From assembly GCA_031403195.1 (NCBI GenBank), contig JANNSZ010000033.1, forward strand, positions 68,525 to 132,524: DNA of 64,000 nt. The letters are read 5' to 3'. The position numbers and the translations under genes were made by a program. Positions within the stretch are counted from its first letter, which is position 1; every line of letters starts with the position of its first letter. Positions 1 through 64,000 of this stretch are shown in pieces. Below the pieces are notes generated by a model that searched no databases, was not told the origin of the DNA, and was given only the letters and a program-made list of their open reading frames with translations. This stretch comes from Planctomycetota bacterium (GTDB lineage: Bacteria; Planctomycetota; Planctomycetia; Pirellulales; UBA1268).

Positions 1-2
1 TC

Positions 3-1956
<1,954 letters not shown>

Positions 1957-2130
1957 CGGCCACGCGTTGGCGAAGCGGCTACCAATGGGGCGCTGCCCAT
2001 GAATGGGCAGATTGCGCCTCTTTCCAGGCTTGCCAAGCGGCCGCGACTCTCTCGCGCTGGCGTTGCTCGCCTGCTGGGGTTGCGTTACAACCCCGCGTCC
2101 CCGAACTGGCAGGCCTGAGGAACAATCGCC

Positions 2131-2793
2131 ATGAGCCGCACTCGCCGATCGATCCGCCGCGGGCCGCTTTCCAGGGCTGCCCTTCCACAGTCTGCGTCTT
2201 GGAACGGCGATGCTCGAGTCTTCGTTCCGCAGGGATATGAGCCAGGCTACGACTATCCGTTGATTGTGTGGCTGACCGACCCAGCCTCCACGTTTGACTT
2301 GGGCCGCGCGATGGTTCGCATGAGCCTGCGGAACTTTGTGGCCATCGAGCCCGCTCGTGGCGGCGCCTCGGCATGGCGGGCGATCGACCGCGTGCGCGAC
2401 CGTCTCAGCATTCATCCACGACGGATCTGGCTCGTGGGCCACAAGTCAGGTGGAACCGAAGCGTTCCGCATGGCCTGCCACCATCCCGATGTGTTCGCCG
2501 GTGCCGTCTCGCTCGGTGGTGGCTTTCCACTCGGCGAGCCACTGCTTGGGCAGCTGGACGCGATCCGCCGGACACCGCTTCTGCTCTGCTGCAAATCCGC
2601 CAACGTGGCGGCCGATCCAACGACCCTGGACCAAACGCTGCGGCTCTTCCATGCCTGCGGCGGCACGCTCGCGGTGCGGATCTACCAGCGGGGCGACGAG
2701 CTTTCTCGTACGACCCTGACCGATGTCAACCGCTGGCTCATGGATGAGCTCTGCGGCCAACCCGCTTCACTTCAGCCACATGGAGCGGCCTAG
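2131..2793 (+). CDS. alpha/beta-hydrolase fold protein (phospholipase/carboxylesterase-like)
   Basis: ORF 2131..2793 has a GAGGAA-like RBS upstream. The pattern PLIVWL...RIWLVGHKSGGTEAF...LLLCC resembles the dienelactone hydrolase/carboxylesterase family. The nucleophile elbow is atypical (HKSGG). Confidence 0.65.
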   Translation: MSRTRRSIRRGPLSRAALPQSASWNGDARVFVPQGYEPGYDYPLIVWLTDPASTFDLGRAMVRMSLRNFVAIEPARGGASAWRAIDRVRDRLSIHPRRIWLVGHKSGGTEAFRMACHHPDVFAGAVSLGGGFPLGEPLLGQLDAIRRTPLLLCCKSANVAADPTTLDQTLRLFHACGGTLAVRIYQRGDELSRTTLTDVNRWLMDELCGQPASLQPHGAA

Positions 2794-2847
2794 CCGCTCT
2801 CCGTCGCCCGGCCAGCGCGGGCAGTTCATGACAGGGAAAGGATTCCC

Positions 2848-3372
2848 ATGGCGTCTTCGCATGATGCTTTCGGCACAGACGGTCCGCGGCACGTGCTTCC
2901 CATTCGGACGCCCTTGCAGCCGGATTCGCTCAGCGACCTGCTCGCTGCCATCGTCGCTGGCGTGACGGTCGATCGGCGTCGTCGCGACCTCCCAGCGGTG
3001 ACCATTTTCCTTGAAGTCATGGCGTCGTGGGAGCCCGATGTGGATGCCGAGGCACTCCGCGCCAGCCTGACGCATCTGGTGGCCGCCGCCTGCGAGGCTG
3101 CCGCAGGTCCGGCACCAGCCAGCGACGGACCGTGCCTGCGTGAGGTCGTCATCACGGCAGTCGACACCCCGCGTGGTCTCGAGATCGAAGTGGCCAATTC
3201 GGGGGTGGGCCCAGACTCCCTTGCTCAAGTCGGCCTGACGGCCGCCCGCGGCTTTGCTCAACACATAGGCGGCAGCCTCGACGTGACTGCCTGCCCTGAG
3301 GGGGGCGCGGCTGTCACCCTCGGCTTCCCATCGCGGCGTGTGGCAGGCCGTTCGGTCCGCCCCGCGGCCTGA
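2848..3372 (+). CDS. GHKL (histidine-kinase-like ATPase) fold protein, degenerate ATP-binding boxes
   Basis: The C-terminal half, LEIEVANSGVGP...GLTAARGFAQHIGGSLDVTACPEGGAAVTLGFP, resembles the HATPase_c G1/G2/G3 region. No N-box Asn is present, and ANSGVG replaces DxGxG. It ends 23 nt upstream of fliF. Confidence 0.5.
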   Translation: MASSHDAFGTDGPRHVLPIRTPLQPDSLSDLLAAIVAGVTVDRRRRDLPAVTIFLEVMASWEPDVDAEALRASLTHLVAAACEAAAGPAPASDGPCLREVVITAVDTPRGLEIEVANSGVGPDSLAQVGLTAARGFAQHIGGSLDVTACPEGGAAVTLGFPSRRVAGRSVRPAA

Positions 3373-3395
3373 CCCCCTCCGGACAGAGAGATTCC

Positions 3396-4853
3396 ATGGA
3401 CACAGCCGGTGGTGATCAGCCGCGGCGGTTTGCACCCCGGGTGACACCCGCGCAGGTGGTCGGTATCGGGCTCGTCGTGGCCTCGCTCGGCTGGGCAGCG
3501 TGGCTCCTCCGCGACCGTCCCATCAGCGAGCAGGTGGAGCTCCTGCCGGGGACCGTGCTTCCATCGTCGGAGTTGGCCATCATCGAAGCCGCCTTCGACC
3601 GCGCCCAGCTCACTGACCATCGTACCGAGGACGGTCGTGTGTGGGTGCCACGGCCCCGCCAGAGCGCCTACATGCGAGCCCTCGTCGATGCCGACGCACT
3701 CCCACGAGAGTTCGGCGGAAGCTTCAAGTGGGCCCTCGAACAGAACAGCCCGTGGCAGAGCCAGGCCACGCACGCGGAGATGCGTCGGGTCGCGTTGCAG
3801 GAGGAGCTTGCCCGAGTGATTTGCTCGATGCCCGGCATCGAAAGGGCTGCTGTCCTGTACGACGTCGATTCCCGTCCGTCGGGATCGCTCGGTGGAAGCC
3901 CGGAGCGGACGGCGAGCGTCAACATCCGAACACAGCCTGGCATTGAGCTCGAGCCACTCCGCGTCCACGCGGTCCGTGTCCTCGTGGCGTCTTCGATTGC
4001 GGGACTCCAGGCCGAGCGAGTGGCTGTGACCGATCTCCGCAGTGGCCGTGTCTTCACTGGGCCGCTGACCGCAGACACCGAAGAGGCGCTCGCCGCCGCC
4101 GACCCGCTCCTTGGTCGACGGATCGCGCACGAGCGACACCTTGTGTCAAAGCTCCGGCTGGCCCTGGCGTACGTGAAGGGCGCCGTCATCGACGTCACGG
4201 TGACGTTTCCATCACCCGCTCCACGCCTCCCACCGCTCGAGGCTCCTGCCGCCAGCCAGCGTGTGGCCGAAGCCAACTCGCCAGCGTCCGTCGGTGAGCA
4301 TGCAGTTGAGCCAGTGGCTGTCATTGATGACACACAGCCGTCGACGATCATCATCTCGCTGGCCGTGCCCGATGAATTCTTTGCCGGTCTCGATGCTGAA
4401 GGGGCTGCCGGCCTCGAGGAACGCCTTCGCGACCATGTCATGAGCATTGTCCCATCGACGCCGCAGGCTGATGGGAGGCGGCTCGTGCTGACCCGCGTGG
4501 GGGCGTTTCCAGGCTCTCTGTCGCGGGTCGCGCGGCGTCCGGCGTCGCCTGTCGCACCGTCTCCCGTGATGACCGCCGCCGCGGCTACCGACCACGATCG
4601 GCACGTATCGCTCGAGGCCGCATGGAAGGCGATCCTTGCCGGGCGGGCGAGTGATGTGCCCGGTGAGGTATGGCTCGCCGTGATCGCTGTGGCCGCAGGT
4701 TTTTTGGGCCTCCTCGTCCTTCGGCCGAAAAGAGGCGAGCCGCAGGACACGCGCACCGTCCGTCGCCATCCGGCCCAGATCGATTGGTCGGGCCTTGATA
4801 GCAGGCCGCGCACGGCCGTCACGCCTGAAGCCCCACATCGGACAGCCGCATGA
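3396..4853 (+). CDS. fliF: flagellar M-ring / SctJ-family ring protein FliF-like
   Basis: N-terminal TM (VVGIGLVVASLGWAAWLL) and C-terminal TM (VWLAVIAVAAGFLGLLVL). YscJ/FliF-like core: VWVPRPRQSAYMRALVDADALP...RRVALQEELARVICSMPGIERAAVLYDV...ASVNIRTQPG...VRVLVASSIAGLQAERVAVTDLRSGRVF. Confidence 0.8.
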   Translation: MDTAGGDQPRRFAPRVTPAQVVGIGLVVASLGWAAWLLRDRPISEQVELLPGTVLPSSELAIIEAAFDRAQLTDHRTEDGRVWVPRPRQSAYMRALVDADALPREFGGSFKWALEQNSPWQSQATHAEMRRVALQEELARVICSMPGIERAAVLYDVDSRPSGSLGGSPERTASVNIRTQPGIELEPLRVHAVRVLVASSIAGLQAERVAVTDLRSGRVFTGPLTADTEEALAAADPLLGRRIAHERHLVSKLRLALAYVKGAVIDVTVTFPSPAPRLPPLEAPAASQRVAEANSPASVGEHAVEPVAVIDDTQPSTIIISLAVPDEFFAGLDAEGAAGLEERLRDHVMSIVPSTPQADGRRLVLTRVGAFPGSLSRVARRPASPVAPSPVMTAAAATDHDRHVSLEAAWKAILAGRASDVPGEVWLAVIAVAAGFLGLLVLRPKRGEPQDTRTVRRHPAQIDWSGLDSRPRTAVTPEAPHRTAA

Positions 4854-5437
4854 ATGACCCAATACGCAATTGCCCCACCGGTATCACGAGGCTGACGTTC
4901 GTCGTCGCCGTCGTCTGGTGCAGCATGACGCTGGGTGAGGAGTTGGCCGGCAGCCCACCCGTGCCGCCAGTCCCCGAGGATGTGAACGCCCAGGTGGTCA
5001 TTCCGACCGTTGCGGTTGAGCCCCTCCCGCTCACCGGTGAGTCGCAAACGCCGCCTCCCGCCAGCCGGCGCGGTCCGACTGGGCCTCTCGCCGAGTGGAC
5101 AGTCCTGGGGGCCATCGCCGCCACGTTCGTCGTTCTGGCGGCGTATCGCTACCGGCAGACACGGCGTCGCAGCCGCGATCTTCCGACCGATGTTTTCGAT
5201 GTGCTGGGGGAGGGATCCCTTGGCGGTCAGCATGCGGTCCGCATCGTTCGGTTTGGCCCGAGAACTCTCCTGGTCGGCATCTCTGCTGCGGGCTGCCAGA
5301 CCCTCGCGACGCTTGACGATCCGCAGGCCACCGAGCGGATCGTGACGGCCTGCCTCGGGAGCCGTGCCCCCCGGCCGCCCCGTGGCGTGACCCCGGTTCG
5401 GCAGCGGGCCGAGCCCGTGGGCGAGGAGGCCCCATGA
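4850..5437 (+). CDS. fliO: FliO-like flagellar export protein
   Basis: ATGA overlap with the fliF stop. Single TM (WTVLGAIAATFVVLAAY) is followed by the FliO-type segment VLGEGSLGGQHAVRIVRFGPRTLLVGISAAGCQTLATL. It sits immediately before fliP. Confidence 0.6.
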   Translation: MNDPIRNCPTGITRLTFVVAVVWCSMTLGEELAGSPPVPPVPEDVNAQVVIPTVAVEPLPLTGESQTPPPASRRGPTGPLAEWTVLGAIAATFVVLAAYRYRQTRRRSRDLPTDVFDVLGEGSLGGQHAVRIVRFGPRTLLVGISAAGCQTLATLDDPQATERIVTACLGSRAPRPPRGVTPVRQRAEPVGEEAP

Positions 5438-6324
5438 CCACCGCGGTGCGTCGCTCCATTGATGTCCTGATGCTTGTCTGCGCGGGCTTCGGAAGCGTCG
5501 CATGCGGCGACGAGGCGGGCGTGAACCTCCCGGCGACGGTGGCGATTGAATCGCCCGCGGGGCTGAGCCCGATCGAGAGCGCCGAAAGACCCACGGAAGC
5601 TCTCCTTGTCGATCGGCCGTCGTCCGATGCAAGCGAAGCAGCGTGGAACCCAGCCTCGCTCCTTGGGAGCCGTCAGCTCACCGCGATCCTCCCGTCAGCC
5701 ATGCTCTTCGGTGTCATGACGCTCGCGCCCGCGGTGCTCTTGATGACCACCTGCTTCGTTCGGATGTCGGTGGTCCTCTCGCTCGTCCGGCAAGGACTGG
5801 GCGCTGCCGGTGTGCCATCCAACCAGATTGTGGCGGCGCTGGCCATCTTTCTCTCGGCGATGGTGATGTGGCCTGTCTGGACGCGGGCATGGAACGACGG
5901 CGTCGTGCCCTACCAGGCGAACGAGATCGGGGCCAACGAGGCCTTCGCGAGGGGATCGCTGCCGATTCGCCGCTGGATGGCCGCTCAGATCGAGGGAGCC
6001 GGTAACCGGGACACGGTGCTGGTCTTCCTCACGCGGCTTCCGGGCGGCCCACGCGAGGCCGCCACCTATGACGATGTGCCTCTCGAGGCGCTCCTGCCCG
6101 CCTTCCTCGTCAGCGAGCTCGAGACCGCATTCACCATCGGTCTTCGTCTGCTGCTGCCGTTTCTGGTACTCGACATTCTCGTGGCGACGCTCGTGGTATC
6201 GACAGGGCTCGTGATGCTGCCTCCCTCGCTCGTGTCATTGCCCCTGAAACTTCTCGTCTTCGTAACTGCGGATGGCTGGACGCTCGTCGTGCGAGCTCTT
6301 CTCGATGGATTTGTTGCCTCCTGA
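5434..6324 (+). CDS. fliP: flagellar/T3SS export gate protein FliP
   Basis: ATGA overlap with fliO. Strong by-eye match to the FliP core: LAPAVLLMTTCFVRMSVVLSLVRQGLGAAGVPSNQIVAALAIFLSAMVMWPVW...LLPAFLVSELETAFTIGLRLLLPFLVLDILVATLVVSTGLVMLPPSLVSLPLKLLVFVTADGW. Confidence 0.92.
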   Translation: MTTAVRRSIDVLMLVCAGFGSVACGDEAGVNLPATVAIESPAGLSPIESAERPTEALLVDRPSSDASEAAWNPASLLGSRQLTAILPSAMLFGVMTLAPAVLLMTTCFVRMSVVLSLVRQGLGAAGVPSNQIVAALAIFLSAMVMWPVWTRAWNDGVVPYQANEIGANEAFARGSLPIRRWMAAQIEGAGNRDTVLVFLTRLPGGPREAATYDDVPLEALLPAFLVSELETAFTIGLRLLLPFLVLDILVATLVVSTGLVMLPPSLVSLPLKLLVFVTADGWTLVVRALLDGFVAS

Positions 6325-6336
6325 GGACGCTTTCCG

Positions 6337-6594
6337 ATGGGCGACATGCAGCTCCTCGAGCTCGTGCGGCAGTGCCTGGTCACGGGTGGGTTCGCGCTCC
6401 TGCCGGTGCTCGCCGCAGGCTTCGCCGTCGCCGTCGTGGCGGGGCTCATGCAGGCGGCCACAGGAATTCATGAACCGGTGGTGGGGCTCGTGCCGCGTCT
6501 GGCCGCGATGGGGTTCGTTCTCCTTGTCACGCTGCCATGGATGGTCGAGCAGCTTGCGGAACTGTTCCGCGTGGCCGCGACAGGTTCCTCGTGA
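6337..6594 (+). CDS. fliQ: flagellar/T3SS export gate protein FliQ
   Basis: 85-aa two-TM protein 12 nt after fliP. It has FliQ-like length and pattern (LLPVLAAGFAVAVVAGLMQAATGIHEPVVGLVPRLAAM). Confidence 0.85.
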   Translation: MGDMQLLELVRQCLVTGGFALLPVLAAGFAVAVVAGLMQAATGIHEPVVGLVPRLAAMGFVLLVTLPWMVEQLAELFRVAATGSS

Positions 6595-6692
6595 GTCTTG
6601 AACAACAAATCCCGGTTGTGCCGTCGCTCCACGACGGCGTCATGCAGTGGATTGGTTGGACCACTCATTCAAACACGGATCGGTGGTGACCC

Positions 6693-7475
6693 TTGAACCA
6701 CACCTCCCTGTCGGCGCTGTTCGCATCCGATCCGACGCTTGCGGTTGCGGTCATCGTCCGCATGGCAGCGGCGGTCGCAGCCGGCGCGCTGGGCATGTTT
6801 CCGCATCTCGATTTTCGGGTGAAGGGCCTGACCGCCATAATCCTTGCAGCGGCAGCGTTGCCGGCGGCTGCGGCGACGAACCGTCTTGTTGGCCGGCCAT
6901 CGCTCGTTCCTCTGCTGGCCGGCGAGGCCGTGGTGGGGTTGGGTCTCGGGCTCGTTGTGGCAGTCGTGTTTGCCGCTGCGGCCTGGGCCGGCGGTATCGT
7001 GGCAAGCATCGCCGGCCTGTCCTGGGCTGATGACGTGAATCCGGTTGAGGCAACCGGCGACGGGTCGGCAGCCCAACTCGCCGCCTGGCTTGCGGTGGGC
7101 GGGTTCCTCTCGGCTGGCGGTCACATCGCCATCATCGTGGGGCTCGTGGATAGTGTCGGCCGACTGCCAGTCGGCAGTGTGGTCGACGCGGGTTTTTCCG
7201 GCCTGCTCGACGTGGTGGCGACGATGCCAACCGCCGCGATCGAGCTGGCATGGTCGCTTGCAGTCCCGGCGGTTGCCGCGGTTCTCACCTTTCACGTGGC
7301 GGCTGCGATCTGCCTCCGGAGCATCCGGTTCACGGTGGGGGCGGGGCTTCTCCAGGCCGCGGCTTCCCTGGTGCTCCTGGGAGCCCTGTTGCAAGGGGCG
7401 GCCACATGGACCGAGGGATTTGCCTCGCTGGCGCAGGGCCCGCTCGACCGAGGCCTCACCGACATCGCTCCGTAG
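6693..7475 (+). CDS. fliR: flagellar/T3SS export gate protein FliR
   Basis: 260-aa polytopic membrane protein lying between fliQ and flhB. The first codon is TTG, so the start is uncertain. Call rests on position and topology. Confidence 0.78.
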   Translation: MNHTSLSALFASDPTLAVAVIVRMAAAVAAGALGMFPHLDFRVKGLTAIILAAAALPAAAATNRLVGRPSLVPLLAGEAVVGLGLGLVVAVVFAAAAWAGGIVASIAGLSWADDVNPVEATGDGSAAQLAAWLAVGGFLSAGGHIAIIVGLVDSVGRLPVGSVVDAGFSGLLDVVATMPTAAIELAWSLAVPAVAAVLTFHVAAAICLRSIRFTVGAGLLQAAASLVLLGALLQGAATWTEGFASLAQGPLDRGLTDIAP

Positions 7476-7494
7476 TTCATCGCCGAGGCCCTCT

Positions 7495-8226
7495 GTGTCT
7501 GATGCATCCGACCGCACGATCCCGGCCTCTCCTCGTCGCCGCGAGCAGGCTCGCCGCGCCGGCATGGAGCCGTCGGCTGCGCTCCCCGCGTGGGCGGCAT
7601 CAGCTGCGACGGCCATCATGCTCGCGCCTGCCTGGTCGAGTGCCACGATCCAGGCCGCCGCGGAGGCTTTCCGCGACGCCGCCAGCGCCGCGGCGCTCCA
7701 TGACGGGGCCATGTTTCCCGTCTCGCCAGGTCTCGTGGTGCCGACGCTCGGGCTTGTGGCAGCCTCGGCGGCTGCCGGAATGGCCGTGCGACTGCTCTGC
7801 GACGGCATGTCGTTTCAGCCAGCGCGAGCCGCCTTTGACCCCCAGCGGATCAGTCCGCTCGCTGGCCTGCGGAGGATTTTCTCCGGCGACACCGTGCTGG
7901 CCATGCTCGGCCATGGCTTGGCACTCATCGCATTCATTGCTGTTGCGGTGATCGCGGCGCGGCCTCTGATGGCGACGCTCTCGGCACCGGCCGAGTCAGC
8001 GGCGGTGGGGCACGCAGCCTGGCGGGTGGTCATGGGACTCGCTGGGGTGGCAAGCATCTTCACCGTCGTTCAGTGGCTCCTCGCCAAGCGACGATTTGAG
8101 GGGCGGATCAGGATGACGCCACAGGAGTATGCCGAGGATGCAAAAGATCTTCAGGCCGATCCTCGGGTGCGGCTCATGCAGCAGAAGCGAAAGGCCAATC
8201 AGCCACCCGTGTCCGGGGCGCGGTAG
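7495..8226 (+). CDS. flhB: FlhB/SctU export-gate protein, transmembrane domain only (C-terminal NPTH autocleavage domain absent)
   Basis: GTG at 7495 lies inside ORF 7045..8226. The N-terminus VSDASDRTIPASPRRREQARRAG matches the FlhB DRTEKPTPKRLEEARKKG pattern. FDPQRISPLAGLRRIFSG matches the FlhB/SctU signature. The protein ends 12 aa after the linker RMTPQEYAEDAKDLQADPRVRLMQQKR. Confidence 0.8.
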   Translation: MSDASDRTIPASPRRREQARRAGMEPSAALPAWAASAATAIMLAPAWSSATIQAAAEAFRDAASAAALHDGAMFPVSPGLVVPTLGLVAASAAAGMAVRLLCDGMSFQPARAAFDPQRISPLAGLRRIFSGDTVLAMLGHGLALIAFIAVAVIAARPLMATLSAPAESAAVGHAAWRVVMGLAGVASIFTVVQWLLAKRRFEGRIRMTPQEYAEDAKDLQADPRVRLMQQKRKANQPPVSGAR

Positions 8227-9359
8227 CCATATCGCTCGATAAACGGCTGCCAGCGCCTCGCGATCTCCGACACGAGCCGCGGCTCGTGTCGATAGGTATT
8301 GGTGCGGTACTTCGTCATCTGGCGAGACCGGGCGTGGTCCTCGAGAGTCGGTTGCAGGGTCGCAAAATCACCAAGCTGGAGCGCGTCGTAGGCCTCGGCC
8401 AGCTTCCCCACGGGATCACGGACGAGGTCCTCATACCGAACTTCGTGGAGCTGACCTGCAGCCAGTTGTGGCCGATCCCGCTCGAAGGCCGCATACATCT
8501 CCTCGAAGCAGGCAAAGACATACTCCTCGAGCCGCTCGCCGCGGTCCACTTGGAATCCTTGCACTTCGTCGAGCGAGCGCCAGAGCCGAACGGTCGATGG
8601 GAAGACGACGAAGGGATCGCGGACCACGTGGAGAAATCTGGCTCCTGGGAACATGTCTGCAAGGATGCCCATTCTCGCCGTGTGGGGTGGGCTCTTGAGG
8701 ATCGGTCGTCTGGGATCCCGCACGGCCAGCCGGGCGAGGAACCGACGCATTGCAGACTTCCACCGTGCGAGATCGTCGGCCGGCAGCTTCGTAAGGTCGA
8801 GGGCCACCGGCGCATTCGTGCTCGTGGCGGGGAAGGCCATGCGTCGGTAGGGCGATGGTGCACCCATGTTGGCCAGCGCGAACTCGTCCTCTTGAGGCCG
8901 CGACCAACCGGCTGCCACGTTGTCCATCGGCCGCTTGGCCGGCATGACCCAGGCGAGGGCTCGCGTGAGGAGGGTCTCGGTCAGGAGGAAGTGCCCTGGC
9001 GCGAAGCACTGGTACGTGGAGGGGCAGCAGAAACGCTCGTCGAGCATCATCAGCTCGTGCAGCAGCGTCGTGCCGCTCCGCCAGTGGCCCAGGATGAAGA
9101 CCGGTGGCGGGGTCTTCGGGGGCTGGCGGAGTCGCCGCCGATACCGCGCATCGCTCAGCGGTTCGGCGACAGAGTTGAAGATCGCGGCGGCCGAGACCGT
9201 GGCGGCCAGCCCAAGCTTCAAAGGCTGGATCTTTCCGCCATGTTCGGCGACCAGCCCCCACCACACGTGGAGCGGCATGCCATGCCAGAAGCGTGGGCTC
9301 CACCACGGGTACGCGTGGGGGGCATCCTGGCCAGGAGGTGGAGAGGCAGAGGAACCCAT
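8199..9359 (-). CDS. sulfotransferase family protein
   Basis: PAPS-binding 5'-PSB motif PPVFILGHWRSGTTLLHELM. Sulfotransferase-like remainder (RDPFVVFPSTVRLW). Its 3' end overlaps the flhB 3' end by 28 nt (convergent). Confidence 0.85.
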   Translation of the reverse strand: MGSSASPPPGQDAPHAYPWWSPRFWHGMPLHVWWGLVAEHGGKIQPLKLGLAATVSAAAIFNSVAEPLSDARYRRRLRQPPKTPPPVFILGHWRSGTTLLHELMMLDERFCCPSTYQCFAPGHFLLTETLLTRALAWVMPAKRPMDNVAAGWSRPQEDEFALANMGAPSPYRRMAFPATSTNAPVALDLTKLPADDLARWKSAMRRFLARLAVRDPRRPILKSPPHTARMGILADMFPGARFLHVVRDPFVVFPSTVRLWRSLDEVQGFQVDRGERLEEYVFACFEEMYAAFERDRPQLAAGQLHEVRYEDLVRDPVGKLAEAYDALQLGDFATLQPTLEDHARSRQMTKYRTNTYRHEPRLVSEIARRWQPFIERYGYRAPDTGG

Positions 9360-9389
9360 CTCATCCAGAATCCTAGCCCAAACAAACGG

Positions 9390-10061
9390 TCAGTGGGGTG
9401 TGGTCGCAGATTGGCCAGCGATCCGACGTGGCTGGTCTGCAAGGATCGAGTCGAGGGCGACGGCAAGTCCAGCCCGCGCATCGGCTCCGGACGCCCGGAA
9501 GCTCTCACGCCGCTCTCGGTCGAGGACGATGGCGGTGGGGAATGCATGCACGCCAAACGAGCGGCAGGTCGCCGGTTCACGGTCGGGATCCACGGCTACG
9601 CAGATGCAGTTGTCTGCAAGCTTGGCGAGGTGAGCCTCGTCCAGCGCATGGGCCACAAAGCCATCGCTCCAACGGCACCAGGACGCCCGGAAGACGAGCA
9701 GCATTGGAAGTCCGGTGTCCGCCGCGCGGCGCGAGCCGGCTGCATATCCGTCGACGAGTTCAATGGCCGGCTCAGACGGCGTCGATTCCGTCGCCCGCTG
9801 GCTCGGCGCCGTGAGCCGCTCGACCATCTGGGGAGGCCACGGCGACTGTGGTCCATGCCGTGCCTCTTCGTCGCGCACGTCGCAGCCGACCGGGAGAATC
9901 ATGACGGAGATCAGTGCGGCCACAACGAGCGCGGTCCACGATCGTCGTCGGCGGAGGGGGTGGTTCACGGCGCGCGATGCCCAGGGCGTGGCGAAAGGAT
10001 CGTCCGGCTTGTAGGGGGTGGCCGCCCGCCGAAACAAGCCCGCGGATGCTCGGATGGCCAA
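9390..10061 (-). CDS. thioredoxin-fold protein, membrane-anchored/secreted, monothiol WCRWS motif
   Basis: N-terminal hydrophobic anchor WTALVVAALISVMILPVG. Thioredoxin-like core LPMLLVFRASWCRWSDGF...FGVHAFPTAIVLD. Confidence 0.6.
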   Translation of the reverse strand: MAIRASAGLFRRAATPYKPDDPFATPWASRAVNHPLRRRRSWTALVVAALISVMILPVGCDVRDEEARHGPQSPWPPQMVERLTAPSQRATESTPSEPAIELVDGYAAGSRRAADTGLPMLLVFRASWCRWSDGFVAHALDEAHLAKLADNCICVAVDPDREPATCRSFGVHAFPTAIVLDRERRESFRASGADARAGLAVALDSILADQPRRIAGQSATTPH

Positions 10062-10128
10062 GGATCAGGCCCGCCGATTGCCCAGCTTGCCTGCCTCGCA
10101 TTGAACGGGCTGTTCTTCAACGCGGCGG

Positions 10129-10968
10129 ATGGGTACTCTCCGCCCCCCGCGGAGCTGCCCGATCGCGATGCCTGTTATGTCGTCGCCATCAACGCATGTC
10201 CTTGTCGTCGCGATGCTCATCGCGGCGTGTGGGGCGGGGTGTAGTCTCGTGCCCCGCCGCGGCCCCGTGTCACCAGAGCTCGCGGCAGCCCGCCGGCTCT
10301 GCAACGAGGGCTTGGCGGCGGCCGATCGCGCCGACCTGGAACGGGCCGAGAGACTGCTCGAGCAGGCCGTGAACTCGTACCCCGAAGACGTCGAAGCTCG
10401 TCGGCACTACGCCGATGTCCTCTGGCGTCGGGGACTGAAGACCGAGGCTGTCACCCAGATGGACAAGGCGCTCGCGCTGTCACCGGAGGATTCTTCTTTG
10501 TGTGTTGAGTCAGGTGGGATGTACCTCGAACTGGGGCTGTTGAACGAGGCCGACCGGCTCGCGCGGCAGGCCGTGCGGCACACCCCGAGGTCGGCAGCGG
10601 CCTGGCACCTTCGGGGTCGGGTGGCCTTGGCACGCGGCCAGGCCGAGCCAGCGTTGGCCGATTTCCACAGGGCGCTTTCGATCGCTCCAGAGAGCCGCGG
10701 TGTGCTCCTCGACGCCGCCGAGGCATACCGACAGCTCAATCGTCCTCAGCGGGCGCTCGCCACACTGGCCATGCTCGGCGAGACCTACGGTCCCGACGAG
10801 GTGCCGGCAAGCGTGCTCGTTCTCGAGGGCCTCGCCCAGGAGGCGCTCGGGCGACGGGTGGATGCGGTCGAGAGCTATCGCAAGGCCTTGGCTGGCGGCG
10901 AGGCCCCAGCGGAGGCAGCGGCTCGACTGGCCTCGCTTGAGAAGCAGGAAGGCAAGCTCCTGCGGTAA
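10129..10968 (+). CDS. TPR-repeat lipoprotein
   Basis: Signal/lipobox-like VVAMLIAACGAGCS followed by several TPR-like repeats (AERLLEQAVNSYPEDVEARRHYADVLW, AAAWHLRGRVALARGQ...). Start could be an internal Met near 10168. Confidence 0.72.
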   Translation: MGTLRPPRSCPIAMPVMSSPSTHVLVVAMLIAACGAGCSLVPRRGPVSPELAAARRLCNEGLAAADRADLERAERLLEQAVNSYPEDVEARRHYADVLWRRGLKTEAVTQMDKALALSPEDSSLCVESGGMYLELGLLNEADRLARQAVRHTPRSAAAWHLRGRVALARGQAEPALADFHRALSIAPESRGVLLDAAEAYRQLNRPQRALATLAMLGETYGPDEVPASVLVLEGLAQEALGRRVDAVESYRKALAGGEAPAEAAARLASLEKQEGKLLR

Positions 10969-10999
10969 CGGGTGTGGCCGCCGTCTCGTTGATGCGGGA

Positions 11000-12658
11000 T
11001 CATTCGTGACCGCAGCGGCCTGTGAGCAGATCGAAGGCGGCAATCGACGGAATCAGGAGTGCGAGCGTCGCGAAGCCGTAGGCAGCCATCACGACGAGGA
11101 ACACTTGGAGGGTGCTGCCCTGAAGGAAGCCGGTGATGGCCACGAAGGTCAGAGCGGGCAGGAGCGCCGAGGCCCAGCCCACGGCCGGCGACGGATTGCG
11201 GGCTGAGAGGGCCGCGTAGAGGCCCACGCCACCGCCGACGATCACGGCCAGGAACGGAGCGAGCTGGAGTTCGAAACTGCCGCCGAATGCGACCATGATC
11301 CGCATCGCGGTCGCCACGCCAAGAGACAAAAATGCCACGATACCGAGCGTCACGCTGATGGCTCGTCGTGACAGGGGATGCGATAGCCCGGCATAGACCC
11401 CGAGCACCGCCACGAAGAATGTCAAAAGCGCGAGGCCACCCACGAGGTAGGCCGCATCTTCGGCGGTGGCAAGCCCGAGCGGCACGAGCGCCACGCAGAC
11501 CGCAAGTGGGAGAATCACGACCTCACGCGCAGCCGCAATCACACCCAGAAGTTTGCCCCACACGAGCTCACGAGGATTGAGATCGCTGACGAGGAGGAGG
11601 TCGAGGGTTCCACGATCTCGTTCAGAGGTGACCGAGGTCACGGCAAGGGCCGCCACGGCCAAGAGGCTCGCGAGCACCATGGGCACGACAGCTGCCGCCA
11701 TGGCAAACCGATCAGGGCGGATGGCCCGCGCCTCTGACACAAGGCCCGCGACGGCGACGGCGAAGAGAGCGATCCATGCAAGCCGTACCACGATCATGGC
11801 ACGCCCGTGGGCGCGGGTTTGAACCTCCCGCCAGAGCACGGGGTTGGCCCACACATCACCGCGACGGCACGTGGCCCGCAAGGACCGGCGAGGCTGGGCC
11901 TCGGAGGCCGTGTTCCAACGGCGTACGAATCCCACGGCCAGTCCACTCGACAGCACACAGAGCGTCCCGCACAGAGCCAGGAACTTTCCGAGGCCTTGTC
12001 CGCCTGTGGGCGTGAGCGAGTCGAATGCTGCCCGCGCGGGTGAGACGATCCCACCGACGCCGGGGCCACCGATGGCAGCCGTGGTCTCGCCGGCAGCCAG
12101 CCACGCTACGAGGGCGGCCGCCGTTATGGCGACGGCTTGGAACGTGGTGTCCCGCCAGAATGCCGCCGCTGTAGCGATGCTCGCCGCCGTGGCTGCGGCT
12201 GCGGCTGTCACCATGAAGAGCCGTGCAAGCTGCACGCTGGTGATGCCTCCGAAGAGTGACACGAGGACGAACAAAGGCGCGGCCGCCAACAGCAGAAGAC
12301 CGATCCGAAGCAGACTGCCACCGAGCTTGCCGAGCACGAGCTGGGCATCACCGAGGCGGCTGACGAGGAGGAGCTCGAGTGTGCGTCGATCTTTTTCCAA
12401 GCCCACGGCCAGCACCGCTACGAGCGTCGCGGCGAGCATCGCCAGGGCCAGTTGAAGCGGCGCCAGGAGTCTCATCAGCGTGGCCCCGAACCGAGCCGCG
12501 TCACCGACGGTCGCGACCGCCTGGGAGCCTGTCACGACCAGCCACGACGTTGCCAGGAGCCCAAACAGGGTGGCGGCCGTCAACGCCCGGGCCACGTAGA
12601 GGCCTCGTGTGCGTGGGACAACGAGAATCTCCCGCTCAAAAACCGCACCCAGGATCAT
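11000..12658 (-). CDS. ABC-2-type transporter permease, internally duplicated (two fused permease halves)
   Basis: ATG at 12658 (MILGAVFEREILVV) lies inside ORF 11000..12856. About 12 TM segments. Two homologous halves each carry an E(K/R)DRxTL(E/D)LLLVS...GKL motif. Confidence 0.72.
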   Translation of the reverse strand: MILGAVFEREILVVPRTRGLYVARALTAATLFGLLATSWLVVTGSQAVATVGDAARFGATLMRLLAPLQLALAMLAATLVAVLAVGLEKDRRTLELLLVSRLGDAQLVLGKLGGSLLRIGLLLLAAAPLFVLVSLFGGITSVQLARLFMVTAAAAATAASIATAAAFWRDTTFQAVAITAAALVAWLAAGETTAAIGGPGVGGIVSPARAAFDSLTPTGGQGLGKFLALCGTLCVLSSGLAVGFVRRWNTASEAQPRRSLRATCRRGDVWANPVLWREVQTRAHGRAMIVVRLAWIALFAVAVAGLVSEARAIRPDRFAMAAAVVPMVLASLLAVAALAVTSVTSERDRGTLDLLLVSDLNPRELVWGKLLGVIAAAREVVILPLAVCVALVPLGLATAEDAAYLVGGLALLTFFVAVLGVYAGLSHPLSRRAISVTLGIVAFLSLGVATAMRIMVAFGGSFELQLAPFLAVIVGGGVGLYAALSARNPSPAVGWASALLPALTFVAITGFLQGSTLQVFLVVMAAYGFATLALLIPSIAAFDLLTGRCGHE

Positions 12659-12767
12659 CCCGCGGCACTCCGATGTCGGACGGTGGCAGCCATCTTCATG
12701 TGACGGTAGAGTACCAGGGATGATCAGTTTCCCGCTCTCGTTCCATCGACTTGGAGATCTGTACGCC

Positions 12768-14138
12768 ATGCGCATGTGTCCGCGCGCTCTCGAAATCCAC
12801 ACCCTGCTTGTTCTTTTCGTGGTCGCCGTCAGTCTCGGGCATGGCCAGGCCGCCATGGCTCAGGTGACCGCCAAGGCCTTGATCGGCAAGGCGGTGTCGG
12901 ACGACAGTCAGTATCAGGAGATCAATGGCGCGATCGAGCGATTCGGCAATCGCGATGTGGACGGCTGCCGCGCGATTCTCGAACGGGCTCGAAACAACAA
13001 CCCGAAGCTGCCGCCGCCGGGCGTGATGATGACGACGCTTTGGCTGAGCGCGAATCAATTGCCGGCGGCGCGGGCAGAGCTCGAGGAGACGGCTATCAAG
13101 TTCCCCAGTGATCCCGAGCCCTATCTCTTGCTCGGAGACCTCGCCTTCCAGGAGCGACGCATCACGGATGCGGCGGTCCTCTTTGATCGGGCAACGGAGC
13201 TTGCGGCCACCTTCACGGAAAACCCAAAGCGGAAGCGAGACTTCGAGATTCGCTGCAACGCGGGAACGGCAGCAGTTGCGGCAGCGCGTCGGCAGTGGGA
13301 GTCCGCCCACAAGCACCTCCTCGCATGGCTTGCCCTCGATCCAGACAACGCAGGAGCGCACTTCCGATTGGGTGGCATCCTCTTTCATCTTGGAAAAGAG
13401 TCCGAGGCGCTCGACGAGTTCAAGGAAGCTCGGAAGCTGGACGCCAAGGCCGCTCAGCCGGAACTCGCCTTGGCGGGGTTGTATGGTGAGGAACGCAAGC
13501 TGGATCTGGCCAAGAAGTGGATCGAGGCAGCGATCAAGGCTGCTCCGAAGGACCCGGAGGTTCTGCTTGCGTCGGCGCAGTGGTACCTCGGGCAAAACGA
13601 TCTCAAGATGGCCCAGAACGTCGCCGATCAAGCCCTGGCGATTGACCCGAAAAGCCTGGGTGGAAAGATCGTCAGAGGCGTCATTGCCCGCGTGGCCCGC
13701 GACTATGCCACGGCCGAGAAGTTCTTCAACGAAGCCCATGTTCAGTCGCCGGGCAATTTTGATGCGAGCAACTCGCTTGCCCTCGTGCTGATCGAGTCGC
13801 CTGACAAGGACGACAAGCAACGTGCCCTGGAGATGGCCGAGGCCAACCTCGCGAGGTACCGGGAGAACTCGCCGCAGAAGGTCAACGCGGTCACCACGTT
13901 GGCGTGGATCTATTACAAGCTCGATCGCCGCGATGACGCCGGCAAGCTCCTTGAAGAAGTCGCCCGAAACAACGCGCTGACGCCCGACGGCGCCTACTAC
14001 ATCGCGCAGCTCTTGGCCGACCGCGGAGAAAAGGACAAGGCCCGTTCGTTTCTCGAGGAACTACTGACCAAGGAGGCGGTCTTTGCCACGCGATCCGATG
14101 CCGTCGATCTCCTTGCGAAGCTCAAGGCAAAGCCGTGA
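12768..14138 (+). CDS. TPR-repeat secreted protein
   Basis: Internal ATG at 12768 gives the signal peptide MRMCPRALEIHTLLVLFVVAVSLGHGQAAMA. Multiple TPR-like repeats fill the rest of the ORF. Confidence 0.78.
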   Translation: MRMCPRALEIHTLLVLFVVAVSLGHGQAAMAQVTAKALIGKAVSDDSQYQEINGAIERFGNRDVDGCRAILERARNNNPKLPPPGVMMTTLWLSANQLPAARAELEETAIKFPSDPEPYLLLGDLAFQERRITDAAVLFDRATELAATFTENPKRKRDFEIRCNAGTAAVAAARRQWESAHKHLLAWLALDPDNAGAHFRLGGILFHLGKESEALDEFKEARKLDAKAAQPELALAGLYGEERKLDLAKKWIEAAIKAAPKDPEVLLASAQWYLGQNDLKMAQNVADQALAIDPKSLGGKIVRGVIARVARDYATAEKFFNEAHVQSPGNFDASNSLALVLIESPDKDDKQRALEMAEANLARYRENSPQKVNAVTTLAWIYYKLDRRDDAGKLLEEVARNNALTPDGAYYIAQLLADRGEKDKARSFLEELLTKEAVFATRSDAVDLLAKLKAKP

Positions 14139-14151
14139 GGCAGGGCCGGCG

Positions 14152-14613
14152 TCAACGCGATGCCGGTAGTGGAACGTCTTCTGGCTCAGGTGGCATCGGC
14201 ACGGCGTCAGCGGCGTCGATGACAGTCGGCTTTCCGCCTCGGGCAGACGGCGGCGAGGATATCGCAGGAGGAGCCTCCACCGCCGTCGGCATCGCGCGAA
14301 TCGTGATCGTGCGGGACGGACCTGCAGCGACGCCAGTTTCTGCGGCTGGGCGCATCGACATGCTTCGCCGCCGAGCCCGCAGCCGATCGCGGCGCAGTGG
14401 AATGCCCGGATACGCCTCCACGGGGACTTCGAGGCTCGGGAGGCCGACCCGGCTTCCATCCCCGAAGTATGTGAACATTTCAATGGCCGATGACTCGGCA
14501 GAGGCAAGGGTCGTGAGGGCAACGACCACGATGACCTTCCCGAATCTGACCGGAGCGAAGCGAGGCATGCGTGACTTCCGGAGGGGAGGCATCGCTAGCT
14601 GTCCGTGGACCAA
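14152..14613 (-). CDS. hypothetical secreted protein
   Basis: Signal-peptide-like MPRFAPVRFGKVIVVVALTTLASA. It competes with the opposite-strand ORF 14135..14833, which looks like an Arg/Ser-rich shadow frame. No family recognised. Confidence 0.4.
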   Translation of the reverse strand: MVHGQLAMPPLRKSRMPRFAPVRFGKVIVVVALTTLASAESSAIEMFTYFGDGSRVGLPSLEVPVEAYPGIPLRRDRLRARRRSMSMRPAAETGVAAGPSRTITIRAMPTAVEAPPAISSPPSARGGKPTVIDAADAVPMPPEPEDVPLPASR

Positions 14614-14805
14614 GCTACACAGGGCCTTGGTTCACTTGGCCGACCGATGGCGAAGCCTATGTTTGCCCTGGTCGGCGACCGCCGCATTGTGCAGCGCTAG
14701 GGATGCAAGCAGGAATTCTTCGGCGGATGGTCGGGCGTCCCGACAGTCAGTTGGCCCGATCCTGCCCATGCCGCAAAACCATCAGAGTCGGTTGAGGCGC
14801 TGGGC

Positions 14806-15744
14806 ATGCGGGCCATCCACGCAGGCGCCATGAACCCTCACTGGATAACCTTTGGCGCGGCGGTCGTCACGATGGCAGCGGCGTTGGCTGGCTGGTATCT
14901 CGTGCGCGGGTCCACGGCAGTCCCGGCAACCATGTGGGCAGCAGCGGCGGCGCTCGCCCTCGCCTACGAGGCGGCTGTCACGGCGACTGGCGGGCTCCAA
15001 GGGCAGGCTGCCGAGTCTTGTGCGAGGCTCGTGGTTGTGGCGTTTGGCGTCGGTCCGGCCATGTCCGTCCTGGGTGCCAAACGGCCGCAGCACGGAGTCT
15101 GGCAATTCATTGTCGCCGCGCTGGTAGGCGTGCTATCCATGCCGGCTGTGACAGCTGTTCTCGTGAGGCCTGGCAGCATGCCCGATCTGCACCTCCTCGA
15201 GCAATTGTTCTTGCCGCTTTTGGTCGCGATAGGCTTTCTCAACTTCATCGCCACGACGCGATTCGCCTCGGCCATCATGGTCGCAGGCGGACAGGTCGTG
15301 CTCATGTGGTCATTTCTGCCAATCGTCGGCGATGGCCAGCGACTGCCGACCACGGTGGAAGCCATCGGAGCGTGGGTCATGGCGGCTGGGGCCATCCTTG
15401 CGGCGCTCCAGGCCATGTGGTGGCCCGCCTCGGCCTGGGTGGCCCGCGGCGCATCCGGGGCGATTGACAGGCCACTCATCGCCCTCCGTGAGACGCTTGG
15501 TGCCGCGTGGACGCTCCGGGTGATTGAGCGATTCAACGCTGTCGCGGTCGAGCGAGGCTGGCCATGTCGCTTGCGATTTGCAGGGCTGGTGCTCACCCAG
15601 GATGCGCGGGACGGTCGGTGGGAGGCCGATGCGATTCGGTGCGTTCGATCGCTCTTGCGCCGGTTTGCATCGGCTGCATGGATCGAGCGCCACAGCGGCC
15701 AATCACCGATCCGTAGTCTCCTGGCTGACAAAACGGTAGACTGA
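14806..15744 (+). CDS. polytopic membrane protein, unknown function
   Basis: About 7-8 hydrophobic segments. Same strand and close spacing with the downstream genes. Confidence 0.6.
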   Translation: MRAIHAGAMNPHWITFGAAVVTMAAALAGWYLVRGSTAVPATMWAAAAALALAYEAAVTATGGLQGQAAESCARLVVVAFGVGPAMSVLGAKRPQHGVWQFIVAALVGVLSMPAVTAVLVRPGSMPDLHLLEQLFLPLLVAIGFLNFIATTRFASAIMVAGGQVVLMWSFLPIVGDGQRLPTTVEAIGAWVMAAGAILAALQAMWWPASAWVARGASGAIDRPLIALRETLGAAWTLRVIERFNAVAVERGWPCRLRFAGLVLTQDARDGRWEADAIRCVRSLLRRFASAAWIERHSGQSPIRSLLADKTVD

Positions 15745-15821
15745 CGCCTTCGTGAGCGGACCCCTTCCTGGCGTTCGTTTGCATCCCTTTCTTGCTCATG
15801 TTCCTTTCCACGGAGACTTTC

Positions 15822-16145
15822 ATGGCCGATGACCAGCCCGTACTCCCCCCGCCCGTTCAGGTTCCTGTTGACGAGTCGCACATCCTGGCCACGTACGCCA
15901 ACTTCTGCCGGGTAACGGGCACGCCGGAGGAGCTCATCGTCGACTTTGGCCTCAACAAGCAGGTGGGCGGAACGTCGCCCGAAACCATCCAGTTGACCCA
16001 GCGGATCATCGTCAATTTCTATACGGCCAAGCGACTGGCCTACGCGCTCGGCCACGCCGTAGCCCGGCACGAACAGGCGTTTGGCGCGTTGGAGATCGAT
16101 GTGCAGAAGCGGGCCGCCCAGTCTCAGGCTTCACGAGGACAATGA
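15822..16145 (+). CDS. DUF3467-like small protein
   Basis: ATG at 15822 is preceded by GGAG. ILATYANFCRVTGTPEELIVDFGLN...IIVNFYTAKRLAYAL resembles the DUF3467 family pattern (recognised from memory, not searched). Confidence 0.65.
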   Translation: MADDQPVLPPPVQVPVDESHILATYANFCRVTGTPEELIVDFGLNKQVGGTSPETIQLTQRIIVNFYTAKRLAYALGHAVARHEQAFGALEIDVQKRAAQSQASRGQ

Positions 16146-16204
16146 CGGCATGACACCTCGGTCATGCCCATGGGGGGCAGTCGAGGTGCCAGTCGAGGTC
16201 GCGA

Positions 16205-18298
16205 GTGGCCGCCATGAGCATCGACGAATCGCAGGAGGTCTACCGAGCGCAGGCATGGATTCATGCGATTGTCGATGAGGTCGCGTCGATGGCCCGTGGT
16301 GACATGGGCGAAGCGGCGTTCGCCAAGGCCATCCTCGAGCGGATCCTCCAATCGATGGAGGCTGTGGCGGGCATCGTCTGGCTGATCGATGAACGTGGCG
16401 CGACCGAAGCGGCCAGCCACCTCGGCCTCGAAACCGTCGGGTTCGGTGCTTCGAAAGAGTCTCAGGCAAAGAATCTCGCCCTGGTTCAGTCGCTCCTCGG
16501 CAACCCGGCTGGGCTGGTCGTGCCTGGCGGGGCGTCCATCTCCGGTCCCGATGGCCGTCCGCTCGCCGCGAATGAGACTCCCTTCACGGTGTTGGCGGTC
16601 CCCATTGATCGCGGCGGCACTCGCGCTGGCCTGATTGAGGTCTTCCAGCATCCACAGGACCAGCAGACCGAGCAGGGCTACCTGATGTTCCTGGCTCGGA
16701 TAGCGATGGTCGCTGGCGACTATCTCCAGCGGCGGCAGATGGCTGTCATCGACGTCCAGCAGGCGGCCCTCGCGCAGGTGGAGCGATTCAGTCGGGCGGT
16801 CCATGAGTCGCTTGATCCGGTAGCCACCGCCTTTACGCTGGCAAATGAGGCTCGGCGGATCATCGGGTGTGATCGTGTGGGCGTGCTCATCAAGCGACGT
16901 CGCACGCTGCGACTCGAGGCCGTCAGCGGCCAGGAGACGGTGGAGCGCCGCGCCAACGAGGTGCAGGCCATCGAGGAGCTCGCCCGCGTTGTCGCCCGCG
17001 CGGGTGAACCGCTCTGGCACCCCGATCCGACGCGGGAGTTGCCGCCTCAGATCGAGCAGGAGCTGGAGAACTACATCGACGAGTCCCATACCACGGCGAT
17101 GGCGATCATCCCGCTGGAGCGTCCTCGTCCCACGCCGGTGGTCAAGCCTGGTGGCGTCGACGCCGTGGCGGTGGCCAAGGCTGAAGCGCCGGTCGCGATC
17201 CCGCAGCCGATTGGTGTGCTCGTTGTCGAGTGGTTCTCGGCTGCCGCCATCGAACCAGCCCAGAAGGCCAGGGTCGAACTGGTGGCTGCCCATGGCCGGG
17301 TAGCAGTGGCAAACGCCCTCTCCCACACCGGGCTGCCTCTGTATCCGCTCATCAATCTCGTGGGGAAGTCGAGAGTGCTGACCAGCGGTCGCAATCTTCC
17401 TCGGACGGTGCTTGCCGTGGTCGCCCTTGTGGCGGCACTCGTGGCGCTCGTGTTCGTGCCGGCCGAGCTTCGCCTCGAGGGCAAGGGCACTCTCGAGCCG
17501 GTCCATCGCCGAGAAGTGTTTGCGGGCATTGACGGCGTGGTCGAGGCCATCGAGCCAGGGGTCGAGCATGGGGCGGTCGTCAAGGCTGGCCAGCCACTCG
17601 CCAGGCTTCGCAATACCGAGGTCGATGTCGCCATTACAGACGTGCTTGGCCGCAAGGCCGCCAGTGAGGAGCAACTCAGGTCGACGAGGCAATCGTTACT
17701 CGAGGACCAGGAGATTTCGGCGGACGAGCGGGTTCGGCTGGAGGGGCGGGCACGCCAGTTCGAGCGGGAGATCGAAAGCCTCGAAGAGCAACGGCAACTG
17801 TGGGAGGCGCGTCGGGCCGACCTCACGGTGTCGAGCCCGATCGACGGCGTGGTGGTGACGTGGCAGGTTCGTGATCGGCTTCTGCTCCGCCCTGTCGAAA
17901 AGGGTCAGGTGCTCATGAGCGTAGCCGACAAGACGGGGCCCTGGGAGCTCGAGATCAATATGCCTGACGACCGGCTGGGGCATGTCAATCGTGCGTATGC
18001 TGCGGCCCGCCAGGCCGGACGAGAGCTGGAGGTCGACTACATTCTCGCGACGGATCCGGGGACACGGCACCGCGGCATGGTCCACGAGATTCACGAGCAG
18101 GCGGAAGTGCGTGGCGACCACGGCAACACCGTGCTCGTACGGGTGACAGTCGATGCGGAGCGGCACGAGAAGGAGGCGCTGGGTGCGGGCGCGAGCGTGA
18201 CCGCGAGGATCGCCTGTGGGCAGCGATCGCTTGGGTATGTGTGGTTTCATGACGTGCTGGCGTTCATCCGCACGCAGATACTCTTCAGGCTTTGGTAG
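16205..18298 (+). CDS. tandem-GAF domain / membrane-fusion (HlyD-like) fusion protein
   Basis: About 370 aa of cytoplasmic GAF-like sequence (two repeats), then one TM (LPRTVLAVVALVAALVALVFV). Next come a lipoyl-like half (VFAGIDGVVEAIEPGVEHGAVVKAGQPLARL), a coiled coil, and SSPIDGVVVTW...EKGQVLMSVAD. Start is GTG 16205 or ATG 16214. Confidence 0.8.
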   Translation: MAAMSIDESQEVYRAQAWIHAIVDEVASMARGDMGEAAFAKAILERILQSMEAVAGIVWLIDERGATEAASHLGLETVGFGASKESQAKNLALVQSLLGNPAGLVVPGGASISGPDGRPLAANETPFTVLAVPIDRGGTRAGLIEVFQHPQDQQTEQGYLMFLARIAMVAGDYLQRRQMAVIDVQQAALAQVERFSRAVHESLDPVATAFTLANEARRIIGCDRVGVLIKRRRTLRLEAVSGQETVERRANEVQAIEELARVVARAGEPLWHPDPTRELPPQIEQELENYIDESHTTAMAIIPLERPRPTPVVKPGGVDAVAVAKAEAPVAIPQPIGVLVVEWFSAAAIEPAQKARVELVAAHGRVAVANALSHTGLPLYPLINLVGKSRVLTSGRNLPRTVLAVVALVAALVALVFVPAELRLEGKGTLEPVHRREVFAGIDGVVEAIEPGVEHGAVVKAGQPLARLRNTEVDVAITDVLGRKAASEEQLRSTRQSLLEDQEISADERVRLEGRARQFEREIESLEEQRQLWEARRADLTVSSPIDGVVVTWQVRDRLLLRPVEKGQVLMSVADKTGPWELEINMPDDRLGHVNRAYAAARQAGRELEVDYILATDPGTRHRGMVHEIHEQAEVRGDHGNTVLVRVTVDAERHEKEALGAGASVTARIACGQRSLGYVWFHDVLAFIRTQILFRLW

Positions 18299-18309
18299 GA
18301 GGCGGTTTG

Positions 18310-19251
18310 ATGATCCGTACGATCGTCGTGATCTGCCCAGCACTCGCTGGCCTCGTGTCACTCATGGTTGCTGCGGCAGCCGGGCAGGTCGCGCCGCCAC
18401 AGGCTGCCACCGAGCCGATCCTCGAGGGATGCCTCGTGTCGCTCATCGATGAAGTGAAGGTTCCGGCTCGCGAGCCGGGTGTGATAACCCGGCTCGCCGT
18501 GCGGCAGGGAGACGTCGTCAAGCGGGGAGACATCCTGGCCTGCATTGATGATGACCAGCCGCAGATGGAGAAGCGACGGGCCGACGCCGAGCACAAGCAG
18601 GCCGTTGCCAAGGCCGAGAGCGACGTGGATGTCCGTTATTCCGTGAAGGCCTACGATGTGGCCAAGGCAACGCACGAGAAGGCGGAGGAGGCGCACGACC
18701 GTGTCAGAGCCTCGGTCACTGAAGTGGAGCGGCGGCGGCTCAAGCTCGAATGGGAGAAGGCGGAGCTCCAGATCGAGCAGGCGAAGCTCGAGCGGCAACT
18801 CGCAACGCTGGCGGCCACGAGCAAGGAAGTCGAGCTCATGGCGGCCGACAAAGCGATTGAACGGCGGGTTATCCGGTCGCCTCTCGACGGTGAAGTCGAA
18901 GAGGTGATTCCCCACGAGGGAGAGTGGCTCCAGCCCGGCGAGCCACTGGCCCGGATCATCACGATTGACCGGCTCTATGTGGAGGGGTTCGTGGATGCGG
19001 CGCGGTTTGGGCCCGCGGCCCTCCGGAGCAGGCCGGTGACCGTGGAGGCGCGGCTCGACAATGGCCGTGTCGAGTCATTCGAGGGGGGAATCTTCAAGGT
19101 CAAGCACCGGGTCGAGGGAGGAAGCTATCGGGTCGTGGCCGAAGTGAAGAATCGTCAGGACGGCGGCGAATGGCTTCTTCGGCCTGGGCAGATCGTGCAG
19201 ATGATCGTCCACTCCAGTCGGCCACCGGTTCAGCCGGCCATCACGAACTAG
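18310..19251 (+). CDS. HlyD-family membrane-fusion protein
   Basis: ATG at 18310 lies 5 nt after AGGAGG. Signal/TM is MIRTIVVICPALAGLVSLMVAAAAG. MFP motifs are VPAREPGVITRLAVRQGDVVKRGDILACID, a long coiled coil, and IRSPLDGEVEEVIPHEGEWLQPGEPLARI. Confidence 0.82.
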   Translation: MIRTIVVICPALAGLVSLMVAAAAGQVAPPQAATEPILEGCLVSLIDEVKVPAREPGVITRLAVRQGDVVKRGDILACIDDDQPQMEKRRADAEHKQAVAKAESDVDVRYSVKAYDVAKATHEKAEEAHDRVRASVTEVERRRLKLEWEKAELQIEQAKLERQLATLAATSKEVELMAADKAIERRVIRSPLDGEVEEVIPHEGEWLQPGEPLARIITIDRLYVEGFVDAARFGPAALRSRPVTVEARLDNGRVESFEGGIFKVKHRVEGGSYRVVAEVKNRQDGGEWLLRPGQIVQMIVHSSRPPVQPAITN

Positions 19252-19269
19252 CGTCCTGGGGTCTGCGGC

Positions 19270-21501
19270 ATGTCTACCGCCGACGCCTTTCGATCCAGTA
19301 CCACACGGCCCGTCGGGCTGCGGAAACGTGGTGATCTTGTCGTCACCCGCCAGCTCTACCAGGGGCAGGCTTGGTATGTTGTCAAGGATCCGATATCCCT
19401 TCACTACTACCGTTTTAGGCCTGAGGAATATGCACTCCTCGAAAAGCTTGACGGCCGGGTGAGCCTCGAAGGGCTCAAGACCTGGTTCGAGGAGCGATTT
19501 CCGCCGCGCCGCATCACGCTCGATGAGGCAGCTCGATTCGTCGCCACACTCCACCGCTCAGGCCTCGTGATCGGCGACCGGCCGGGGCAGGGGCCGCAGC
19601 TCTTCGAGCTGCGGCGGCAGCGAAAATGGAAGGAGTGGGTGGCCTGGATGTCGAACATCATGGCCCTTCGCTTCCGCGGCCTCGATCCCGATTGGCTGCT
19701 CGAGCGACTGAAGCCCAGGTTTGGCTGGATCTTTTCGCCGGCGGCCATAGTGTGTGCGACGGCGTTTGCGCTCTCGGCGCTGCTGCTGGTCCTCGTCAAC
19801 TTCAGCGTCTTTCGCTCCAAGCTGCCCGAGTTCAATCAGTTCTTCGCCGCAGGAAATTGGCTCTACCTGGCCATCGCCTTGGCGATCACGAAGGTGATCC
19901 ATGAGTTCGGCCATGGTTTGTCGTGCAAATACTACGGCGGCGAATGCCATGAGATGGGCGTCATGCTGCTGGTGTTCACCCCGTGCCTGTACTGCGATGT
20001 TTCAGACAGCTGGATGCTCCCGAACAAGTGGCAGCGGGCTGCGATTGGAGCGGCGGGAATGTATGTCGAGGTGGTGCTGGCATCGATCGCGACGTACCTC
20101 TGGTGGAATTCACACCCCGGCATCTTCAACCAGCTCTGTCTCGACGTGATGTTCGTGTCGAGCGTGTCGACCATCCTGTTTAACGCGAATCCACTTCTTC
20201 GGTATGACGGGTACTACATTCTCTCCGACGTGCTCGAGATCCCGAACCTTCGCCAGAAGGCCTCCACGATTCTCAATCGCCTCATGTCGCGGTGGTGCCT
20301 CGGCATCAAGCAGCGCGACGATCCGTTTCTGCCGCAACGGAACCTCGGCTGGTTTGCCCTCTATGCGGTCGCATCGAGTATCTATATATGGTTCGTCACG
20401 GCCTCGATCTTTCTGTTCATGTGGAACGTGTTCAAGCCATACCGGCTTGAGGTCTTCGGGCGAATACTTGCCGCTGGCGCGATCTGGGGACTGGTCATCA
20501 GGCCGCTCCATGGGATGATCAAGTTTCTTAAGGTGCCCGGGAGGCGCGACGAAGTGAAAACAGCGAATGTGCTCGTGACGGGCCTCGTGGCAGCCGCGTT
20601 GGTGGCCGGTGTGGCTCTCATTCCTCTTCCCCAACGAGTACGGTGTCCAGCCGAGCTCCGGCCCCGGGGTGCCGAGACGGTGTATGTGTCCGTTGCCGGA
20701 CGCCTTGAGCAGCTTCTCGTCAAGCCAGACGCGATCGTTCGTAAGGGCGACGCGATTGCGGTGCTGTCAAGCCCCGAGCTCGATCTCGAGATTGCTGAGC
20801 TTCAGGGGAGGCAGACGCAGGCGGAGTCTCGGCTCGACAGCCTCCGACGGGAACGATTTGCCGACCCATCGGCCGCGCTCGAGATCGGCACGGTGGAGGA
20901 AACACTCGAGAGTGTCCTGGAGCAGCTTGCCCGGCGACGGCGTGATCGTGATGAGCTCGTGCTCCGGGCGCCGCGAGACGGCGTGGTCCTGCCGGCGGCC
21001 CGCGTGCCACCGCAGCCCGATTCAGCCGGCCGACTTCCGGGCTGGTCGGGGAACCCGCTTGGAGAGCGGAACCTCGGCGCGACGTTTGTGGCTGGTACGG
21101 TCGTGTGTCTGGTCGGAGACGCCGAGCGATTCGAGGCTGCCATGGTGGTCGATCAGACGGACCTCGAATTCGTGAAGCGAGGCCAGCGGGTGGATCTCAA
21201 GCTCGATGCATTATCCGATCACACGTACTCAGGTGAGATTGCGGAACTGGCAGAGGCGAATCTCGAGTCGGGCTCCGAGCGGCTCAGTGGCAAGGCCGGG
21301 GGGGGTGTCCCCACGGAGACCGACGAGAGTGGCCGCGAACGGCCGATTTCGACAAGCTACGAAGCCCTGATGACGCTCGATGACCCCGACAGGGTTTTCA
21401 CGCCCGGCATGCGGGGCACCGCTCGCATCGAGGTGGGGAGCCGTACGGTCGGCCAGTGGCTCCTGCGGCTCGTGTGGCAGACCTTCAACTTCAGGATGTA
21501 G
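19270..21501 (+). CDS. M50/site-2-protease-like zinc metalloprotease fused to a C-terminal HlyD-like membrane-fusion domain
   Basis: HEFGH lies at nt 19900-19914. The second S2P motif FNANPLLRYDGYYILSD is present, with multiple TMs. The C-terminal MFP region has VSVAGRLEQLLVKPDAIVRKGDAIAVLSS, a coiled coil, and LRAPRDGVVLPA. The N-terminal ~100 aa are PqqD-like. Confidence 0.85.
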   Translation: MSTADAFRSSTTRPVGLRKRGDLVVTRQLYQGQAWYVVKDPISLHYYRFRPEEYALLEKLDGRVSLEGLKTWFEERFPPRRITLDEAARFVATLHRSGLVIGDRPGQGPQLFELRRQRKWKEWVAWMSNIMALRFRGLDPDWLLERLKPRFGWIFSPAAIVCATAFALSALLLVLVNFSVFRSKLPEFNQFFAAGNWLYLAIALAITKVIHEFGHGLSCKYYGGECHEMGVMLLVFTPCLYCDVSDSWMLPNKWQRAAIGAAGMYVEVVLASIATYLWWNSHPGIFNQLCLDVMFVSSVSTILFNANPLLRYDGYYILSDVLEIPNLRQKASTILNRLMSRWCLGIKQRDDPFLPQRNLGWFALYAVASSIYIWFVTASIFLFMWNVFKPYRLEVFGRILAAGAIWGLVIRPLHGMIKFLKVPGRRDEVKTANVLVTGLVAAALVAGVALIPLPQRVRCPAELRPRGAETVYVSVAGRLEQLLVKPDAIVRKGDAIAVLSSPELDLEIAELQGRQTQAESRLDSLRRERFADPSAALEIGTVEETLESVLEQLARRRRDRDELVLRAPRDGVVLPAARVPPQPDSAGRLPGWSGNPLGERNLGATFVAGTVVCLVGDAERFEAAMVVDQTDLEFVKRGQRVDLKLDALSDHTYSGEIAELAEANLESGSERLSGKAGGGVPTETDESGRERPISTSYEALMTLDDPDRVFTPGMRGTARIEVGSRTVGQWLLRLVWQTFNFRM

Positions 21502-21513
21502 GCGAACCGCCGC

Positions 21514-22440
21514 ATGCTGTCGCTCGAACGGATCACGATTTATCCGATCAAGAGCCTCGACGGCCTCGTCGTAGACGAGGCTCATGTGCTGCCTGCTGGA
21601 GGTCTCGCCAACGATCGCCGGTGGCAGCTCGTTGACATGGAGGGCAGGGTGGTCAATGGCAAGCGGATGCCGCTGCTCCATGCAATCCGGTCTGCCTACT
21701 CGATCGAGGGCCTCGCGGCCGACGCGGAGGTCTGGCCGGTAGCCATGAGCAACGCGGTGCGCCTCACCATCGATCCGCCGGCGGTGGCAGCGAGCGCCGT
21801 TCCAGGTGTCGAACGGATGGCCGGCCTTCGTTCCGCGATCTTTCCGCTCGTGGCCGGGAGGGACGGGCCGTGTGAGTGGCTGTCGGAGGCGCTTGGTGTC
21901 GATGTCCTCCTCGTGGAGCGGCGAGACGGAGGGTTTCCCGACGATCGTGACGCCGCAGGACCGACACTGGCCGCAACGGCCACGCTTGTGGAAGTGGCGA
22001 GGTGGTTCCGGATCGACCTCGAAGAGTGCCGTCGGCGGTTTCGCGTGAACCTCGAGATCGGTGGAGGCGATCCCTTCTGGGAGGACACGCTCGCATGCCC
22101 GATCCGGCGGGAGTTGTGCCCCCCACTGACGCAGGACACGGCCGAGCTGCCGGCCGATCCCTACGCGGACCTGCCCCCGCCCGAGCCCAGAGTGGTGACA
22201 ATCGGTGGGGTGAGCCTGCGAGTGACGAATGTCTGTCGCCGCTGCGTGGTCCCGAGCCGCGACAGTCGCACCGGCAGGGTCACAGAACACTTTCGCGATG
22301 TGTTCGAATCGTATCGGCAGCGCACCATCCGTGATGACGTGGATGCCACATCGTGGAGCCACTGGTACCGTCTCGCTCTCAACACGGTGGCCTTCGAGGC
22401 TGGGGCCATCACGTGTGGTGACCCGGTGCGGCCAGGGTGA
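21514..22440 (+). CDS. MOSC domain protein (with MOSC N-terminal beta-barrel)
   Basis: N-terminus ITIYPIKSLDGLVVDEAHVLPAGGLANDRRWQLVD. Conserved Cys region VTNVCRRCVVPSRDSRTG. Starts 12 nt after the previous stop. Confidence 0.85.
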   Translation: MLSLERITIYPIKSLDGLVVDEAHVLPAGGLANDRRWQLVDMEGRVVNGKRMPLLHAIRSAYSIEGLAADAEVWPVAMSNAVRLTIDPPAVAASAVPGVERMAGLRSAIFPLVAGRDGPCEWLSEALGVDVLLVERRDGGFPDDRDAAGPTLAATATLVEVARWFRIDLEECRRRFRVNLEIGGGDPFWEDTLACPIRRELCPPLTQDTAELPADPYADLPPPEPRVVTIGGVSLRVTNVCRRCVVPSRDSRTGRVTEHFRDVFESYRQRTIRDDVDATSWSHWYRLALNTVAFEAGAITCGDPVRPG

Positions 22441-22453
22441 CCGTCGCCGCCGA

Positions 22454-24655
22454 TCAGGGCGGCACGGTGACGATGACGCCCGTGGTGTTCGTTACGTCGG
22501 CTGCCACGGTGCCAGGGATGGTCGCCGGCGGCGGGGCAGGGTTCGCGACGAGGAAGCTCTCGCTGATATCGAAGAATCCTGTCGATGTGCCATTGAGGAC
22601 GATGGCGTTGTTCGTGCCAGAGTTTACTGCCGACTCGAGCGAAGTGAGTTGGATATTGAGCGTGGCATCGTCGTTAGACTGGAAGGCGGGGAGCAAGGTG
22701 TTCAGGGAGGACAGCCGGCTCGTGCCCTCGATCGTCACGATCGATGCTGCATCATTGGATATGGAGACGAAGGCCTCATTGGTAGCACCCGTCACTCGCA
22801 GATTCGTGAACGTGATTTGGCCGTTTACGTTGCTCGAGACGAGGGCACCGAAATCCCCGGGGGTGATGAGCCTCGCCTGGCCGATGTTCACGACCGTGTC
22901 CGTCGTGGTTGCGATGGTAATCGGTGCGTTGAACTGCGAGTCCGAGTCGACAATCCCGTATGACACGAAGAACCGGCCGTCGCGTGCCACGGGTGTAAGC
23001 ATCGAATTCGTCGTGCGGTTGACGTTGATCGTGCCTCCAGTCGTGAGTTCGACAAGAACGCTCGGGTTGGGAGAGTTCGTGTTCGAGATGAGCCCTTGGA
23101 AGTTGACGTCGCCCGCACCATTGGTGACGAGCAGGCCGCTGTCCATGTTTTGGACAACCATGTTGAAGAAATTGACCTCGGCACCGAGGTTCATTGTGTC
23201 CAAGTCAAGCCCCGCATCGCCAGCCACACTTGTCCCCACAATCTCCACGTCGTTGACATTGGCCGCGGTGTTCAGGCTCGCGTTGGCCGCGATGCCCACC
23301 GGAGCGCCTTCGATCCGGAAGTGGTCGACGACAGCACCGTCCCGTAGCTCGATGGCCGTCGAGCCCGAGTTCAGCAAGGGCCGAAGAGCGCCACTGCCAG
23401 CGAAATAGCTCTGATATCCATCCGCCAGGGTATTGAGTTCGAGGGACGATCCCTCGCCGATGAGGAGTTGATTGTCGGCCTGGAACTGCCAGGTGGAATC
23501 GTAGGGGACTGTGGCACTGTTGCCAGCGTGAACAAACACGATGTCGTAGGGGGCAAGGGCTAGATTCTGCGCGAGGGCCAGTGTCCGCACGGGTGCCTCA
23601 GCCGTGCCCGTACCACCCACCTGCGCGGTGTCGTCTACGTGGATCACATTCCACGCCAAGCTCGTGACCGGATTGATCGCGACGACCGGGGTCTGGTGGG
23701 CACGGACAATATGCTCGTTCCGCATCATGGGCTGCTCGACCTGGTCGGGGACGTTCCGCCGGCGGCTGCCGCCCATGCGGTACGTGAGTCTCGCGTACCC
23801 GGTCCAGTCGAAGTAGCTGTCGTTGTTCGCCTGGAGCGAGAAGTCCCAGTTCTCGATAAACGTCATGTCGAGGCGGGTGTAGACACCGCCGAACCATGGC
23901 ACGACATCCTCGCCAACGTCCGAGCCTTCAGCCCACGTATATCCCGAGTTGCCGAGGGCGTAACCACCCACACTGACCATACCGCCCCAATCGGCGAGGC
24001 CTGGGATGTACGCGCCGACCTCAAGGTCGGCGCCACCGAGAGCCGCGTCGAGCCCGTTCAGCGAAAGGATGAAATTCTGTGTGAAGGGGGCGCCTGGAGA
24101 TCCAATCGTGTAGGCCGTCGAGCCCACGGGAATGTAGCCGTTGCTCCGGAGATTGCCGAAGTCGGTGAGCCACTCGCCCGAGATTCCCACCTGGTTATAG
24201 GTATGGCCGAACTGGCCGAACTCGTCCGTCCCCGGCACGCCCGCCGTGGGATACTGATTCATGTCGCCGTCGTAGTCCCAGTAGACGCCCACCCCGAAAA
24301 GGGTGCCACCGATGAATTGCTTGCGGATCGCGCCCACGTTCGAGAAGAATCCGCCATACTCCGAGAGATGGCCTCGCACATCAGCCGCCCAGAGACCTCC
24401 CAGGTCATCCTCGGCGTAGGGAAAGAACCCGCCGAGGGTCATGTACGAGCCGTTGTAGCCCAAGCCTCGGTCGGCTGGGTTGACCCCGTAGTAAAACCAG
24501 CCCGGGCCAGTGCCCCGAAAAATACCGAGTGGTGTGGCTGCCTGATTGATCAGGCCAGCCGCGGGCTGTCCGACCTGGGCCTCGGCGATCGACGCGGCAC
24601 CGGCGGCCATGACAGCCACCAGCGTCAGCATCACGGTTCGCATTGTCGCTCGCAT
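22454..24655 (-). CDS. inverse autotransporter (intimin/invasin-type N-terminal beta-barrel) with parallel beta-helix passenger
   Basis: Signal peptide MRTVMLTLVAVMAAGAASIAEA. Barrel-like region is LGGFFPYAEDDLGGLWAADVRGHLSEYGGFFSNVG...YNQVGISGEWLTDFGNLRSNGYIPVG...DFSLQANNDSYFDWTGYARLTYRMG. A linker follows, then ~22-aa beta-helix-like repeats. Confidence 0.78.
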   Translation of the reverse strand: MRATMRTVMLTLVAVMAAGAASIAEAQVGQPAAGLINQAATPLGIFRGTGPGWFYYGVNPADRGLGYNGSYMTLGGFFPYAEDDLGGLWAADVRGHLSEYGGFFSNVGAIRKQFIGGTLFGVGVYWDYDGDMNQYPTAGVPGTDEFGQFGHTYNQVGISGEWLTDFGNLRSNGYIPVGSTAYTIGSPGAPFTQNFILSLNGLDAALGGADLEVGAYIPGLADWGGMVSVGGYALGNSGYTWAEGSDVGEDVVPWFGGVYTRLDMTFIENWDFSLQANNDSYFDWTGYARLTYRMGGSRRRNVPDQVEQPMMRNEHIVRAHQTPVVAINPVTSLAWNVIHVDDTAQVGGTGTAEAPVRTLALAQNLALAPYDIVFVHAGNSATVPYDSTWQFQADNQLLIGEGSSLELNTLADGYQSYFAGSGALRPLLNSGSTAIELRDGAVVDHFRIEGAPVGIAANASLNTAANVNDVEIVGTSVAGDAGLDLDTMNLGAEVNFFNMVVQNMDSGLLVTNGAGDVNFQGLISNTNSPNPSVLVELTTGGTINVNRTTNSMLTPVARDGRFFVSYGIVDSDSQFNAPITIATTTDTVVNIGQARLITPGDFGALVSSNVNGQITFTNLRVTGATNEAFVSISNDAASIVTIEGTSRLSSLNTLLPAFQSNDDATLNIQLTSLESAVNSGTNNAIVLNGTSTGFFDISESFLVANPAPPPATIPGTVAADVTNTTGVIVTVPP

Positions 24656-24755
24656 GGGTCAGTCGCCTCGATGCTCGTTCACGTTTTGAATTGTTCTTGC
24701 CCTGACACCTCAAGGCAGGCGGTCGTCCGCTGTTTCACTGGGCTATTGAAAGGGC

Positions 24756-27700
24756 TCAGGGAATCGGTGGAATCGGCGGTGGCGGTGGTGGAAGTGGCAC
24801 GACCGTGGCAGCTGCGAAGTTCACGCTCTCTGGCTCTTGCAGGATGTCGACAACCGCATTGAAATTGAGGTTCTCGAGTGTGACCTCGTTTGCAGTGGCG
24901 ACCGTGATCGGTCGGTTGAGTGCGGGGGTAAATGGCGGCAGCGGAGCTGGCCACAAGGTGGTGTCGCCACCCGTGGCGAGCAGAATATCGGTGTCGAGGC
25001 CCCCTTGCACCTGATTGCCTTCGATCCGTGCAAAGACGCGAGACAACGGTCGGCCAGGGAACCCAAGGGTCTGGTCGAAGACCGCATTGACATTGATACC
25101 GGGGCCCTGAGTCGAGGCGATGTTGTTCGTAAGTGCCGTGAAATTGATGGTTGGAGCGGGCCCAATAGGGCCGTTCGGCGGAGGATTCAGCAGGTCTGGC
25201 GCTGCCTCGATAGAAATGCCGAACGCCACCGCACCAATCGTCGTGTCGGAAACCAATACCTGGTACGCATTGGGCGGTCCGATGCTGTCTGCCACGGCAC
25301 GGATTCCGTAGAGCCCGGAGTTGCTGATGGCTGTCCGCCTACTTTGGGGATCGCTCGCATCGAGCCGTTCCACCCGTAGGTTGCTGTTCAAGGTGAGGAT
25401 GCCACCGCCGCTGGTTGCCGAGATGGTTGAGCCTCGGACGGCGACCACGCTGTCGACGGCACCAGACACTCCGACGGCTCGTATGCCTGCGCCGACCGCT
25501 GTCTGAATGGTCGAGTCTTGCACGAGAATCGACCCGCCGTCCGTGAAGATACCATCGGCGCCGGTGTCACTAATGATCGACTCGCCCAAGACGAAAAGCT
25601 CGGCGTCGGCATCGAGCACGTCGATGCCATTCAGCGTGGTCCTTCTCAGCGTCGAGCCATTGACCATCTGAACAACGGCATCCGGGGCGTCTATCACGAT
25701 GCCTGTGCCAGCGACGTCTGCGATGTCCGTGTTGTCGAGTATGACAGTGGCCCCCGTGCCCGTGACGGATACGGCAGGGTTCCCGGTGTCTGTAATCGTC
25801 GAGGCGGTCGCGGTTACAACCGAATCGGTTCCGGATGCGACAATACCCTGACCTGTCATCGTGGTGATGGTCGTTGCGTTGATATCCACCCTCGCGCGGT
25901 CGCCCGATGCCACGATGGCATCGCCGTCGATCCCGCGTGTGTCTGTGATGGTGCTGGCACTGACAGTAATCACCGAATCATCGCCCGACGCGGCGACTGC
26001 CGTGCCGTCGATGCGCGTGAATGTCGTCGAAGCGACCGAAATCGTCGCGGCCGGGCCGGCTGCCGACACGCCGACGCCGTCCACGTCTGTCAAAGTCGAG
26101 TTGGTGATGACCACGTCACCGCCGGCTGCGGAAACTACGAAGCCGTCATTGCCGAGGTTCGAAAGCCGCACATCGTTGAACCGAAACTCTCCAGTGGAAT
26201 TGGCGATTTCGACGCCCCGCTCGAATGGACCGTTCGCGCCTCGGATGATGACGTCGTTGATGATCGCAACCCCTGGCGATGAGAAGCCAGCGCCATCCGA
26301 GATACCGACGCTCGAGTTGACGATGTCGAAGTGATCGACCCTCGTGCCAGGCTGGTCCACGTTGATCGCGGCCCCGACCGGATTGGTGATCACCGGATAG
26401 AGGTCTGGTCTGTTCGACGCGTTGAGAGAGAGTTCGCCGCATTCAACGGTCTGGATCAGGAAGCTCGTGCCCTCACCCAAGAGAGACTGGTTTACATTCC
26501 CGAATGAGTAGCCCGCGACCGGCGTGGCATAGGGAGTGGTCTGGCTGTTGCCAACGTTGACATAGACGATGTCCCAGGCATTGAGCGCGGCCGCCTCGGC
26601 CTCGGCGAGTGTCTGAAAAGGGGCGTTCGCCGTGCCGTTGCCGCCCGCCGCCGCCGAGTTGTCAACGTGGAACATCTGCCAAGGGAGGGCATTGCCCGCG
26701 GCATCCAAATTGTTTGGGTTCAGTGCGACCACGGGCGCCTGGTGGGCGCGAACGATGTGCTCGTTTCGCATCATCGGCTGCTCAACTTGATCGGGCACAT
26801 TCCGCCGCCGGCTGCCACCCATGCGGTAGGTGAGGCGGGCAAACCCTGTCCAGTCGAAGTAGCTGTCGTTGTTGGCCTGGAGCGAGAAGTCCCAGTTCTC
26901 AACGAACGTCATATCGAGCCTGGTGTAGACACCACCAAACCAGGGCACAGCGGGCCCCTGACCGGGAAACTCGTACCGCGCGTTGCCAAAGGCATAGCCG
27001 CCGACGTTCACCATGCCGGCCCAATCTGCGAGGCCTGGGATGTAGGCACCGACCTCGAGATCCGCACCGCCAAGGGCTGCATTGATGCCGTTGTCGCAGA
27101 GAATCGAGTTGCCGACGAATGGGCCCATGATCTGGCCCGTGGAGCCGACCGGGATGTAGCCATTGCTTCGCAGGTTGCCGAAGTCGGTGAGCCATTCGCC
27201 AGAGATTCCGACCTGGTTGTATGTCTGGCCGCCTTCAAACAGGATTGGCCCCGACGTATCGGCGATCACCGTATCGTCGTACTGGTTCAGGTCGCCGTCG
27301 TAGTCCCAGTAGACGCCGAAACCGAGAAGCGTACCCCCGATGAATTGCTTCCGAACCGCACCGACGTTCGAGAAGAAGCCGCCATACTCGGAAAGATGCC
27401 CGCGGACGTCGGCCGCCCAGAGGCCACCAAGGTCATCGTCAGCGGTCGGGATGAATCCCCCGAGGGTCATGTAGCTGCCGCGGTACCCGAAGCCACGGTC
27501 GGCTGCGTTGGCACCGTAATAGAGGACGCCCGGCCCGTTGTCGCTGAGGCCTCGAAGGCCATTGACGGCACGGCCAACGACGCCCCCTGAAGGTGCCATG
27601 GCAGTTTGCCCTACCTGCGCGTAGCCCTGCGATGCCGGAGCAAACGCAAAGACAGCCGCCGCAAGTCCGAGGGTCACCGCTCGCCTAGCCCGCCGACTCA

Positions 27701-27779
27701 GGGCCGCGAGCCGCTGCCGGATTGCCCGCAGCCTCACTGCGGTCCGTCTGGCACGGTACTGTTTGGCTGTCGTGCTCAT
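24756..27779 (-). CDS. inverse autotransporter paralog with long parallel beta-helix passenger and polyproline C-terminus
   Basis: Long basic signal peptide. The barrel region is highly similar to the downstream paralog. The passenger has many repeats such as VITNSTLTDVDGVGVSAAG / ITVSASTITDTRGIDGDAIVASG. It ends PLPPPPPPIPPIP. Confidence 0.8.
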   Translation of the reverse strand: MSTTAKQYRARRTAVRLRAIRQRLAALSRRARRAVTLGLAAAVFAFAPASQGYAQVGQTAMAPSGGVVGRAVNGLRGLSDNGPGVLYYGANAADRGFGYRGSYMTLGGFIPTADDDLGGLWAADVRGHLSEYGGFFSNVGAVRKQFIGGTLLGFGVYWDYDGDLNQYDDTVIADTSGPILFEGGQTYNQVGISGEWLTDFGNLRSNGYIPVGSTGQIMGPFVGNSILCDNGINAALGGADLEVGAYIPGLADWAGMVNVGGYAFGNARYEFPGQGPAVPWFGGVYTRLDMTFVENWDFSLQANNDSYFDWTGFARLTYRMGGSRRRNVPDQVEQPMMRNEHIVRAHQAPVVALNPNNLDAAGNALPWQMFHVDNSAAAGGNGTANAPFQTLAEAEAAALNAWDIVYVNVGNSQTTPYATPVAGYSFGNVNQSLLGEGTSFLIQTVECGELSLNASNRPDLYPVITNPVGAAINVDQPGTRVDHFDIVNSSVGISDGAGFSSPGVAIINDVIIRGANGPFERGVEIANSTGEFRFNDVRLSNLGNDGFVVSAAGGDVVITNSTLTDVDGVGVSAAGPAATISVASTTFTRIDGTAVAASGDDSVITVSASTITDTRGIDGDAIVASGDRARVDINATTITTMTGQGIVASGTDSVVTATASTITDTGNPAVSVTGTGATVILDNTDIADVAGTGIVIDAPDAVVQMVNGSTLRRTTLNGIDVLDADAELFVLGESIISDTGADGIFTDGGSILVQDSTIQTAVGAGIRAVGVSGAVDSVVAVRGSTISATSGGGILTLNSNLRVERLDASDPQSRRTAISNSGLYGIRAVADSIGPPNAYQVLVSDTTIGAVAFGISIEAAPDLLNPPPNGPIGPAPTINFTALTNNIASTQGPGINVNAVFDQTLGFPGRPLSRVFARIEGNQVQGGLDTDILLATGGDTTLWPAPLPPFTPALNRPITVATANEVTLENLNFNAVVDILQEPESVNFAAATVVPLPPPPPPIPPIP

Positions 27780-28085
27780 GGATTCTTGACCACGTCCTGC
27801 GGAAGCCGGTGCTAGCGGGATCGCCCCGCCGTGGAACCGGCATGATCGTCAGAAGTGATCGACCCACCGCCACCGTCACGATGAGGATTTTCGGCATCAA
27901 TTCCGGAATCGGCAGCGTCGAGTGGCGTTTCCTGTCTTGCCAGGATGATCCTGTGTGACGCAACGTGCTGCGGGAACGGCCCCCTCGCTCCTCTATGTCC
28001 CGCATCTGATGGCCGCATGTGGCCCGGCAGCCGCCGATCCCGTACAACGCCGAGATTGCCCGTCCCCACCGGACCGCCTCCCGCC

Positions 28086-28685
28086 ATGTGGCTCCACCAG
28101 GATTACGATGCGATCCTGTTCGATTGCGATGGGACACTCGCCGATACGATGCCCGCGCATTACCGTGCCTGGCTGGCCGTGACCGAGCCCCACGGGATCC
28201 TTTTTGGGGAGGACCGTTTTTACGCGCTAGGGGGACGGCCAACCCGCGACATCCTGGCCACGCTCTTTGACGAGGCAGGGGTGGCCGTCGACCTTGACCA
28301 GGCGGCCCACCATAAGGAGCAGGCCTTTTTGGCTCAGCTCGACGGCATCCTGCCGATCCCCCCCGTTGTGGAGGTCGTTCGCCGGTCGTGGGGGGTTGTC
28401 CCCATGGCGGTGGTGACGGGCGGCTACCGGGATGTCTGCCGGCGGATCCTCGACCGCCTCGGCCTCGCCGACGCCTTTACCACGATCGTGGCCAGCGAGG
28501 ATACACCCCGTCACAAGCCAGACCCTGAGCCATTCCTGGAGGCAACACGCAGGCTCGGGGTGTGTCCCGAACGGTGTGTTGTGTGGGAGGATAGTGACCT
28601 GGGCATCGAGGCTGCTCGACGCGCGGGCATGCCGTGGGTCGATGTGCGCTCATTTCACACACCAGCCCGGCTTCGCACACCATGA
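28086..28685 (+). CDS. HAD-superfamily hydrolase (beta-phosphoglucomutase-like subfamily IA)
   Basis: Internal ATG at 28086 gives MWLHQDYDAILFDCDGTLADT (DxDxT motif I). Later motifs are VVTGG and WEDSDLGIEAARRAG. Confidence 0.8.
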   Translation: MWLHQDYDAILFDCDGTLADTMPAHYRAWLAVTEPHGILFGEDRFYALGGRPTRDILATLFDEAGVAVDLDQAAHHKEQAFLAQLDGILPIPPVVEVVRRSWGVVPMAVVTGGYRDVCRRILDRLGLADAFTTIVASEDTPRHKPDPEPFLEATRRLGVCPERCVVWEDSDLGIEAARRAGMPWVDVRSFHTPARLRTP

Positions 28686-29923
28686 CGCTACCCCTCACAC
28701 TCACTGCTGTGCGGGATGCCCACAAACGGATCGCGTCGGGCATCCTGCGAACCCCGTGCCCCGCGAGCGTTCCGCTCTCGGAGCTCACCGGTCTCCCCAT
28801 CTTCTGCAAGCTCGACCTGCTCCAGAGAACCGGCAGCTTCAAAGAGCGCGGCGCAAGGAACGCCTTGCTCTTGCTCGACGAGCCCCAGCGACGGCGGGGC
28901 GTGATTGCGGCGTCGGCTGGAAACCATGCGCTTGGCCTGTGCTACCACGGCGGCATGCTCGGGACTCCGGTGACGGTCGTGATGCCGCGATTTGCCCCAC
29001 TGGTCAAGGTAGCAACCTGCCGGCGGCTCGGCGGCCGCGTCATCTTGGAGGGCGATTCGTTCGCCGACGCCCGCGAAGTGGCTCTGGGGATTGCCGAGAA
29101 GGAGAAGCTACAGCTCGTTCACGGTTTCGACGATCCGCATGTCATCGCAGGGCAGGGCACGATGGCCCTCGAGATCCTGGAGGATATTCCGGATGCGGGT
29201 GTGCTCGTCGTGCCGACAGGCGGCGCAGGCCTCCTGGCGGGTGTTGCGATCGTGGCCAAGGCCATGCGGCCAGACATCACCGTTGTGGCCGTTGAGCCCG
29301 CGGCGGCCCCAGCATATTCGGCAGCGCTGACGGCTGGCCGGCCAGTCGCCGTGCCGATCCGACCAACGCTTGCCGATGGCCTCGCCGTGGGCCGCGTAGG
29401 CGAGGTGTCATTTTCATTGGCGGCGCCGCTCGTGGATCGGGTCATCACCGTGGACGACGAAGCTATTTCACTGGCTGTCGTGCGCCTCTTGGAGCTCGAG
29501 AAACTGGTCGTTGAAGGCGCGGCTGCCGCAGCGCTGGCGGCGGTGATGATGACACCGGATCTGGGAGCGGGATCGCGGCCCGTCGTGCTCCTGCTCTGTG
29601 GCGGCAACATTGACCTGACGATGCTCGACCGCGTGATTGACCACGGGCTCGCAGCGGACGGACGGCGATGGCGGTTCGTCACGCGGATCAGCGACCGCCC
29701 CGGTGGAGTGGCCCGCCTCGCCACGGTGATCGCGGGCACCGGCGCGAGTATCCGCGAGATCGTGCACGACCGTCAGTTTGCCGGCGCCGATGCGTTCTCG
29801 ACCGGTGTCGAAGTCACCGTCGAGACCGCCGATCGGGCACACGCCGCGGCCCTTGTCGAACGGCTGACGGCCGAAGGCTTTTCGGTCGCAGCCGCACCCG
29901 GGATGGACCGGGTGCCTGGCTGA
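28682..29923 (+). CDS. ilvA: threonine ammonia-lyase (threonine dehydratase)
   Basis: ATGA overlap with the HAD gene. PLP-lysine motif LLQRTGSFKERGARN, Gly-rich loop PTGGAGLLAG, and a C-terminal ACT-like regulatory domain. Confidence 0.9.
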   Translation: MTLPLTLTAVRDAHKRIASGILRTPCPASVPLSELTGLPIFCKLDLLQRTGSFKERGARNALLLLDEPQRRRGVIAASAGNHALGLCYHGGMLGTPVTVVMPRFAPLVKVATCRRLGGRVILEGDSFADAREVALGIAEKEKLQLVHGFDDPHVIAGQGTMALEILEDIPDAGVLVVPTGGAGLLAGVAIVAKAMRPDITVVAVEPAAAPAYSAALTAGRPVAVPIRPTLADGLAVGRVGEVSFSLAAPLVDRVITVDDEAISLAVVRLLELEKLVVEGAAAAALAAVMMTPDLGAGSRPVVLLLCGGNIDLTMLDRVIDHGLAADGRRWRFVTRISDRPGGVARLATVIAGTGASIREIVHDRQFAGADAFSTGVEVTVETADRAHAAALVERLTAEGFSVAAAPGMDRVPG

Positions 29924-29967
29924 CCCCCGTGTGTAACACGCGGCAGGAAAGTACGCCCTAACTGTCG

Positions 29968-30064
29968 GTGGAAAAAGCCCTCCATGGCCTTTTTTCACTC
30001 GGCCGACGATGGAAAAGCCGAGGTTTTCCATCGTCGGCAGTCGCCGCATGGTGCGGCGGCAGAC
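29968..30064 (+). repeat. REP-like three-hairpin intergenic element, copy A1
   Basis: The central hairpin has a 15-bp perfect stem, GCCGACGATGGAAAA / loop GCCGAGG / TTTTCCATCGTCGGC (30002-30038). It is flanked by hairpins AAAGCC..GGCCTTT and GCCGCA-TGG-TGCGGC. Related to the copies at 30516, 53299 and 53446. Confidence 0.75.
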
Positions 30065-30424
30065 CTTTTCCACAGTCCGCTAACCGGTGGCAGGCGAGCC
30101 ACGTGGCAAACCTTGCCGCTTGAGCAGCCAAGAACAGCCCCCGTGAAATTCCTGCCGCCCGATGGCGGCTCGTTCCGATCCCCTACTGATGCGGCTTGAG
30201 GCTGGAAGCTGCTCGACGACTGGAGTGTCGCACATGAATACACCCGTCCACGGCCTTCACGCGGAACCGCCGCGTTCTGCGTCACCTCTCTCGCCCGAAT
30301 CCCTCCGCGAACGCGAGCGACTTCGTCGCGAGCTGTTACGACGGATCGTGGATCGAGAGTCGAGGAGACAATCCGCCCGCGGCCTGCTCAGGTAGACATC
30401 CCGCACACCGCGAGGAAGGCAGCC

Positions 30425-31672
30425 ATGTCACGCACGCGTGGAGCCCGCCTCGGTTGCGGCGGCCAAAACGAGCTTGGCCGTACACGCCGCGGTGTGTTCG
30501 TTCAACTGTTTGCCCGTGAAAAAAGCCATCCATGGCCTTTTTCCCCTTGGACGACCGATGGAAAAGCCGAGGTTTTCCATGGTCGGCGACCGCCGCTTCC
30601 TGCGGCGAGAGACTCTATCCGCACCCTCGTAGTCCTCGTGGCCGCGGGGCTCGCGACATCGGTGGCGCATGGCCAGACAGTGCCATGGGGCTGGGAACCT
30701 GCCAGCCAAACGACGGCTGCCTGGACGCCCGAAAATCTCGCCGACTACCTCCTCACCGGTCAGACGCCACGCCCGGCGGTGGCACGGATCATCGCCCCTG
30801 AGCAATCGAGCACGTCGCTTGGCTCGGGCGTGCTTGTCGACATCAACCGAAACCAAGGTCTCGTCCTCACCAACTGGCACGTCGTTCGAGACAGTCGCTC
30901 CGCCGTGCTGGTGCAGTTTCCCAATGGTTTCCAGTCGGCCGGCACCGTCATCCGGTGGGACGAGGCCTGGGACTTGGCGGCACTCGTCATCTGGAAGCCT
31001 GATGCCACGCCGATTCAGATCGCAGCGGCGCCGCCTGCCATCGGAGAACCCCTCACGATCGCCGGCTTCGGCCGCGGCCCCTACCGCGAGGAGACCGGAC
31101 CATGCACGGAGTATCTCTCTCCCGGCACAGGACAACCCCAGGAGCTCGTCGAGCTCCAAGCTCGCGCCCGTCAGGGGGATTCTGGTGGGCCCATCTTCAA
31201 CGCCCGCGGCGAGCTCGCCGGCGTGCTTTTTGGCGAGAGCGATGGCCACACGATCGGAAGCTGCTCGGCACGGGTTCGGACCTTTCTGGCAACGGTCGGT
31301 TCGCGTGGGTTTGTCCCGACACCGATCGCCGAGTTTTCGGACGCCCGCGCGGTCGATCGGGGCATTGGTCAAGCCGCCCTGCCGCAGGCGATGGCCGACA
31401 CGAGCGACGTGCCCACGCGGCGTTCGACCCAGGTTGACTCGGCCCCTGCGCTTCCGGCATCAATAGCGCAGGCCGTGGTGACACCAATACAGCCCGAAGC
31501 CGGTATCGCCGCGCCACTGAGCCCCCAGGCTCCTCCAAGCGATTGGTTTGGCTGGGCCTCCGGAACGGCTCGCCGGCCCGATTTCCTGGCCACGGCCGGA
31601 GGAGTTGCGCTCATCATCCTCGGCCTACGGGTGCTGCTCGGCGGAAACCCCCGCCGAGAACCTGTGGCCTGA
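30425..31672 (+). CDS. trypsin-like (S1/ChyA-fold) serine protease, membrane/secreted; start uncertain
   Basis: Protease core: GSGVLVDINRNQGLVLTNWHVV (His), WDLAALVI (Asp), GDSGGPIFNARGELAGVLFG (Ser). Signal/anchor is TLVVLVAAGLATSVAHGQ, with a C-terminal TM. The annotated 5' end runs through repeat copy A2. Confidence 0.72.
   Translation: MSRTRGARLGCGGQNELGRTRRGVFVQLFAREKSHPWPFSPWTTDGKAEVFHGRRPPLPAARDSIRTLVVLVAAGLATSVAHGQTVPWGWEPASQTTAAWTPENLADYLLTGQTPRPAVARIIAPEQSSTSLGSGVLVDINRNQGLVLTNWHVVRDSRSAVLVQFPNGFQSAGTVIRWDEAWDLAALVIWKPDATPIQIAAAPPAIGEPLTIAGFGRGPYREETGPCTEYLSPGTGQPQELVELQARARQGDSGGPIFNARGELAGVLFGESDGHTIGSCSARVRTFLATVGSRGFVPTPIAEFSDARAVDRGIGQAALPQAMADTSDVPTRRSTQVDSAPALPASIAQAVVTPIQPEAGIAAPLSPQAPPSDWFGWASGTARRPDFLATAGGVALIILGLRVLLGGNPRREPVA
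30516..30613 (+). repeat. REP-like three-hairpin intergenic element, copy A2
   Basis: Same architecture and orientation as A1 (GTGAAAAAAGCCATCCATGGCCTTTTT...GATGGAAAAGCCGAGGTTTTCCATGGTCGG...CGCCGCTTCCTGCGGCG). It lies inside the 5' part of ORF 30425..31672. Confidence 0.75.
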
Positions 31673-31690
31673 TCGACCGCATGCGAATCA

Positions 31691-32230
31691 TCACCGCTTC
31701 GGCACTTTCTTGACGGTCGCCTTTTCGATCACGACCGGAGTGGCGGGACGATCTTGCGCTCCGGTGCGCACGTTGCCAATTGTTTGGACGACCGCGAGGC
31801 TCTCGGCGTCAGCCGTCCGGCCAAACGCCGTGTATCCGCGGTCGAGGTGGGTCACTCGCTCAAGGCAAATGAAGAACTGGCTTCCCGCCGAATCTGGATC
31901 GCTCGTGCGGGCCATCGAGAGCACGCCAGGCTCATGCGGCGTCGCGTTGAACTCCGCGGGGATCGTGTAACCAGGTCCGCCAGTGCCCGTCCCCTGCGGG
32001 CAGCCCCCCTGGATCATGAATCCTTTGATGATGCGGTGAAATGAGCCGCCGTCGTAGAACCCGCTCTCGGCGAGGGCCACCATGTTCCGGACGTGGCCTG
32101 GCGCCAGGGCCGAGTCGAGGGCGAGCCTGATCTTCCCGAGAGACGTTTCCAGGGTGATCTCGTAGTCGAATCCATCAAGGTCGACCTCACGGGAGGCCTT
32201 CTGGAGGACGGCGGCGGATGGTTTGGGCAT
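31691..32230 (-). CDS. ppiB: peptidyl-prolyl cis-trans isomerase, cyclophilin type
   Basis: Internal ATG at 32230. Cyclophilin motifs FHRIIKGFMIQGGCPQGTGTGGPGYTIPAEF and SAGSQFFICL. Confidence 0.9.
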   Translation of the reverse strand: MPKPSAAVLQKASREVDLDGFDYEITLETSLGKIRLALDSALAPGHVRNMVALAESGFYDGGSFHRIIKGFMIQGGCPQGTGTGGPGYTIPAEFNATPHEPGVLSMARTSDPDSAGSQFFICLERVTHLDRGYTAFGRTADAESLAVVQTIGNVRTGAQDRPATPVVIEKATVKKVPKR

Positions 32231-32305
32231 GCGAGGCTCCTGGGATACGGGACGGAAGGGGGCGGGTTTGCCGCGTCGCCACGGGGGGCCGATACTCCAA
32301 GGGCA

Positions 32306-33562
32306 ATGGGTACCGAATCCACGGGACGAACCGCCGCAGACGATCTCGCCGGACGGAGGCTGGGAGGTTACCGGCTGCTGCGCCTGCTGGGAAGTGGCGG
32401 CATGGCCGACGTGTACCTGGCGGAGCAGACGTCTCTCGGTCGGCACGTGGCGGTCAAGGTGCTGCGGCCTGAGACGCTCCGGCATCCCGGAGCCGTTGAG
32501 CGGTTTGAGCAAGAGGCTCGTGCGGCCGCCGCGCTTGTCCACGGTCATATCGTGCAGGTCCACGAGGTGGCATGCCTCGACGGCCTGCACTTCCTCGCCG
32601 AGGAGTATGTGGCCGGGCCATCCCTGAAAGACTGGCTCGATCGCCGCGGGCCGCTCGATGCAGCTCAGGCTTTGACGGTGCTGGCCCAGGTCGGTTCGGC
32701 GCTCGTTCGGGCCGCTCAGCAAGGCATCGTTCATCGCGACATCAAACCGGAGAATCTGCTCGTCACGCCCACGGGCGACGTGAAAGTTGCCGACTTTGGC
32801 TTGGCGCGGCTTACGTCAGACGATCTCGCACTCACACGGGACGGAATGACCCTTGGCACGCCGCTCTACATCAGCCCCGAACAGGGTGAGGGCCGCACGG
32901 TTGATGCTCGAAGTGACCTCTATTCGCTCGGCGCGACGGTCTACCATCTTCTCGCCGGCCGGCCTCCGTTCAGCGGGAACTCGGTGGTGGCGGTCATCAT
33001 GGCGCATATCAAGGAGCCGTTGCCGAAGCTGAGTGGGTTGCGGCCGGAGCTCTCGGCGGGCCTGTGTGGCATCATTGAGCGGCTGCTCGCCAAGGAGCCA
33101 GCCCATCGTTTTGCATCACCGCAAGAGCTTCTTCAGGCCGTCGGTGACCTTGAGCGGCAGCTCGGTCTTTCACACCGTCACGGCGAGTCACCGCTTGCGT
33201 GGGATGGCGCCGACTCCAGCCTCTTCAAGCCTGTTCCACCCGCCGCCCGGACGGGAGCAGACGCAGCGACCGTGCCTGCCCGCGCTCATGGGATCACGAC
33301 CCGCTTGCACGAGGCCACCGTCCAACTCGAAACCGTAAACGAGCAGGCGCGGGAACGGCTGGTGGAGCGGCGGCGCTTCTGGATGCTCGTGGCCGCAGGG
33401 GTCGCGGGAGCTGTCGCGGCGGGCTTCGTGGCCGGTCGGTTCAAGCCCAAGCGGTCGACGCTCTTTCGCCCGCGGAGTGAACGCTTGGCACGAAGTGCCT
33501 GGGCTCGGCGCCGCAAAATCGCGTCAATCGGCAGCGTTGGGACGGGGGTCAAGCTGGCTTGA
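32306..33562 (+). CDS. Ser/Thr protein kinase with C-terminal TM segment
   Basis: Internal ATG at 32306. Kinase motifs: G-loop LGSGGMADVY, VAVKVL, HRDIKPENLL, DFGLAR, SPEQ. A TM (FWMLVAAGVAGAVAAGFVAG) lies near the C-terminus. Confidence 0.85.
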   Translation: MGTESTGRTAADDLAGRRLGGYRLLRLLGSGGMADVYLAEQTSLGRHVAVKVLRPETLRHPGAVERFEQEARAAAALVHGHIVQVHEVACLDGLHFLAEEYVAGPSLKDWLDRRGPLDAAQALTVLAQVGSALVRAAQQGIVHRDIKPENLLVTPTGDVKVADFGLARLTSDDLALTRDGMTLGTPLYISPEQGEGRTVDARSDLYSLGATVYHLLAGRPPFSGNSVVAVIMAHIKEPLPKLSGLRPELSAGLCGIIERLLAKEPAHRFASPQELLQAVGDLERQLGLSHRHGESPLAWDGADSSLFKPVPPAARTGADAATVPARAHGITTRLHEATVQLETVNEQARERLVERRRFWMLVAAGVAGAVAAGFVAGRFKPKRSTLFRPRSERLARSAWARRRKIASIGSVGTGVKLA

Positions 33563-33596
33563 CTCGCCCGCCGACAGTGCTAGAAACAGGTCATAT

Positions 33597-33669
33597 GCCC
33601 CCATCGTCTAGTGGCCCAGGACGTCGGGTTCTCAATCCGAAAACCGGGGTTCGACTCCCCGTGGGGGTA
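33597..33669 (+). tRNA. tRNA-Glu (anticodon CUC)
   Basis: Hand-folded cloverleaf: GCCCCCA TC GTCT AGTGGCCCA GGAC G TCGGG TTCTCAA TCCGA AAAC CGGGG TTCGACT CCCCG TGGGGGT A. Anticodon CTC is at 33631-33633. CCA is not encoded. Closely parallels E. coli tRNA-Glu. Confidence 0.9.
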
Positions 33670-33675
33670 TCTGAC

Positions 33676-33721
33676 AACGGCCGTGTCTCCCGTGATGGGG
33701 GTGACGCGGCCGTTTCGCTTT
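33676..33721 (+). terminator. hairpin + T-rich tail downstream of tRNA-Glu
   Basis: AACGGCCG (33676-33683) pairs with CGGCCGTT (33707-33714), and inner pairing extends the stem. The tail is TTTCGCTTTCC. Confidence 0.45.
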
Positions 33722-33746
33722 CCGAATCGAAGAGGAGGCCGGGGGT

Positions 33747-34328
33747 ATGCGTTGGGCATTACTTTTGATTGTCGCAGCGATATGCCCAGGGCACCTGCGG
33801 GCCGATGACACACAGATGATCAAAGCGTCCGAGGCGACGGCTGATCAGGATGCAGGCCGCGATCGCGGCCGTGTGTATCGTTTAGATCTGGCCTCGGAGA
33901 CCCTCGAGCCCGTGCCTTCACAATCGCTGCGTCCAGGTCATGTGTACTCCCGCTTCGACTCAGCGAATGGCCGCTGGGCATGGAGCAAGGCCGATGCGAC
34001 GGGCGGACTTCGCTACGCCATGGGTGAGGGCACCGTCCAGCCGGCGAGAATGTTTGACCTCCGTGGCACAGACGCCGAGCGACAGCGGATCCTCGAGGAG
34101 CGAGCTCCAGAGCTCGCGAGGCTGCTGACGATCCAGGGTGCCAGGCCGATGCTGAAGCTCGATGCCACGGGCCGCTGGGGCATCGGACCAACTCCGAGCG
34201 TCTCGAGCGTGTACGACACGAGCACCCGCGAGCGATGGGAATGGCACGCTGACGAACCATCCCGTGTGACGCACGTAGGCGGCCGCCGGTGGGATGTTGT
34301 GGATGGCCGCTTCGTGCCCGGCGGCTGA
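33747..34328 (+). CDS. hypothetical secreted protein
   Basis: Signal peptide MRWALLLIVAAICPGHLRA. No family recognised. Confidence 0.55.
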   Translation: MRWALLLIVAAICPGHLRADDTQMIKASEATADQDAGRDRGRVYRLDLASETLEPVPSQSLRPGHVYSRFDSANGRWAWSKADATGGLRYAMGEGTVQPARMFDLRGTDAERQRILEERAPELARLLTIQGARPMLKLDATGRWGIGPTPSVSSVYDTSTRERWEWHADEPSRVTHVGGRRWDVVDGRFVPGG

Positions 34329-34352
34329 CACGACCACGACGGCAAGGCCCCG

Positions 34353-36047
34353 CTAGGCGGAGTAAAACTCGCGGGTCGGGTCAGGCGTCGCACCTTCGGG
34401 TGTGACATCACTCTCGATGTCGAACCACTCCTTCTGAAACTCGATCCGCGATTGGGTCGTCGGATTCGCTAGGGCAATGTTGCTCACAAGCGCGATGACC
34501 GCGTCGGCGATGGCCACCTCCGGCTTACACCGCGGCTGGTTCTCGGGAGAGGGATTGCGAATGCACCAAGCCCAGTGCTCCATCTCTTCGGTATAGCCTC
34601 GCGACGGAGGGCCGTCGCCGCCACCGGCCGCCGCGGCCAGGGCTGGTCCAGCGCCGCTTTCCGTTGTATCGAGCACGTTCGCCCCGTCCTTCTTCGCGGC
34701 CACGGTCACGCGAGTATCTTTCTCGGCCCCCTTGTAGAGCATCACATCCTGCTCTTGCTCGAGCAGCAGGGTGCCTTCCGTGCCCATCACGACCTCGCCA
34801 TACCCACCGAAGCCGTTGCCGTTAATGGATGAATAGGTGACCACGATCTTCTTGTTTGGATCGGCCACTTTCCCGGCGTCGTCGAAGTAACCGGGCGCGG
34901 GATACTCGTACATGCAGTAGACGTGATCGTCGATCTCGCGATCGGCAGGAAAAATGCTCCGGTTGCCGACGGCCATCACGGTCAGCGGCTTGACCTTCTT
35001 TCCCTTGCCGTGGGTCGCCGACACGAAGATGCCAGCAGCGTCGAGTTGGTGGCTCCCCAGTTCGGCCATGAGGCCACCACCGGTCCGCTGCCAGAGCCTC
35101 CAGCGGATGAGCTCTTCGAGCGGGGTTCGGGTGGAGCCGTCGGGAAGCGTCGATGACGTGTAGCCAAACTTGGCGGCATCCACGCTCGCGTCGAGGAGTT
35201 GATTCTCCGCCTGGGCGATCCGTTTGCGGAGCGCTTCGATGTCGGAGGGCTTCGCGGCGACGAGCGACTTCTTCAAGGTGCCAAGATCCTTGACGAGCTT
35301 TTCGTCTCCCGGCATCAACGGCTTCCAGGAATCCTTGCCGGGAAGGTTTCCACGGTGCCACTGTGCCCGAATTGAATGGACCTTCCCAATCAATCCAGCG
35401 GTGCCGATCGTGTGCACGGCATTGTCGTACAGGATGCTGTAGTGCCGCTGGTGTCCGGTGGCCAGGATCTTCCCAGTCTCACGGGAGACACGCCCCATCT
35501 CTTTGCATTCCCGCACACTGTGCCCCATGAGCTTCTCGGTGAGCACATGCTTTCCGGCTCGCATGGCCTTGACCGATGCCACCGAGTGGAGATGGAGCGG
35601 CAGTGCGATGATCACGGCCTCGACATCGGGATCGGCGAGAAGATCCTCGTAGGCCTCGTACACCTTCACGTTCCTACGGGCCGCGTCTTCGCTCGTCCAG
35701 CCATACTTTGCCATGAGTCCTGGGCGGGCCTTCGTGGCGCTCGGACTCGACGCATCGCCATGAAACGCGCGGAAACGGTTGTAGGGACGAATGTCTGCAA
35801 TCCCGACCACATTGATGTAGTCAGGGTTGATCGCCCCGATCAGGACGCCCCCCTCGTCACCCGTTCCGAGCACGCCGACGCGAAGCGGATCGCCCACGCT
35901 CTTGCCGTATCCGAAATAGAGTGAGCCCAGGCCGGCCCCGGCGGCAATGCCAGCGGTGATGCCCGTCAGGAAATCACGGCGGGTGATTCCCACGGCGTCG
36001 GCAAAATTTTCCTTGCCGACCTTTTTCTGCTGTTCGTTCAAGTTCAT
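34353..36047 (-). CDS. Gfo/Idh/MocA-family oxidoreductase with twin-arginine (Tat) signal
   Basis: Tat motif TRRDFLTGITAGIAAGAG. Rossmann segment LRVGVLGTGDEGG. Typical Gfo/Idh/MocA N-terminal domain (AVIIALPLHLH). Confidence 0.88.
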   Translation of the reverse strand: MNLNEQQKKVGKENFADAVGITRRDFLTGITAGIAAGAGLGSLYFGYGKSVGDPLRVGVLGTGDEGGVLIGAINPDYINVVGIADIRPYNRFRAFHGDASSPSATKARPGLMAKYGWTSEDAARRNVKVYEAYEDLLADPDVEAVIIALPLHLHSVASVKAMRAGKHVLTEKLMGHSVRECKEMGRVSRETGKILATGHQRHYSILYDNAVHTIGTAGLIGKVHSIRAQWHRGNLPGKDSWKPLMPGDEKLVKDLGTLKKSLVAAKPSDIEALRKRIAQAENQLLDASVDAAKFGYTSSTLPDGSTRTPLEELIRWRLWQRTGGGLMAELGSHQLDAAGIFVSATHGKGKKVKPLTVMAVGNRSIFPADREIDDHVYCMYEYPAPGYFDDAGKVADPNKKIVVTYSSINGNGFGGYGEVVMGTEGTLLLEQEQDVMLYKGAEKDTRVTVAAKKDGANVLDTTESGAGPALAAAAGGGDGPPSRGYTEEMEHWAWCIRNPSPENQPRCKPEVAIADAVIALVSNIALANPTTQSRIEFQKEWFDIESDVTPEGATPDPTREFYSA

Positions 36048-36075
36048 CAGTTTACCTCAACTCAGAACGGATGGA

Positions 36076-37020
36076 TCAGGGCGTGCCGTGTGCCGGCGCG
36101 GGAGCAGGGCAACGACAGAGAGGGCAGCAGGATTGCAGCCACGGCTGGGCGAAATAGTCGAGGCCACTCCAGCCGCCGGTGGGCATGGCCGCGATCGCCA
36201 GGAGTGCGGCCAGCTCAACCCACTGGTTGACGGTGGACTGGGCTTCCACCATCCAGAACGGCTGTGTCGCCACGACCGTGAGCAGAAAGCAGGCAGCCCC
36301 CATGGCGTTGAACTTTGTGAAGAGGCCGATCATGAGGCAGCCGCCAATCGTGACGAGCGACCAGCTTACGAAACGATCGGCCTTCCAGAGTGGGCTTCTC
36401 GGCGTGGCAGCAGCGATCCGGCTGCGGGACTCGGGGCTGAGGTCCGCATCCCACGTGGCCTCAAGCCGCCGGCCGATCGCGGTGGCATCGGCCATCCACC
36501 CGGCCGCTTTGCCGGAAAGCTCGCGTCGCTTCTTGGCCACCCGCTCCCGCTCGAAAGGCACCTCCCGCGAGGCAGGCCGCGCCGCGGTTTCGGCCAGCCG
36601 CTGCACCTCGAGCCGGTAGGCCACAAGGTCGGTACGAATGCTGGCAAGCCAGTCGTCGAGATCTGTTCGAGCCGCCTTCAGGGCGCTCTTGGCCGAGGTC
36701 AAGTCGTCGCTCCGCAGCGACGCGATTCGAGCCCGGTCGTCGAGTCGCTTCTGCCAATCGGCTGCAACGCTCGACGCCCAGGCGGTGACGGCATCGTCCA
36801 CAGGACCGCCGTCGGCGGCGCCGATCGTGGCCGACCACCTGCCCGTCTCAGGCAGGAGTGCCTGGTAGCTTTCTGCCAGCGGCCCTACAGCGGCCTTCCG
36901 GAAGCCAACACTCGACCAATTCGGATCGCGGAGATGATTCACGCCTTCCACGAAGAAGTGGAGACCGAGGACGATCCGGAGGAAGGCCAGGGCGATGAGT
37001 GTGAGAAGCGTGGAGCGCAT
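36076..37020 (-). CDS. DoxX-family membrane protein with ~200-aa coiled-coil insertion and Cys-rich C-terminus
   Basis: ATG at 37020 (MRSTLLTLIALAFLRIVLGLHFFVEG, a DoxX-like first helix). A long charged helical insert follows, then three more TMs. The tail is CCPLCRCP. It lies 28 nt upstream of the oxidoreductase on the same strand. Confidence 0.68.
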   Translation of the reverse strand: MRSTLLTLIALAFLRIVLGLHFFVEGVNHLRDPNWSSVGFRKAAVGPLAESYQALLPETGRWSATIGAADGGPVDDAVTAWASSVAADWQKRLDDRARIASLRSDDLTSAKSALKAARTDLDDWLASIRTDLVAYRLEVQRLAETAARPASREVPFERERVAKKRRELSGKAAGWMADATAIGRRLEATWDADLSPESRSRIAAATPRSPLWKADRFVSWSLVTIGGCLMIGLFTKFNAMGAACFLLTVVATQPFWMVEAQSTVNQWVELAALLAIAAMPTGGWSGLDYFAQPWLQSCCPLCRCPAPAPAHGTP

Positions 37021-37211
37021 GGGCCGACAGAATCGGAATGGAGGCAATACCGCTGTGAAGAATCTAGTTGAACCTCGGTTGAACTGGTCGGCAAGCCCTC
37101 GGTGCGAGTTGGTTTTTGGCGGTAGCCAGCCCGGTCGATGGACTGTCCCAAACTCTAGCCGCACAGGCTGACTTGCCAAAAGTCCCGCGCGGAAGCGAAA
37201 ACCAAGCCAGT

Positions 37212-38240
37212 ATGCGGATCGTTCTCTGTTATCCCGTCGAGCCCTGCCACATCTCGGAGATCGCGTCTGTCGCGCCGGACGCCGAGATCGTAGACGCGGG
37301 CCAAGACCATGTTGCGAGCGAGTTGCCAACCGCCGACATCTTCTGCGGCCACCCCAAGGTGCCAGTCCCGTGGCACGATGTCGTCAGGAAGGGTCGCCTG
37401 CGATGGATTCAGTCGTCGGCCGCGGGGCTCGATCACTGCCTCGTGCCCGTGGTCATCGACTCAGGCATTATGGTCACGAGTGCCTCGGGCGTGCTCGCCG
37501 ACCAGGTATCCGAGCATGCTCTTGGTCTGGCGATCGCATGCACGCGTCGCCTGCCGCTCTTTCTCGATCAGCAGGCCAGGCGTGAGTTCGTGCGCCGTCC
37601 CACGCGGGATCTCACGGGGGCCACTGTGGCAATCATTGGCCTGGGCGGTGTAGGCCGGCGGCTCGCCAACGTGCTCGCCCCATTTCGCGTTCGGATTCTT
37701 GCTACCGATTGGTTTCCGATTCGGCGGCCCGCGGGCGTCGAGTTTCTCGGGCCTCCTGCGGCGCTTCCCGATGTGCTCGCTCAAGCCGACATTGTGTTTC
37801 TCTGTGCGCCGCTCACCGACCACACCCGCGGCATGATCGATGCTGCGGCCTTGGCTCGGATGAAACCTGGGGCAATTCTGATCAACGTGGCGCGGGGGGG
37901 CCTTGTGGACGCCGTGGCGCTCGCGGCTGCCCTCGAGAGCGGCCATCTCGACTCGGCTGCCCTCGATGTGACGCCTGAGGAGCCGCCGGATCCCTCGAGT
38001 CCGCTGTGGACGGCTCCCAGGCTCATCATCACGCCCCACGTCGCGGGTCAGAGTGGCCGCCGAATTGATGCGATGACCGGGTTTTTCTGCGACAATCTGC
38101 AAAGGTATGTTCGAGGGGAGTCGCTGCGGAACCTGGTCGATAAGCGTCTCGGATTTCCCGAGCCGCCCGTCGACTCCGCCCCGGCATCAATCCATGTCTC
38201 TCCGATGCCCGCTGCCCCTGGCAAGAACGGTCCGCGATGA
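37212..38240 (+). CDS. D-isomer-specific 2-hydroxyacid dehydrogenase (NAD-binding)
   Basis: Internal ATG at 37212. NAD motif VAIIGLGGVGRRLA. Catalytic-region pattern LINVARGGLVD...ALDVT..EP...PLW...ITPHVAG. Confidence 0.85.
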   Translation: MRIVLCYPVEPCHISEIASVAPDAEIVDAGQDHVASELPTADIFCGHPKVPVPWHDVVRKGRLRWIQSSAAGLDHCLVPVVIDSGIMVTSASGVLADQVSEHALGLAIACTRRLPLFLDQQARREFVRRPTRDLTGATVAIIGLGGVGRRLANVLAPFRVRILATDWFPIRRPAGVEFLGPPAALPDVLAQADIVFLCAPLTDHTRGMIDAAALARMKPGAILINVARGGLVDAVALAAALESGHLDSAALDVTPEEPPDPSSPLWTAPRLIITPHVAGQSGRRIDAMTGFFCDNLQRYVRGESLRNLVDKRLGFPEPPVDSAPASIHVSPMPAAPGKNGPR

Positions 38241-39343
38241 TGAGTACAACGATTCTACGGGAGGAGCGACCCACGATCCCGTCCGCGGGTGACGTGGGGA
38301 CGAACTGCCCGGAGGAACTGCTTGCCAGGTACACCGAAATTCTCGGTTCAGGGAAGCTCCATTGGACGGAGTACCACACGCTCTCGCGCCGGCTGGGCGC
38401 CGGAGGGCAGGGGGTTGTCTACCTGACCACCCGCCGAGGCACCGGCAACTTCACCCTTCCGGTGGCGCTCAAGGTCTTTTCGCCTGAGCGGTATGAGACC
38501 GAGCGGCACTACATGGAGGCAATGGATCGGATCGCCTCGGTAGCTGCCCGAGTGGCCCAAATCCAGCAGGACAATCTTCTCGATGTGCAGAATTTCGTCG
38601 AGCAGGGGCGGATTCGCATCATGGAAATGGAGTGGATCGACGGATACGACCTTTCCTGTCTCCTCGCCCCCGAGCTTCTCTCGCAGACCCGGGCGAGTGT
38701 TGCCGACGACCGCTGGGCATATCTCAACAACGTCTGCGTGACTGAAGGACCGAAGCAGTCGAGGTTGCAGCCGGGCGTGGCGATCGCCATCGTTCGGGAA
38801 TGCCTTGCGGCGCTTGCCGCGCTGCACCGCGAAGGAATCGTGCATGCAGACGTGAAGACCTCCAACATCATGGTGAAGCGGACGGGCAACGCAAAGATCA
38901 TCGACATCGGCTCGGCCCACGCGGTCGATGACCTGCCGCCGTCCCGCACCTGCACGCCCGCGTACGCTGCTCCGGAAGTGCTCGAAGGTCGCGACAACAC
39001 GCCGCGAAGCGATCTCGCGAGCCTCGGATATGTGCTAGTCGAGATGCTTTCCGGACAGCCCGCGTTCGCGGGACTCAAGTCATTTCGTGACCTCCTCGAG
39101 GCGAAGCGATCGCTCGTTCATCGGCTTCCCCAGCTCCTCCCGTCGGATGTCAGTTGCAACGAACTGCTCATGGACTTCTGTCGCGGCCTCATCGCCCCCG
39201 ATCCAGCCAAGCGGTTCCCCAGCGCCGAGGATGCCGATCACATGAAGGGAGGCGCCGCGAGCTTCCATCGCCAGCTCATCGTGGGCGGCCTCGCCAGCGA
39301 ATACGAAAACGAGCTCCGCACCTGGCTCGATGAGCTGGCTTGA
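38237..39343 (+). CDS. Ser/Thr protein kinase-like protein (non-RD: HAD; DIG instead of DFG)
   Basis: ATGA overlap with the dehydrogenase gene. Motifs: G-loop LGAGGQGVVYL, VALKVF, IVHADVKTSNIMV, IIDIGSA, YAAPE. Confidence 0.8.
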   Translation: MMSTTILREERPTIPSAGDVGTNCPEELLARYTEILGSGKLHWTEYHTLSRRLGAGGQGVVYLTTRRGTGNFTLPVALKVFSPERYETERHYMEAMDRIASVAARVAQIQQDNLLDVQNFVEQGRIRIMEMEWIDGYDLSCLLAPELLSQTRASVADDRWAYLNNVCVTEGPKQSRLQPGVAIAIVRECLAALAALHREGIVHADVKTSNIMVKRTGNAKIIDIGSAHAVDDLPPSRTCTPAYAAPEVLEGRDNTPRSDLASLGYVLVEMLSGQPAFAGLKSFRDLLEAKRSLVHRLPQLLPSDVSCNELLMDFCRGLIAPDPAKRFPSAEDADHMKGGAASFHRQLIVGGLASEYENELRTWLDELA

Positions 39344-39403
39344 GCGCGGGCGAGGCCATCCTGGCCCTCGCCCGCTTGGCGAGGCAAAGGCCACGCCAAG
39401 GGT

Positions 39404-39471
39404 GGCCTTGCCTCGCGCGGCCGCCGTCCAGGCGGCCAGTCATGTGGTGAAGTGTGCGGGGTCGCCGTGGC
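39404..39471. repeat. 68-nt direct repeat, copy 1 (hairpin-rich convergent intergenic region)
   Basis: GGCCTTGCCTCGCGCGGCCGCCGTCCAGGCGGCCAGTCATGTGGTGAAGTGTGCGGGGTCGCCGTGGC recurs at 39537-39604 with 2 mismatches. Confidence 0.7.
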
Positions 39472-39536
39472 TCCAGCCATGGCGACCGTAAGCCAGCGCC
39501 GACGCCGGGACGGCGGCGATGGCGCGACATTCTCCC

Positions 39537-39604
39537 GGCCTTGCCTCGCGCTGCCGCCGTCCAGGCGGCCAGTCATGTGGCGAAGTGTGCGGGGTCGCCG
39601 TGGC
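39537..39604. repeat. 68-nt direct repeat, copy 2
   Basis: See copy 1. Period is 133 nt. Confidence 0.7.
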
Positions 39605-39608
39605 GGAT

Positions 39609-40448
39609 TTACTTCAAGCGGCGATAGATGCGATGCATGATCGCGGTCGTGGCACGCGGGGCGAGCCGCTTGAGTCGCCAGAGCCAGCGGGCCTGAGTGC
39701 CCACGACAACGTAGCGGCGGTTGCGGTGCATGGCCGTGAGGACACGGTCGGCCACCCGCTCGCTCGTCCAGCGTGCGGCCGCCATACGTCGCTCTGCCTC
39801 CCGCCGCTCGACGCCGCTCATGAAATGCCACGAGCCGAGAAGTCCGGAGCGGAAGAAGCCGGGGCAAACAATCGTCACGCCCGGCCGACGGCCATCGCTC
39901 TCGGCAGCGATCGCCTCTGACAGCGCCACGACGCCGGCCTTGCTCGCCGCATAGGCCGCCATTGACGGCGGCGACAGAATTGCGGCAATCGAGGCAACAT
40001 TCACCAGATGCGATCGTGTGGCCGTCCGGAGCCAGGGAAGAAACGTCTCGCAGCCGATCGCTGTTCCCAGAAGATTCGTGTCGAGAATCCGACGCCATTG
40101 CTCGACCGGAAGCGTTCCGACTTCTCCCGTAGCGCCGACGCCAGCGGCGTTGACCAGGAGTCCTAGCGACTGCCACTCGGCCCGCAGCCGATCGTGGAGC
40201 TGCCGCCAGAACTGGGCCTCGCGCACATCGCCATGGATCGCGCTCACCGATGGCGGCCACGAGCGCCCTGCGAAAGCCGACTCGATGTCAACGGCGGCGA
40301 CCTTCCATCCCGCTGCGGCGAGCCGCTCGGTGAGCGCCCGCCCGAGGCCACTGGCGGCGCCGGTGATCACGGCCGTTGCGGGAACGTCCACGGAATTCAG
40401 CGATGACCCGGCGAAAAACGTCCAGAAAAGCCACACGGAATGTGGCAT
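39609..40448 (-). CDS. short-chain dehydrogenase/reductase (SDR)
   Basis: TGAASGLG cofactor motif (VITGAASGLGRAL), NAAG, and the YAASK catalytic motif (AAYAASKAG). Confidence 0.88.
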   Translation of the reverse strand: MPHSVWLFWTFFAGSSLNSVDVPATAVITGAASGLGRALTERLAAAGWKVAAVDIESAFAGRSWPPSVSAIHGDVREAQFWRQLHDRLRAEWQSLGLLVNAAGVGATGEVGTLPVEQWRRILDTNLLGTAIGCETFLPWLRTATRSHLVNVASIAAILSPPSMAAYAASKAGVVALSEAIAAESDGRRPGVTIVCPGFFRSGLLGSWHFMSGVERREAERRMAAARWTSERVADRVLTAMHRNRRYVVVGTQARWLWRLKRLAPRATTAIMHRIYRRLK

Positions 40449-40463
40449 GGCGGCGGTGGAAAG

Positions 40464-40537
40464 CGAGGGTGACGGGACTCGAACCCGCGGCCTCCAACGT
40501 GACAGGCTGGCGCTCTAACCAACTGAGCTACACCCCC
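40464..40537 (-). tRNA. tRNA-Asp (anticodon GUC)
   Basis: Reverse complement reads GGGGGTG TA GCTC AGTTGGTTA GAGC G CCAGC CTGTCAC GTTGG AGGCC GCGGG TTCGAGT CCCGT CACCCTC G. The anticodon is plus-strand GAC at 40501-40503. CCA is not encoded. Confidence 0.9.
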
Positions 40538-40618
40538 GTGCGCCGGCGGGTGCCGGCCCCGGGTGATCCACCGCAGCCAAACGGAGTATACCGCCGCAGT
40601 CGCCGGCGCGAAGCGGCA

Positions 40619-41566
40619 TCACAGGATACCGCGGCTCGGGTCGAAGCCCTTCTTTTCCGCGGTGGCTAGGTCCTGATCGGCTTGGCGGTCCAGGCCGATG
40701 GCGCGACAGGCAAGCCCGCGGTGGTGATGCATCACGGCTAGGGCATGGTCGGCCGTCCGAAGTCGGTAGGCCAGTTCATCGGCATCCACATGGCCGGACA
40801 GCATGAGGAGTCGCCGTCGATCGTCCTGCGCCGATGCGATGGCCGAGTTGAGGTCATCCACAGCTTCTTGGTGGCGGCCGAGGAGGTGCAGAATGTAGCC
40901 CCGGGTATCGAGAAACTCCGGACTCGGTCCCACAGGGCCAGCCAGGGCACGTTCGATGTCGGCGAGCGCCGCCGGGAGGTCACGTCCGAGGATCGCTCTG
41001 AAATACGCGCGGTGATTCAGTGACTCCGGGTCGTCGCCGCCGGCGAGTTTCACAGCCGTCTCGGTGGCGGCCAGGGCGTCGTCTGGATTGCCGAGGACCA
41101 CGAGTGCCAACGCCCTGACCCGGTGTGGCTGCGTGTCGTTCGGGGCGAAAGAAGCGGCCCGGTCGGCGTCTTCGAGGCCGCCGGCAGCATCGCGGTTTTG
41201 GATCCGAAGGAGCGCCCTCCAGCACAGCATTCGGCCATGAGGCAGGGCTGCGGCGTCTGATCGATCGCACCACGAGATCGCGCGGGTCATGTCGGCGATT
41301 GCAGCGTCGAGGGCTCCACGACCCTCTGCCGCGATCGCCCTCTCGAGTGACCAGCGAACGACAGTTTCTTGGATCACGGGGAGGACCGCAGGACCGACCA
41401 CCGTCGCCCCGGCAATACCCAGGAACACGATCGCGATGAAGCCTCGCTTCAATGGGCCGACTGCGGCTTTTCGGGCGGGTTCCTGCTGCGGGGGGTCGAG
41501 CCCACGTTCGCGGTCGCGTCGATCGAAGTCTGGGGGTATCGGAAAGCCGAGGCTGTCGTACCGCAT
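40619..41566 (-). CDS. TPR-repeat membrane-anchored protein
   Basis: Internal ATG at 41566 (MRYDSLGFPIPP...). TM is FIAIVFLGIAGATVVGPAVL, followed by TPR-like repeats. Confidence 0.68.
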   Translation of the reverse strand: MRYDSLGFPIPPDFDRRDRERGLDPPQQEPARKAAVGPLKRGFIAIVFLGIAGATVVGPAVLPVIQETVVRWSLERAIAAEGRGALDAAIADMTRAISWCDRSDAAALPHGRMLCWRALLRIQNRDAAGGLEDADRAASFAPNDTQPHRVRALALVVLGNPDDALAATETAVKLAGGDDPESLNHRAYFRAILGRDLPAALADIERALAGPVGPSPEFLDTRGYILHLLGRHQEAVDDLNSAIASAQDDRRRLLMLSGHVDADELAYRLRTADHALAVMHHHRGLACRAIGLDRQADQDLATAEKKGFDPSRGIL

Positions 41567-41705
41567 GATGATTCCGCCTGCGCCACTGGTATCCAGTTCC
41601 AACAGTTTACGCTCCCGGCCTCGCAGGGCCACGTCGCCCAGCGCAGGTTTGACGGCATTCGTCTGGTCCCGTAGCCTGCGGCCAACCCGGTGAGGAGGTG
41701 CCGCC

Positions 41706-42032
41706 ATGCCACTGTATGAGATCGAGACCAGCGCCCACATCATTATCTCATGGGCTCCCGACGAGGCGGCCGCTGGCGCGGTCGTTCAGGACGCATATCC
41801 GGGAGAGGAGATTGTGCGACTGACCCGCCGCCCACGGGATACATGGGTCATTTCAAAGTCGGCGCTCGGCCTCACCGACTCGCGGGTCAATCTGTGCCAC
41901 ACCGCCCGCGAATGTTTGTCGAAGGCGGCGGGCGACAAGGTGCACGCCATCCGGCTCTACATGCACGAGACGGGTGACGATCTCGATCGGGCGCGCAAGG
42001 TCATCGAGTCGAACATGGTGATGGGCTGGTAG
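41706..42032 (+). CDS. small hypothetical protein with ribosomal L7/L12-CTD-like C-terminal motif
   Basis: 108-aa ORF with globular-looking sequence. The C-terminal KVHAIRLYMHETGDDLDRARKVIE follows the pattern K[IV]xxI[KR]...TGxxLxxA[KR]xx[IV]E. Confidence 0.5.
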   Translation: MPLYEIETSAHIIISWAPDEAAAGAVVQDAYPGEEIVRLTRRPRDTWVISKSALGLTDSRVNLCHTARECLSKAAGDKVHAIRLYMHETGDDLDRARKVIESNMVMGW

Positions 42033-43236
42033 GAGCCACTTTTGGGCGACGACCGGTCCTGGGACAGGCTCTCACCCGGAGCGTGAGAAGGATGCCGCCG
42101 GCAATCCTCGCGGCGGCGGCCATCCATGTGGCTTCGATGGCTCGTGGTTCGTCGTGCAAAACGAGCGTCACGAGTTGATTGGGTGTGCCCAGCCCGCCAT
42201 TGTCGGCCACGCCCACAAGCAGTCGGCTACCGTGGGCCACCACTGGCCCGATGCAGAGCCCTTCGAGGTTCCATCCCAGTGCGTTCTGCCAGAGGAGTGT
42301 CTTCGCGACATGCAGATCGGCACGCCCAGCGAGACCACCGGCGATGCCAGCCACGTCAGGTGCGTTCATCACGTCGACGAGATAGGCACGGCTCTCGAAG
42401 ATAGGCATGCCGGGGCCCCAGGATCGTTCGAGGACAAGGCATCTGCCATGCCCCAGGGCCACTACAGCGACAACCCCTGAAAGGGCGTCGCCTTTGGCAA
42501 CGCGAACGAATCGATGGGGCGGGTCGACGGCATAGGCGAATTGCGTGGTGCGGCCCGCGGCGGCCGCGGAATCATTCGAGACCTCGATCCGCGTGAGCCG
42601 AACCACCGTGCCTTCCTGGTCGGTGGGAGGGGGGCCGTCGGCGGGCAGCCCCTCCTCGGTGGCCGACCAGACAGCCCTCCCGTTTGGTTCAACGGATAGC
42701 GCCTCAAGGCCACGATTGGGTCGATGTGATTCCAAGGTCGAAGGCACGGCCACCTCGCCGAGGAGCCTTCCCGAGTCGATATCGACCACGTGGATCGCGG
42801 GCGTTGCCTCCTCGCACACGAGGAGGCATTCCCGCGGCCGTCGCGAGCCGTCGCGAGCGAGCCTCCGGGAGAGCCTGTCCGGGCAGGGTGCAACATCCTC
42901 GTAGTCGAGGACGCGGCCAAGCACCACAAGTCGAACATCATGCACGGCCGTGGGCACGCCGTCGGGCTCGTGCTTGATCCTCAACAGCATCAGGCAGTCG
43001 CTGTTGTCCATGATCGCGGCGTAGCGATCATCGCCGAGCCACGTAATTCCGCTCAGGCCGGTGATGGTCTGCGGGCTGCCATCAGGCCTGGGAGCCTGGT
43101 CGGGCAGCACGAACCGGCCGGCCATCGATACTCGTGGCACGAGCCGGTTGGACGGAGCGCCTGCAGTTGCCAGGGGCGACCAGACGCCACTCGCCAGCAG
43201 GGCAACATGCACGGCCCACGAGAGGCATGGTTTCAT
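42001..43236 (-). CDS. secreted esterase-like-activity-of-phytase family protein (beta-propeller-like)
   Basis: Signal peptide MKPCLSWAVHVALLASGVWSPLATA. The pattern LSGITWLGDDRYAAIMDNS...NRGLEALSVEPNG...WSATEEGL resembles the Phytase-like (PF13449) family, recalled from memory. Confidence 0.6.
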   Translation of the reverse strand: MKPCLSWAVHVALLASGVWSPLATAGAPSNRLVPRVSMAGRFVLPDQAPRPDGSPQTITGLSGITWLGDDRYAAIMDNSDCLMLLRIKHEPDGVPTAVHDVRLVVLGRVLDYEDVAPCPDRLSRRLARDGSRRPRECLLVCEEATPAIHVVDIDSGRLLGEVAVPSTLESHRPNRGLEALSVEPNGRAVWSATEEGLPADGPPPTDQEGTVVRLTRIEVSNDSAAAAGRTTQFAYAVDPPHRFVRVAKGDALSGVVAVVALGHGRCLVLERSWGPGMPIFESRAYLVDVMNAPDVAGIAGGLAGRADLHVAKTLLWQNALGWNLEGLCIGPVVAHGSRLLVGVADNGGLGTPNQLVTLVLHDEPRAIEATWMAAAARIAGGILLTLRVRACPRTGRRPKVAPTSPSPCSTR

Positions 43237-43266
43237 GCCCTCGAATGTAGCTCCGGCCGCGCGGGA

Positions 43267-44244
43267 TCAGGGGAGGGGAGAAACCGGTTCGGCCGGGACT
43301 GCATTGAACGATGCCGGACGCACAGGGCTCACCTCGTCGTCACCGGCCAAGAGGGCTCTCGTGGGGCGATAGCTCGAGGTTCCCCCAGGGCGGTATCCAG
43401 GGTCAGGTCGGCGGGTCGGCGGTGGGATCGCGCCGGGGAGTGATCCATCGGCCGGCGCCGAAAGCGGTGTGATCGGTGCGACTGGCGGCGCCATCGGGGG
43501 CGGGCTGACAGGCTCGGCTGGTGCTGGCGACCACTGTGGCTGTGGATTTGCTGGAGGCGGCATCGCGCCCCCACCAAACCTGCTGGTCGTGGCCGTGCCG
43601 TATCGGGAGTCGGCCGATGGTGGCGCCGGGAGGGCCGTGGCAGTCGGGGTCGACAGAGCAGGGGCCGCTGCGGGTGGGCTGCCCCAAGCCCCGCCGCGGG
43701 CATCCGCAAAACGCTCGCCCGCGGGCGGCGTCATGGATCCTGGGGGAGCGGCTGCGCCACCAAACCCTGGGGCCGCCGCCAAGCCGGCGGTCGCTGCGGC
43801 GGCCGGATCGGACCGGGGCATCGGCTGAACAGACGGTGATTGCTGAGTCGGAGCATACGGCCCAACCTGCGTGGAAACGCCGGGCGTTGTTTGCGGCGAC
43901 GCGGCTGCGGCCGTCGACGCTGCCGCCGGGGTCGATCCATAGGTCACTGCAGGAGGCGTGGTTCCGCTGCTTGTCGTATCGGCGCGGGTCGCCTCCGAGA
44001 GGGCATAGCCAGTTGGTGTGCCAGTGGTCGGATAGGGCTTGGCAGTCTCGGACGGCTTGGCAATGCCCTTGTCAAACGACGGCGCCGAAGTGAGGGCTGC
44101 CGTCGTGGACGAGCCACCGAGCCACGTGGGCCTGGATGACCACGAGCTCGACTTGCATCCGCCGGCCACCGCCACGAGAAGAGCAGGAATCATGAGGGCT
44201 CGAAAGCCTGCGAATTCCTGCCGCCTCTGCCAGACCCTGACCAT
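43267..44244 (-). CDS. Pro/Ala/Thr-rich low-complexity lipoprotein
   Basis: Lipobox LLVAVAGGC lies after Met 44244 (or 44193). The rest is P/A/T/S-rich low complexity. Frame choice is supported mainly by the signal peptide. Confidence 0.5.
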   Translation of the reverse strand: MVRVWQRRQEFAGFRALMIPALLVAVAGGCKSSSWSSRPTWLGGSSTTAALTSAPSFDKGIAKPSETAKPYPTTGTPTGYALSEATRADTTSSGTTPPAVTYGSTPAAASTAAAASPQTTPGVSTQVGPYAPTQQSPSVQPMPRSDPAAAATAGLAAAPGFGGAAAPPGSMTPPAGERFADARGGAWGSPPAAAPALSTPTATALPAPPSADSRYGTATTSRFGGGAMPPPANPQPQWSPAPAEPVSPPPMAPPVAPITPLSAPADGSLPGAIPPPTRRPDPGYRPGGTSSYRPTRALLAGDDEVSPVRPASFNAVPAEPVSPLP

Positions 44245-44330
44245 GCGACTGCCTCCGCGCGAACCGGTAGAGCCGCGGTACTCTCCGCGGCAGCTCTGGG
44301 AATAAGAATCGGCCCCAGTCCGCGTCAATT

Positions 44331-44368
44331 GCAATGAAACAGGCCCGCATTTTTACGCGCGGGCCTGT
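44331..44368 (-). terminator. rho-independent-type terminator downstream of sod
   Basis: On the minus strand ACAGGCCCGC (44368-44359) pairs with GCGGGCCTGT (44348-44339). The stem is followed by TTTCATTGC. Confidence 0.5.
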
Positions 44369-44404
44369 CGGTCGAAGGTGAGGAAGACTGGGTGGGCGGG
44401 GCGG

Positions 44405-45019
44405 TTATTTTTTGGCCGCAGCGAACCGCTTTCCGACGGCGTCCCAGTCGATGACGTTGTAAAATGCGGCGACGTAGTCGGCCCGGCGATTCTGGTAGAG
44501 CAGGTAATACGCGTGCTCCCAGACATCGATGCCGATCAACGGCACGTTGCCGTGCATGATCGGGCTGTCCTGGTTGGCCGTGCTCTCGATGAGCAGCTTG
44601 CCCTGCGGATCAATCGCGAGCCAAGCCCAGCCGCTGCCGAATCGCTTCATCGCAGCATCACTGAACCCGGTCTTGAAGTTTTCGAAGCTACCGAAGATGC
44701 TCCGGACAGCCTCGCCGAGGTGACCGGCTGGCTCGCCACCCTTGCCCTTGCCAAGAGACTCCCAGAAGAGCGTATGGTTGGCGTGACCACCGCCGTTGTT
44801 GCGGACGGTCGTGCGGATCGCCTCGGGTACCTTCTCGAGGTCAGCGATCAGTTTCTCGACCGGCAGCGCCTCGAGGGCTGCGTGTCCTTCGAGCGCTTTG
44901 TTGACGTTCGTGACGTACGCGGCATGGTGCTTGTCGTGATGGATTTCCATCGTGCGGGCATCGATCCAAGGCTCCATCGCGTCGAACGCGTAGGGGAGGG
45001 GGGGAAGCGTGTAGGCCAT
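44405..45019 (-). CDS. sodA: Fe/Mn superoxide dismutase
   Basis: ATG at 45019. N-terminus [32 protein letters not shown]. Other motifs are [11 protein letters not shown] and [15 protein letters not shown]. Confidence 0.95.
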
Positions 45020-45341
45020 AGCAAGGAGACTCCTGATCGAAAGTGGAACGGTAGACGATTCCTGTCGCGCTGCAGTCGGCAACTGGTTCTGCGGGATCGT
45101 AGCCTGATCCGGGCAGAGCGGCAAACGGCCGTCTGGAAAGCCGACCCTGCGGCTCGTGACGATTCTAGCGGCCGTACCCGGAGAACCGAACCTGCCGGAC
45201 ATACCCGCTCTCCCGTCCAGAGGCAGACCGCTGAATCCGACGGGGCCTCCGAGACGAACTCTCCAAGGCAGATTGACTGCGGTGCATGCTCCACGGCGCC
45301 GCTCGATCCGCGCGGGACGATGGATCGTTCCGGCCCCACGA

Positions 45342-46469
45342 ATGGATTCGAGTCGGACCATGGCCCTTGCCACCTCTGCGCGCCGCGACCAGCGCCGTCG
45401 CCTTGTGGCTTCCTGGAATCGTTCGGCTGTCCCCTCTGCGGTTGCCGACGAGGGAGGCCCGTCGGCCAGCCCCGTAACGGCCTACGACGACGATGCCCAT
45501 CCTGGATGTCATCCGGCCCTGGCGACACGGCTGCCGACTTCGCTCGGCGGCTTGATGCTGGCGGCGATTGTGGCCCTTGGTGGGATGGGAGGGGCGATCG
45601 CGTTAGCCGTTGCCGGCCCCCTCTTTGGACGGCCACTGTTTTCGGGGGAAGGTCGCTTTGCGGGCACGCTCGCCGTTCTCAAGCGGGTTGTGGACCCGAC
45701 ATCCCCGATGCCGCTGCACACGTGGCTCGCAGTGCTCTCGCTCCTCTTGGCTGCGGCCGTTGCTGGTTCGGTGAAGTTCATGCGGCGGCATCGTCGTGAT
45801 GACTACAAGGGCAGGTTCCGAGGCTGGGGCTGGGTGGCGACACTCCTGACGGTGGCCGCGTGGTCAGCCGCTGTGCCAGTCGGCCAGCTTGTCGCAGTGA
45901 TCATGGGCGAAGTCACCGGGATCACGCTCGGTCCAGGCGGCGTTGGCTGGTGGTACGCCCTCGTTGCTCTGGCCATGGTCGTGGTGCTGCCGTGGGCGAT
46001 TCTTCCACTCCGGCAGCGGATGGGCACCGCATGCTGGGCCGTCGCCGCGATGCTCAGTTGGACGGCAGCCGCCGCCATGTCCTGGGCAGAGGGCTGGGTC
46101 GGCGGCTCTGGCAGAGCAGCGGTCATTGCCAGTGCCGCATGGGCTGGCGGGGCTTCGCTCCTGCTGGTCGCGCTCCTCACGGCGGCACGCGGGGTCATCC
46201 GCGAGGTTCGGGGTGAGGTGTTGGCCAAGCAGCCAAAACGTGCTCGTCGGGAGCAAAAAAGCCAGGCACGAGCAACCCAGGCCGCGGAGCCTCGCGACGA
46301 GAGTTTTGACGAATCGTCTGATGACGACGAGGCGGCCTACGAGCCGGAGAATGACGAAACGGAGCCGCTCGATTTCACTGATGGCTCGGAGGGTGGGGAG
46401 CGCCGACTGTCGAAGGCGGAGCGGAAGCGGCTCAAAAAACTCGCGCGGATGAACGGTCACGCGGCATAA
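45342..46469 (+). CDS. polytopic membrane protein with highly charged C-terminal tail; start uncertain
   Basis: At least 6 hydrophobic segments. Acidic/basic tail [27 protein letters not shown]...[16 protein letters not shown] track gives 45156..46469; I chose the Met at 45342. Confidence 0.5.
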
Positions 46470-46494
46470 TACCGGGCCCAGGAGCCCGCGCCGC

Positions 46495-48054
46495 ATGATT
46501 GTTCGTACCCGCTTTGCCCCGAGTCCCACCGGCTATCTCCACATCGGTGGTGTCAGGACGGCCCTCTTCAACTGGTTGTTCGCCAGGCAGCATGGCGGGC
46601 AATTCATCCTGCGGATCGATGACACCGATGTGGCCCGCAACGTCGATGACGCATTGGCGCCGATCCTCGCTGGCCTGCAGTGGCTCGGTATCGATTGGGA
46701 CGAGGGGCCGGGCGTCGGCGGGCCGCACGCACCGTACTTTCAATCGCAGCGGGCTGACGGGTACCGGGCTGCGGCGGAGCAACTCCTCGCGTCGGGCCAT
46801 GCCTACCGCGACTTCGCGACGCCGGAGGAGCTCGACGAAGAACGCAAGGCTGCCCAGGCCGCCGGAAAGGCGTTCCTCTATAGCCGACGGTTCGCCGCCT
46901 TCGACGATGCTACGGCGGCCCGCTTCGAGGCCGAGGGTCGCAAGGCAGTCGTCCGGCTCAAGATGCCCCGTGAGGGGGCACTCGTCATCGACGACGCGGT
47001 CCGGGGCCGCGTCGAGTTTGCCTGGGAACGCGAGCAGGATCATGTCATCCAGCGGGCCGACGGCTCGTGTCTCTATCACCTCGCGAGCGTCGTGGATGAC
47101 CACGACCTCGATATCACGCACGTGATCCGGGCCGAGGAACACCTCTCCAACACGCCGCGGCAAGCCTATATCGCGATGAGCCTGGGCTATGAACTGCCCG
47201 CCTACGCGCACCTCCCGCTCGTTGCGGAGCCGGGAAGTCGCACCAAGCTCTCCAAGCGGAAGCTCGCGCAGTACCTCAAGAACCAGGATTTCCGTCGCGT
47301 CATGGAGCATGGTCAGGCGATCGCGTCCCGCATTGGTATGCCTGCCGATGCCGACACGTTCAACCCTGTGATCGTCGATTTCTACCGTGCCGTGGGCTAC
47401 CTTCCGTGGGCGATCGACAACTACCTGTCGCTGCTGGGCTGGTCGTTCGACGACAAGACGGAGTTCTTCTGCAGAGAGGAGCTCATTGAGAAGTTCTCGC
47501 TGGGGCGAATCAACTCCTCACCGGCGAGCTTTGATCCAAAAAAACTCTGGGCGGTCCAGGATCATTACCAAGCGACCCTCTCCACCGATGAGAAGTTCGT
47601 CGCGATGCTCCCTTATGTGGTGAAGGCGGGCCTCGTGGCTGACCCGCCCACGGACGGCCAAGCTGCAACAGTGCGTCGCGTGATCGAAGCTTCGGGCGAT
47701 CGGCTCAAGGTTGCCGGCGACATCCTCTCGTACGCCGACTTCTTCCTCGTCGACGAGCCCGAACTCGACCCGGAGGCCGTGGCCAAGCGACTGGCCACGC
47801 CTGGCGTGCGGCAGCACCTTGAGGCCTTTGCCACGGCCCTGCGAGCGGTCAAGGTGTTTGAGCTCCAGCCACTCGAGGAGGCGCTCAAGGCGACGGCCGA
47901 CGCCGCTGGGCTCAAGGTGGGCGACCTGGTCCACCCGGTGCGTGTCGCCATCACGGGGCGGAGCGTGGGGCCAGGCCTGTACGACTGCCTGGCGATCCTC
48001 GGCCGCGAGGCATCGCTCGCGAGAATTTCCCGCGCGCTGCCGCTTTGCGGGTAA
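46495..48054 (+). CDS. gltX: glutamate--tRNA ligase
   Basis: [26 protein letters not shown] (HIGH motif), RIDDTD, and KLSKRK (KMSKS-type). Confidence 0.95.
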
Positions 48055-48094
48055 AACGAGGGCCCTCGTTTTCATAGGCCCCCGGGAGTGTGTC

Positions 48095-48997
48095 ATGCCG
48101 TTGCTCGTCGTTGGAAGCGTTGCCCTCGACTGTGTCGAGACCCCCACTGCGAGCCGCGATAATGTGCTCGGGGGATCGGCGGTCTTCTTTTCCTACGCGG
48201 CCAGTTTTTTCACGCCGGTGAAGATGATCGGCACTGTGGGAGAGGACTGGCCGACGGAGCACACACGGTTCCTCGAATCGCGTGGCATCGATGTTTCCGG
48301 GATCGAGACGATTCCAGGCGGCAAGACGTTCCGCTGGCGAGGTCGGTATCTCCCCAACATGAACGACCGCGAGACGCTCGAGGTCCATCTCAATGTTTTT
48401 GGTGAGTTCCGGCCGAAGCTGGCCGCTGCCCATTGCGACTCCAAGTTCGTGTTCCTGGGCAACGCGTCGCCTGTCACGCAGCTCTCGGTGCTAGACCAGG
48501 TGCCTGGGGCCATGCTCACAGTGGCTGACACGATGGATCTCTGGATCAACATCCAGCGTGACGAACTCGGCGAACTGCTCCGGCGCGTGGACGGGCTGGT
48601 CCTCAATGACGCTGAGGCCAAGCTTCTCGCCGAGGACGAAAACCTCGTGCGGGCTGGCCATGCCGTCCGCAAGATGGGGCCGAAGTTCGTCGTCATCAAG
48701 AAGGGTGAGCATGGGGCGATGTTCTTCAGCGAGCATGAGATGTATGTGATGCCCGCGTACCCGACGCCGCAGGTACTTGATCCCACTGGCGCGGGCGACA
48801 GTTTTGCGGGCGGCATGATGGGGCACCTTGCGTCCCTCGGCCGTTTCGATCCGCAGGCCCTCAAAGAGGCGCTCGCCTACGGCGTCGTCACGGCAAGCTT
48901 CACCGTCGAAGACTTCAGCCTGGACCGGCTGTCGAGTATCAGCCGCCATGACCTTGACCGCCGGCTGGGCGAGTATCGCCAAATGTTGATGTTCTGA
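48095..48997 (+). CDS. PfkB-family carbohydrate/nucleoside kinase
   Basis: Internal ATG at 48095 gives [17 protein letters not shown]. The C-terminal PfkB signature is [13 protein letters not shown]. Confidence 0.85.
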
Positions 48998-49014
48998 AGT
49001 CGCGTCCTGCTTCG

Positions 49015-49152
49015 CTCGGGGTCGCCCGTGCCACGTCGCCGGCCGTTCGCTACGGGCAGCCATGCCCTTCGCTCACTCGGAGAAAACCGCGCTTCGCCAT
49101 CCTGGCTGCGCTTGTTTTCTACGCCGTCGCCTGTGGCACGGGCGACCCCGAG
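49015..49152. repeat. 138-bp element bounded by 20-bp perfect inverted repeats
   Basis: CTCGGGGTCGCCCGTGCCAC (49015-49034) is the exact reverse complement of GTGGCACGGGCGACCCCGAG (49133-49152). There is inner imperfect dyad symmetry (GAGAAAACCGCGC...GCGCTTGTTTTCT). Confidence 0.6.
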
Positions 49153-49224
49153 GCGGCAGGAATCCTCAAGAAAACCCGCTCGAAGTCGTTTTTGTGTGCC
49201 TGGACAGCCGTTCAAAAAATCTGG

Positions 49225-49253
49225 TTGCCATGCCACCCTCGATCCGATAGTAT
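49225..49253 (+). promoter_or_regulatory. candidate sigma70-type promoter upstream of recA
   Basis: TTGCCA (49225-49230), a 17-nt spacer, then TAGTAT (49248-49253), in the only AT-rich patch of the recA upstream region. About 140 nt before the recA ATG. Confidence 0.3.
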
Positions 49254-49395
49254 ACCTGCGTTCAGTATTCGGTTTCGCGGCAAATCGCTCGATTCATGGT
49301 GGCGACGCAACCACCCCGACGACGTGCCGGGACCGCTCAAAAGCGAATGGGGGGCAGTCGTCATGGTGACACTTACGGCAGGAGTCAACGGTCGG

Positions 49396-50520
49396 ATGGG
49401 TAAAGACAAAAAGGCAAAGGGAGCCGACAGCAAGGGCAAGCGGGCGGGGGGCGAGAAGGATCGGCTGGCCTTCCTCCATGAGAATTCGGAATTGCGGAAC
49501 ACGCTGGTTCAGATCGAGAAAGCCTTTGGTGAGGGGTCGATCATGCCGCTCGGCGGTGACTACCACGCCCCGATCGAAGGAATTTCGTCTGGCAGTCTGT
49601 CAGTCGATCTGGCCCTTGGTGGGCGGGGATTTCCACGGGGAAGGATCATCGAGGTCTACGGGCCTGAGTCGAGCGGCAAGACGACGATCGCGCTCCACGC
49701 GGTGGCCGCAGCCCAAAAGGCAGGTGGGATCGCTGCCTTCATCGACGCCGAGCATGCCCTCGATCCGAGCTGGGCCAGAAAGCTCGGTATCTCGCTTGAA
49801 TCGCTGCTCGTGAGCCAGCCGACGAGCGGGGAGGAGGCGCTGCAGATTGTGGAGATGCTGGTGAAGAGCAACGCCGTGGACATCATCGTGATCGATTCGG
49901 TGGCGGCTCTCGTGCCACAGAAGGAGCTCGACGGAGACATCGGCGACGCGGTGGTGGGGATGCAGGCCCGGCTCATGAGCCAGGCGATGCGGAAGCTCAC
50001 CGGCGCGATTTCCAAGAGCAAGACCACGGTGATCTTCATCAACCAGCTTCGCGAGAAGATTGGCGTGATGTTCGGTAGCCCCGAGACGACGCCGGGCGGC
50101 AAGGCGCTCAAGTTCTACGCGTCCTGCCGAGTCGATGTCCGCCGGATCGGAACGCTCAAGGACGGCGAGGAAGTGGTTGGTCAGCGGGTGAAGGTGAAAA
50201 TCGTCAAGAACAAGGTGGCCCCACCGTTCCGGATCGCCGAATTCGACATGATGCATGCCGACGGGATCAGTATCGAGGGCGATGTGCTTGACCTGGCGAT
50301 GGCTGCCAAGGTCATCGACAAGACGGGCACGTGGCTCCGGTATGGCGAGACCCACCTCGGCCAGGGGCGTGAACGGGCCCGCCAGTTCCTCAAGGACAAC
50401 CCAGCGGTGCTGCAGGAGCTTCGTGAGAAGATCCTTGCCGCCAAGGATGCTGTGATCCCCATTGACCAGACGATCGCCAGCGATCCTGAGGCAGCGGAAG
50501 AGGCCGACGGCGACGAGTAG
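49396..50520 (+). CDS. recA: recombinase RecA (with Lys-rich N-terminal extension)
   Basis: Internal ATG at 49396. Motifs: [15 protein letters not shown], Walker [10 protein letters not shown], and [11 protein letters not shown]. The first ~27 aa, [27 protein letters not shown], precede the usual N-terminus. Confidence 0.95.
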
Positions 50521-50685
50521 ACCGAAGTCCGCAGCCGCCCGTTCGGCAAACTGGATTGCCTTCACCACGCCCGTCCGTGCCCGACCCAAGCGGCTGCGGA
50601 CGGGCGGTGTCGTTGTCAGGGGCGAGGCCCGGGTATAGTGCCGGGTTTCCGAACGTGCCATATCCCCTGGGAGCCACTGCCTCCG

Positions 50686-53298
50686 ATGAAGGCCGACGAA
50701 CTCCGCGAGGCCTACCTGGCCTTTTTTGAGTCCAAGGGCTGCGTCCGCCGGCCAAGCGATGTGCTTGTGCCGCGATGGGACCCGTCGGTGCTCTTCACGC
50801 CTGCCGGGATGAACCAGTTTAAGGACCACTTCCTAGGGAAGTGCAAGCTTGAATTCACCCGCGCCACGACCTGCCAGAAATGCTTGCGGACGGGCGACAT
50901 CGACAACGTGGGCCGAACACCTCGGCACCACACATTCTTCGAGATGCTTGGCAATTTTTCCTTTGGTGACTACTTCAAGCGCGAAGCGATCCACTGGGCC
51001 TGGGAGTTTCTCACGGCGAAGAATTGGCTCGCCATCGCTCCCGAAAAACTCTCCGTGACGGTCTACCAGGATGACAACGAGGCCTCCACGATCTGGGCTG
51101 ATGAGATCGGCCTTCCGCTGGCCAAGATCACGCGGATGGGAGAGGACGACAACTTCTGGCCTGCCTCCGCTCCGTCGCAGGGCCCCGACGGAGTCTGCGG
51201 GCCGTGCAGCGAAATCTTTTACCGGATGCCGGACGGCAGTGATGTTGAGATCTGGAACCTTGTTTTCACCCAGTTCAATCGCGAGGGTCCGCCCCCCGAC
51301 AACCTCTCGCCGCTTCCGAGCCGCAACATCGACACCGGCATGGGCCTCGAGCGAACGTGCGCGATGCTCCAAGGCGTGGACAGCAATTTTCACATCGACA
51401 TCCTGAGGCCGCTTGTCGAGGCCGTGGCGGAGGTCTGCGGCCAGCGGTACGAGCCGGCAACCGACAACGGCCGGCGGATGCGGCGGATCGCGGACCATGT
51501 CCGCGCCTGCACATTTGCGATCCACGAGAACGTGCTTCCAGGGAACAACGAGGAGAGGTATGTCGTCAAGCGGCTCCTGCGTCGGGCGGTGCTCGATGGA
51601 CGCCAGCTCGGGATGTCTGAGTCATTCCTGCATCGGTTGCCGCCGGTCGTGGCGGAGCTGATGCGCGGACCATACCCCGAGCTCGGCGATACGACAGGCC
51701 ATGTTGCCAGCGTCATTGAGCGAGAAGAGGAATCGTTTTTCGCCACGATCGACGGCGGGCTGGAGCGGATCAAGAAACTCTTCGCGGGCATTGGTGCTGC
51801 TGGTGGCAGCGTCGTGCCTGGCACGGATGCCGCGGAGCTCTACACCACCTACGGCTTCCCCCCCGAGCTCCTCGAGACGCTCGCTGCCGAACGAAACTGC
51901 GGGTTCGACTGGCAGGGGTTTCGCATGGCGATGGAGGGCCATGGACGTACCTCGGGGGGAGGCCGCACCGTCGACGTGTTTGCGACAGGGCCGCTCGATG
52001 CCCTCAAGAAAACCATGCACGGTACGGACTTTGTCGGGTACGACACGACCGAAGCCACGGGGAACGTCATCGGGATCATCGCCCAAGACTCGCTCTGCGA
52101 ATCGATCACTGAGATAGGCCATGCCAAGCCGGTGACCGTGGTGCTGGACTCCACGCCGTTCTACGGCGAGTCGGGTGGCCAGGTGGGCGATACGGGCGAA
52201 CTGACGTGGCCCGATGGTCGATTCGAGGTCGCCAGCACGCAGCGAGAAGGGGGCTTCGTGCTCCATGTGGGTCATCTCCGCGAAGGTTCGCTCTCGCTCG
52301 GCGCGGCCGTGAAGACCAGGGTCGACGCCGACCGTCGCGCGGCACTCCGTCGGGCGCACTCGGCGACCCATCTCCTGCATGCGGCGCTCCAGCACTTTCT
52401 TGGAAGCCACGCAGTGCAGCAGGGATCCAAAGTCGACGCTGACATGCTGCGGTTCGACTTCTCCCACCCGCGCTCGATCGACGATGGAACGCTCGCTGCG
52501 ATCGAGGGGATGGTGAATGGCCGCGTGCTCGATGCGGTAGGGGTTTTGGCGAAGCTCCTGCCCATTGCCGAGGCTCGCCATGCAGGCGCGATGATACTCT
52601 TCGGTGAAAAGTATCCCGACATCGTGCGGATGGTGACGATGGGCGATGTCAGCCGCGAGCTTTGTGGCGGCACGCATGTCACGAGCACGGGACAGATCGG
52701 ACTTGTTCGGATCGTGGCCGAAGAGAGTGTTTCAGCCGGCACGCGGCGAATCACGGCTGTTACGGGTTTGAAGGCGCTCGATCGCCTGCGGGAGGCCGAA
52801 CGAACGCTCACCGAGGCCGCAGGCACGCTCAAGGTGCCTGTCGCCGACGTGCCTCAGCGGCTGGCTGCGATCGTCCGCGAGCTCAAGGAAATCAAGAAGG
52901 CCAAGCCATCGCAGGCCACCACCAGCGTCTCGCCCGATGCGTTGCTCGCCGACGCCGCTGACGTAGGGGGCACGAAGATCGTTGTGGCTGACATGCAGGG
53001 AGGTGATGCGGGTGCGATGCGGCAGGCCATCGATACCCTGCGGCGCAAGGCCAGTCCGATCGCCGTGCTCTTGGGAAGCGTCGAGGGTGACCGGGTCACT
53101 CTCGTGGCAGGAATCTCGAAGGATCTCGAGTCGCGCGGGCTCTCCGCCGGATCGTGGATTCGCGATGTTGCGGCTGTCGTCGGAGGGAAGGGGGGCGGAC
53201 GCCCTGATCTCGCGCAGGCCGGTGGAAAGTTCGTGGCAAAACTCCCCGAGGCGCTCGCGATGGCACGCAAGACGATTGAGTCGCTGCTTGCTCCCTGA
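50686..53298 (+). CDS. alaS: alanine--tRNA ligase
   Basis: ATG at 50686. Motifs: MKADELREAYLAFFESKGC, FTPAGMNQFK, FFEMLGNFSFGDYFK, the HxxxH editing-domain motif HSATHLLH, and CGGTH. Confidence 0.95.
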   Translation: MKADELREAYLAFFESKGCVRRPSDVLVPRWDPSVLFTPAGMNQFKDHFLGKCKLEFTRATTCQKCLRTGDIDNVGRTPRHHTFFEMLGNFSFGDYFKREAIHWAWEFLTAKNWLAIAPEKLSVTVYQDDNEASTIWADEIGLPLAKITRMGEDDNFWPASAPSQGPDGVCGPCSEIFYRMPDGSDVEIWNLVFTQFNREGPPPDNLSPLPSRNIDTGMGLERTCAMLQGVDSNFHIDILRPLVEAVAEVCGQRYEPATDNGRRMRRIADHVRACTFAIHENVLPGNNEERYVVKRLLRRAVLDGRQLGMSESFLHRLPPVVAELMRGPYPELGDTTGHVASVIEREEESFFATIDGGLERIKKLFAGIGAAGGSVVPGTDAAELYTTYGFPPELLETLAAERNCGFDWQGFRMAMEGHGRTSGGGRTVDVFATGPLDALKKTMHGTDFVGYDTTEATGNVIGIIAQDSLCESITEIGHAKPVTVVLDSTPFYGESGGQVGDTGELTWPDGRFEVASTQREGGFVLHVGHLREGSLSLGAAVKTRVDADRRAALRRAHSATHLLHAALQHFLGSHAVQQGSKVDADMLRFDFSHPRSIDDGTLAAIEGMVNGRVLDAVGVLAKLLPIAEARHAGAMILFGEKYPDIVRMVTMGDVSRELCGGTHVTSTGQIGLVRIVAEESVSAGTRRITAVTGLKALDRLREAERTLTEAAGTLKVPVADVPQRLAAIVRELKEIKKAKPSQATTSVSPDALLADAADVGGTKIVVADMQGGDAGAMRQAIDTLRRKASPIAVLLGSVEGDRVTLVAGISKDLESRGLSAGSWIRDVAAVVGGKGGGRPDLAQAGGKFVAKLPEALAMARKTIESLLAP

Positions 53299-53396
53299 GT
53301 TCTCCGCCGCACGATGCGACGGTTGCCGGCCGTGGCAAACCTTGGCTTTGCCACCGGTCGGCCCAGTGGACGAAGGCCATGGAAGGCTTCGTTCAC
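53299..53396 (-). repeat. REP-like three-hairpin element, copy B1 (inverted relative to A copies)
   Basis: Central hairpin is TGGCAAA / CCTTGGC / TTTGCCA at 53333-53353. Terminal hairpins are CCGCCGCA-CGA-TGCG(A)CGG and GAAGGCCATGGAAGGCTTC. Confidence 0.75.
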
Positions 53397-53445
53397 GCTA
53401 GGTCAGCTTCTACGCAAGACGATTGAGTCACTACTTGCTCCCTGA

Positions 53446-53543
53446 GTTCTCCGCCGCACGATGCGGCGGTTGCCGGCCGTGGCAAACCTTGGCTTTGCCA
53501 CCGGTCGGCCCAGTGGACGAAGGCCATGGAAGGCTTCGTTCAC
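53446..53543 (-). repeat. REP-like three-hairpin element, copy B2
   Basis: Identical to B1 except for one base (CCGCCGCA-CGA-TGCGGCGG, a perfect 8-bp stem). Confidence 0.75.
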
Positions 53544-53544
53544 G

Positions 53545-54063
53545 CTAGGTCAGCTTCTCGAGCGCCGCGACGGCCGCGTCGTAGTTCGGTTCCTCGGCAA
53601 CTTCCTGGACGACCTGGGCATACCGCACCACGCCCTGGCCGTCGAGCACGAAGACGGCTCGGGCGAGGATCTTGAGCTCGTCGATCAAGACGCCCCACGC
53701 GGTGCCAAAGTCTCGGTTCATGTAGTCGCTGCCGACCTTGAGGGCGGTGATGTTTTCCGCGCCGCAGAAACGGTTCATGGCGAACGGCAGATCGAGGCTC
53801 ACCGTGAGGGCGTTCACCTTGTCGCCCAGAGCAGCGAGCCGCTGGTTGAACGTTCGCGTTTGAATCTGGCAGACGGGCGTATCGAGCGAGGGCACCACAC
53901 TGATGATCGAGGGCTTGCCGAGAAGGTCGGCCTTTTGCACGTGCTGCATCCCATCTTTGTAAAACGTAAGGTCGAAGTCTGGCGCGGGCGTGCCCACTGC
54001 AACCTCGTTCCCGACCAGCGTGAGAGGGGTGCCCTTGAATGTGACCGCGCCGTGCCGTGCCAT
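53545..54063 (-). CDS. tpx: thiol peroxidase (atypical 2-Cys peroxiredoxin Tpx)
   Basis: Peroxidatic Cys context SVVPSLDTPVCQIQTRTFN. Resolving Cys context FAMNRFCGAE. Typical Tpx length of 172 aa. Confidence 0.92.
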   Translation of the reverse strand: MARHGAVTFKGTPLTLVGNEVAVGTPAPDFDLTFYKDGMQHVQKADLLGKPSIISVVPSLDTPVCQIQTRTFNQRLAALGDKVNALTVSLDLPFAMNRFCGAENITALKVGSDYMNRDFGTAWGVLIDELKILARAVFVLDGQGVVRYAQVVQEVAEEPNYDAAVAALEKLT

Positions 54064-54304
54064 GCAGTGTCTCCTGGGAAGTCTGGGGAAGTGTCCTGGG
54101 GGCAGTATGGATGTCCCGGGCGCTACGGCAAGCCCGGGCCTATGCGAATCGGGCCGGCGGGGCGGGCCACGAGCAAAAAACTCGCCTTGTAAGAGGATGC
54201 CGGACGCGTACGATTTTCTGTTGCAGCGGGGGGCCTCCGGGCATCACGCTCGCCCTGAACGGGAGTTTCAAGGGGCTCGCTGCATCTCATGGAGGGATGA
54301 CAAC

Positions 54305-54724
54305 ATGGCGACAAGTGGGACGGCGGCGGTGGCGGTGGGTCGAACAGTCGGCCACGGACAATCGTGGGATTTGGCTGCCGAGCGAGGGCCAGACTGGTTG
54401 TTCGTTCGGCTCGAGTTGGGGGCTTCTGAGGCGAGTCACATCCCCGACCTAGCGGAAGCCATTTGGGACATGATTCGCGAGCACAACGCCAACCGTGTGG
54501 TGCTCGAGCTTGACCGGATCGACTCGATCGACGAGCCATTGATTGGAGCGATCGCCGAGATTGGCACCCGGATTCGGCGAGAGGGTGGGCTCATCCGAGC
54601 GTGCGGGCTCTCTCAGCCCAATGTCGAGCGGCTCGGGAAGACTGCCGCCGGTGGTGTGCCTCACTTTGACACCCGGTCGGAAGCCGTTGGCACCCGCGAG
54701 GTTGGCTCGGGCCGATGCGAGTGA
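54305..54724 (+). CDS. STAS-domain (anti-sigma-factor-antagonist-like) protein
   Basis: Internal ATG at 54305 follows GGAGGGA. The pattern VVLELDRIDSIDEPLIGAIAEIGTRIRREGGLIRACGLSQPNVERL is STAS/SpoIIAA-like. Confidence 0.62.
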   Translation: MATSGTAAVAVGRTVGHGQSWDLAAERGPDWLFVRLELGASEASHIPDLAEAIWDMIREHNANRVVLELDRIDSIDEPLIGAIAEIGTRIRREGGLIRACGLSQPNVERLGKTAAGGVPHFDTRSEAVGTREVGSGRCE

Positions 54725-54879
54725 TTGGTCGTTTGGGGCAGCTCGTGGGCCTCGCGCTCCCGGCCTTTGCGATAATCCTCGAACTGGGTGGGCAGATCAC
54801 CTCAGGGCCGATGCTCGTCATGCTCGTATTCTCGGTCTGCTGTTTCGGCATCGGCCGGATCCTGGAGCGGTACGCCTGA
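54721..54879 (+). CDS. candidate 52-codon two-TM membrane peptide (not in ORF track; GTG start)
   Basis: Its GTG overlaps the STAS stop (GTGA). Translation: VIGRLGQLVGLALPAFAIILELGGQITSGPMLVMLVFSVCCFGIGRILERYA. Its TGA overlaps the manA ATG (TGATG). Confidence 0.3.
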   Translation: MIGRLGQLVGLALPAFAIILELGGQITSGPMLVMLVFSVCCFGIGRILERYA

Positions 54880-55886
54880 TGGCCGTCCCTGGATATGAGC
54901 GCGATGGGAGTGTCGGCCCGCCAGGTCTTCCGCCACTCATTTTCGCGCCGATCTACCGACGTTATCTCTGGGGTGGTCGTCGGTTTGCGTCTGCGTTTGG
55001 CCGATCGCTGCTGCCGGGCCAGGACTATGCCGAGTCGTGGGAGCTTGTTGATCGCGGGGCAGACCAGAGTGTGGTTGCCGCGGGACCGCTCGCGGGAGTG
55101 ACGCTCGGTGCGCTGGTTCGTGAGCGGGGCCCCGAGCTTTTTGGCCGCATCCCTCTAGTGCCAGCCTTTCCTCTGCTCTTCAAGTTCCTCGACGCGCATC
55201 AGGTCCTCTCGGTGCAGGTCCATCCAGACGACGCTCGTGCAGCCCGCCTCGATCCGCCGGATCGCGGCAAGACGGAAGCCTGGTATGTCGTGGCCGCTGA
55301 GCCAGGGAGCCGCATTTGTGCCGGGCTCATGGATGGAGTCGCCCCGTCGGATCTCGCCGCGGCCATACGAGCCGGCACCTGCGACACGGTGCTCCATTCG
55401 TTTACACCGGCGCCGGGCGACTGTGTCTTCATTCCGGCTGGCACGGTCCACGCCATCGGAGCTGGACTCTTGGTGGCCGAGATTCAGCAGTCGAGCGACG
55501 TCACGTATCGGCTTTTCGATTGGAACCGCACCGGCCCCGATGGCCGCTCGCGGCCACTTCATGTGGAGGCGGGCGTCGAGGCTACCACGCAGGTAGGCCC
55601 GGTCGGCCCTGTGCGTCGGCAGGCCACACGAGATCCCGCCAGTCAGCAACTCGTGGCATGCGAGTACTTCGTGCTCGACGAGGTGACTCCCGAACACAAC
55701 TGGTCGATCGGCGGAGACGGGCAGTTTCATTTCGTCGCGGTCATCACCGGCTCGATCCACCTCGCGAGCTACTGGTCGCTCCCACCGATCCCCGCGGGCG
55801 GGTGTGTGTTGGTGCCGGCGTCCACCCCTCGTCAGAAGATCACGACCGATCCTGGGACGCTGCTGCTGCGGGTCTGCCTTCCGTGA
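54879..55886 (+). CDS. manA: class I (type I) mannose-6-phosphate isomerase, cupin fold
   Basis: Internal ATG at 54879. Motifs: YAESWELVD, LLFKFLDAHQVLSVQVHPDD, GKTEAWYVV, and AGTVHAIGAG. Confidence 0.8.
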   Translation: MAVPGYERDGSVGPPGLPPLIFAPIYRRYLWGGRRFASAFGRSLLPGQDYAESWELVDRGADQSVVAAGPLAGVTLGALVRERGPELFGRIPLVPAFPLLFKFLDAHQVLSVQVHPDDARAARLDPPDRGKTEAWYVVAAEPGSRICAGLMDGVAPSDLAAAIRAGTCDTVLHSFTPAPGDCVFIPAGTVHAIGAGLLVAEIQQSSDVTYRLFDWNRTGPDGRSRPLHVEAGVEATTQVGPVGPVRRQATRDPASQQLVACEYFVLDEVTPEHNWSIGGDGQFHFVAVITGSIHLASYWSLPPIPAGGCVLVPASTPRQKITTDPGTLLLRVCLP

Positions 55887-55914
55887 AAGGGTCCCAGGGC
55901 CCTAGATTTCTGCC

Positions 55915-56271
55915 TTGGGCTTCCGGCCGGCGGTCCCTAGAGTCATGGCGAAATGTCCGCCGCTCCCCGGCCTCGGAAGCACGCCAGTGACCGTCAGCCT
56001 CTCGATCGTGTCGCGGTCCATCACGTTGCTCGCGGTTGTGACGGCCATGCTCACAGCCGGCTGCGCATCGCTCGGCAGGCCCGATTGGCTGGATCCAGGG
56101 ACGGCTCGTAGCCAGCAGAAGAAGGCAGTTCGCTTCGATCCATTCATGCAGAGTGACATCGGTCCCTACGCCTTTCGCCAGTATGGGATCATGGACGGCA
56201 CGCGTCCGAGGGACTATGCCGAGCCAGTTGCCGAAGTGAAACGGTCCCGGTGGTGGTCTCCCACGCAGTGA
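55915..56271 (+). CDS. small lipoprotein, unknown function
   Basis: Lipobox-like LLAVVTAMLTAGC. Start is uncertain; several in-frame starts exist. Confidence 0.5.
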   Translation: MGFRPAVPRVMAKCPPLPGLGSTPVTVSLSIVSRSITLLAVVTAMLTAGCASLGRPDWLDPGTARSQQKKAVRFDPFMQSDIGPYAFRQYGIMDGTRPRDYAEPVAEVKRSRWWSPTQ

Positions 56272-56377
56272 CGGCCGGGGCCTTCCAGACGCTGGCCTCG
56301 CGGCGGGCACGGTGCGGATCCTCGGTAAGCGTGTAAGATCGCATTCGGGTTCCACTCCGTCCTCCTGGCCGCATTTC

Positions 56378-57409
56378 ATGCCCACTCCCGACAAGCCCCG
56401 CGCCCGTTCCGTCTCTGGTCCGCGACCACGTCCAGAGGGGGGACGCCCACCGAGCGTCCGTTCACCGCGGGCCGCTCCAAGATCCGGCGGTGATAGCCTC
56501 GAACGTCTCCAGAAGGTGCTCGCGGCAGCTGGCCTCGGAAGCCGTCGAGCCTGCGAAGACCTCGTGACGACAGGCCGCGTCGAGGTCGACCGGCAGGTCG
56601 TCACGACACTCGGCACAAAAGTCGATCCGCGGACCCAGGAGATCCGTGTTGACGGTGAGCGACTGCCGGATCCAAGGCGTGTCGTCTTTCTCCTCAACAA
56701 GCCTGTGGGTGTCGTGACGACGAACTACGACCCCTCTGGTCGGCCACGAGTGGTGGACCTCGTGCCAGATGATCGTCGGCTGTTTGCCGTTGGACGGCTC
56801 GACCGAACGAGTGAAGGGCTCATTCTGCTCACCAATGATGGTGACCTCGCAAACCTGCTGGCGCATCCGCGGTATGGTGTCGAGAAGAAGTATCTCGTGC
56901 AGGTCGCGGGCGTACCGACCGCCGATCTCATCGACCGCCTGCGACAGGGCGTGCGGCTCGCAGAGGGCGAAGTTCACGCCAAGCGCATTACGGTGCGAAG
57001 TCAGCACAAGCAGAGCGCTGTGCTCGAGATGGTCCTCGACGAAGGCAAGAACCGCGAGATTCGTCGGATGCTTGCCAAGCTCGGCCACAAAGTACATCAG
57101 CTCAAGCGGGTGGCAGTCGGTGGCCTGACGCTCGGCAATCTTCTGCCTGGGCAGTGGCGGCAACTCTCGGCCACTGAGGTCGAGTCGCTCCGCCGCGACG
57201 CCCAGACCGCGGTTGGGCCGCATGCCGACCGTCCGCCCCCGCGGCAGCCTGGCCGCGGGCGACCGCCAGGCCGACCCACGGGGAATAGAACAGGTGGCGG
57301 TCGCCCAGGAGGCGCCAGGCCTCCTGGGCCATCAAAGGGGCCGCCAACTCGTCGAAAAAGGCCCGGAAAGGCCTCGTCGTGGCGGTCGGCTAAGCGGGAG
57401 AAGGAATGA
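56378..57409 (+). CDS. rluB: pseudouridine synthase, RsuA/RluB family, with S4 domain and Arg/Pro/Gly-rich tail
   Basis: S4-like segment [29 protein letters not shown]. Catalytic motif AVGRLDRTSEGLILLTNDG. ATG chosen at 56378. Confidence 0.85.
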   Translation: MPTPDKPRARSVSGPRPRPEGGRPPSVRSPRAAPRSGGDSLERLQKVLAAAGLGSRRACEDLVTTGRVEVDRQVVTTLGTKVDPRTQEIRVDGERLPDPRRVVFLLNKPVGVVTTNYDPSGRPRVVDLVPDDRRLFAVGRLDRTSEGLILLTNDGDLANLLAHPRYGVEKKYLVQVAGVPTADLIDRLRQGVRLAEGEVHAKRITVRSQHKQSAVLEMVLDEGKNREIRRMLAKLGHKVHQLKRVAVGGLTLGNLLPGQWRQLSATEVESLRRDAQTAVGPHADRPPPRQPGRGRPPGRPTGNRTGGGRPGGARPPGPSKGPPTRRKRPGKASSWRSAKREKE

Positions 57410-58290
57410 TGTCGGTCTCGCCTGCCGGATCGTGCCATGCCGATCACGGCTGCTACGAGCGGGCGACCATCGTGGGGCATCGCCCAATCGCGGAACGCAC
57501 TTGGCGGCTCAGGATCGAATCGCGGGCCATTGCCGCTGCCGCAGTTCCGGGCCAGTTTGCGATGGTGCGGCTTCCGGGCCGCACTGACCCCCTCCTGGGG
57601 AGGCCGCTTGCGGTCTACGACGTGTCTTCGCCCCCGGACGGCACTCCTTCCTACGTCGATTTTGTCTATGCGGTCCACGGACGGTTTACGACGGCCCTCG
57701 CTGGGCGTCCCGTTGGTGAGGAGGTACTCGTTTGGGGTCCGCTGGGAAATGGCTTCGCGATTCCCCCGGTGGACCACCTGCTCCTCGTCGCGGGCGGGAT
57801 TGGGCAGACGGCGCTCGTATCCCTCGCTCGCGAGCGGGCAGGACTCGCCCGGTATGGCGCGACCGCGAGGCAGGCACCACGGGCCGCACGGCTCACGTTC
57901 TGCTGGGGTGCCCGCACGGCATCGCTGTTCGGGGACGTCGATGACTTTCGCGTCGCGGGCTGCGATGTCCACCTCGCCACCCTCGATGGTTCCACCGGCC
58001 AGAAGGGCACCGTGATCGACCTCCTCGATCGACTTTCTGCCGACGGGCACATCACCCAGGGAGGCGTGTATGTTGCCACATGTGGGCCTGACGCCATGAT
58101 GGCAGCCGTGGCCGGTTGGACCGCGGCGCGAGGGATACCGTGTCAGGTTTCCCTCGAGACACCCATGGCGTGCGGCATCGGCATCTGCTTCACGTGCGTC
58201 GCGCCGATTCGCGACGCCACAGGAGGCTGGGACTATCGACGGACCTGCGTCGAAGGGCCCGTGTTCGATGCAACGACCGTTGCTTGGTGA
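57406..58290 (+). CDS. pyrK: PyrK-like FAD/NAD-binding 2Fe-2S electron-transfer subunit (dihydroorotate dehydrogenase B type)
   Basis: ATGA overlap with rluB. FR-type FAD-binding N-terminus (GQFAMVRLPG...RPLAVYD). C-terminal cluster motif MACGIGICFTC...CVEGPVF. Confidence 0.78.
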   Translation: MMSVSPAGSCHADHGCYERATIVGHRPIAERTWRLRIESRAIAAAAVPGQFAMVRLPGRTDPLLGRPLAVYDVSSPPDGTPSYVDFVYAVHGRFTTALAGRPVGEEVLVWGPLGNGFAIPPVDHLLLVAGGIGQTALVSLARERAGLARYGATARQAPRAARLTFCWGARTASLFGDVDDFRVAGCDVHLATLDGSTGQKGTVIDLLDRLSADGHITQGGVYVATCGPDAMMAAVAGWTAARGIPCQVSLETPMACGIGICFTCVAPIRDATGGWDYRRTCVEGPVFDATTVAW

Positions 58291-58313
58291 GAGAAATCTC
58301 GGGCGGGAGGTCG

Positions 58314-58613
58314 TCAGGCCTTGCGGCCTGTGACTGCGGCTGCCTCGCCCTTCGAGGCGGCAAGGACTCGTGCCGAGAGTCGTGACTTGATGCGGGCCGC
58401 GCGATTCCGGTGGATCGTGCCCTTCGAAGCGGCCTGATCTACCGTTTTCGAGGCGCCTCGAAACTGCTCCTTCGCCACAGCGGCATCCCCGCTCGAAACA
58501 GCTTCCAGGACTTTGCGGATCGAGTTCTTGAGAGTGGACTTCACCGCCCGATTTCGCTCGCGGTCGCGAAGGTTTTGGCGGTGACGCTTCTTGGCGCTGG
58601 CCGAGTGAGGCAT
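58314..58613 (-). CDS. rpsT: 30S ribosomal protein S20
   Basis: ATG at 58613. The sequence MPHSASAKKRHRQNLRDRERNRAVKSTLKNSIRK...IHRNRAARIKSRL is a typical S20. Confidence 0.92.
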   Translation of the reverse strand: MPHSASAKKRHRQNLRDRERNRAVKSTLKNSIRKVLEAVSSGDAAVAKEQFRGASKTVDQAASKGTIHRNRAARIKSRLSARVLAASKGEAAAVTGRKA

Positions 58614-58661
58614 GGAGATTCCTGAAAAACGGTCGTGCAGTGGAGGCCGGGCCACAGAGGC

Positions 58662-60086
58662 TCAGCTATCGGAGACGCCTTTATCCCTCGCGGCTCGGAG
58701 TTTGTCCAGACGCTGGGCCACATCCCGGTACCCGAAATCAAGTGTGGCCACGGCCGAGAGGTGTTTTTGGGCCGCGTCAAAATCTTTGAGGGCGGCTGCG
58801 AGCACTCCAGCCCGGTAGAGGGCACGCTTCCGGATCTCGGTCTCGCGTTCGGTGAGGACCTCGATGGCGGCTTCGTAGTTCTGCATGGCAAGCGGGTACT
58901 GTTTGATGGCTTGGAAGCACTCGCCGAGCTCGAGCGAGATGACCCCCTTGCGGCGGACATCCTTGAGGGCTTCTTGAAACGACCGGATGGCCTCCTGAAC
59001 CTTGCCCGCTGCCTTGAGCCTCAGCGCGAGTTCGTACTTCCACGTGACGTTGTCGGGGTAGCGGCGGCACCGGGTCTCGTAGATTTGGATTTCGTGCCGG
59101 AGGCTCGATGACTTCAGTTTTTCGACGGCTGTTCGGTTCTCCGGAGAGTCGGACGCCTCGAGCCGCTTCTCGGCCAGCATGAGCTTGGCGCGACCCCACC
59201 GAAGCTGGCGGTCTTCAATGTGCTCCTGCACCTTCAAGGCGTTGCCCGATGCGGCGAGCGCCTTGGCGAGCACCTGCTCGGCCTCGGCGACAGTTCCCTC
59301 CTGCTCGACGACATCTGCCAAGTCAAGGTAGGTGTCGATATCTGCTGGATTGTCGCGGATCACCTGCTCAAGTTTCACGCGGCGACTCATGGTCGCAACG
59401 CCACCGCCTGAATCGGTCTGTTGCTTGGCACCAGGGCGGCCCGTCAGGCCATGTCCGGCTGCGATCGTCTTCTCGACAGACAGGCGGGCGATTTCTCGCT
59501 CCGACTCTTCTGACATTCCCTTGTGGTTCTTGGATATCCTCCGCCAGCACTCGATCGCCTGGTCGAAGTTGCCCTGGCTGGCGGCAAAGCGGCTGCACTG
59601 TCGATTGACTTCGACATCGGCCGGAGCTGCATCGAGACTCGCACGAAGGTAGACGGCCTGGCACTCGGCCAGCATCAGGTTTTCGCAGGCCTCCGCCATG
59701 GCGAGGAAGCAACTGTGATCCGCCGGGTTGGATTTGAGCGTGTTCACACCCTGCTTGATGACGTCCCGCCAGTTGGCGTTGGCCGCCGCCCGCTTCATGG
59801 TGGAACGGCCTCCATAGGTGGAGAAGGACGCGAGGGTGCTTGATTTCCGGGCACCGTACTTTTGCCGGAGCGCACCTAGGAACGCCTGCAGGAAGACGAC
59901 GTTGCCAGGATCCCCAGCAACGCAGGTCGAGAACATGTCGATCGCGTACTGCGGATCGCCGGCCTGCATTCCGGTGCGGTAGCACTGGAGGAGGCGTGTC
60001 CGCTCCACCTGGGAAAGACCTGTCCACGTAGGGCATCGGGTTGGATCGCCCGTCCCCTGGGAGGCTGCGGTAGAATCGTTCGTCAT
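58662..60086 (-). CDS. TPR-repeat protein
   Basis: Many TPR-like repeats fill the 474-aa ORF. Confidence 0.75.
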   Translation of the reverse strand: MTNDSTAASQGTGDPTRCPTWTGLSQVERTRLLQCYRTGMQAGDPQYAIDMFSTCVAGDPGNVVFLQAFLGALRQKYGARKSSTLASFSTYGGRSTMKRAAANANWRDVIKQGVNTLKSNPADHSCFLAMAEACENLMLAECQAVYLRASLDAAPADVEVNRQCSRFAASQGNFDQAIECWRRISKNHKGMSEESEREIARLSVEKTIAAGHGLTGRPGAKQQTDSGGGVATMSRRVKLEQVIRDNPADIDTYLDLADVVEQEGTVAEAEQVLAKALAASGNALKVQEHIEDRQLRWGRAKLMLAEKRLEASDSPENRTAVEKLKSSSLRHEIQIYETRCRRYPDNVTWKYELALRLKAAGKVQEAIRSFQEALKDVRRKGVISLELGECFQAIKQYPLAMQNYEAAIEVLTERETEIRKRALYRAGVLAAALKDFDAAQKHLSAVATLDFGYRDVAQRLDKLRAARDKGVSDS

Positions 60087-60238
60087 TCCCGGATCCGAGG
60101 TGGATGCGTAGCGCCGACAAAGGGCCCCTCGGAAACTTGCCCGATGGACCCCTCGAAACCCTCAAGTTTAGGCTGTAGTTCCGGTTGCCACAAATCCGGT
60201 CTGCCAGTTCCAGCGAGTTTGCCTTGGAAGTCCGATCG

Positions 60239-61750
60239 ATGAGCCCCGCCGCAATGGTCGTTTTTGTAGGAGCGGGCCCTGGCGCGGCCGATCTCCTCAC
60301 GCTGCGGGCCATGGACCGGCTGAAGTGGGCCGACGTCGTGGTGCACGATCGCCTTGTTCCCGCCGGCATTCTGGCCCTCCTGCCTCCCTCGGCTGAGCAG
60401 ATCTGTATCGATCGTACCGATTTGACGGACATCGACCCCGGTCGCTCCACCGGCGATCTGTTGGTCCAGCTGGCTTCAGCCGGAAGGCACGTGGTGAGAC
60501 TCAAGGGGGGCGACCCTACGATCTTTGCGAGGCTCGCCGAGGAGCTCGAGCCCGTCAGGGCCGCCGGCATAGCCGTGGAGGTCGTGCCGGGCATCACCGC
60601 CGCGCTGGCAGCTGCTGCGGCCGCGGGTATTCCCCTCACGAGTCGTGATGCCGCCTCGAGTCTGTCGCTTGTGACCGGGCATGAGGCCCGCGGGAAAGGT
60701 GAGCCATGCGACCTTTCCGGCCTGGCTGCGGTGCCGGGCACGATCGCCGTCTACATGGGCGTTGAGCAAATCGCCTCATGGTCGCGGCGACTGATGGAGG
60801 CCGGGCGACCTGAGGACACACCTGTCACGCTCGTCAGTCGATGCTCCTGGCCAGACCAACGGATGGCCACGACGACCCTTGGGGAGTGCGCGCGGGACTC
60901 GGGCCGCGAGGCGTGGCAATCGCCGGCCGTGCTCTTGGTCGGTGGGACGGTCGCGCCCACCGCTGACGGTCCATTGGCAGGCCGGCTCGTGATCGTCACT
61001 CGTCCGCTCGGGCAGGAAGGGGAGTTGGCGGCGCTCGTGCGCGCAGCGGGGGGCGCGTGCCTCCATGTGCCAGTGCTCCGCATTGCGTCGCTCGACGATC
61101 ATGGTCCCCTCGAGGAGGCCATCGCACGGCTCGACAGCTACGACTGGATCGTGTTCGCGAGCGGCAATGGTGTCCGCGGATTCCTCGATCGCCTTCGCCT
61201 GGCCGGTCGAGATGGCCGCGCGATGGGGTCCGCTCGACTCGCGGCGATTGGCCCGGCCACACGGCGGACTCTGGAGGACGCTGGCTATACCTGCGACCTC
61301 GTACCCGGTGAGTTCCGCTCGGAGGGGCTTGTGGAGGCTTTTGCTGAACTTCCGCGGGGCGGCCGCTTTCTGCTCATCCGCGCCGACCGTGGGCGGGACG
61401 TGCTGCGTCGTTCGCTCGAAGCGGCGGGCCATGTCGTGGATGAAGTTGCGGCCTACCGAAGCCTGGCGATCGAACAGCTTGACGCAGGCACCCAGGGGGT
61501 CTTGGCGGTGGCGGATGTCCCGTGGGTTACGGTGACCAGCGGTGCCGTTGCCGAGTCCGTGATCCGCCTCTTCGGGCCATGGATTCGGGGTTGGAGGATT
61601 GCCAGCCTCAGCCCTGTCACGTCGGCGGCCTTACGGCGGTTTGGCCTGGAGCCCACGGTCGAGGCGTCAGAGGCCACGGCAGCCGGCCTGATCACGGCGA
61701 TCCTGGGCCACGAACGGCTGCCTTTGCCGCTGCCCGCAGGGTCGGGCTAA
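60239..61750 (+). CDS. cobA: uroporphyrinogen-III C-methyltransferase / uroporphyrinogen-III synthase fusion
   Basis: Internal ATG at 60239. SAM-MT motifs are VVFVGAGPGAADLLTLRA and RLKGGDPTIFAR. The C-terminal half is HemD-like (VIVTRP...DWIVFASGNGV...IGPAT). Confidence 0.88.
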   Translation: MSPAAMVVFVGAGPGAADLLTLRAMDRLKWADVVVHDRLVPAGILALLPPSAEQICIDRTDLTDIDPGRSTGDLLVQLASAGRHVVRLKGGDPTIFARLAEELEPVRAAGIAVEVVPGITAALAAAAAAGIPLTSRDAASSLSLVTGHEARGKGEPCDLSGLAAVPGTIAVYMGVEQIASWSRRLMEAGRPEDTPVTLVSRCSWPDQRMATTTLGECARDSGREAWQSPAVLLVGGTVAPTADGPLAGRLVIVTRPLGQEGELAALVRAAGGACLHVPVLRIASLDDHGPLEEAIARLDSYDWIVFASGNGVRGFLDRLRLAGRDGRAMGSARLAAIGPATRRTLEDAGYTCDLVPGEFRSEGLVEAFAELPRGGRFLLIRADRGRDVLRRSLEAAGHVVDEVAAYRSLAIEQLDAGTQGVLAVADVPWVTVTSGAVAESVIRLFGPWIRGWRIASLSPVTSAALRRFGLEPTVEASEATAAGLITAILGHERLPLPLPAGSG

Positions 61751-61909
61751 CCGTTCATTTTTCGGCGGCAAACTCCGCGTCGTTTTCCCGAAACGAGCAC
61801 CCACGAGGGCTGCGCGGGTTGGAGGAGCGGGGTTTGAGCGGAGTCCTGGTTGGAGACGATACCGACCCGGGGCAGCGGGAGCGCCGCGGCCTGATGCGGG
61901 GAGGACGCC

Positions 61910-62626
61910 ATGCCAGTCGAAAAATCGCGTGCTGTGATCGTGGTGTGTGGCACGGTCAACGCAGCGGCAGGCCACGCTCGGCATGGGGGTGGTATCGGCG
62001 GGGCTTCCCGCCCGGTCCCTGTGACTTGGATTGCAAACGCCGAGCGGATCAGTGGCACAGCGGCGGCCATCGGCGGGGCCGGGTCGGGCGATGATGTCGT
62101 CCTCCAGGTTCCCCCTGCGGCCCTCATGTCGCGACAGCGGTTGCGTGCGCTGGTGACCAGGGCTCGCGAGTCTGTACCAACGCTGTCGGCGATCGCCGTT
62201 CGTGGTGGTGGCGCCATCGCGCATCGCCCGCTGCTGGTCGAGGAGGGCATCCGCGTCGTGCTCGTGGACTCCCTGTCGGCCGACGGCCGTGGGAGCCGAC
62301 GGCCGGCGCCGGCCGGATGGCGGTGTCGCAATTCCGCGTGGGGTCTGTGGGAGATCGAGTTGTCACCTCCCTCGCGTCGCAGCCCCCTGGCGTTCCTCGG
62401 TCTCGCTCCGCGGCCGCGCGTCCGTCGCGGTGGCCTGGGCGTGCTGGTGACCGATGGCCTGGACACACAAGGCTCGATTCACCACCGCCTCGAGCGACTC
62501 ACGGCCTGGGCAGACGGGCTGGCCTCGCGAGGGGCCGTCGAGGTTGTGTCGCTCACAAGCCTCGTGGCGCGATTGGCGAGGGACGATCAGCATTCGCTCG
62601 CGGGCTCTGTGCTCCACGCGGCGTAG
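61910..62626 (+). CDS. hypothetical protein
   Basis: 238-aa ORF whose sequence looks more protein-like than the opposite-strand alternative. No family recognised. Confidence 0.4.
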   Translation: MPVEKSRAVIVVCGTVNAAAGHARHGGGIGGASRPVPVTWIANAERISGTAAAIGGAGSGDDVVLQVPPAALMSRQRLRALVTRARESVPTLSAIAVRGGGAIAHRPLLVEEGIRVVLVDSLSADGRGSRRPAPAGWRCRNSAWGLWEIELSPPSRRSPLAFLGLAPRPRVRRGGLGVLVTDGLDTQGSIHHRLERLTAWADGLASRGAVEVVSLTSLVARLARDDQHSLAGSVLHAA

Positions 62627-62628
62627 CG

Positions 62629-62841
62629 TCAGTCGGTGCCCCGGCGCTTCGCGCCCTGATCCATGATCGACCAGCTCAGGTAGCCAACGATCAGGCCGGA
62701 GACAATGAAGGCTGAATCGAGGACCCAGCTCGTGCGGCCAAAAGGAAAGGCTGCTGCAAGATCAGCCACAAAAAGGACCACGAGGAGCCCAGACAGCACG
62801 AGGCCGGCGATCGCGAGAGGCTTCGACACGAGACGGGGCAA
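62629..62841 (-). CDS. small two-TM membrane protein
   Basis: 70-aa ORF with two clear hydrophobic helices (LAIAGLVLSGLLVVLFVADL and AFIVSGLIVGYLSW). Confidence 0.45.
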   Translation of the reverse strand: MPRLVSKPLAIAGLVLSGLLVVLFVADLAAAFPFGRTSWVLDSAFIVSGLIVGYLSWSIMDQGAKRRGTD

Positions 62842-62966
62842 TTCCTACGAGGTAGCGGGCGAGCCAACTCCATACCATAATTCGGCCCGGTAGGGGAACC
62901 AGTGGCGTCGGGCTCCGGCGGCCACTCCAGGTACCCCAGCCGTACTTGGTCGAATCAAACCCCCCA

Positions 62967-63482
62967 ATGAACCACCGACCCCTCCAGCCATCGCCCAGAA
63001 TCGCCGTCTACACCGGCTCTTTCGATCCCATCACCCTCGGCCATCTCGACGTGATCGAGCGGGCGAGCCGAATCTTTGATGAGATTATCGTGGGCGTAGG
63101 CATCAACCCCGACAAGCAGCCCTTGTTCTCCCTCGAAGAACGGGTGAGCCTCGTGCGGGCCTCGCTCGACGGCTTGACCAATGTGCGGGTCGAACTCTTC
63201 AGCGGCCTCTCGGTTACCTTTGTGCGCCAGCAAGAGGCCCAGGTCTTGCTCCGCGGTGTGCGGTCGCTCACGGACATCGATGCTGAGTTCACGATGACGC
63301 TGGCCAACCGCAAGCTCGATCCCGCTATCGAGACGGTGTTCCTGATGTCCGATGCGGCCTACTCGCATATTTCGTCGTCGTTGCTCAAACAAATCACGCC
63401 GTTGGCAGACGACGAGGCCCTCTTGCGATTCGTCCCAGCTCCAGTCGTCACGGCCCTCCGTCGGAAGTTTGCGGCCGATTGA
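62967..63482 (+). CDS. coaD: phosphopantetheine adenylyltransferase
   Basis: ATG at 62967. Motifs: IAVYTGSFDPITLGHLDVIERA (T/HxGH motif) and ISSSLLKQI. Confidence 0.92.
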   Translation: MNHRPLQPSPRIAVYTGSFDPITLGHLDVIERASRIFDEIIVGVGINPDKQPLFSLEERVSLVRASLDGLTNVRVELFSGLSVTFVRQQEAQVLLRGVRSLTDIDAEFTMTLANRKLDPAIETVFLMSDAAYSHISSSLLKQITPLADDEALLRFVPAPVVTALRRKFAAD

Positions 63483-63497
63483 GGCCCTGCCGGTCGG

Positions 63498-64000
63498 CTA
63501 GGCAAAGTGCTGACGGAGGTAGCGAGCCCGCTCGATGTTGCGATCCTTGGTGTCGAGCTCGATGCCGCGGATCTTCTGGAGATGAGCCGGCTGGGTCCGC
63601 ACCAAGAGAGAGTTGAGCTGGCCGATGTCGACATCGCCCAGCAGGCCCAGAAGCACGCCCATCCGCACCCGAGACAGGAGTTGCATGGTTTCCTCGGCGG
63701 AGATGGTCTGAGCGGTCCGCAGGATCCCATACGCCCGGCTCACCTGGTCGTGGACGTTTTGGTGTGTTTCACGGACGAGGAACTCTCGGGCCCGACGCTC
63801 GTAGTCGATGAGCACCGGAACCACATCGCCCACCTGTTCAATGAGCTCCTCCTCGGTGCGGCCCAGCGTGGTCTGGTTGGAGATCTGGTAAAAGTCACCC
63901 ATGGCCTGGGAGCCCTCGCCGTAGAGGCCTCGCACGGCGAGTGAAATCTTTTGCAGGCTTCGGAACACCTTGTCGATCTGGCGGGTGATCACGAGCGCCG
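63498..64000 (-). CDS. mcsB: protein arginine kinase McsB (ATP:guanido phosphotransferase), C-terminal part; continues beyond the window
   Basis: LGRTEEELIEQVGDVVPVLIDYERRARE...SRAYGILRTAQTISAEETMQLLSRVRMGVLLG...LVRTQPAHLQ matches the McsB C-terminal region. The frame is open to the window edge. Confidence 0.8.
   Translation of the reverse strand, partial: ALVITRQIDKVFRSLQKISLAVRGLYGEGSQAMGDFYQISNQTTLGRTEEELIEQVGDVVPVLIDYERRAREFLVRETHQNVHDQVSRAYGILRTAQTISAEETMQLLSRVRMGVLLGLLGDVDIGQLNSLLVRTQPAHLQKIRGIELDTKDRNIERARYLRQHFA

What the first reader, a model, noticed from the sequence alone, without database searches (positions are those of the whole stretch)
16205..21501. Three consecutive HlyD-like membrane-fusion proteins (one GAF-fused, one M50-protease-fused) with no pump, no outer-membrane partner and no visible substrate
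Three co-directional genes sit 11 nt (18298/18310) and 18 nt (19251/19270) apart. Each carries the membrane-fusion-protein hallmarks: a lipoyl-like half, a long coiled coil, then a P(I/L/R)DG motif. Examples are SSPIDGVVVTW, IRSPLDGEVEEV and LRAPRDGVVLPA.

The first gene prepends about 370 aa of tandem GAF-like cytoplasmic sequence and one TM. The third gene prepends a polytopic M50/S2P core with both catalytic motifs intact: HEFGH at 19900-19914, and NANPLLRYDG.

Membrane-fusion proteins normally bridge an ABC, RND or MFS pump to a TolC-like channel. No such gene lies in the operon or anywhere nearby on this strand. The same-strand neighbours are a polytopic membrane protein and a DUF3467-like protein upstream, and a MOSC protein 12 nt downstream.

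The architecture suggests a ligand-sensing (GAF), envelope-spanning scaffold built around an intramembrane protease. I know of no characterised system of that kind.
Basis: partly seen in the sequence, partly recalled or inferred. Interest (0 to 1): 0.7.

Follow-up and report, generated by a model that had tools for sequence, protein, structure and literature searches.

The report
Pump-less secretion core for giant proteins
The three genes are real and belong, with a small neighbouring gene, to a widespread but untested envelope machine that probably exports very large surface proteins carrying a short "LEPR" tag at their start, using a SecA-like motor instead of the usual pump.

Summary
Window 16205-21501 encodes a tandem-GAF/TM/membrane-fusion protein (A), a plain membrane-fusion protein (B) and an M50-protease/membrane-fusion fusion (C) with intact HEFGH and NANPLLRYDG. 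The 64 kb window holds no ABC, RND, TolC or SecA-like gene.

The module is not unknown. Kamneva, Poudel & Ward (2015) described this triad by comparative genomics as a type-I-secretion-like locus linked to a truncated secondary SecA. It has never been tested experimentally.

Four things are added here:
- C starts with a PqqD-like peptide-recognition (RRE) domain.
- The upstream DUF3467 gene is a conserved further component.
- A-B-C is kept in 45 of 53 Planctomycetota loci with enough flank. C's family has more than 4,500 sequence clusters.
- In 9 of 12 proteobacterial loci examined, the module sits beside a giant protein (about 3,300-12,700 aa) with an N-terminal LEPR-XLL motif and no Sec signal. 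SecA-like and/or TolC genes usually lie alongside.

Best reading: this is the inner-membrane and periplasmic core of a dedicated exporter for LEPR-tagged giant proteins. The motor, outer-membrane channel and cargo are encoded outside this window. The cargo link is inferred from gene neighbourhood only.

The parts
15822..16145 (+). DUF3467 protein, about 107 aa. Conserved small cytoplasmic component of the module. The mechanical ORF starts at TTG 15792.
   Evidence: Pfam DUF3467 at 66.6 bits. The start Met is conserved in homologues. It lies next to A-B-C in 20 of 80 planctomycete loci and in 4 proteobacterial loci. The core is very highly conserved. The AF2 model is weak (pLDDT 61) and has no significant PDB fold match.
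16205..18298 (+). Protein A. Cytoplasmic tandem GAF-like region (residues about 37-171 and 205-304), one TM (residues 402-420, nt 17408-17464), then a periplasmic membrane-fusion part (residues about 437-690).
   Evidence: hhalign against the proteobacterial A-like proteins gives probability 100%, E=3.8e-42 over 584 columns, including the GAF region. The Methylosinus A-like protein scores 52 bits on Pfam GAF.
18310..19251 (+). Protein B. Plain membrane-fusion protein with an N-terminal signal or anchor (residues 5-23).
   Evidence: HlyD_3, HlyD_D23 and Biotin_lipoyl_2. TIGR01730 scores 101.7 bits, above its cutoff.
19270..21501 (+). Protein C, a three-part fusion: PqqD-like RRE, polytopic M50 metalloprotease, membrane-fusion domain.
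19318..19569 (+). C residues about 17-100: PqqD-like RiPP-recognition-element (RRE) domain, predicted cytoplasmic.
   Evidence: AF2 gives beta strands followed by three helices, pLDDT 84-92. The family profile's best PDB sequence hits are the lasso-peptide RRE TfuB1 (E=0.0059) and PqqD 3G2B (E=0.0099). Pfam PqqD is matched at E<=10 by the N-termini of 23 of 31 family members, best 1.1e-7, but not by the window's own copy. PqqD passes the Pfam cutoff in the Methylosinus and Pseudosulfitobacter orthologues.
19900..19914 (+). HEFGH zinc-binding motif of the M50 core (C residues 211-215).
   Evidence: H211, E212 and H215 are invariant in 34 sequences.
20182..20211 (+). NANPLLRYDG, the second M50 motif carrying the third zinc ligand (C residues 305-314).
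   Evidence: N305, N307, P308, D313 and G314 are invariant.
20623..21498 (+). C residues about 452-743: periplasmic membrane-fusion domain with lipoyl-like, alpha-hairpin and beta-barrel parts.
   Evidence: HlyD_D23 and HlyD_3. Foldseek hits to MacA, MexA, ZneB and AcrA at E of about 7e-15 to 7e-10.
14806..15744 (+). 312-aa six-TM protein upstream, co-directional. Possible clade-specific accessory; membership uncertain.
   Evidence: No family hit. Conserved only in the close clade L001, L002, L004, L006 and L017. TM prediction.
21514..22440 (+). MOSC_N/MOSC protein 12 nt downstream. Probably only a clade-specific operon passenger.
   Evidence: MOSC_N at 54.1 bits. Found beside the module only in L001-L005 and L007.

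Best explanation
Genes DUF3467-A-B-C form the inner-membrane and periplasmic core of a dedicated, type-I-like protein export machine. It lacks an ABC transporter. Its cargo is large extracellular proteins that have no Sec signal peptide and instead carry a basic N-terminus followed by a LEPR-type motif (hExLEPRxLL[S/A]).

**Proposed steps.**
1. Inferred: the cytoplasmic PqqD-like RRE of C docks the N-terminal motif, as RRE domains dock RiPP leader peptides.
2. Inferred: the M50 domain fused to it cleaves that leader at the membrane. Its catalytic residues are invariant.
3. Inferred from domain content and co-localisation: a truncated SecA paralogue (DEAD motor plus preprotein-binding domain, no scaffold or wing) supplies ATP-driven pushing. 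DUF3467 acts as a small cytosolic adaptor or chaperone. In this genome the SecA paralogue must be encoded outside the window.
4. The folds are shown; the assembly is inferred: the periplasmic parts of A, B and C build the adaptor tunnel to an outer-membrane channel. That channel is TolC in Proteobacteria and unknown in Planctomycetota, where BBP7 or DUF481 barrels are candidates.
5. Speculative: the tandem GAF region of A gates or docks the process on the cytoplasmic side.

The window holds only the core. No motor, outer-membrane channel or LEPR-type cargo is encoded in these 64 kb.
For: **Same module as Kamneva's locus.** Domain calls are; the paper is.

**Conservation.**
- C's family has 14,127 representative clusters at E<=1e-3 and 4,531 at E<=1e-30. 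The top 150 hits are mostly full-length, about 740 aa.
- Of 53 planctomycete loci with at least 3.5 kb upstream of C, 45 have both A and B.
- DUF3467 lies beside the module in 20 loci, and a SecA-like gene in 10.

**SecA-like protein.** It contains SecA_DEAD, SecA_PP_bind and P-loop_SecA in about 640-690 aa. It scores below the SecA equivalog cutoffs, e.g. 678 against 814 bits.

**RRE.**. PGAP names homologues 'PqqD family peptide modification chaperone'.

**Protease.** The closest curated relatives are RiPP leader proteases: daptide HExxH at 198.9 bits, and YydH/LiaK.

**Cargo link.** In 9 of 12 proteobacterial replicons examined, a giant LEPR-motif ORF lies within 5 kb on the same strand. 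The nine are Methylosinus, Pseudosulfitobacter, Thalassospira, Cupriavidus metallidurans CH34, Azospirillum, Ensifer, Tistrella, Burkholderia anthina and Rhizobium johnstonii.
- NF012209 scores 26.7-34.9 bits in four of them and 17.1 in CH34 (cutoff 17).
- The motif was read directly in the other four.
- Source calls: 66-70, 73-78, 81-86, 94, 96-98, 102, 106, 107, 110, 120-122.
- A tenth locus (Rhodobacteraceae M382) has a giant ORF upstream whose N-terminus was not reached.

**Homology of the window genes to those loci.** C gives E=7e-72, DUF3467 4.5e-10 and B 6.7e-10. A gives hhalign E=3.8e-42.

**Planctomycetota.**
- LExRxLL proteins of 800-2,100 aa have subtilase, cadherin-like, Big_9, dockerin and CBM60 domains and no hydrophobic signal peptide. 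They lie within 10 kb of C in at least 8 loci.
- They are enriched where the SecA-like gene is also clustered: 4 of 10 loci against 3 of 70, Fisher p=0.004. These loci are not phylogenetically independent.
- L003, from the window's own clade, has such a gene directly after MOSC.

Against: - The window has no LExRxLL-motif ORF in any frame, no SecA-like gene and no TolC. For this genome the cargo and motor are assumed, not seen.
- All functional links rest on gene neighbourhood. No experiment exists.
- The window's own RRE does not reach Pfam PqqD on its own.
- Most planctomycete LExRxLL variants do not reach NF012209. Without a genome-wide background rate, their proximity to C outside the SecA-containing loci could be chance.
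- Two proteobacterial loci have no LEPR protein: Magnetospirillum pMSR-1 and Phyllobacterium.
- A SecA-less, DUF3467-less, GAF-less subtype exists in Azospirillum, Burkholderia and Cupriavidus. It leaves the energy source unexplained, and no PqqD is detectable in its C-like protein.
- No M50 protease is known to act as a protein-conducting channel.
- The DUF3467 fold search was uninformative.
Confidence: 0.6

Rival explanations
1. Small-peptide (RiPP-like) maturation and export. The RRE of C binds the leader of a short ribosomal peptide, the M50 domain removes it, and the three adaptors export the product, as proposed for the epipeptide protease EpeP/YydH and the daptide protease.
For: NF041824 (daptide HExxH protease) gives E=1.3e-58 over residues 23-420, and NF058609 (YydH/LiaK) gives 1.4e-13. 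A review states that EpeP is thought to both cleave and export its peptide.
Against: The NF041824 score is 198.9 bits, below the 300-bit cutoff. Clustering of ORFs of at least 60 aa in 80 loci found no conserved tailoring enzyme and no conserved small ORF other than DUF3467. DUF3467 is conserved over its whole folded core, unlike a precursor peptide. ORFs shorter than 60 aa were not screened. The conserved partners are a SecA-like ATPase with a preprotein-binding domain, and giant LEPR proteins.
Confidence: 0.12
2. A regulated-intramembrane-proteolysis or signalling device. The GAF domains sense a cytoplasmic ligand, and the M50 protease cleaves a membrane-tethered regulator. The adaptor domains serve only as an envelope-spanning scaffold. 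This is.
For: The M50 catalytic core is intact. The GAF call passes the Pfam cutoff. The whole window has no transporter.
Against: No sigma/anti-sigma or other regulator is conserved in 80 loci. There is no PDZ domain; an RRE takes its place. The C-terminal part has a genuine adaptor fold. TolC and SecA-like genes co-localise in Proteobacteria.
Confidence: 0.08
3. An envelope machine for a non-protein substrate such as a lipid, glycan or small molecule. The giant genes would be neighbours for another reason, for example because they need the exported material for anchoring.
For: Membrane-fusion proteins serve many substrate classes. In some planctomycete loci, AsmA/DUF748-like and outer-membrane barrel genes lie next to C.
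Against: A peptide-recognition domain, a peptidase and a SecA paralogue that retains its preprotein-binding domain all point to a polypeptide substrate.
Confidence: 0.1
4. A decayed or rearranged fragment of an ordinary ABC/RND efflux or type I secretion operon.
For: No pump is present in the window.
Against: The architecture is conserved intact, with invariant catalytic residues, across thousands of sequence clusters and several phyla. No conserved locus contains an ABC or RND partner.
Confidence: 0.02

Closest known systems
SecA_DEAD-associated, type-I-secretion-like conserved locus (Kamneva, Poudel & Ward 2015, PLoS One, PMC4452313)
   Same: The same three protein types: GAF+HlyD/Biotin_lipoyl, HlyD/Biotin_lipoyl, and Peptidase_M50+HlyD. 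[quoted passage not shown] The authors proposed the secondary SecA as the ATPase and noted that components can be encoded elsewhere in the genome.
   Different: This window has no SecA_DEAD gene within 64 kb. The paper does not mention DUF3467, the PqqD/RRE domain or LEPR-motif cargo, and it left the function 'completely unknown'.
Classical type I secretion systems (HlyBD-TolC; LapBCE for giant adhesins)
   Same: Membrane-fusion adaptor(s) plus TolC. In Proteobacteria, a giant repetitive extracellular protein is encoded next to the apparatus.
   Different: There is no ABC transporter. There are three different adaptors, two of them fused to cytoplasmic or membrane modules. The putative signal is N-terminal (LEPR motif), not a C-terminal secretion signal. 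An intramembrane metalloprotease and a SecA-like motor are present.
Peptidase-containing ABC transporters with a HlyD partner (PCAT / NHLP bacteriocin export)
   Same: The logic of leader recognition plus leader protease physically fused to the export machinery, with a HlyD-family partner. There are weak hits to TIGR03794.
   Different: Those systems use a C39 cysteine protease and an ABC engine. Here there is a PqqD-like RRE, an M50 metalloprotease and (in trans) a SecA-like ATPase. The TIGR03794 scores are far below cutoff.
RiPP intramembrane M50 leader proteases (daptide HExxH protease NF041824; YydH/EpeP/LiaK NF058609)
   Same: The N-terminal domain plus HExxH/NPxxxxDG polytopic core aligns over residues 23-420 (E=1.3e-58).
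   Different: The score is below the family cutoff. Those enzymes have no fused adaptor domain. No RiPP tailoring genes are conserved nearby, and the neighbours are giant proteins.
Site-2 proteases of regulated intramembrane proteolysis (RseP, SpoIVFB)
   Same: The M50 catalytic motifs lie in a polytopic membrane core.
   Different: There is no PDZ or CBS domain, no anti-sigma substrate context, and a periplasmic adaptor fusion is present.
Truncated SecA domains on or near giant proteins (Omnitrophota giant genes, West-Roberts et al. 2023 preprint); accessory SecA2 systems
   Same: A SecA paralogue that keeps the DEAD motor and preprotein-binding domain but lacks the scaffold and wing, associated with export of very large proteins.
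   Different: Here it is a separate protein of about 650 aa, clustered with M50/adaptor genes in diderm bacteria. It is absent from this window.

Membership tests
Membrane-fusion (periplasmic adaptor) proteins, HlyD/RND_mfp | Lipoyl-like barrel-sandwich domain, alpha-helical hairpin and beta-barrel domain | tested here: met
   Pfam Biotin_lipoyl_2, HlyD_3 and HlyD_D23 in A, B and C. B exceeds the TIGR01730 cutoff. The model of C matches MacA, MexA, ZneB and AcrA at E down to 7e-15.
Membrane-fusion (periplasmic adaptor) proteins, HlyD/RND_mfp | N-terminal membrane anchor with the adaptor part in the periplasm | tested here: met
   A single TM lies before the adaptor part in A (402-420) and C (434-452). 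B has an N-terminal hydrophobic segment (5-23). The topology itself is predicted, not shown.
Membrane-fusion (periplasmic adaptor) proteins, HlyD/RND_mfp | Cognate ABC, RND or MFS transporter encoded with it | tested here: not met
   None in the window. None is conserved in 80 related loci.
Peptidase M50 / site-2 protease | HExxH and NxxPxxxxDG (LDG-type) motifs within a polytopic membrane core | tested here: met
   Pfam Peptidase_M50 scores 30.6 bits against a cutoff of 27.2. The motif residues are invariant in 34 homologues. The helical core is modelled at high confidence.
GAF domain proteins | Match to the GAF profile above the curated cutoff | tested here: met
   The second GAF of A scores 30.5 bits against 22.4. 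The first repeat is only weak (E=1.2e-3). The proteobacterial orthologue scores 52 bits. Ligand binding is not testable here.
PqqD-like RiPP recognition element (RRE) | Three-stranded sheet plus three-helix winged-helix domain matching PqqD/RRE profiles | tested here: inconclusive
   For the family the feature is met: 23 of 31 N-termini hit Pfam PqqD at E<=10 (best 1.1e-7). The top PDB sequence hits are TfuB1 and PqqD, and orthologues pass the cutoff. The window's own copy gives no Pfam hit; it is supported only by the family profile and the AF2 topology. Peptide binding is not tested.
Kamneva 2015 SecA_DEAD-associated T1SS-like locus | GAF+HlyD protein, HlyD protein and Peptidase_M50+HlyD protein encoded together | tested here: met
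Kamneva 2015 SecA_DEAD-associated T1SS-like locus | Secondary SecA_DEAD protein in the neighbourhood | tested here: not met
   No SecA-like ORF in 64 kb. It is present in 10 of 80 related planctomycete loci and in several proteobacterial loci. The paper notes that such genes can lie elsewhere in the genome.
Daptide biosynthesis intramembrane metalloprotease (NF041824) | Score at or above the curated cutoff of 300 bits | tested here: not met
   198.9 bits. It is related but not a member.
Classical type I secretion system | ABC exporter plus MFP plus TolC-family OMF | tested here: not met
   The window has no ABC and no OMF. TolC is present in proteobacterial loci, but still without an ABC.
LEPR-XLL (NF012209) cargo-linked secretion locus (proposed here) | Large protein with an N-terminal LEPR-type motif encoded next to the module | tested here: not met
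   The window has no match to [LIFVM]E.R.[LMVIF][LMF][SAT] in any frame. The feature is met in 9 of 12 proteobacterial loci and in the sister-clade locus L003.

The most novel reading that the evidence does not exclude
The module is the core of a widespread, previously unrecognised protein secretion pathway. An RRE-M50-adaptor fusion recognises and removes an N-terminal LEPR-type leader on giant extracellular proteins that have no Sec signal. A truncated SecA paralogue, with DUF3467, drives N-terminus-first export through a three-adaptor tunnel to TolC or another outer-membrane channel. This would be a secretion type distinct from T1SS, and it would explain how LEPR-XLL giant proteins leave the cell.
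Probability: 0.4. Interest if true: 0.9.

Novelty: new member of a known kind. Interest (0 to 1): 0.66.

Why it matters
LEPR-XLL proteins include some of the largest bacterial proteins known. The Chlorochromatium symbiosis proteins, at 20,000-37,000 aa, are an example. A 2026 preprint still says they lack any known transport signal.

If this module is their exporter, it would be a new way of moving proteins across a diderm envelope:
- a SecA-type motor coupled to a TolC-type conduit;
- cargo selection borrowed from RiPP biosynthesis (RRE plus leader protease).

The C family is very large, with more than 4,500 clusters at 50% identity. Functional assignment would therefore annotate thousands of genes now named inconsistently as 'HlyD family', 'biotin/lipoyl-binding', 'PqqD family' or 'M50 peptidase'. 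It would also give a handle on adhesin, enzyme and effector display in Planctomycetota, rhizobia, Cupriavidus and phototrophic consortia.

Tried and rejected
1. **DUF3467 as a SecB-like chaperone.** The AF2 model is weak (pLDDT 61). Foldseek against the PDB gave nothing significant (best E=0.14, no SecB). The profile against PDB sequences also gave nothing. The idea is unsupported, not disproved.
2. **Pfam PqqD on the window's own C N-terminus.** No hit at E<=1. The domain was only recovered with the family profile and across homologues.
3. **Whole-model Foldseek of C.** The 50 listed hits were all adaptor proteins, so it could test neither the RRE nor the M50 part.
4. **Direct phmmer against PDB sequences for A and C.** Nothing useful.
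5. **Small ORFs and promoter/terminator scan around the operon.**
   - No convincing precursor gene, promoter or terminator turned up.
   - The 232-aa ORF at 14135-14833 looks non-coding.
   - The two terminator-like hits lie inside gene C.
6. **Anti-phage defence.** No PADLOC hit for any of six proteins.
7. **Hidden pump, OMF or motor in the window.** No TolC, SecA-like or ABC signature. The ABC-2 permease at 11000-12856(-) is syntenic only in close relatives and has no ATPase gene beside it.
8. **The two secreted proteins downstream on the minus strand (733 and 1007 aa) as outer-membrane partners.** They have classical signal peptides and Pro-rich, non-barrel-like C-termini. No support.
9. 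**NF012209 on planctomycete LExRxLL proteins.** Mostly below threshold. Their equivalence to LEPR-XLL is by motif only.
10. **Literature.** Searches for a paper linking LEPR, DUF3467 or DUF4347 to this module found none.

Full report
**1. What is in the sequence**

Three co-directional ORFs occupy 16205-18298 (A, 697 aa), 18310-19251 (B, 313 aa) and 19270-21501 (C, 743 aa). The gaps are 11 and 18 nt.

- A has a GAF domain above the Pfam cutoff (residues 205-304) and a weaker GAF-like repeat before it. One TM helix follows (402-420), then Biotin_lipoyl_2 and HlyD_3.
- B is a plain membrane-fusion protein that exceeds the TIGR01730 cutoff.
- C has Peptidase_M50, HlyD_D23 and HlyD_3.

HEFGH lies at nt 19900-19914, as reported, and NANPLLRYDG is residues 305-314. 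The zinc-ligand and motif residues are invariant in 34 homologues of 35-51% identity.

An AlphaFold2 model of C has mean pLDDT 85.1. Its C-terminal third matches MacA, MexA, ZneB, AcrA and EmrA with Foldseek E-values of about 7e-15 to 7e-10 among the 50 listed hits.

The whole 64 kb window contains no SecA-like ORF, no TolC homologue and no ORF with an ABC signature.

**2.

First, the N-terminal 100 or so residues of C form a separate domain. The model shows strands followed by three helices, with pLDDT 84-92.
- A profile of this region from 31 family members finds the lasso-peptide leader-binding protein TfuB1 (E=0.0059) and PqqD (E=0.0099) as its best hits in the PDB sequence set.
- 23 of the 31 sequences match Pfam PqqD at E<=10, best 1.1e-7. 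The window's own copy does not.
- Proteobacterial orthologues pass the Pfam cutoff, and PGAP names them 'PqqD family peptide modification chaperone'.
- The closest curated relatives of the N-terminal 420 residues are RiPP leader proteases: the daptide HExxH protease at 198.9 bits (below its 300-bit cutoff), and YydH/LiaK.

C is therefore a fusion of a peptide-recognition domain, an intramembrane protease and a periplasmic adaptor.

Second, the small DUF3467 gene just upstream (15822-16145) belongs to the module. It is extremely conserved, and it sits beside A-B-C in 20 of 80 planctomycete loci and in four proteobacterial loci.

**3. The module has been described before, but not explained**

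Kamneva, Poudel & Ward (PLoS One 2015, PMC4452313) searched for secondary SecA proteins. They found a conserved locus encoding a GAF+HlyD protein, a HlyD protein and a Peptidase_M50+HlyD protein, together with a truncated 'SecA_DEAD' protein and sometimes an OEP protein. [quoted passage not shown]

They proposed that SecA_DEAD replaces the ABC ATPase. They called the biological role 'completely unknown'. I found no later paper that characterises the locus.

**4. How conserved it is**

C's family has 14,127 representative clusters at E<=1e-3 and 4,531 at E<=1e-30. The top 150 hits are mostly full-length. The 80 best genome loci are all from Planctomycetota.

Of 53 loci with at least 3.5 kb upstream of C:
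- 45 have both A and B;
- 3 have B only;
- 5 have neither.

A SecA-like gene is adjacent in 10 loci. It encodes SecA_DEAD, the preprotein-binding domain and the second P-loop domain in about 675 aa, and it scores below the SecA equivalog cutoffs.

No ABC, RND or OEP family is conserved in these loci. The recurring extras are:
- BBP7 outer-membrane barrels in the fully clustered loci;
- a DUF481 barrel directly upstream of C in loci that lack A and B;
- an AsmA/DUF748-like protein downstream of C.

The 312-aa membrane protein and the MOSC gene next to the window's operon are conserved only in its close clade.

**5. The lead on function**

A tblastn search of C against plasmids and chromids found annotated proteobacterial loci.

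*SecA-containing subtype.* In Methylosinus sp. C49, Pseudosulfitobacter, Thalassospira marina and Rhizobium johnstonii, the layout is a giant gene followed directly by DUF3467 and then the module genes. The giant genes encode about 8,850, 12,740, 4,030 and 10,100 aa.
- The module genes are the A-like GAF adaptor, C, usually a SecA-like gene, a B-like adaptor and (in two of the four) TolC. Their order varies between loci.
- Ensifer adhaerens has the same layout without a detected DUF3467.

*SecA-less subtype.* Azospirillum, Burkholderia anthina and Cupriavidus metallidurans CH34 lack the SecA-like gene, DUF3467 and GAF. They again lie beside a DUF4347-type giant of about 3,300-3,950 aa. In Azospirillum and B. 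anthina the annotated order is giant - TolC - B-like adaptor - HlyD - C-like protein. Tistrella has a LEPR-motif giant 4.4 kb downstream of C.

*The shared N-terminal motif.* Every giant whose N-terminus I reached starts with a basic stretch and a LEPR motif. None has a hydrophobic signal peptide. Examples:
- ...VEPIEPRILLSADP
- ...DTLEPRVLLNADV
- ...ETFEPRVLLSADL
- ...ETLEPRYLLSADI
- ...ESLEPRLLLSADF
- LALEPRLLYDAA
- MALEPRFMFDAA
- LALEPRVVYDAS
- ALEPRMMFDAA

These were read. NCBIfam NF012209 ('LEPR-XLL domain') is met in five of them.

*Tally for the 12 proteobacterial loci examined.*

| Outcome | Loci |
|---|---|
| LEPR-motif giant adjacent | 9 |
| Giant upstream, N-terminus not reached | 1 (Rhodobacteraceae M382) |
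| No LEPR protein | 2 (Magnetospirillum pMSR-1, Phyllobacterium) |

The window's genes are homologous to these systems. C gives E=7e-72, DUF3467 4.5e-10 and B 6.7e-10. A gives hhalign probability 100%, E=3.8e-42 over 584 columns, including the GAF region.

**6. Planctomycetota**

Proteins of 800-2,100 aa with a basic N-terminus and LE[D/S/T/P/E]RxLL lie within 10 kb of C in at least eight loci. They have no hydrophobic signal peptide. Their domains are extracellular in type: subtilase, cadherin-like, Big_9, GEVED, dockerin, CBM60 and P-domain.

They are more frequent where the SecA-like gene is also clustered: 4 of 10 loci against 3 of 70, Fisher p=0.004. Several of those loci share ancestry, so this is weak evidence.

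L003 belongs to the window's own clade (C 75% identical). It carries a 2,129-aa LESRQLLA protein directly after MOSC, exactly where the window has a 14-bp junction.

The window itself has no such motif in any frame. Most planctomycete variants do not reach NF012209.

**7. Interpretation**

The most economical reading is that DUF3467-A-B-C is the inner-membrane and periplasmic core of a dedicated exporter for LEPR-tagged large proteins.

Shown:
- the domain content;
- the adaptor fold;
- the invariant protease site;
- conservation of the gene set;
- its adjacency to LEPR giants, SecA-like genes and TolC in Proteobacteria.

Inferred:
- the RRE binds the LEPR leader;
- the M50 domain cleaves it;
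- the SecA-like ATPase drives translocation;
- the three adaptors form one tunnel.

Speculative:
- the role of the GAF domains;
- the role of DUF3467, whose SecB-like reading found no support;
- the identity of the inner-membrane pore;
- the planctomycete outer-membrane partner.

A 2026 preprint on the Chlorochromatium giant proteins notes their LEPRxLL N-termini. It says they lack known transport signals, and it records one horizontally acquired secA in that genome. Chlorobi is one of the phyla in Kamneva's list. A 2023 preprint reports similarly truncated SecA domains on Omnitrophota giant proteins. Neither links these observations to the M50/adaptor module.

**8. Rivals**

A RiPP-type small-peptide system fits the RRE and the protease relatives. 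No tailoring enzymes or precursor genes are conserved; only ORFs of at least 60 aa were clustered. A signalling site-2-protease device fits the GAF and M50 domains, but not the adaptor folds or the SecA-like and TolC partners. Export of a non-protein substrate is possible but fits the peptide-handling domains poorly. A decayed efflux operon is excluded by the conservation.

**9. Verdict**

It is a member of a computationally described but experimentally untouched family, so it is not a new kind.

The window shows only the core, without motor, channel or cargo.

The finding is valuable because, followed outward, it leads to a concrete and testable hypothesis for how LEPR-motif giant proteins are secreted. 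I could not find this link in the searchable literature.

Noticed in passing
window 22454-24655 (-) and 24756-27779 (-): Two paralogous secreted proteins of 733 and 1007 aa. Both have classical signal peptides, a shared N-terminal region (..YYG.N.ADRG.GY.GSYMTLGGF..) and Pro-rich C-termini. The larger one has right-handed beta-helix repeats. They stay next to the operon in the close clade (L001-L003, L005, L007, L029). Function unknown.
   Followed up: partly
L003:4488-10874 (+): In a sister-clade genome, a 2,129-aa protein sits directly after the MOSC gene, where the window has only a 14-bp junction. It has a basic N-terminus, a LESRQLLA motif and a proprotein-convertase P-domain.
   Followed up: partly
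L081:11192-13108 (Methylosinus sp. C49 pMSC49a, WP_244635385.1); L100:15826 (Rhizobium johnstonii pRlX3, WP_326913003.1): Two annotation errors in public records. The SecA-like gene is named 'prepilin peptidase' although it scores 596 bits to the SecA model. The start of the 10,000-aa Ig-like protein is annotated about 100 codons too far downstream, which cuts off its LEPR-XLL motif (IIFESLEPRLLLSADF).
   Followed up: yes
L028, L046, L061, L065 (upstream of C); L015, L044, L067, L073 (downstream of C): Variant planctomycete loci. In some, C has no A or B but a DUF481 outer-membrane barrel gene lies directly upstream. In others, a 1,230-aa AsmA/DUF748-like protein lies directly downstream of C.
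   Followed up: partly
L016, L025, L036, L062, L068: Fully clustered planctomycete version: BBP7 barrel (-), then SecA-like, A, B, C, DUF3467. In four of the five loci this is followed by one or two LExRxLL-motif proteins, and in three by another BBP7 barrel. BBP7 barrels are candidates for the outer-membrane partner.
   Followed up: partly
L014/L039, L042/L063, L037/L043, L012/L051: Several genomes carry two paralogous copies of the module on different contigs.
   Followed up: no
L090, L096, L089 (Azospirillum, Burkholderia anthina, Cupriavidus metallidurans CH34): A second subtype. It lacks the SecA-like gene, DUF3467, GAF and a detectable PqqD domain. It is linked to DUF4347-type giants whose LEPR motif lies nearer the N-terminus (at residue 3 in Azospirillum, about residues 30-45 in B. 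anthina and CH34). Its energy source is unexplained.
   Followed up: partly
window 19899-19916 and 20157-20171: The only two terminator-like hits in 13.8-23 kb lie inside gene C. One is simply the palindromic coding sequence of HEFGH. No sigma-70-like promoter was found in the region.
   Followed up: yes
window 14135-14833 (+) versus 14152-14613 (-): The 232-aa + strand ORF is Arg/Ser/Gly-rich and looks non-coding. The overlapping 153-aa minus-strand ORF has a signal-peptide-like start and a counterpart of 148 aa at the same position in a related contig.
   Followed up: partly
window 3396-7475 (+); 8199-9359 (-); 11000-12856 (-): Flagellar export genes (FliF-like, FliP, FliR), a sulfotransferase, and an ABC-2 type permease with no ATPase gene nearby. 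There is no evident link to the module.
   Followed up: no
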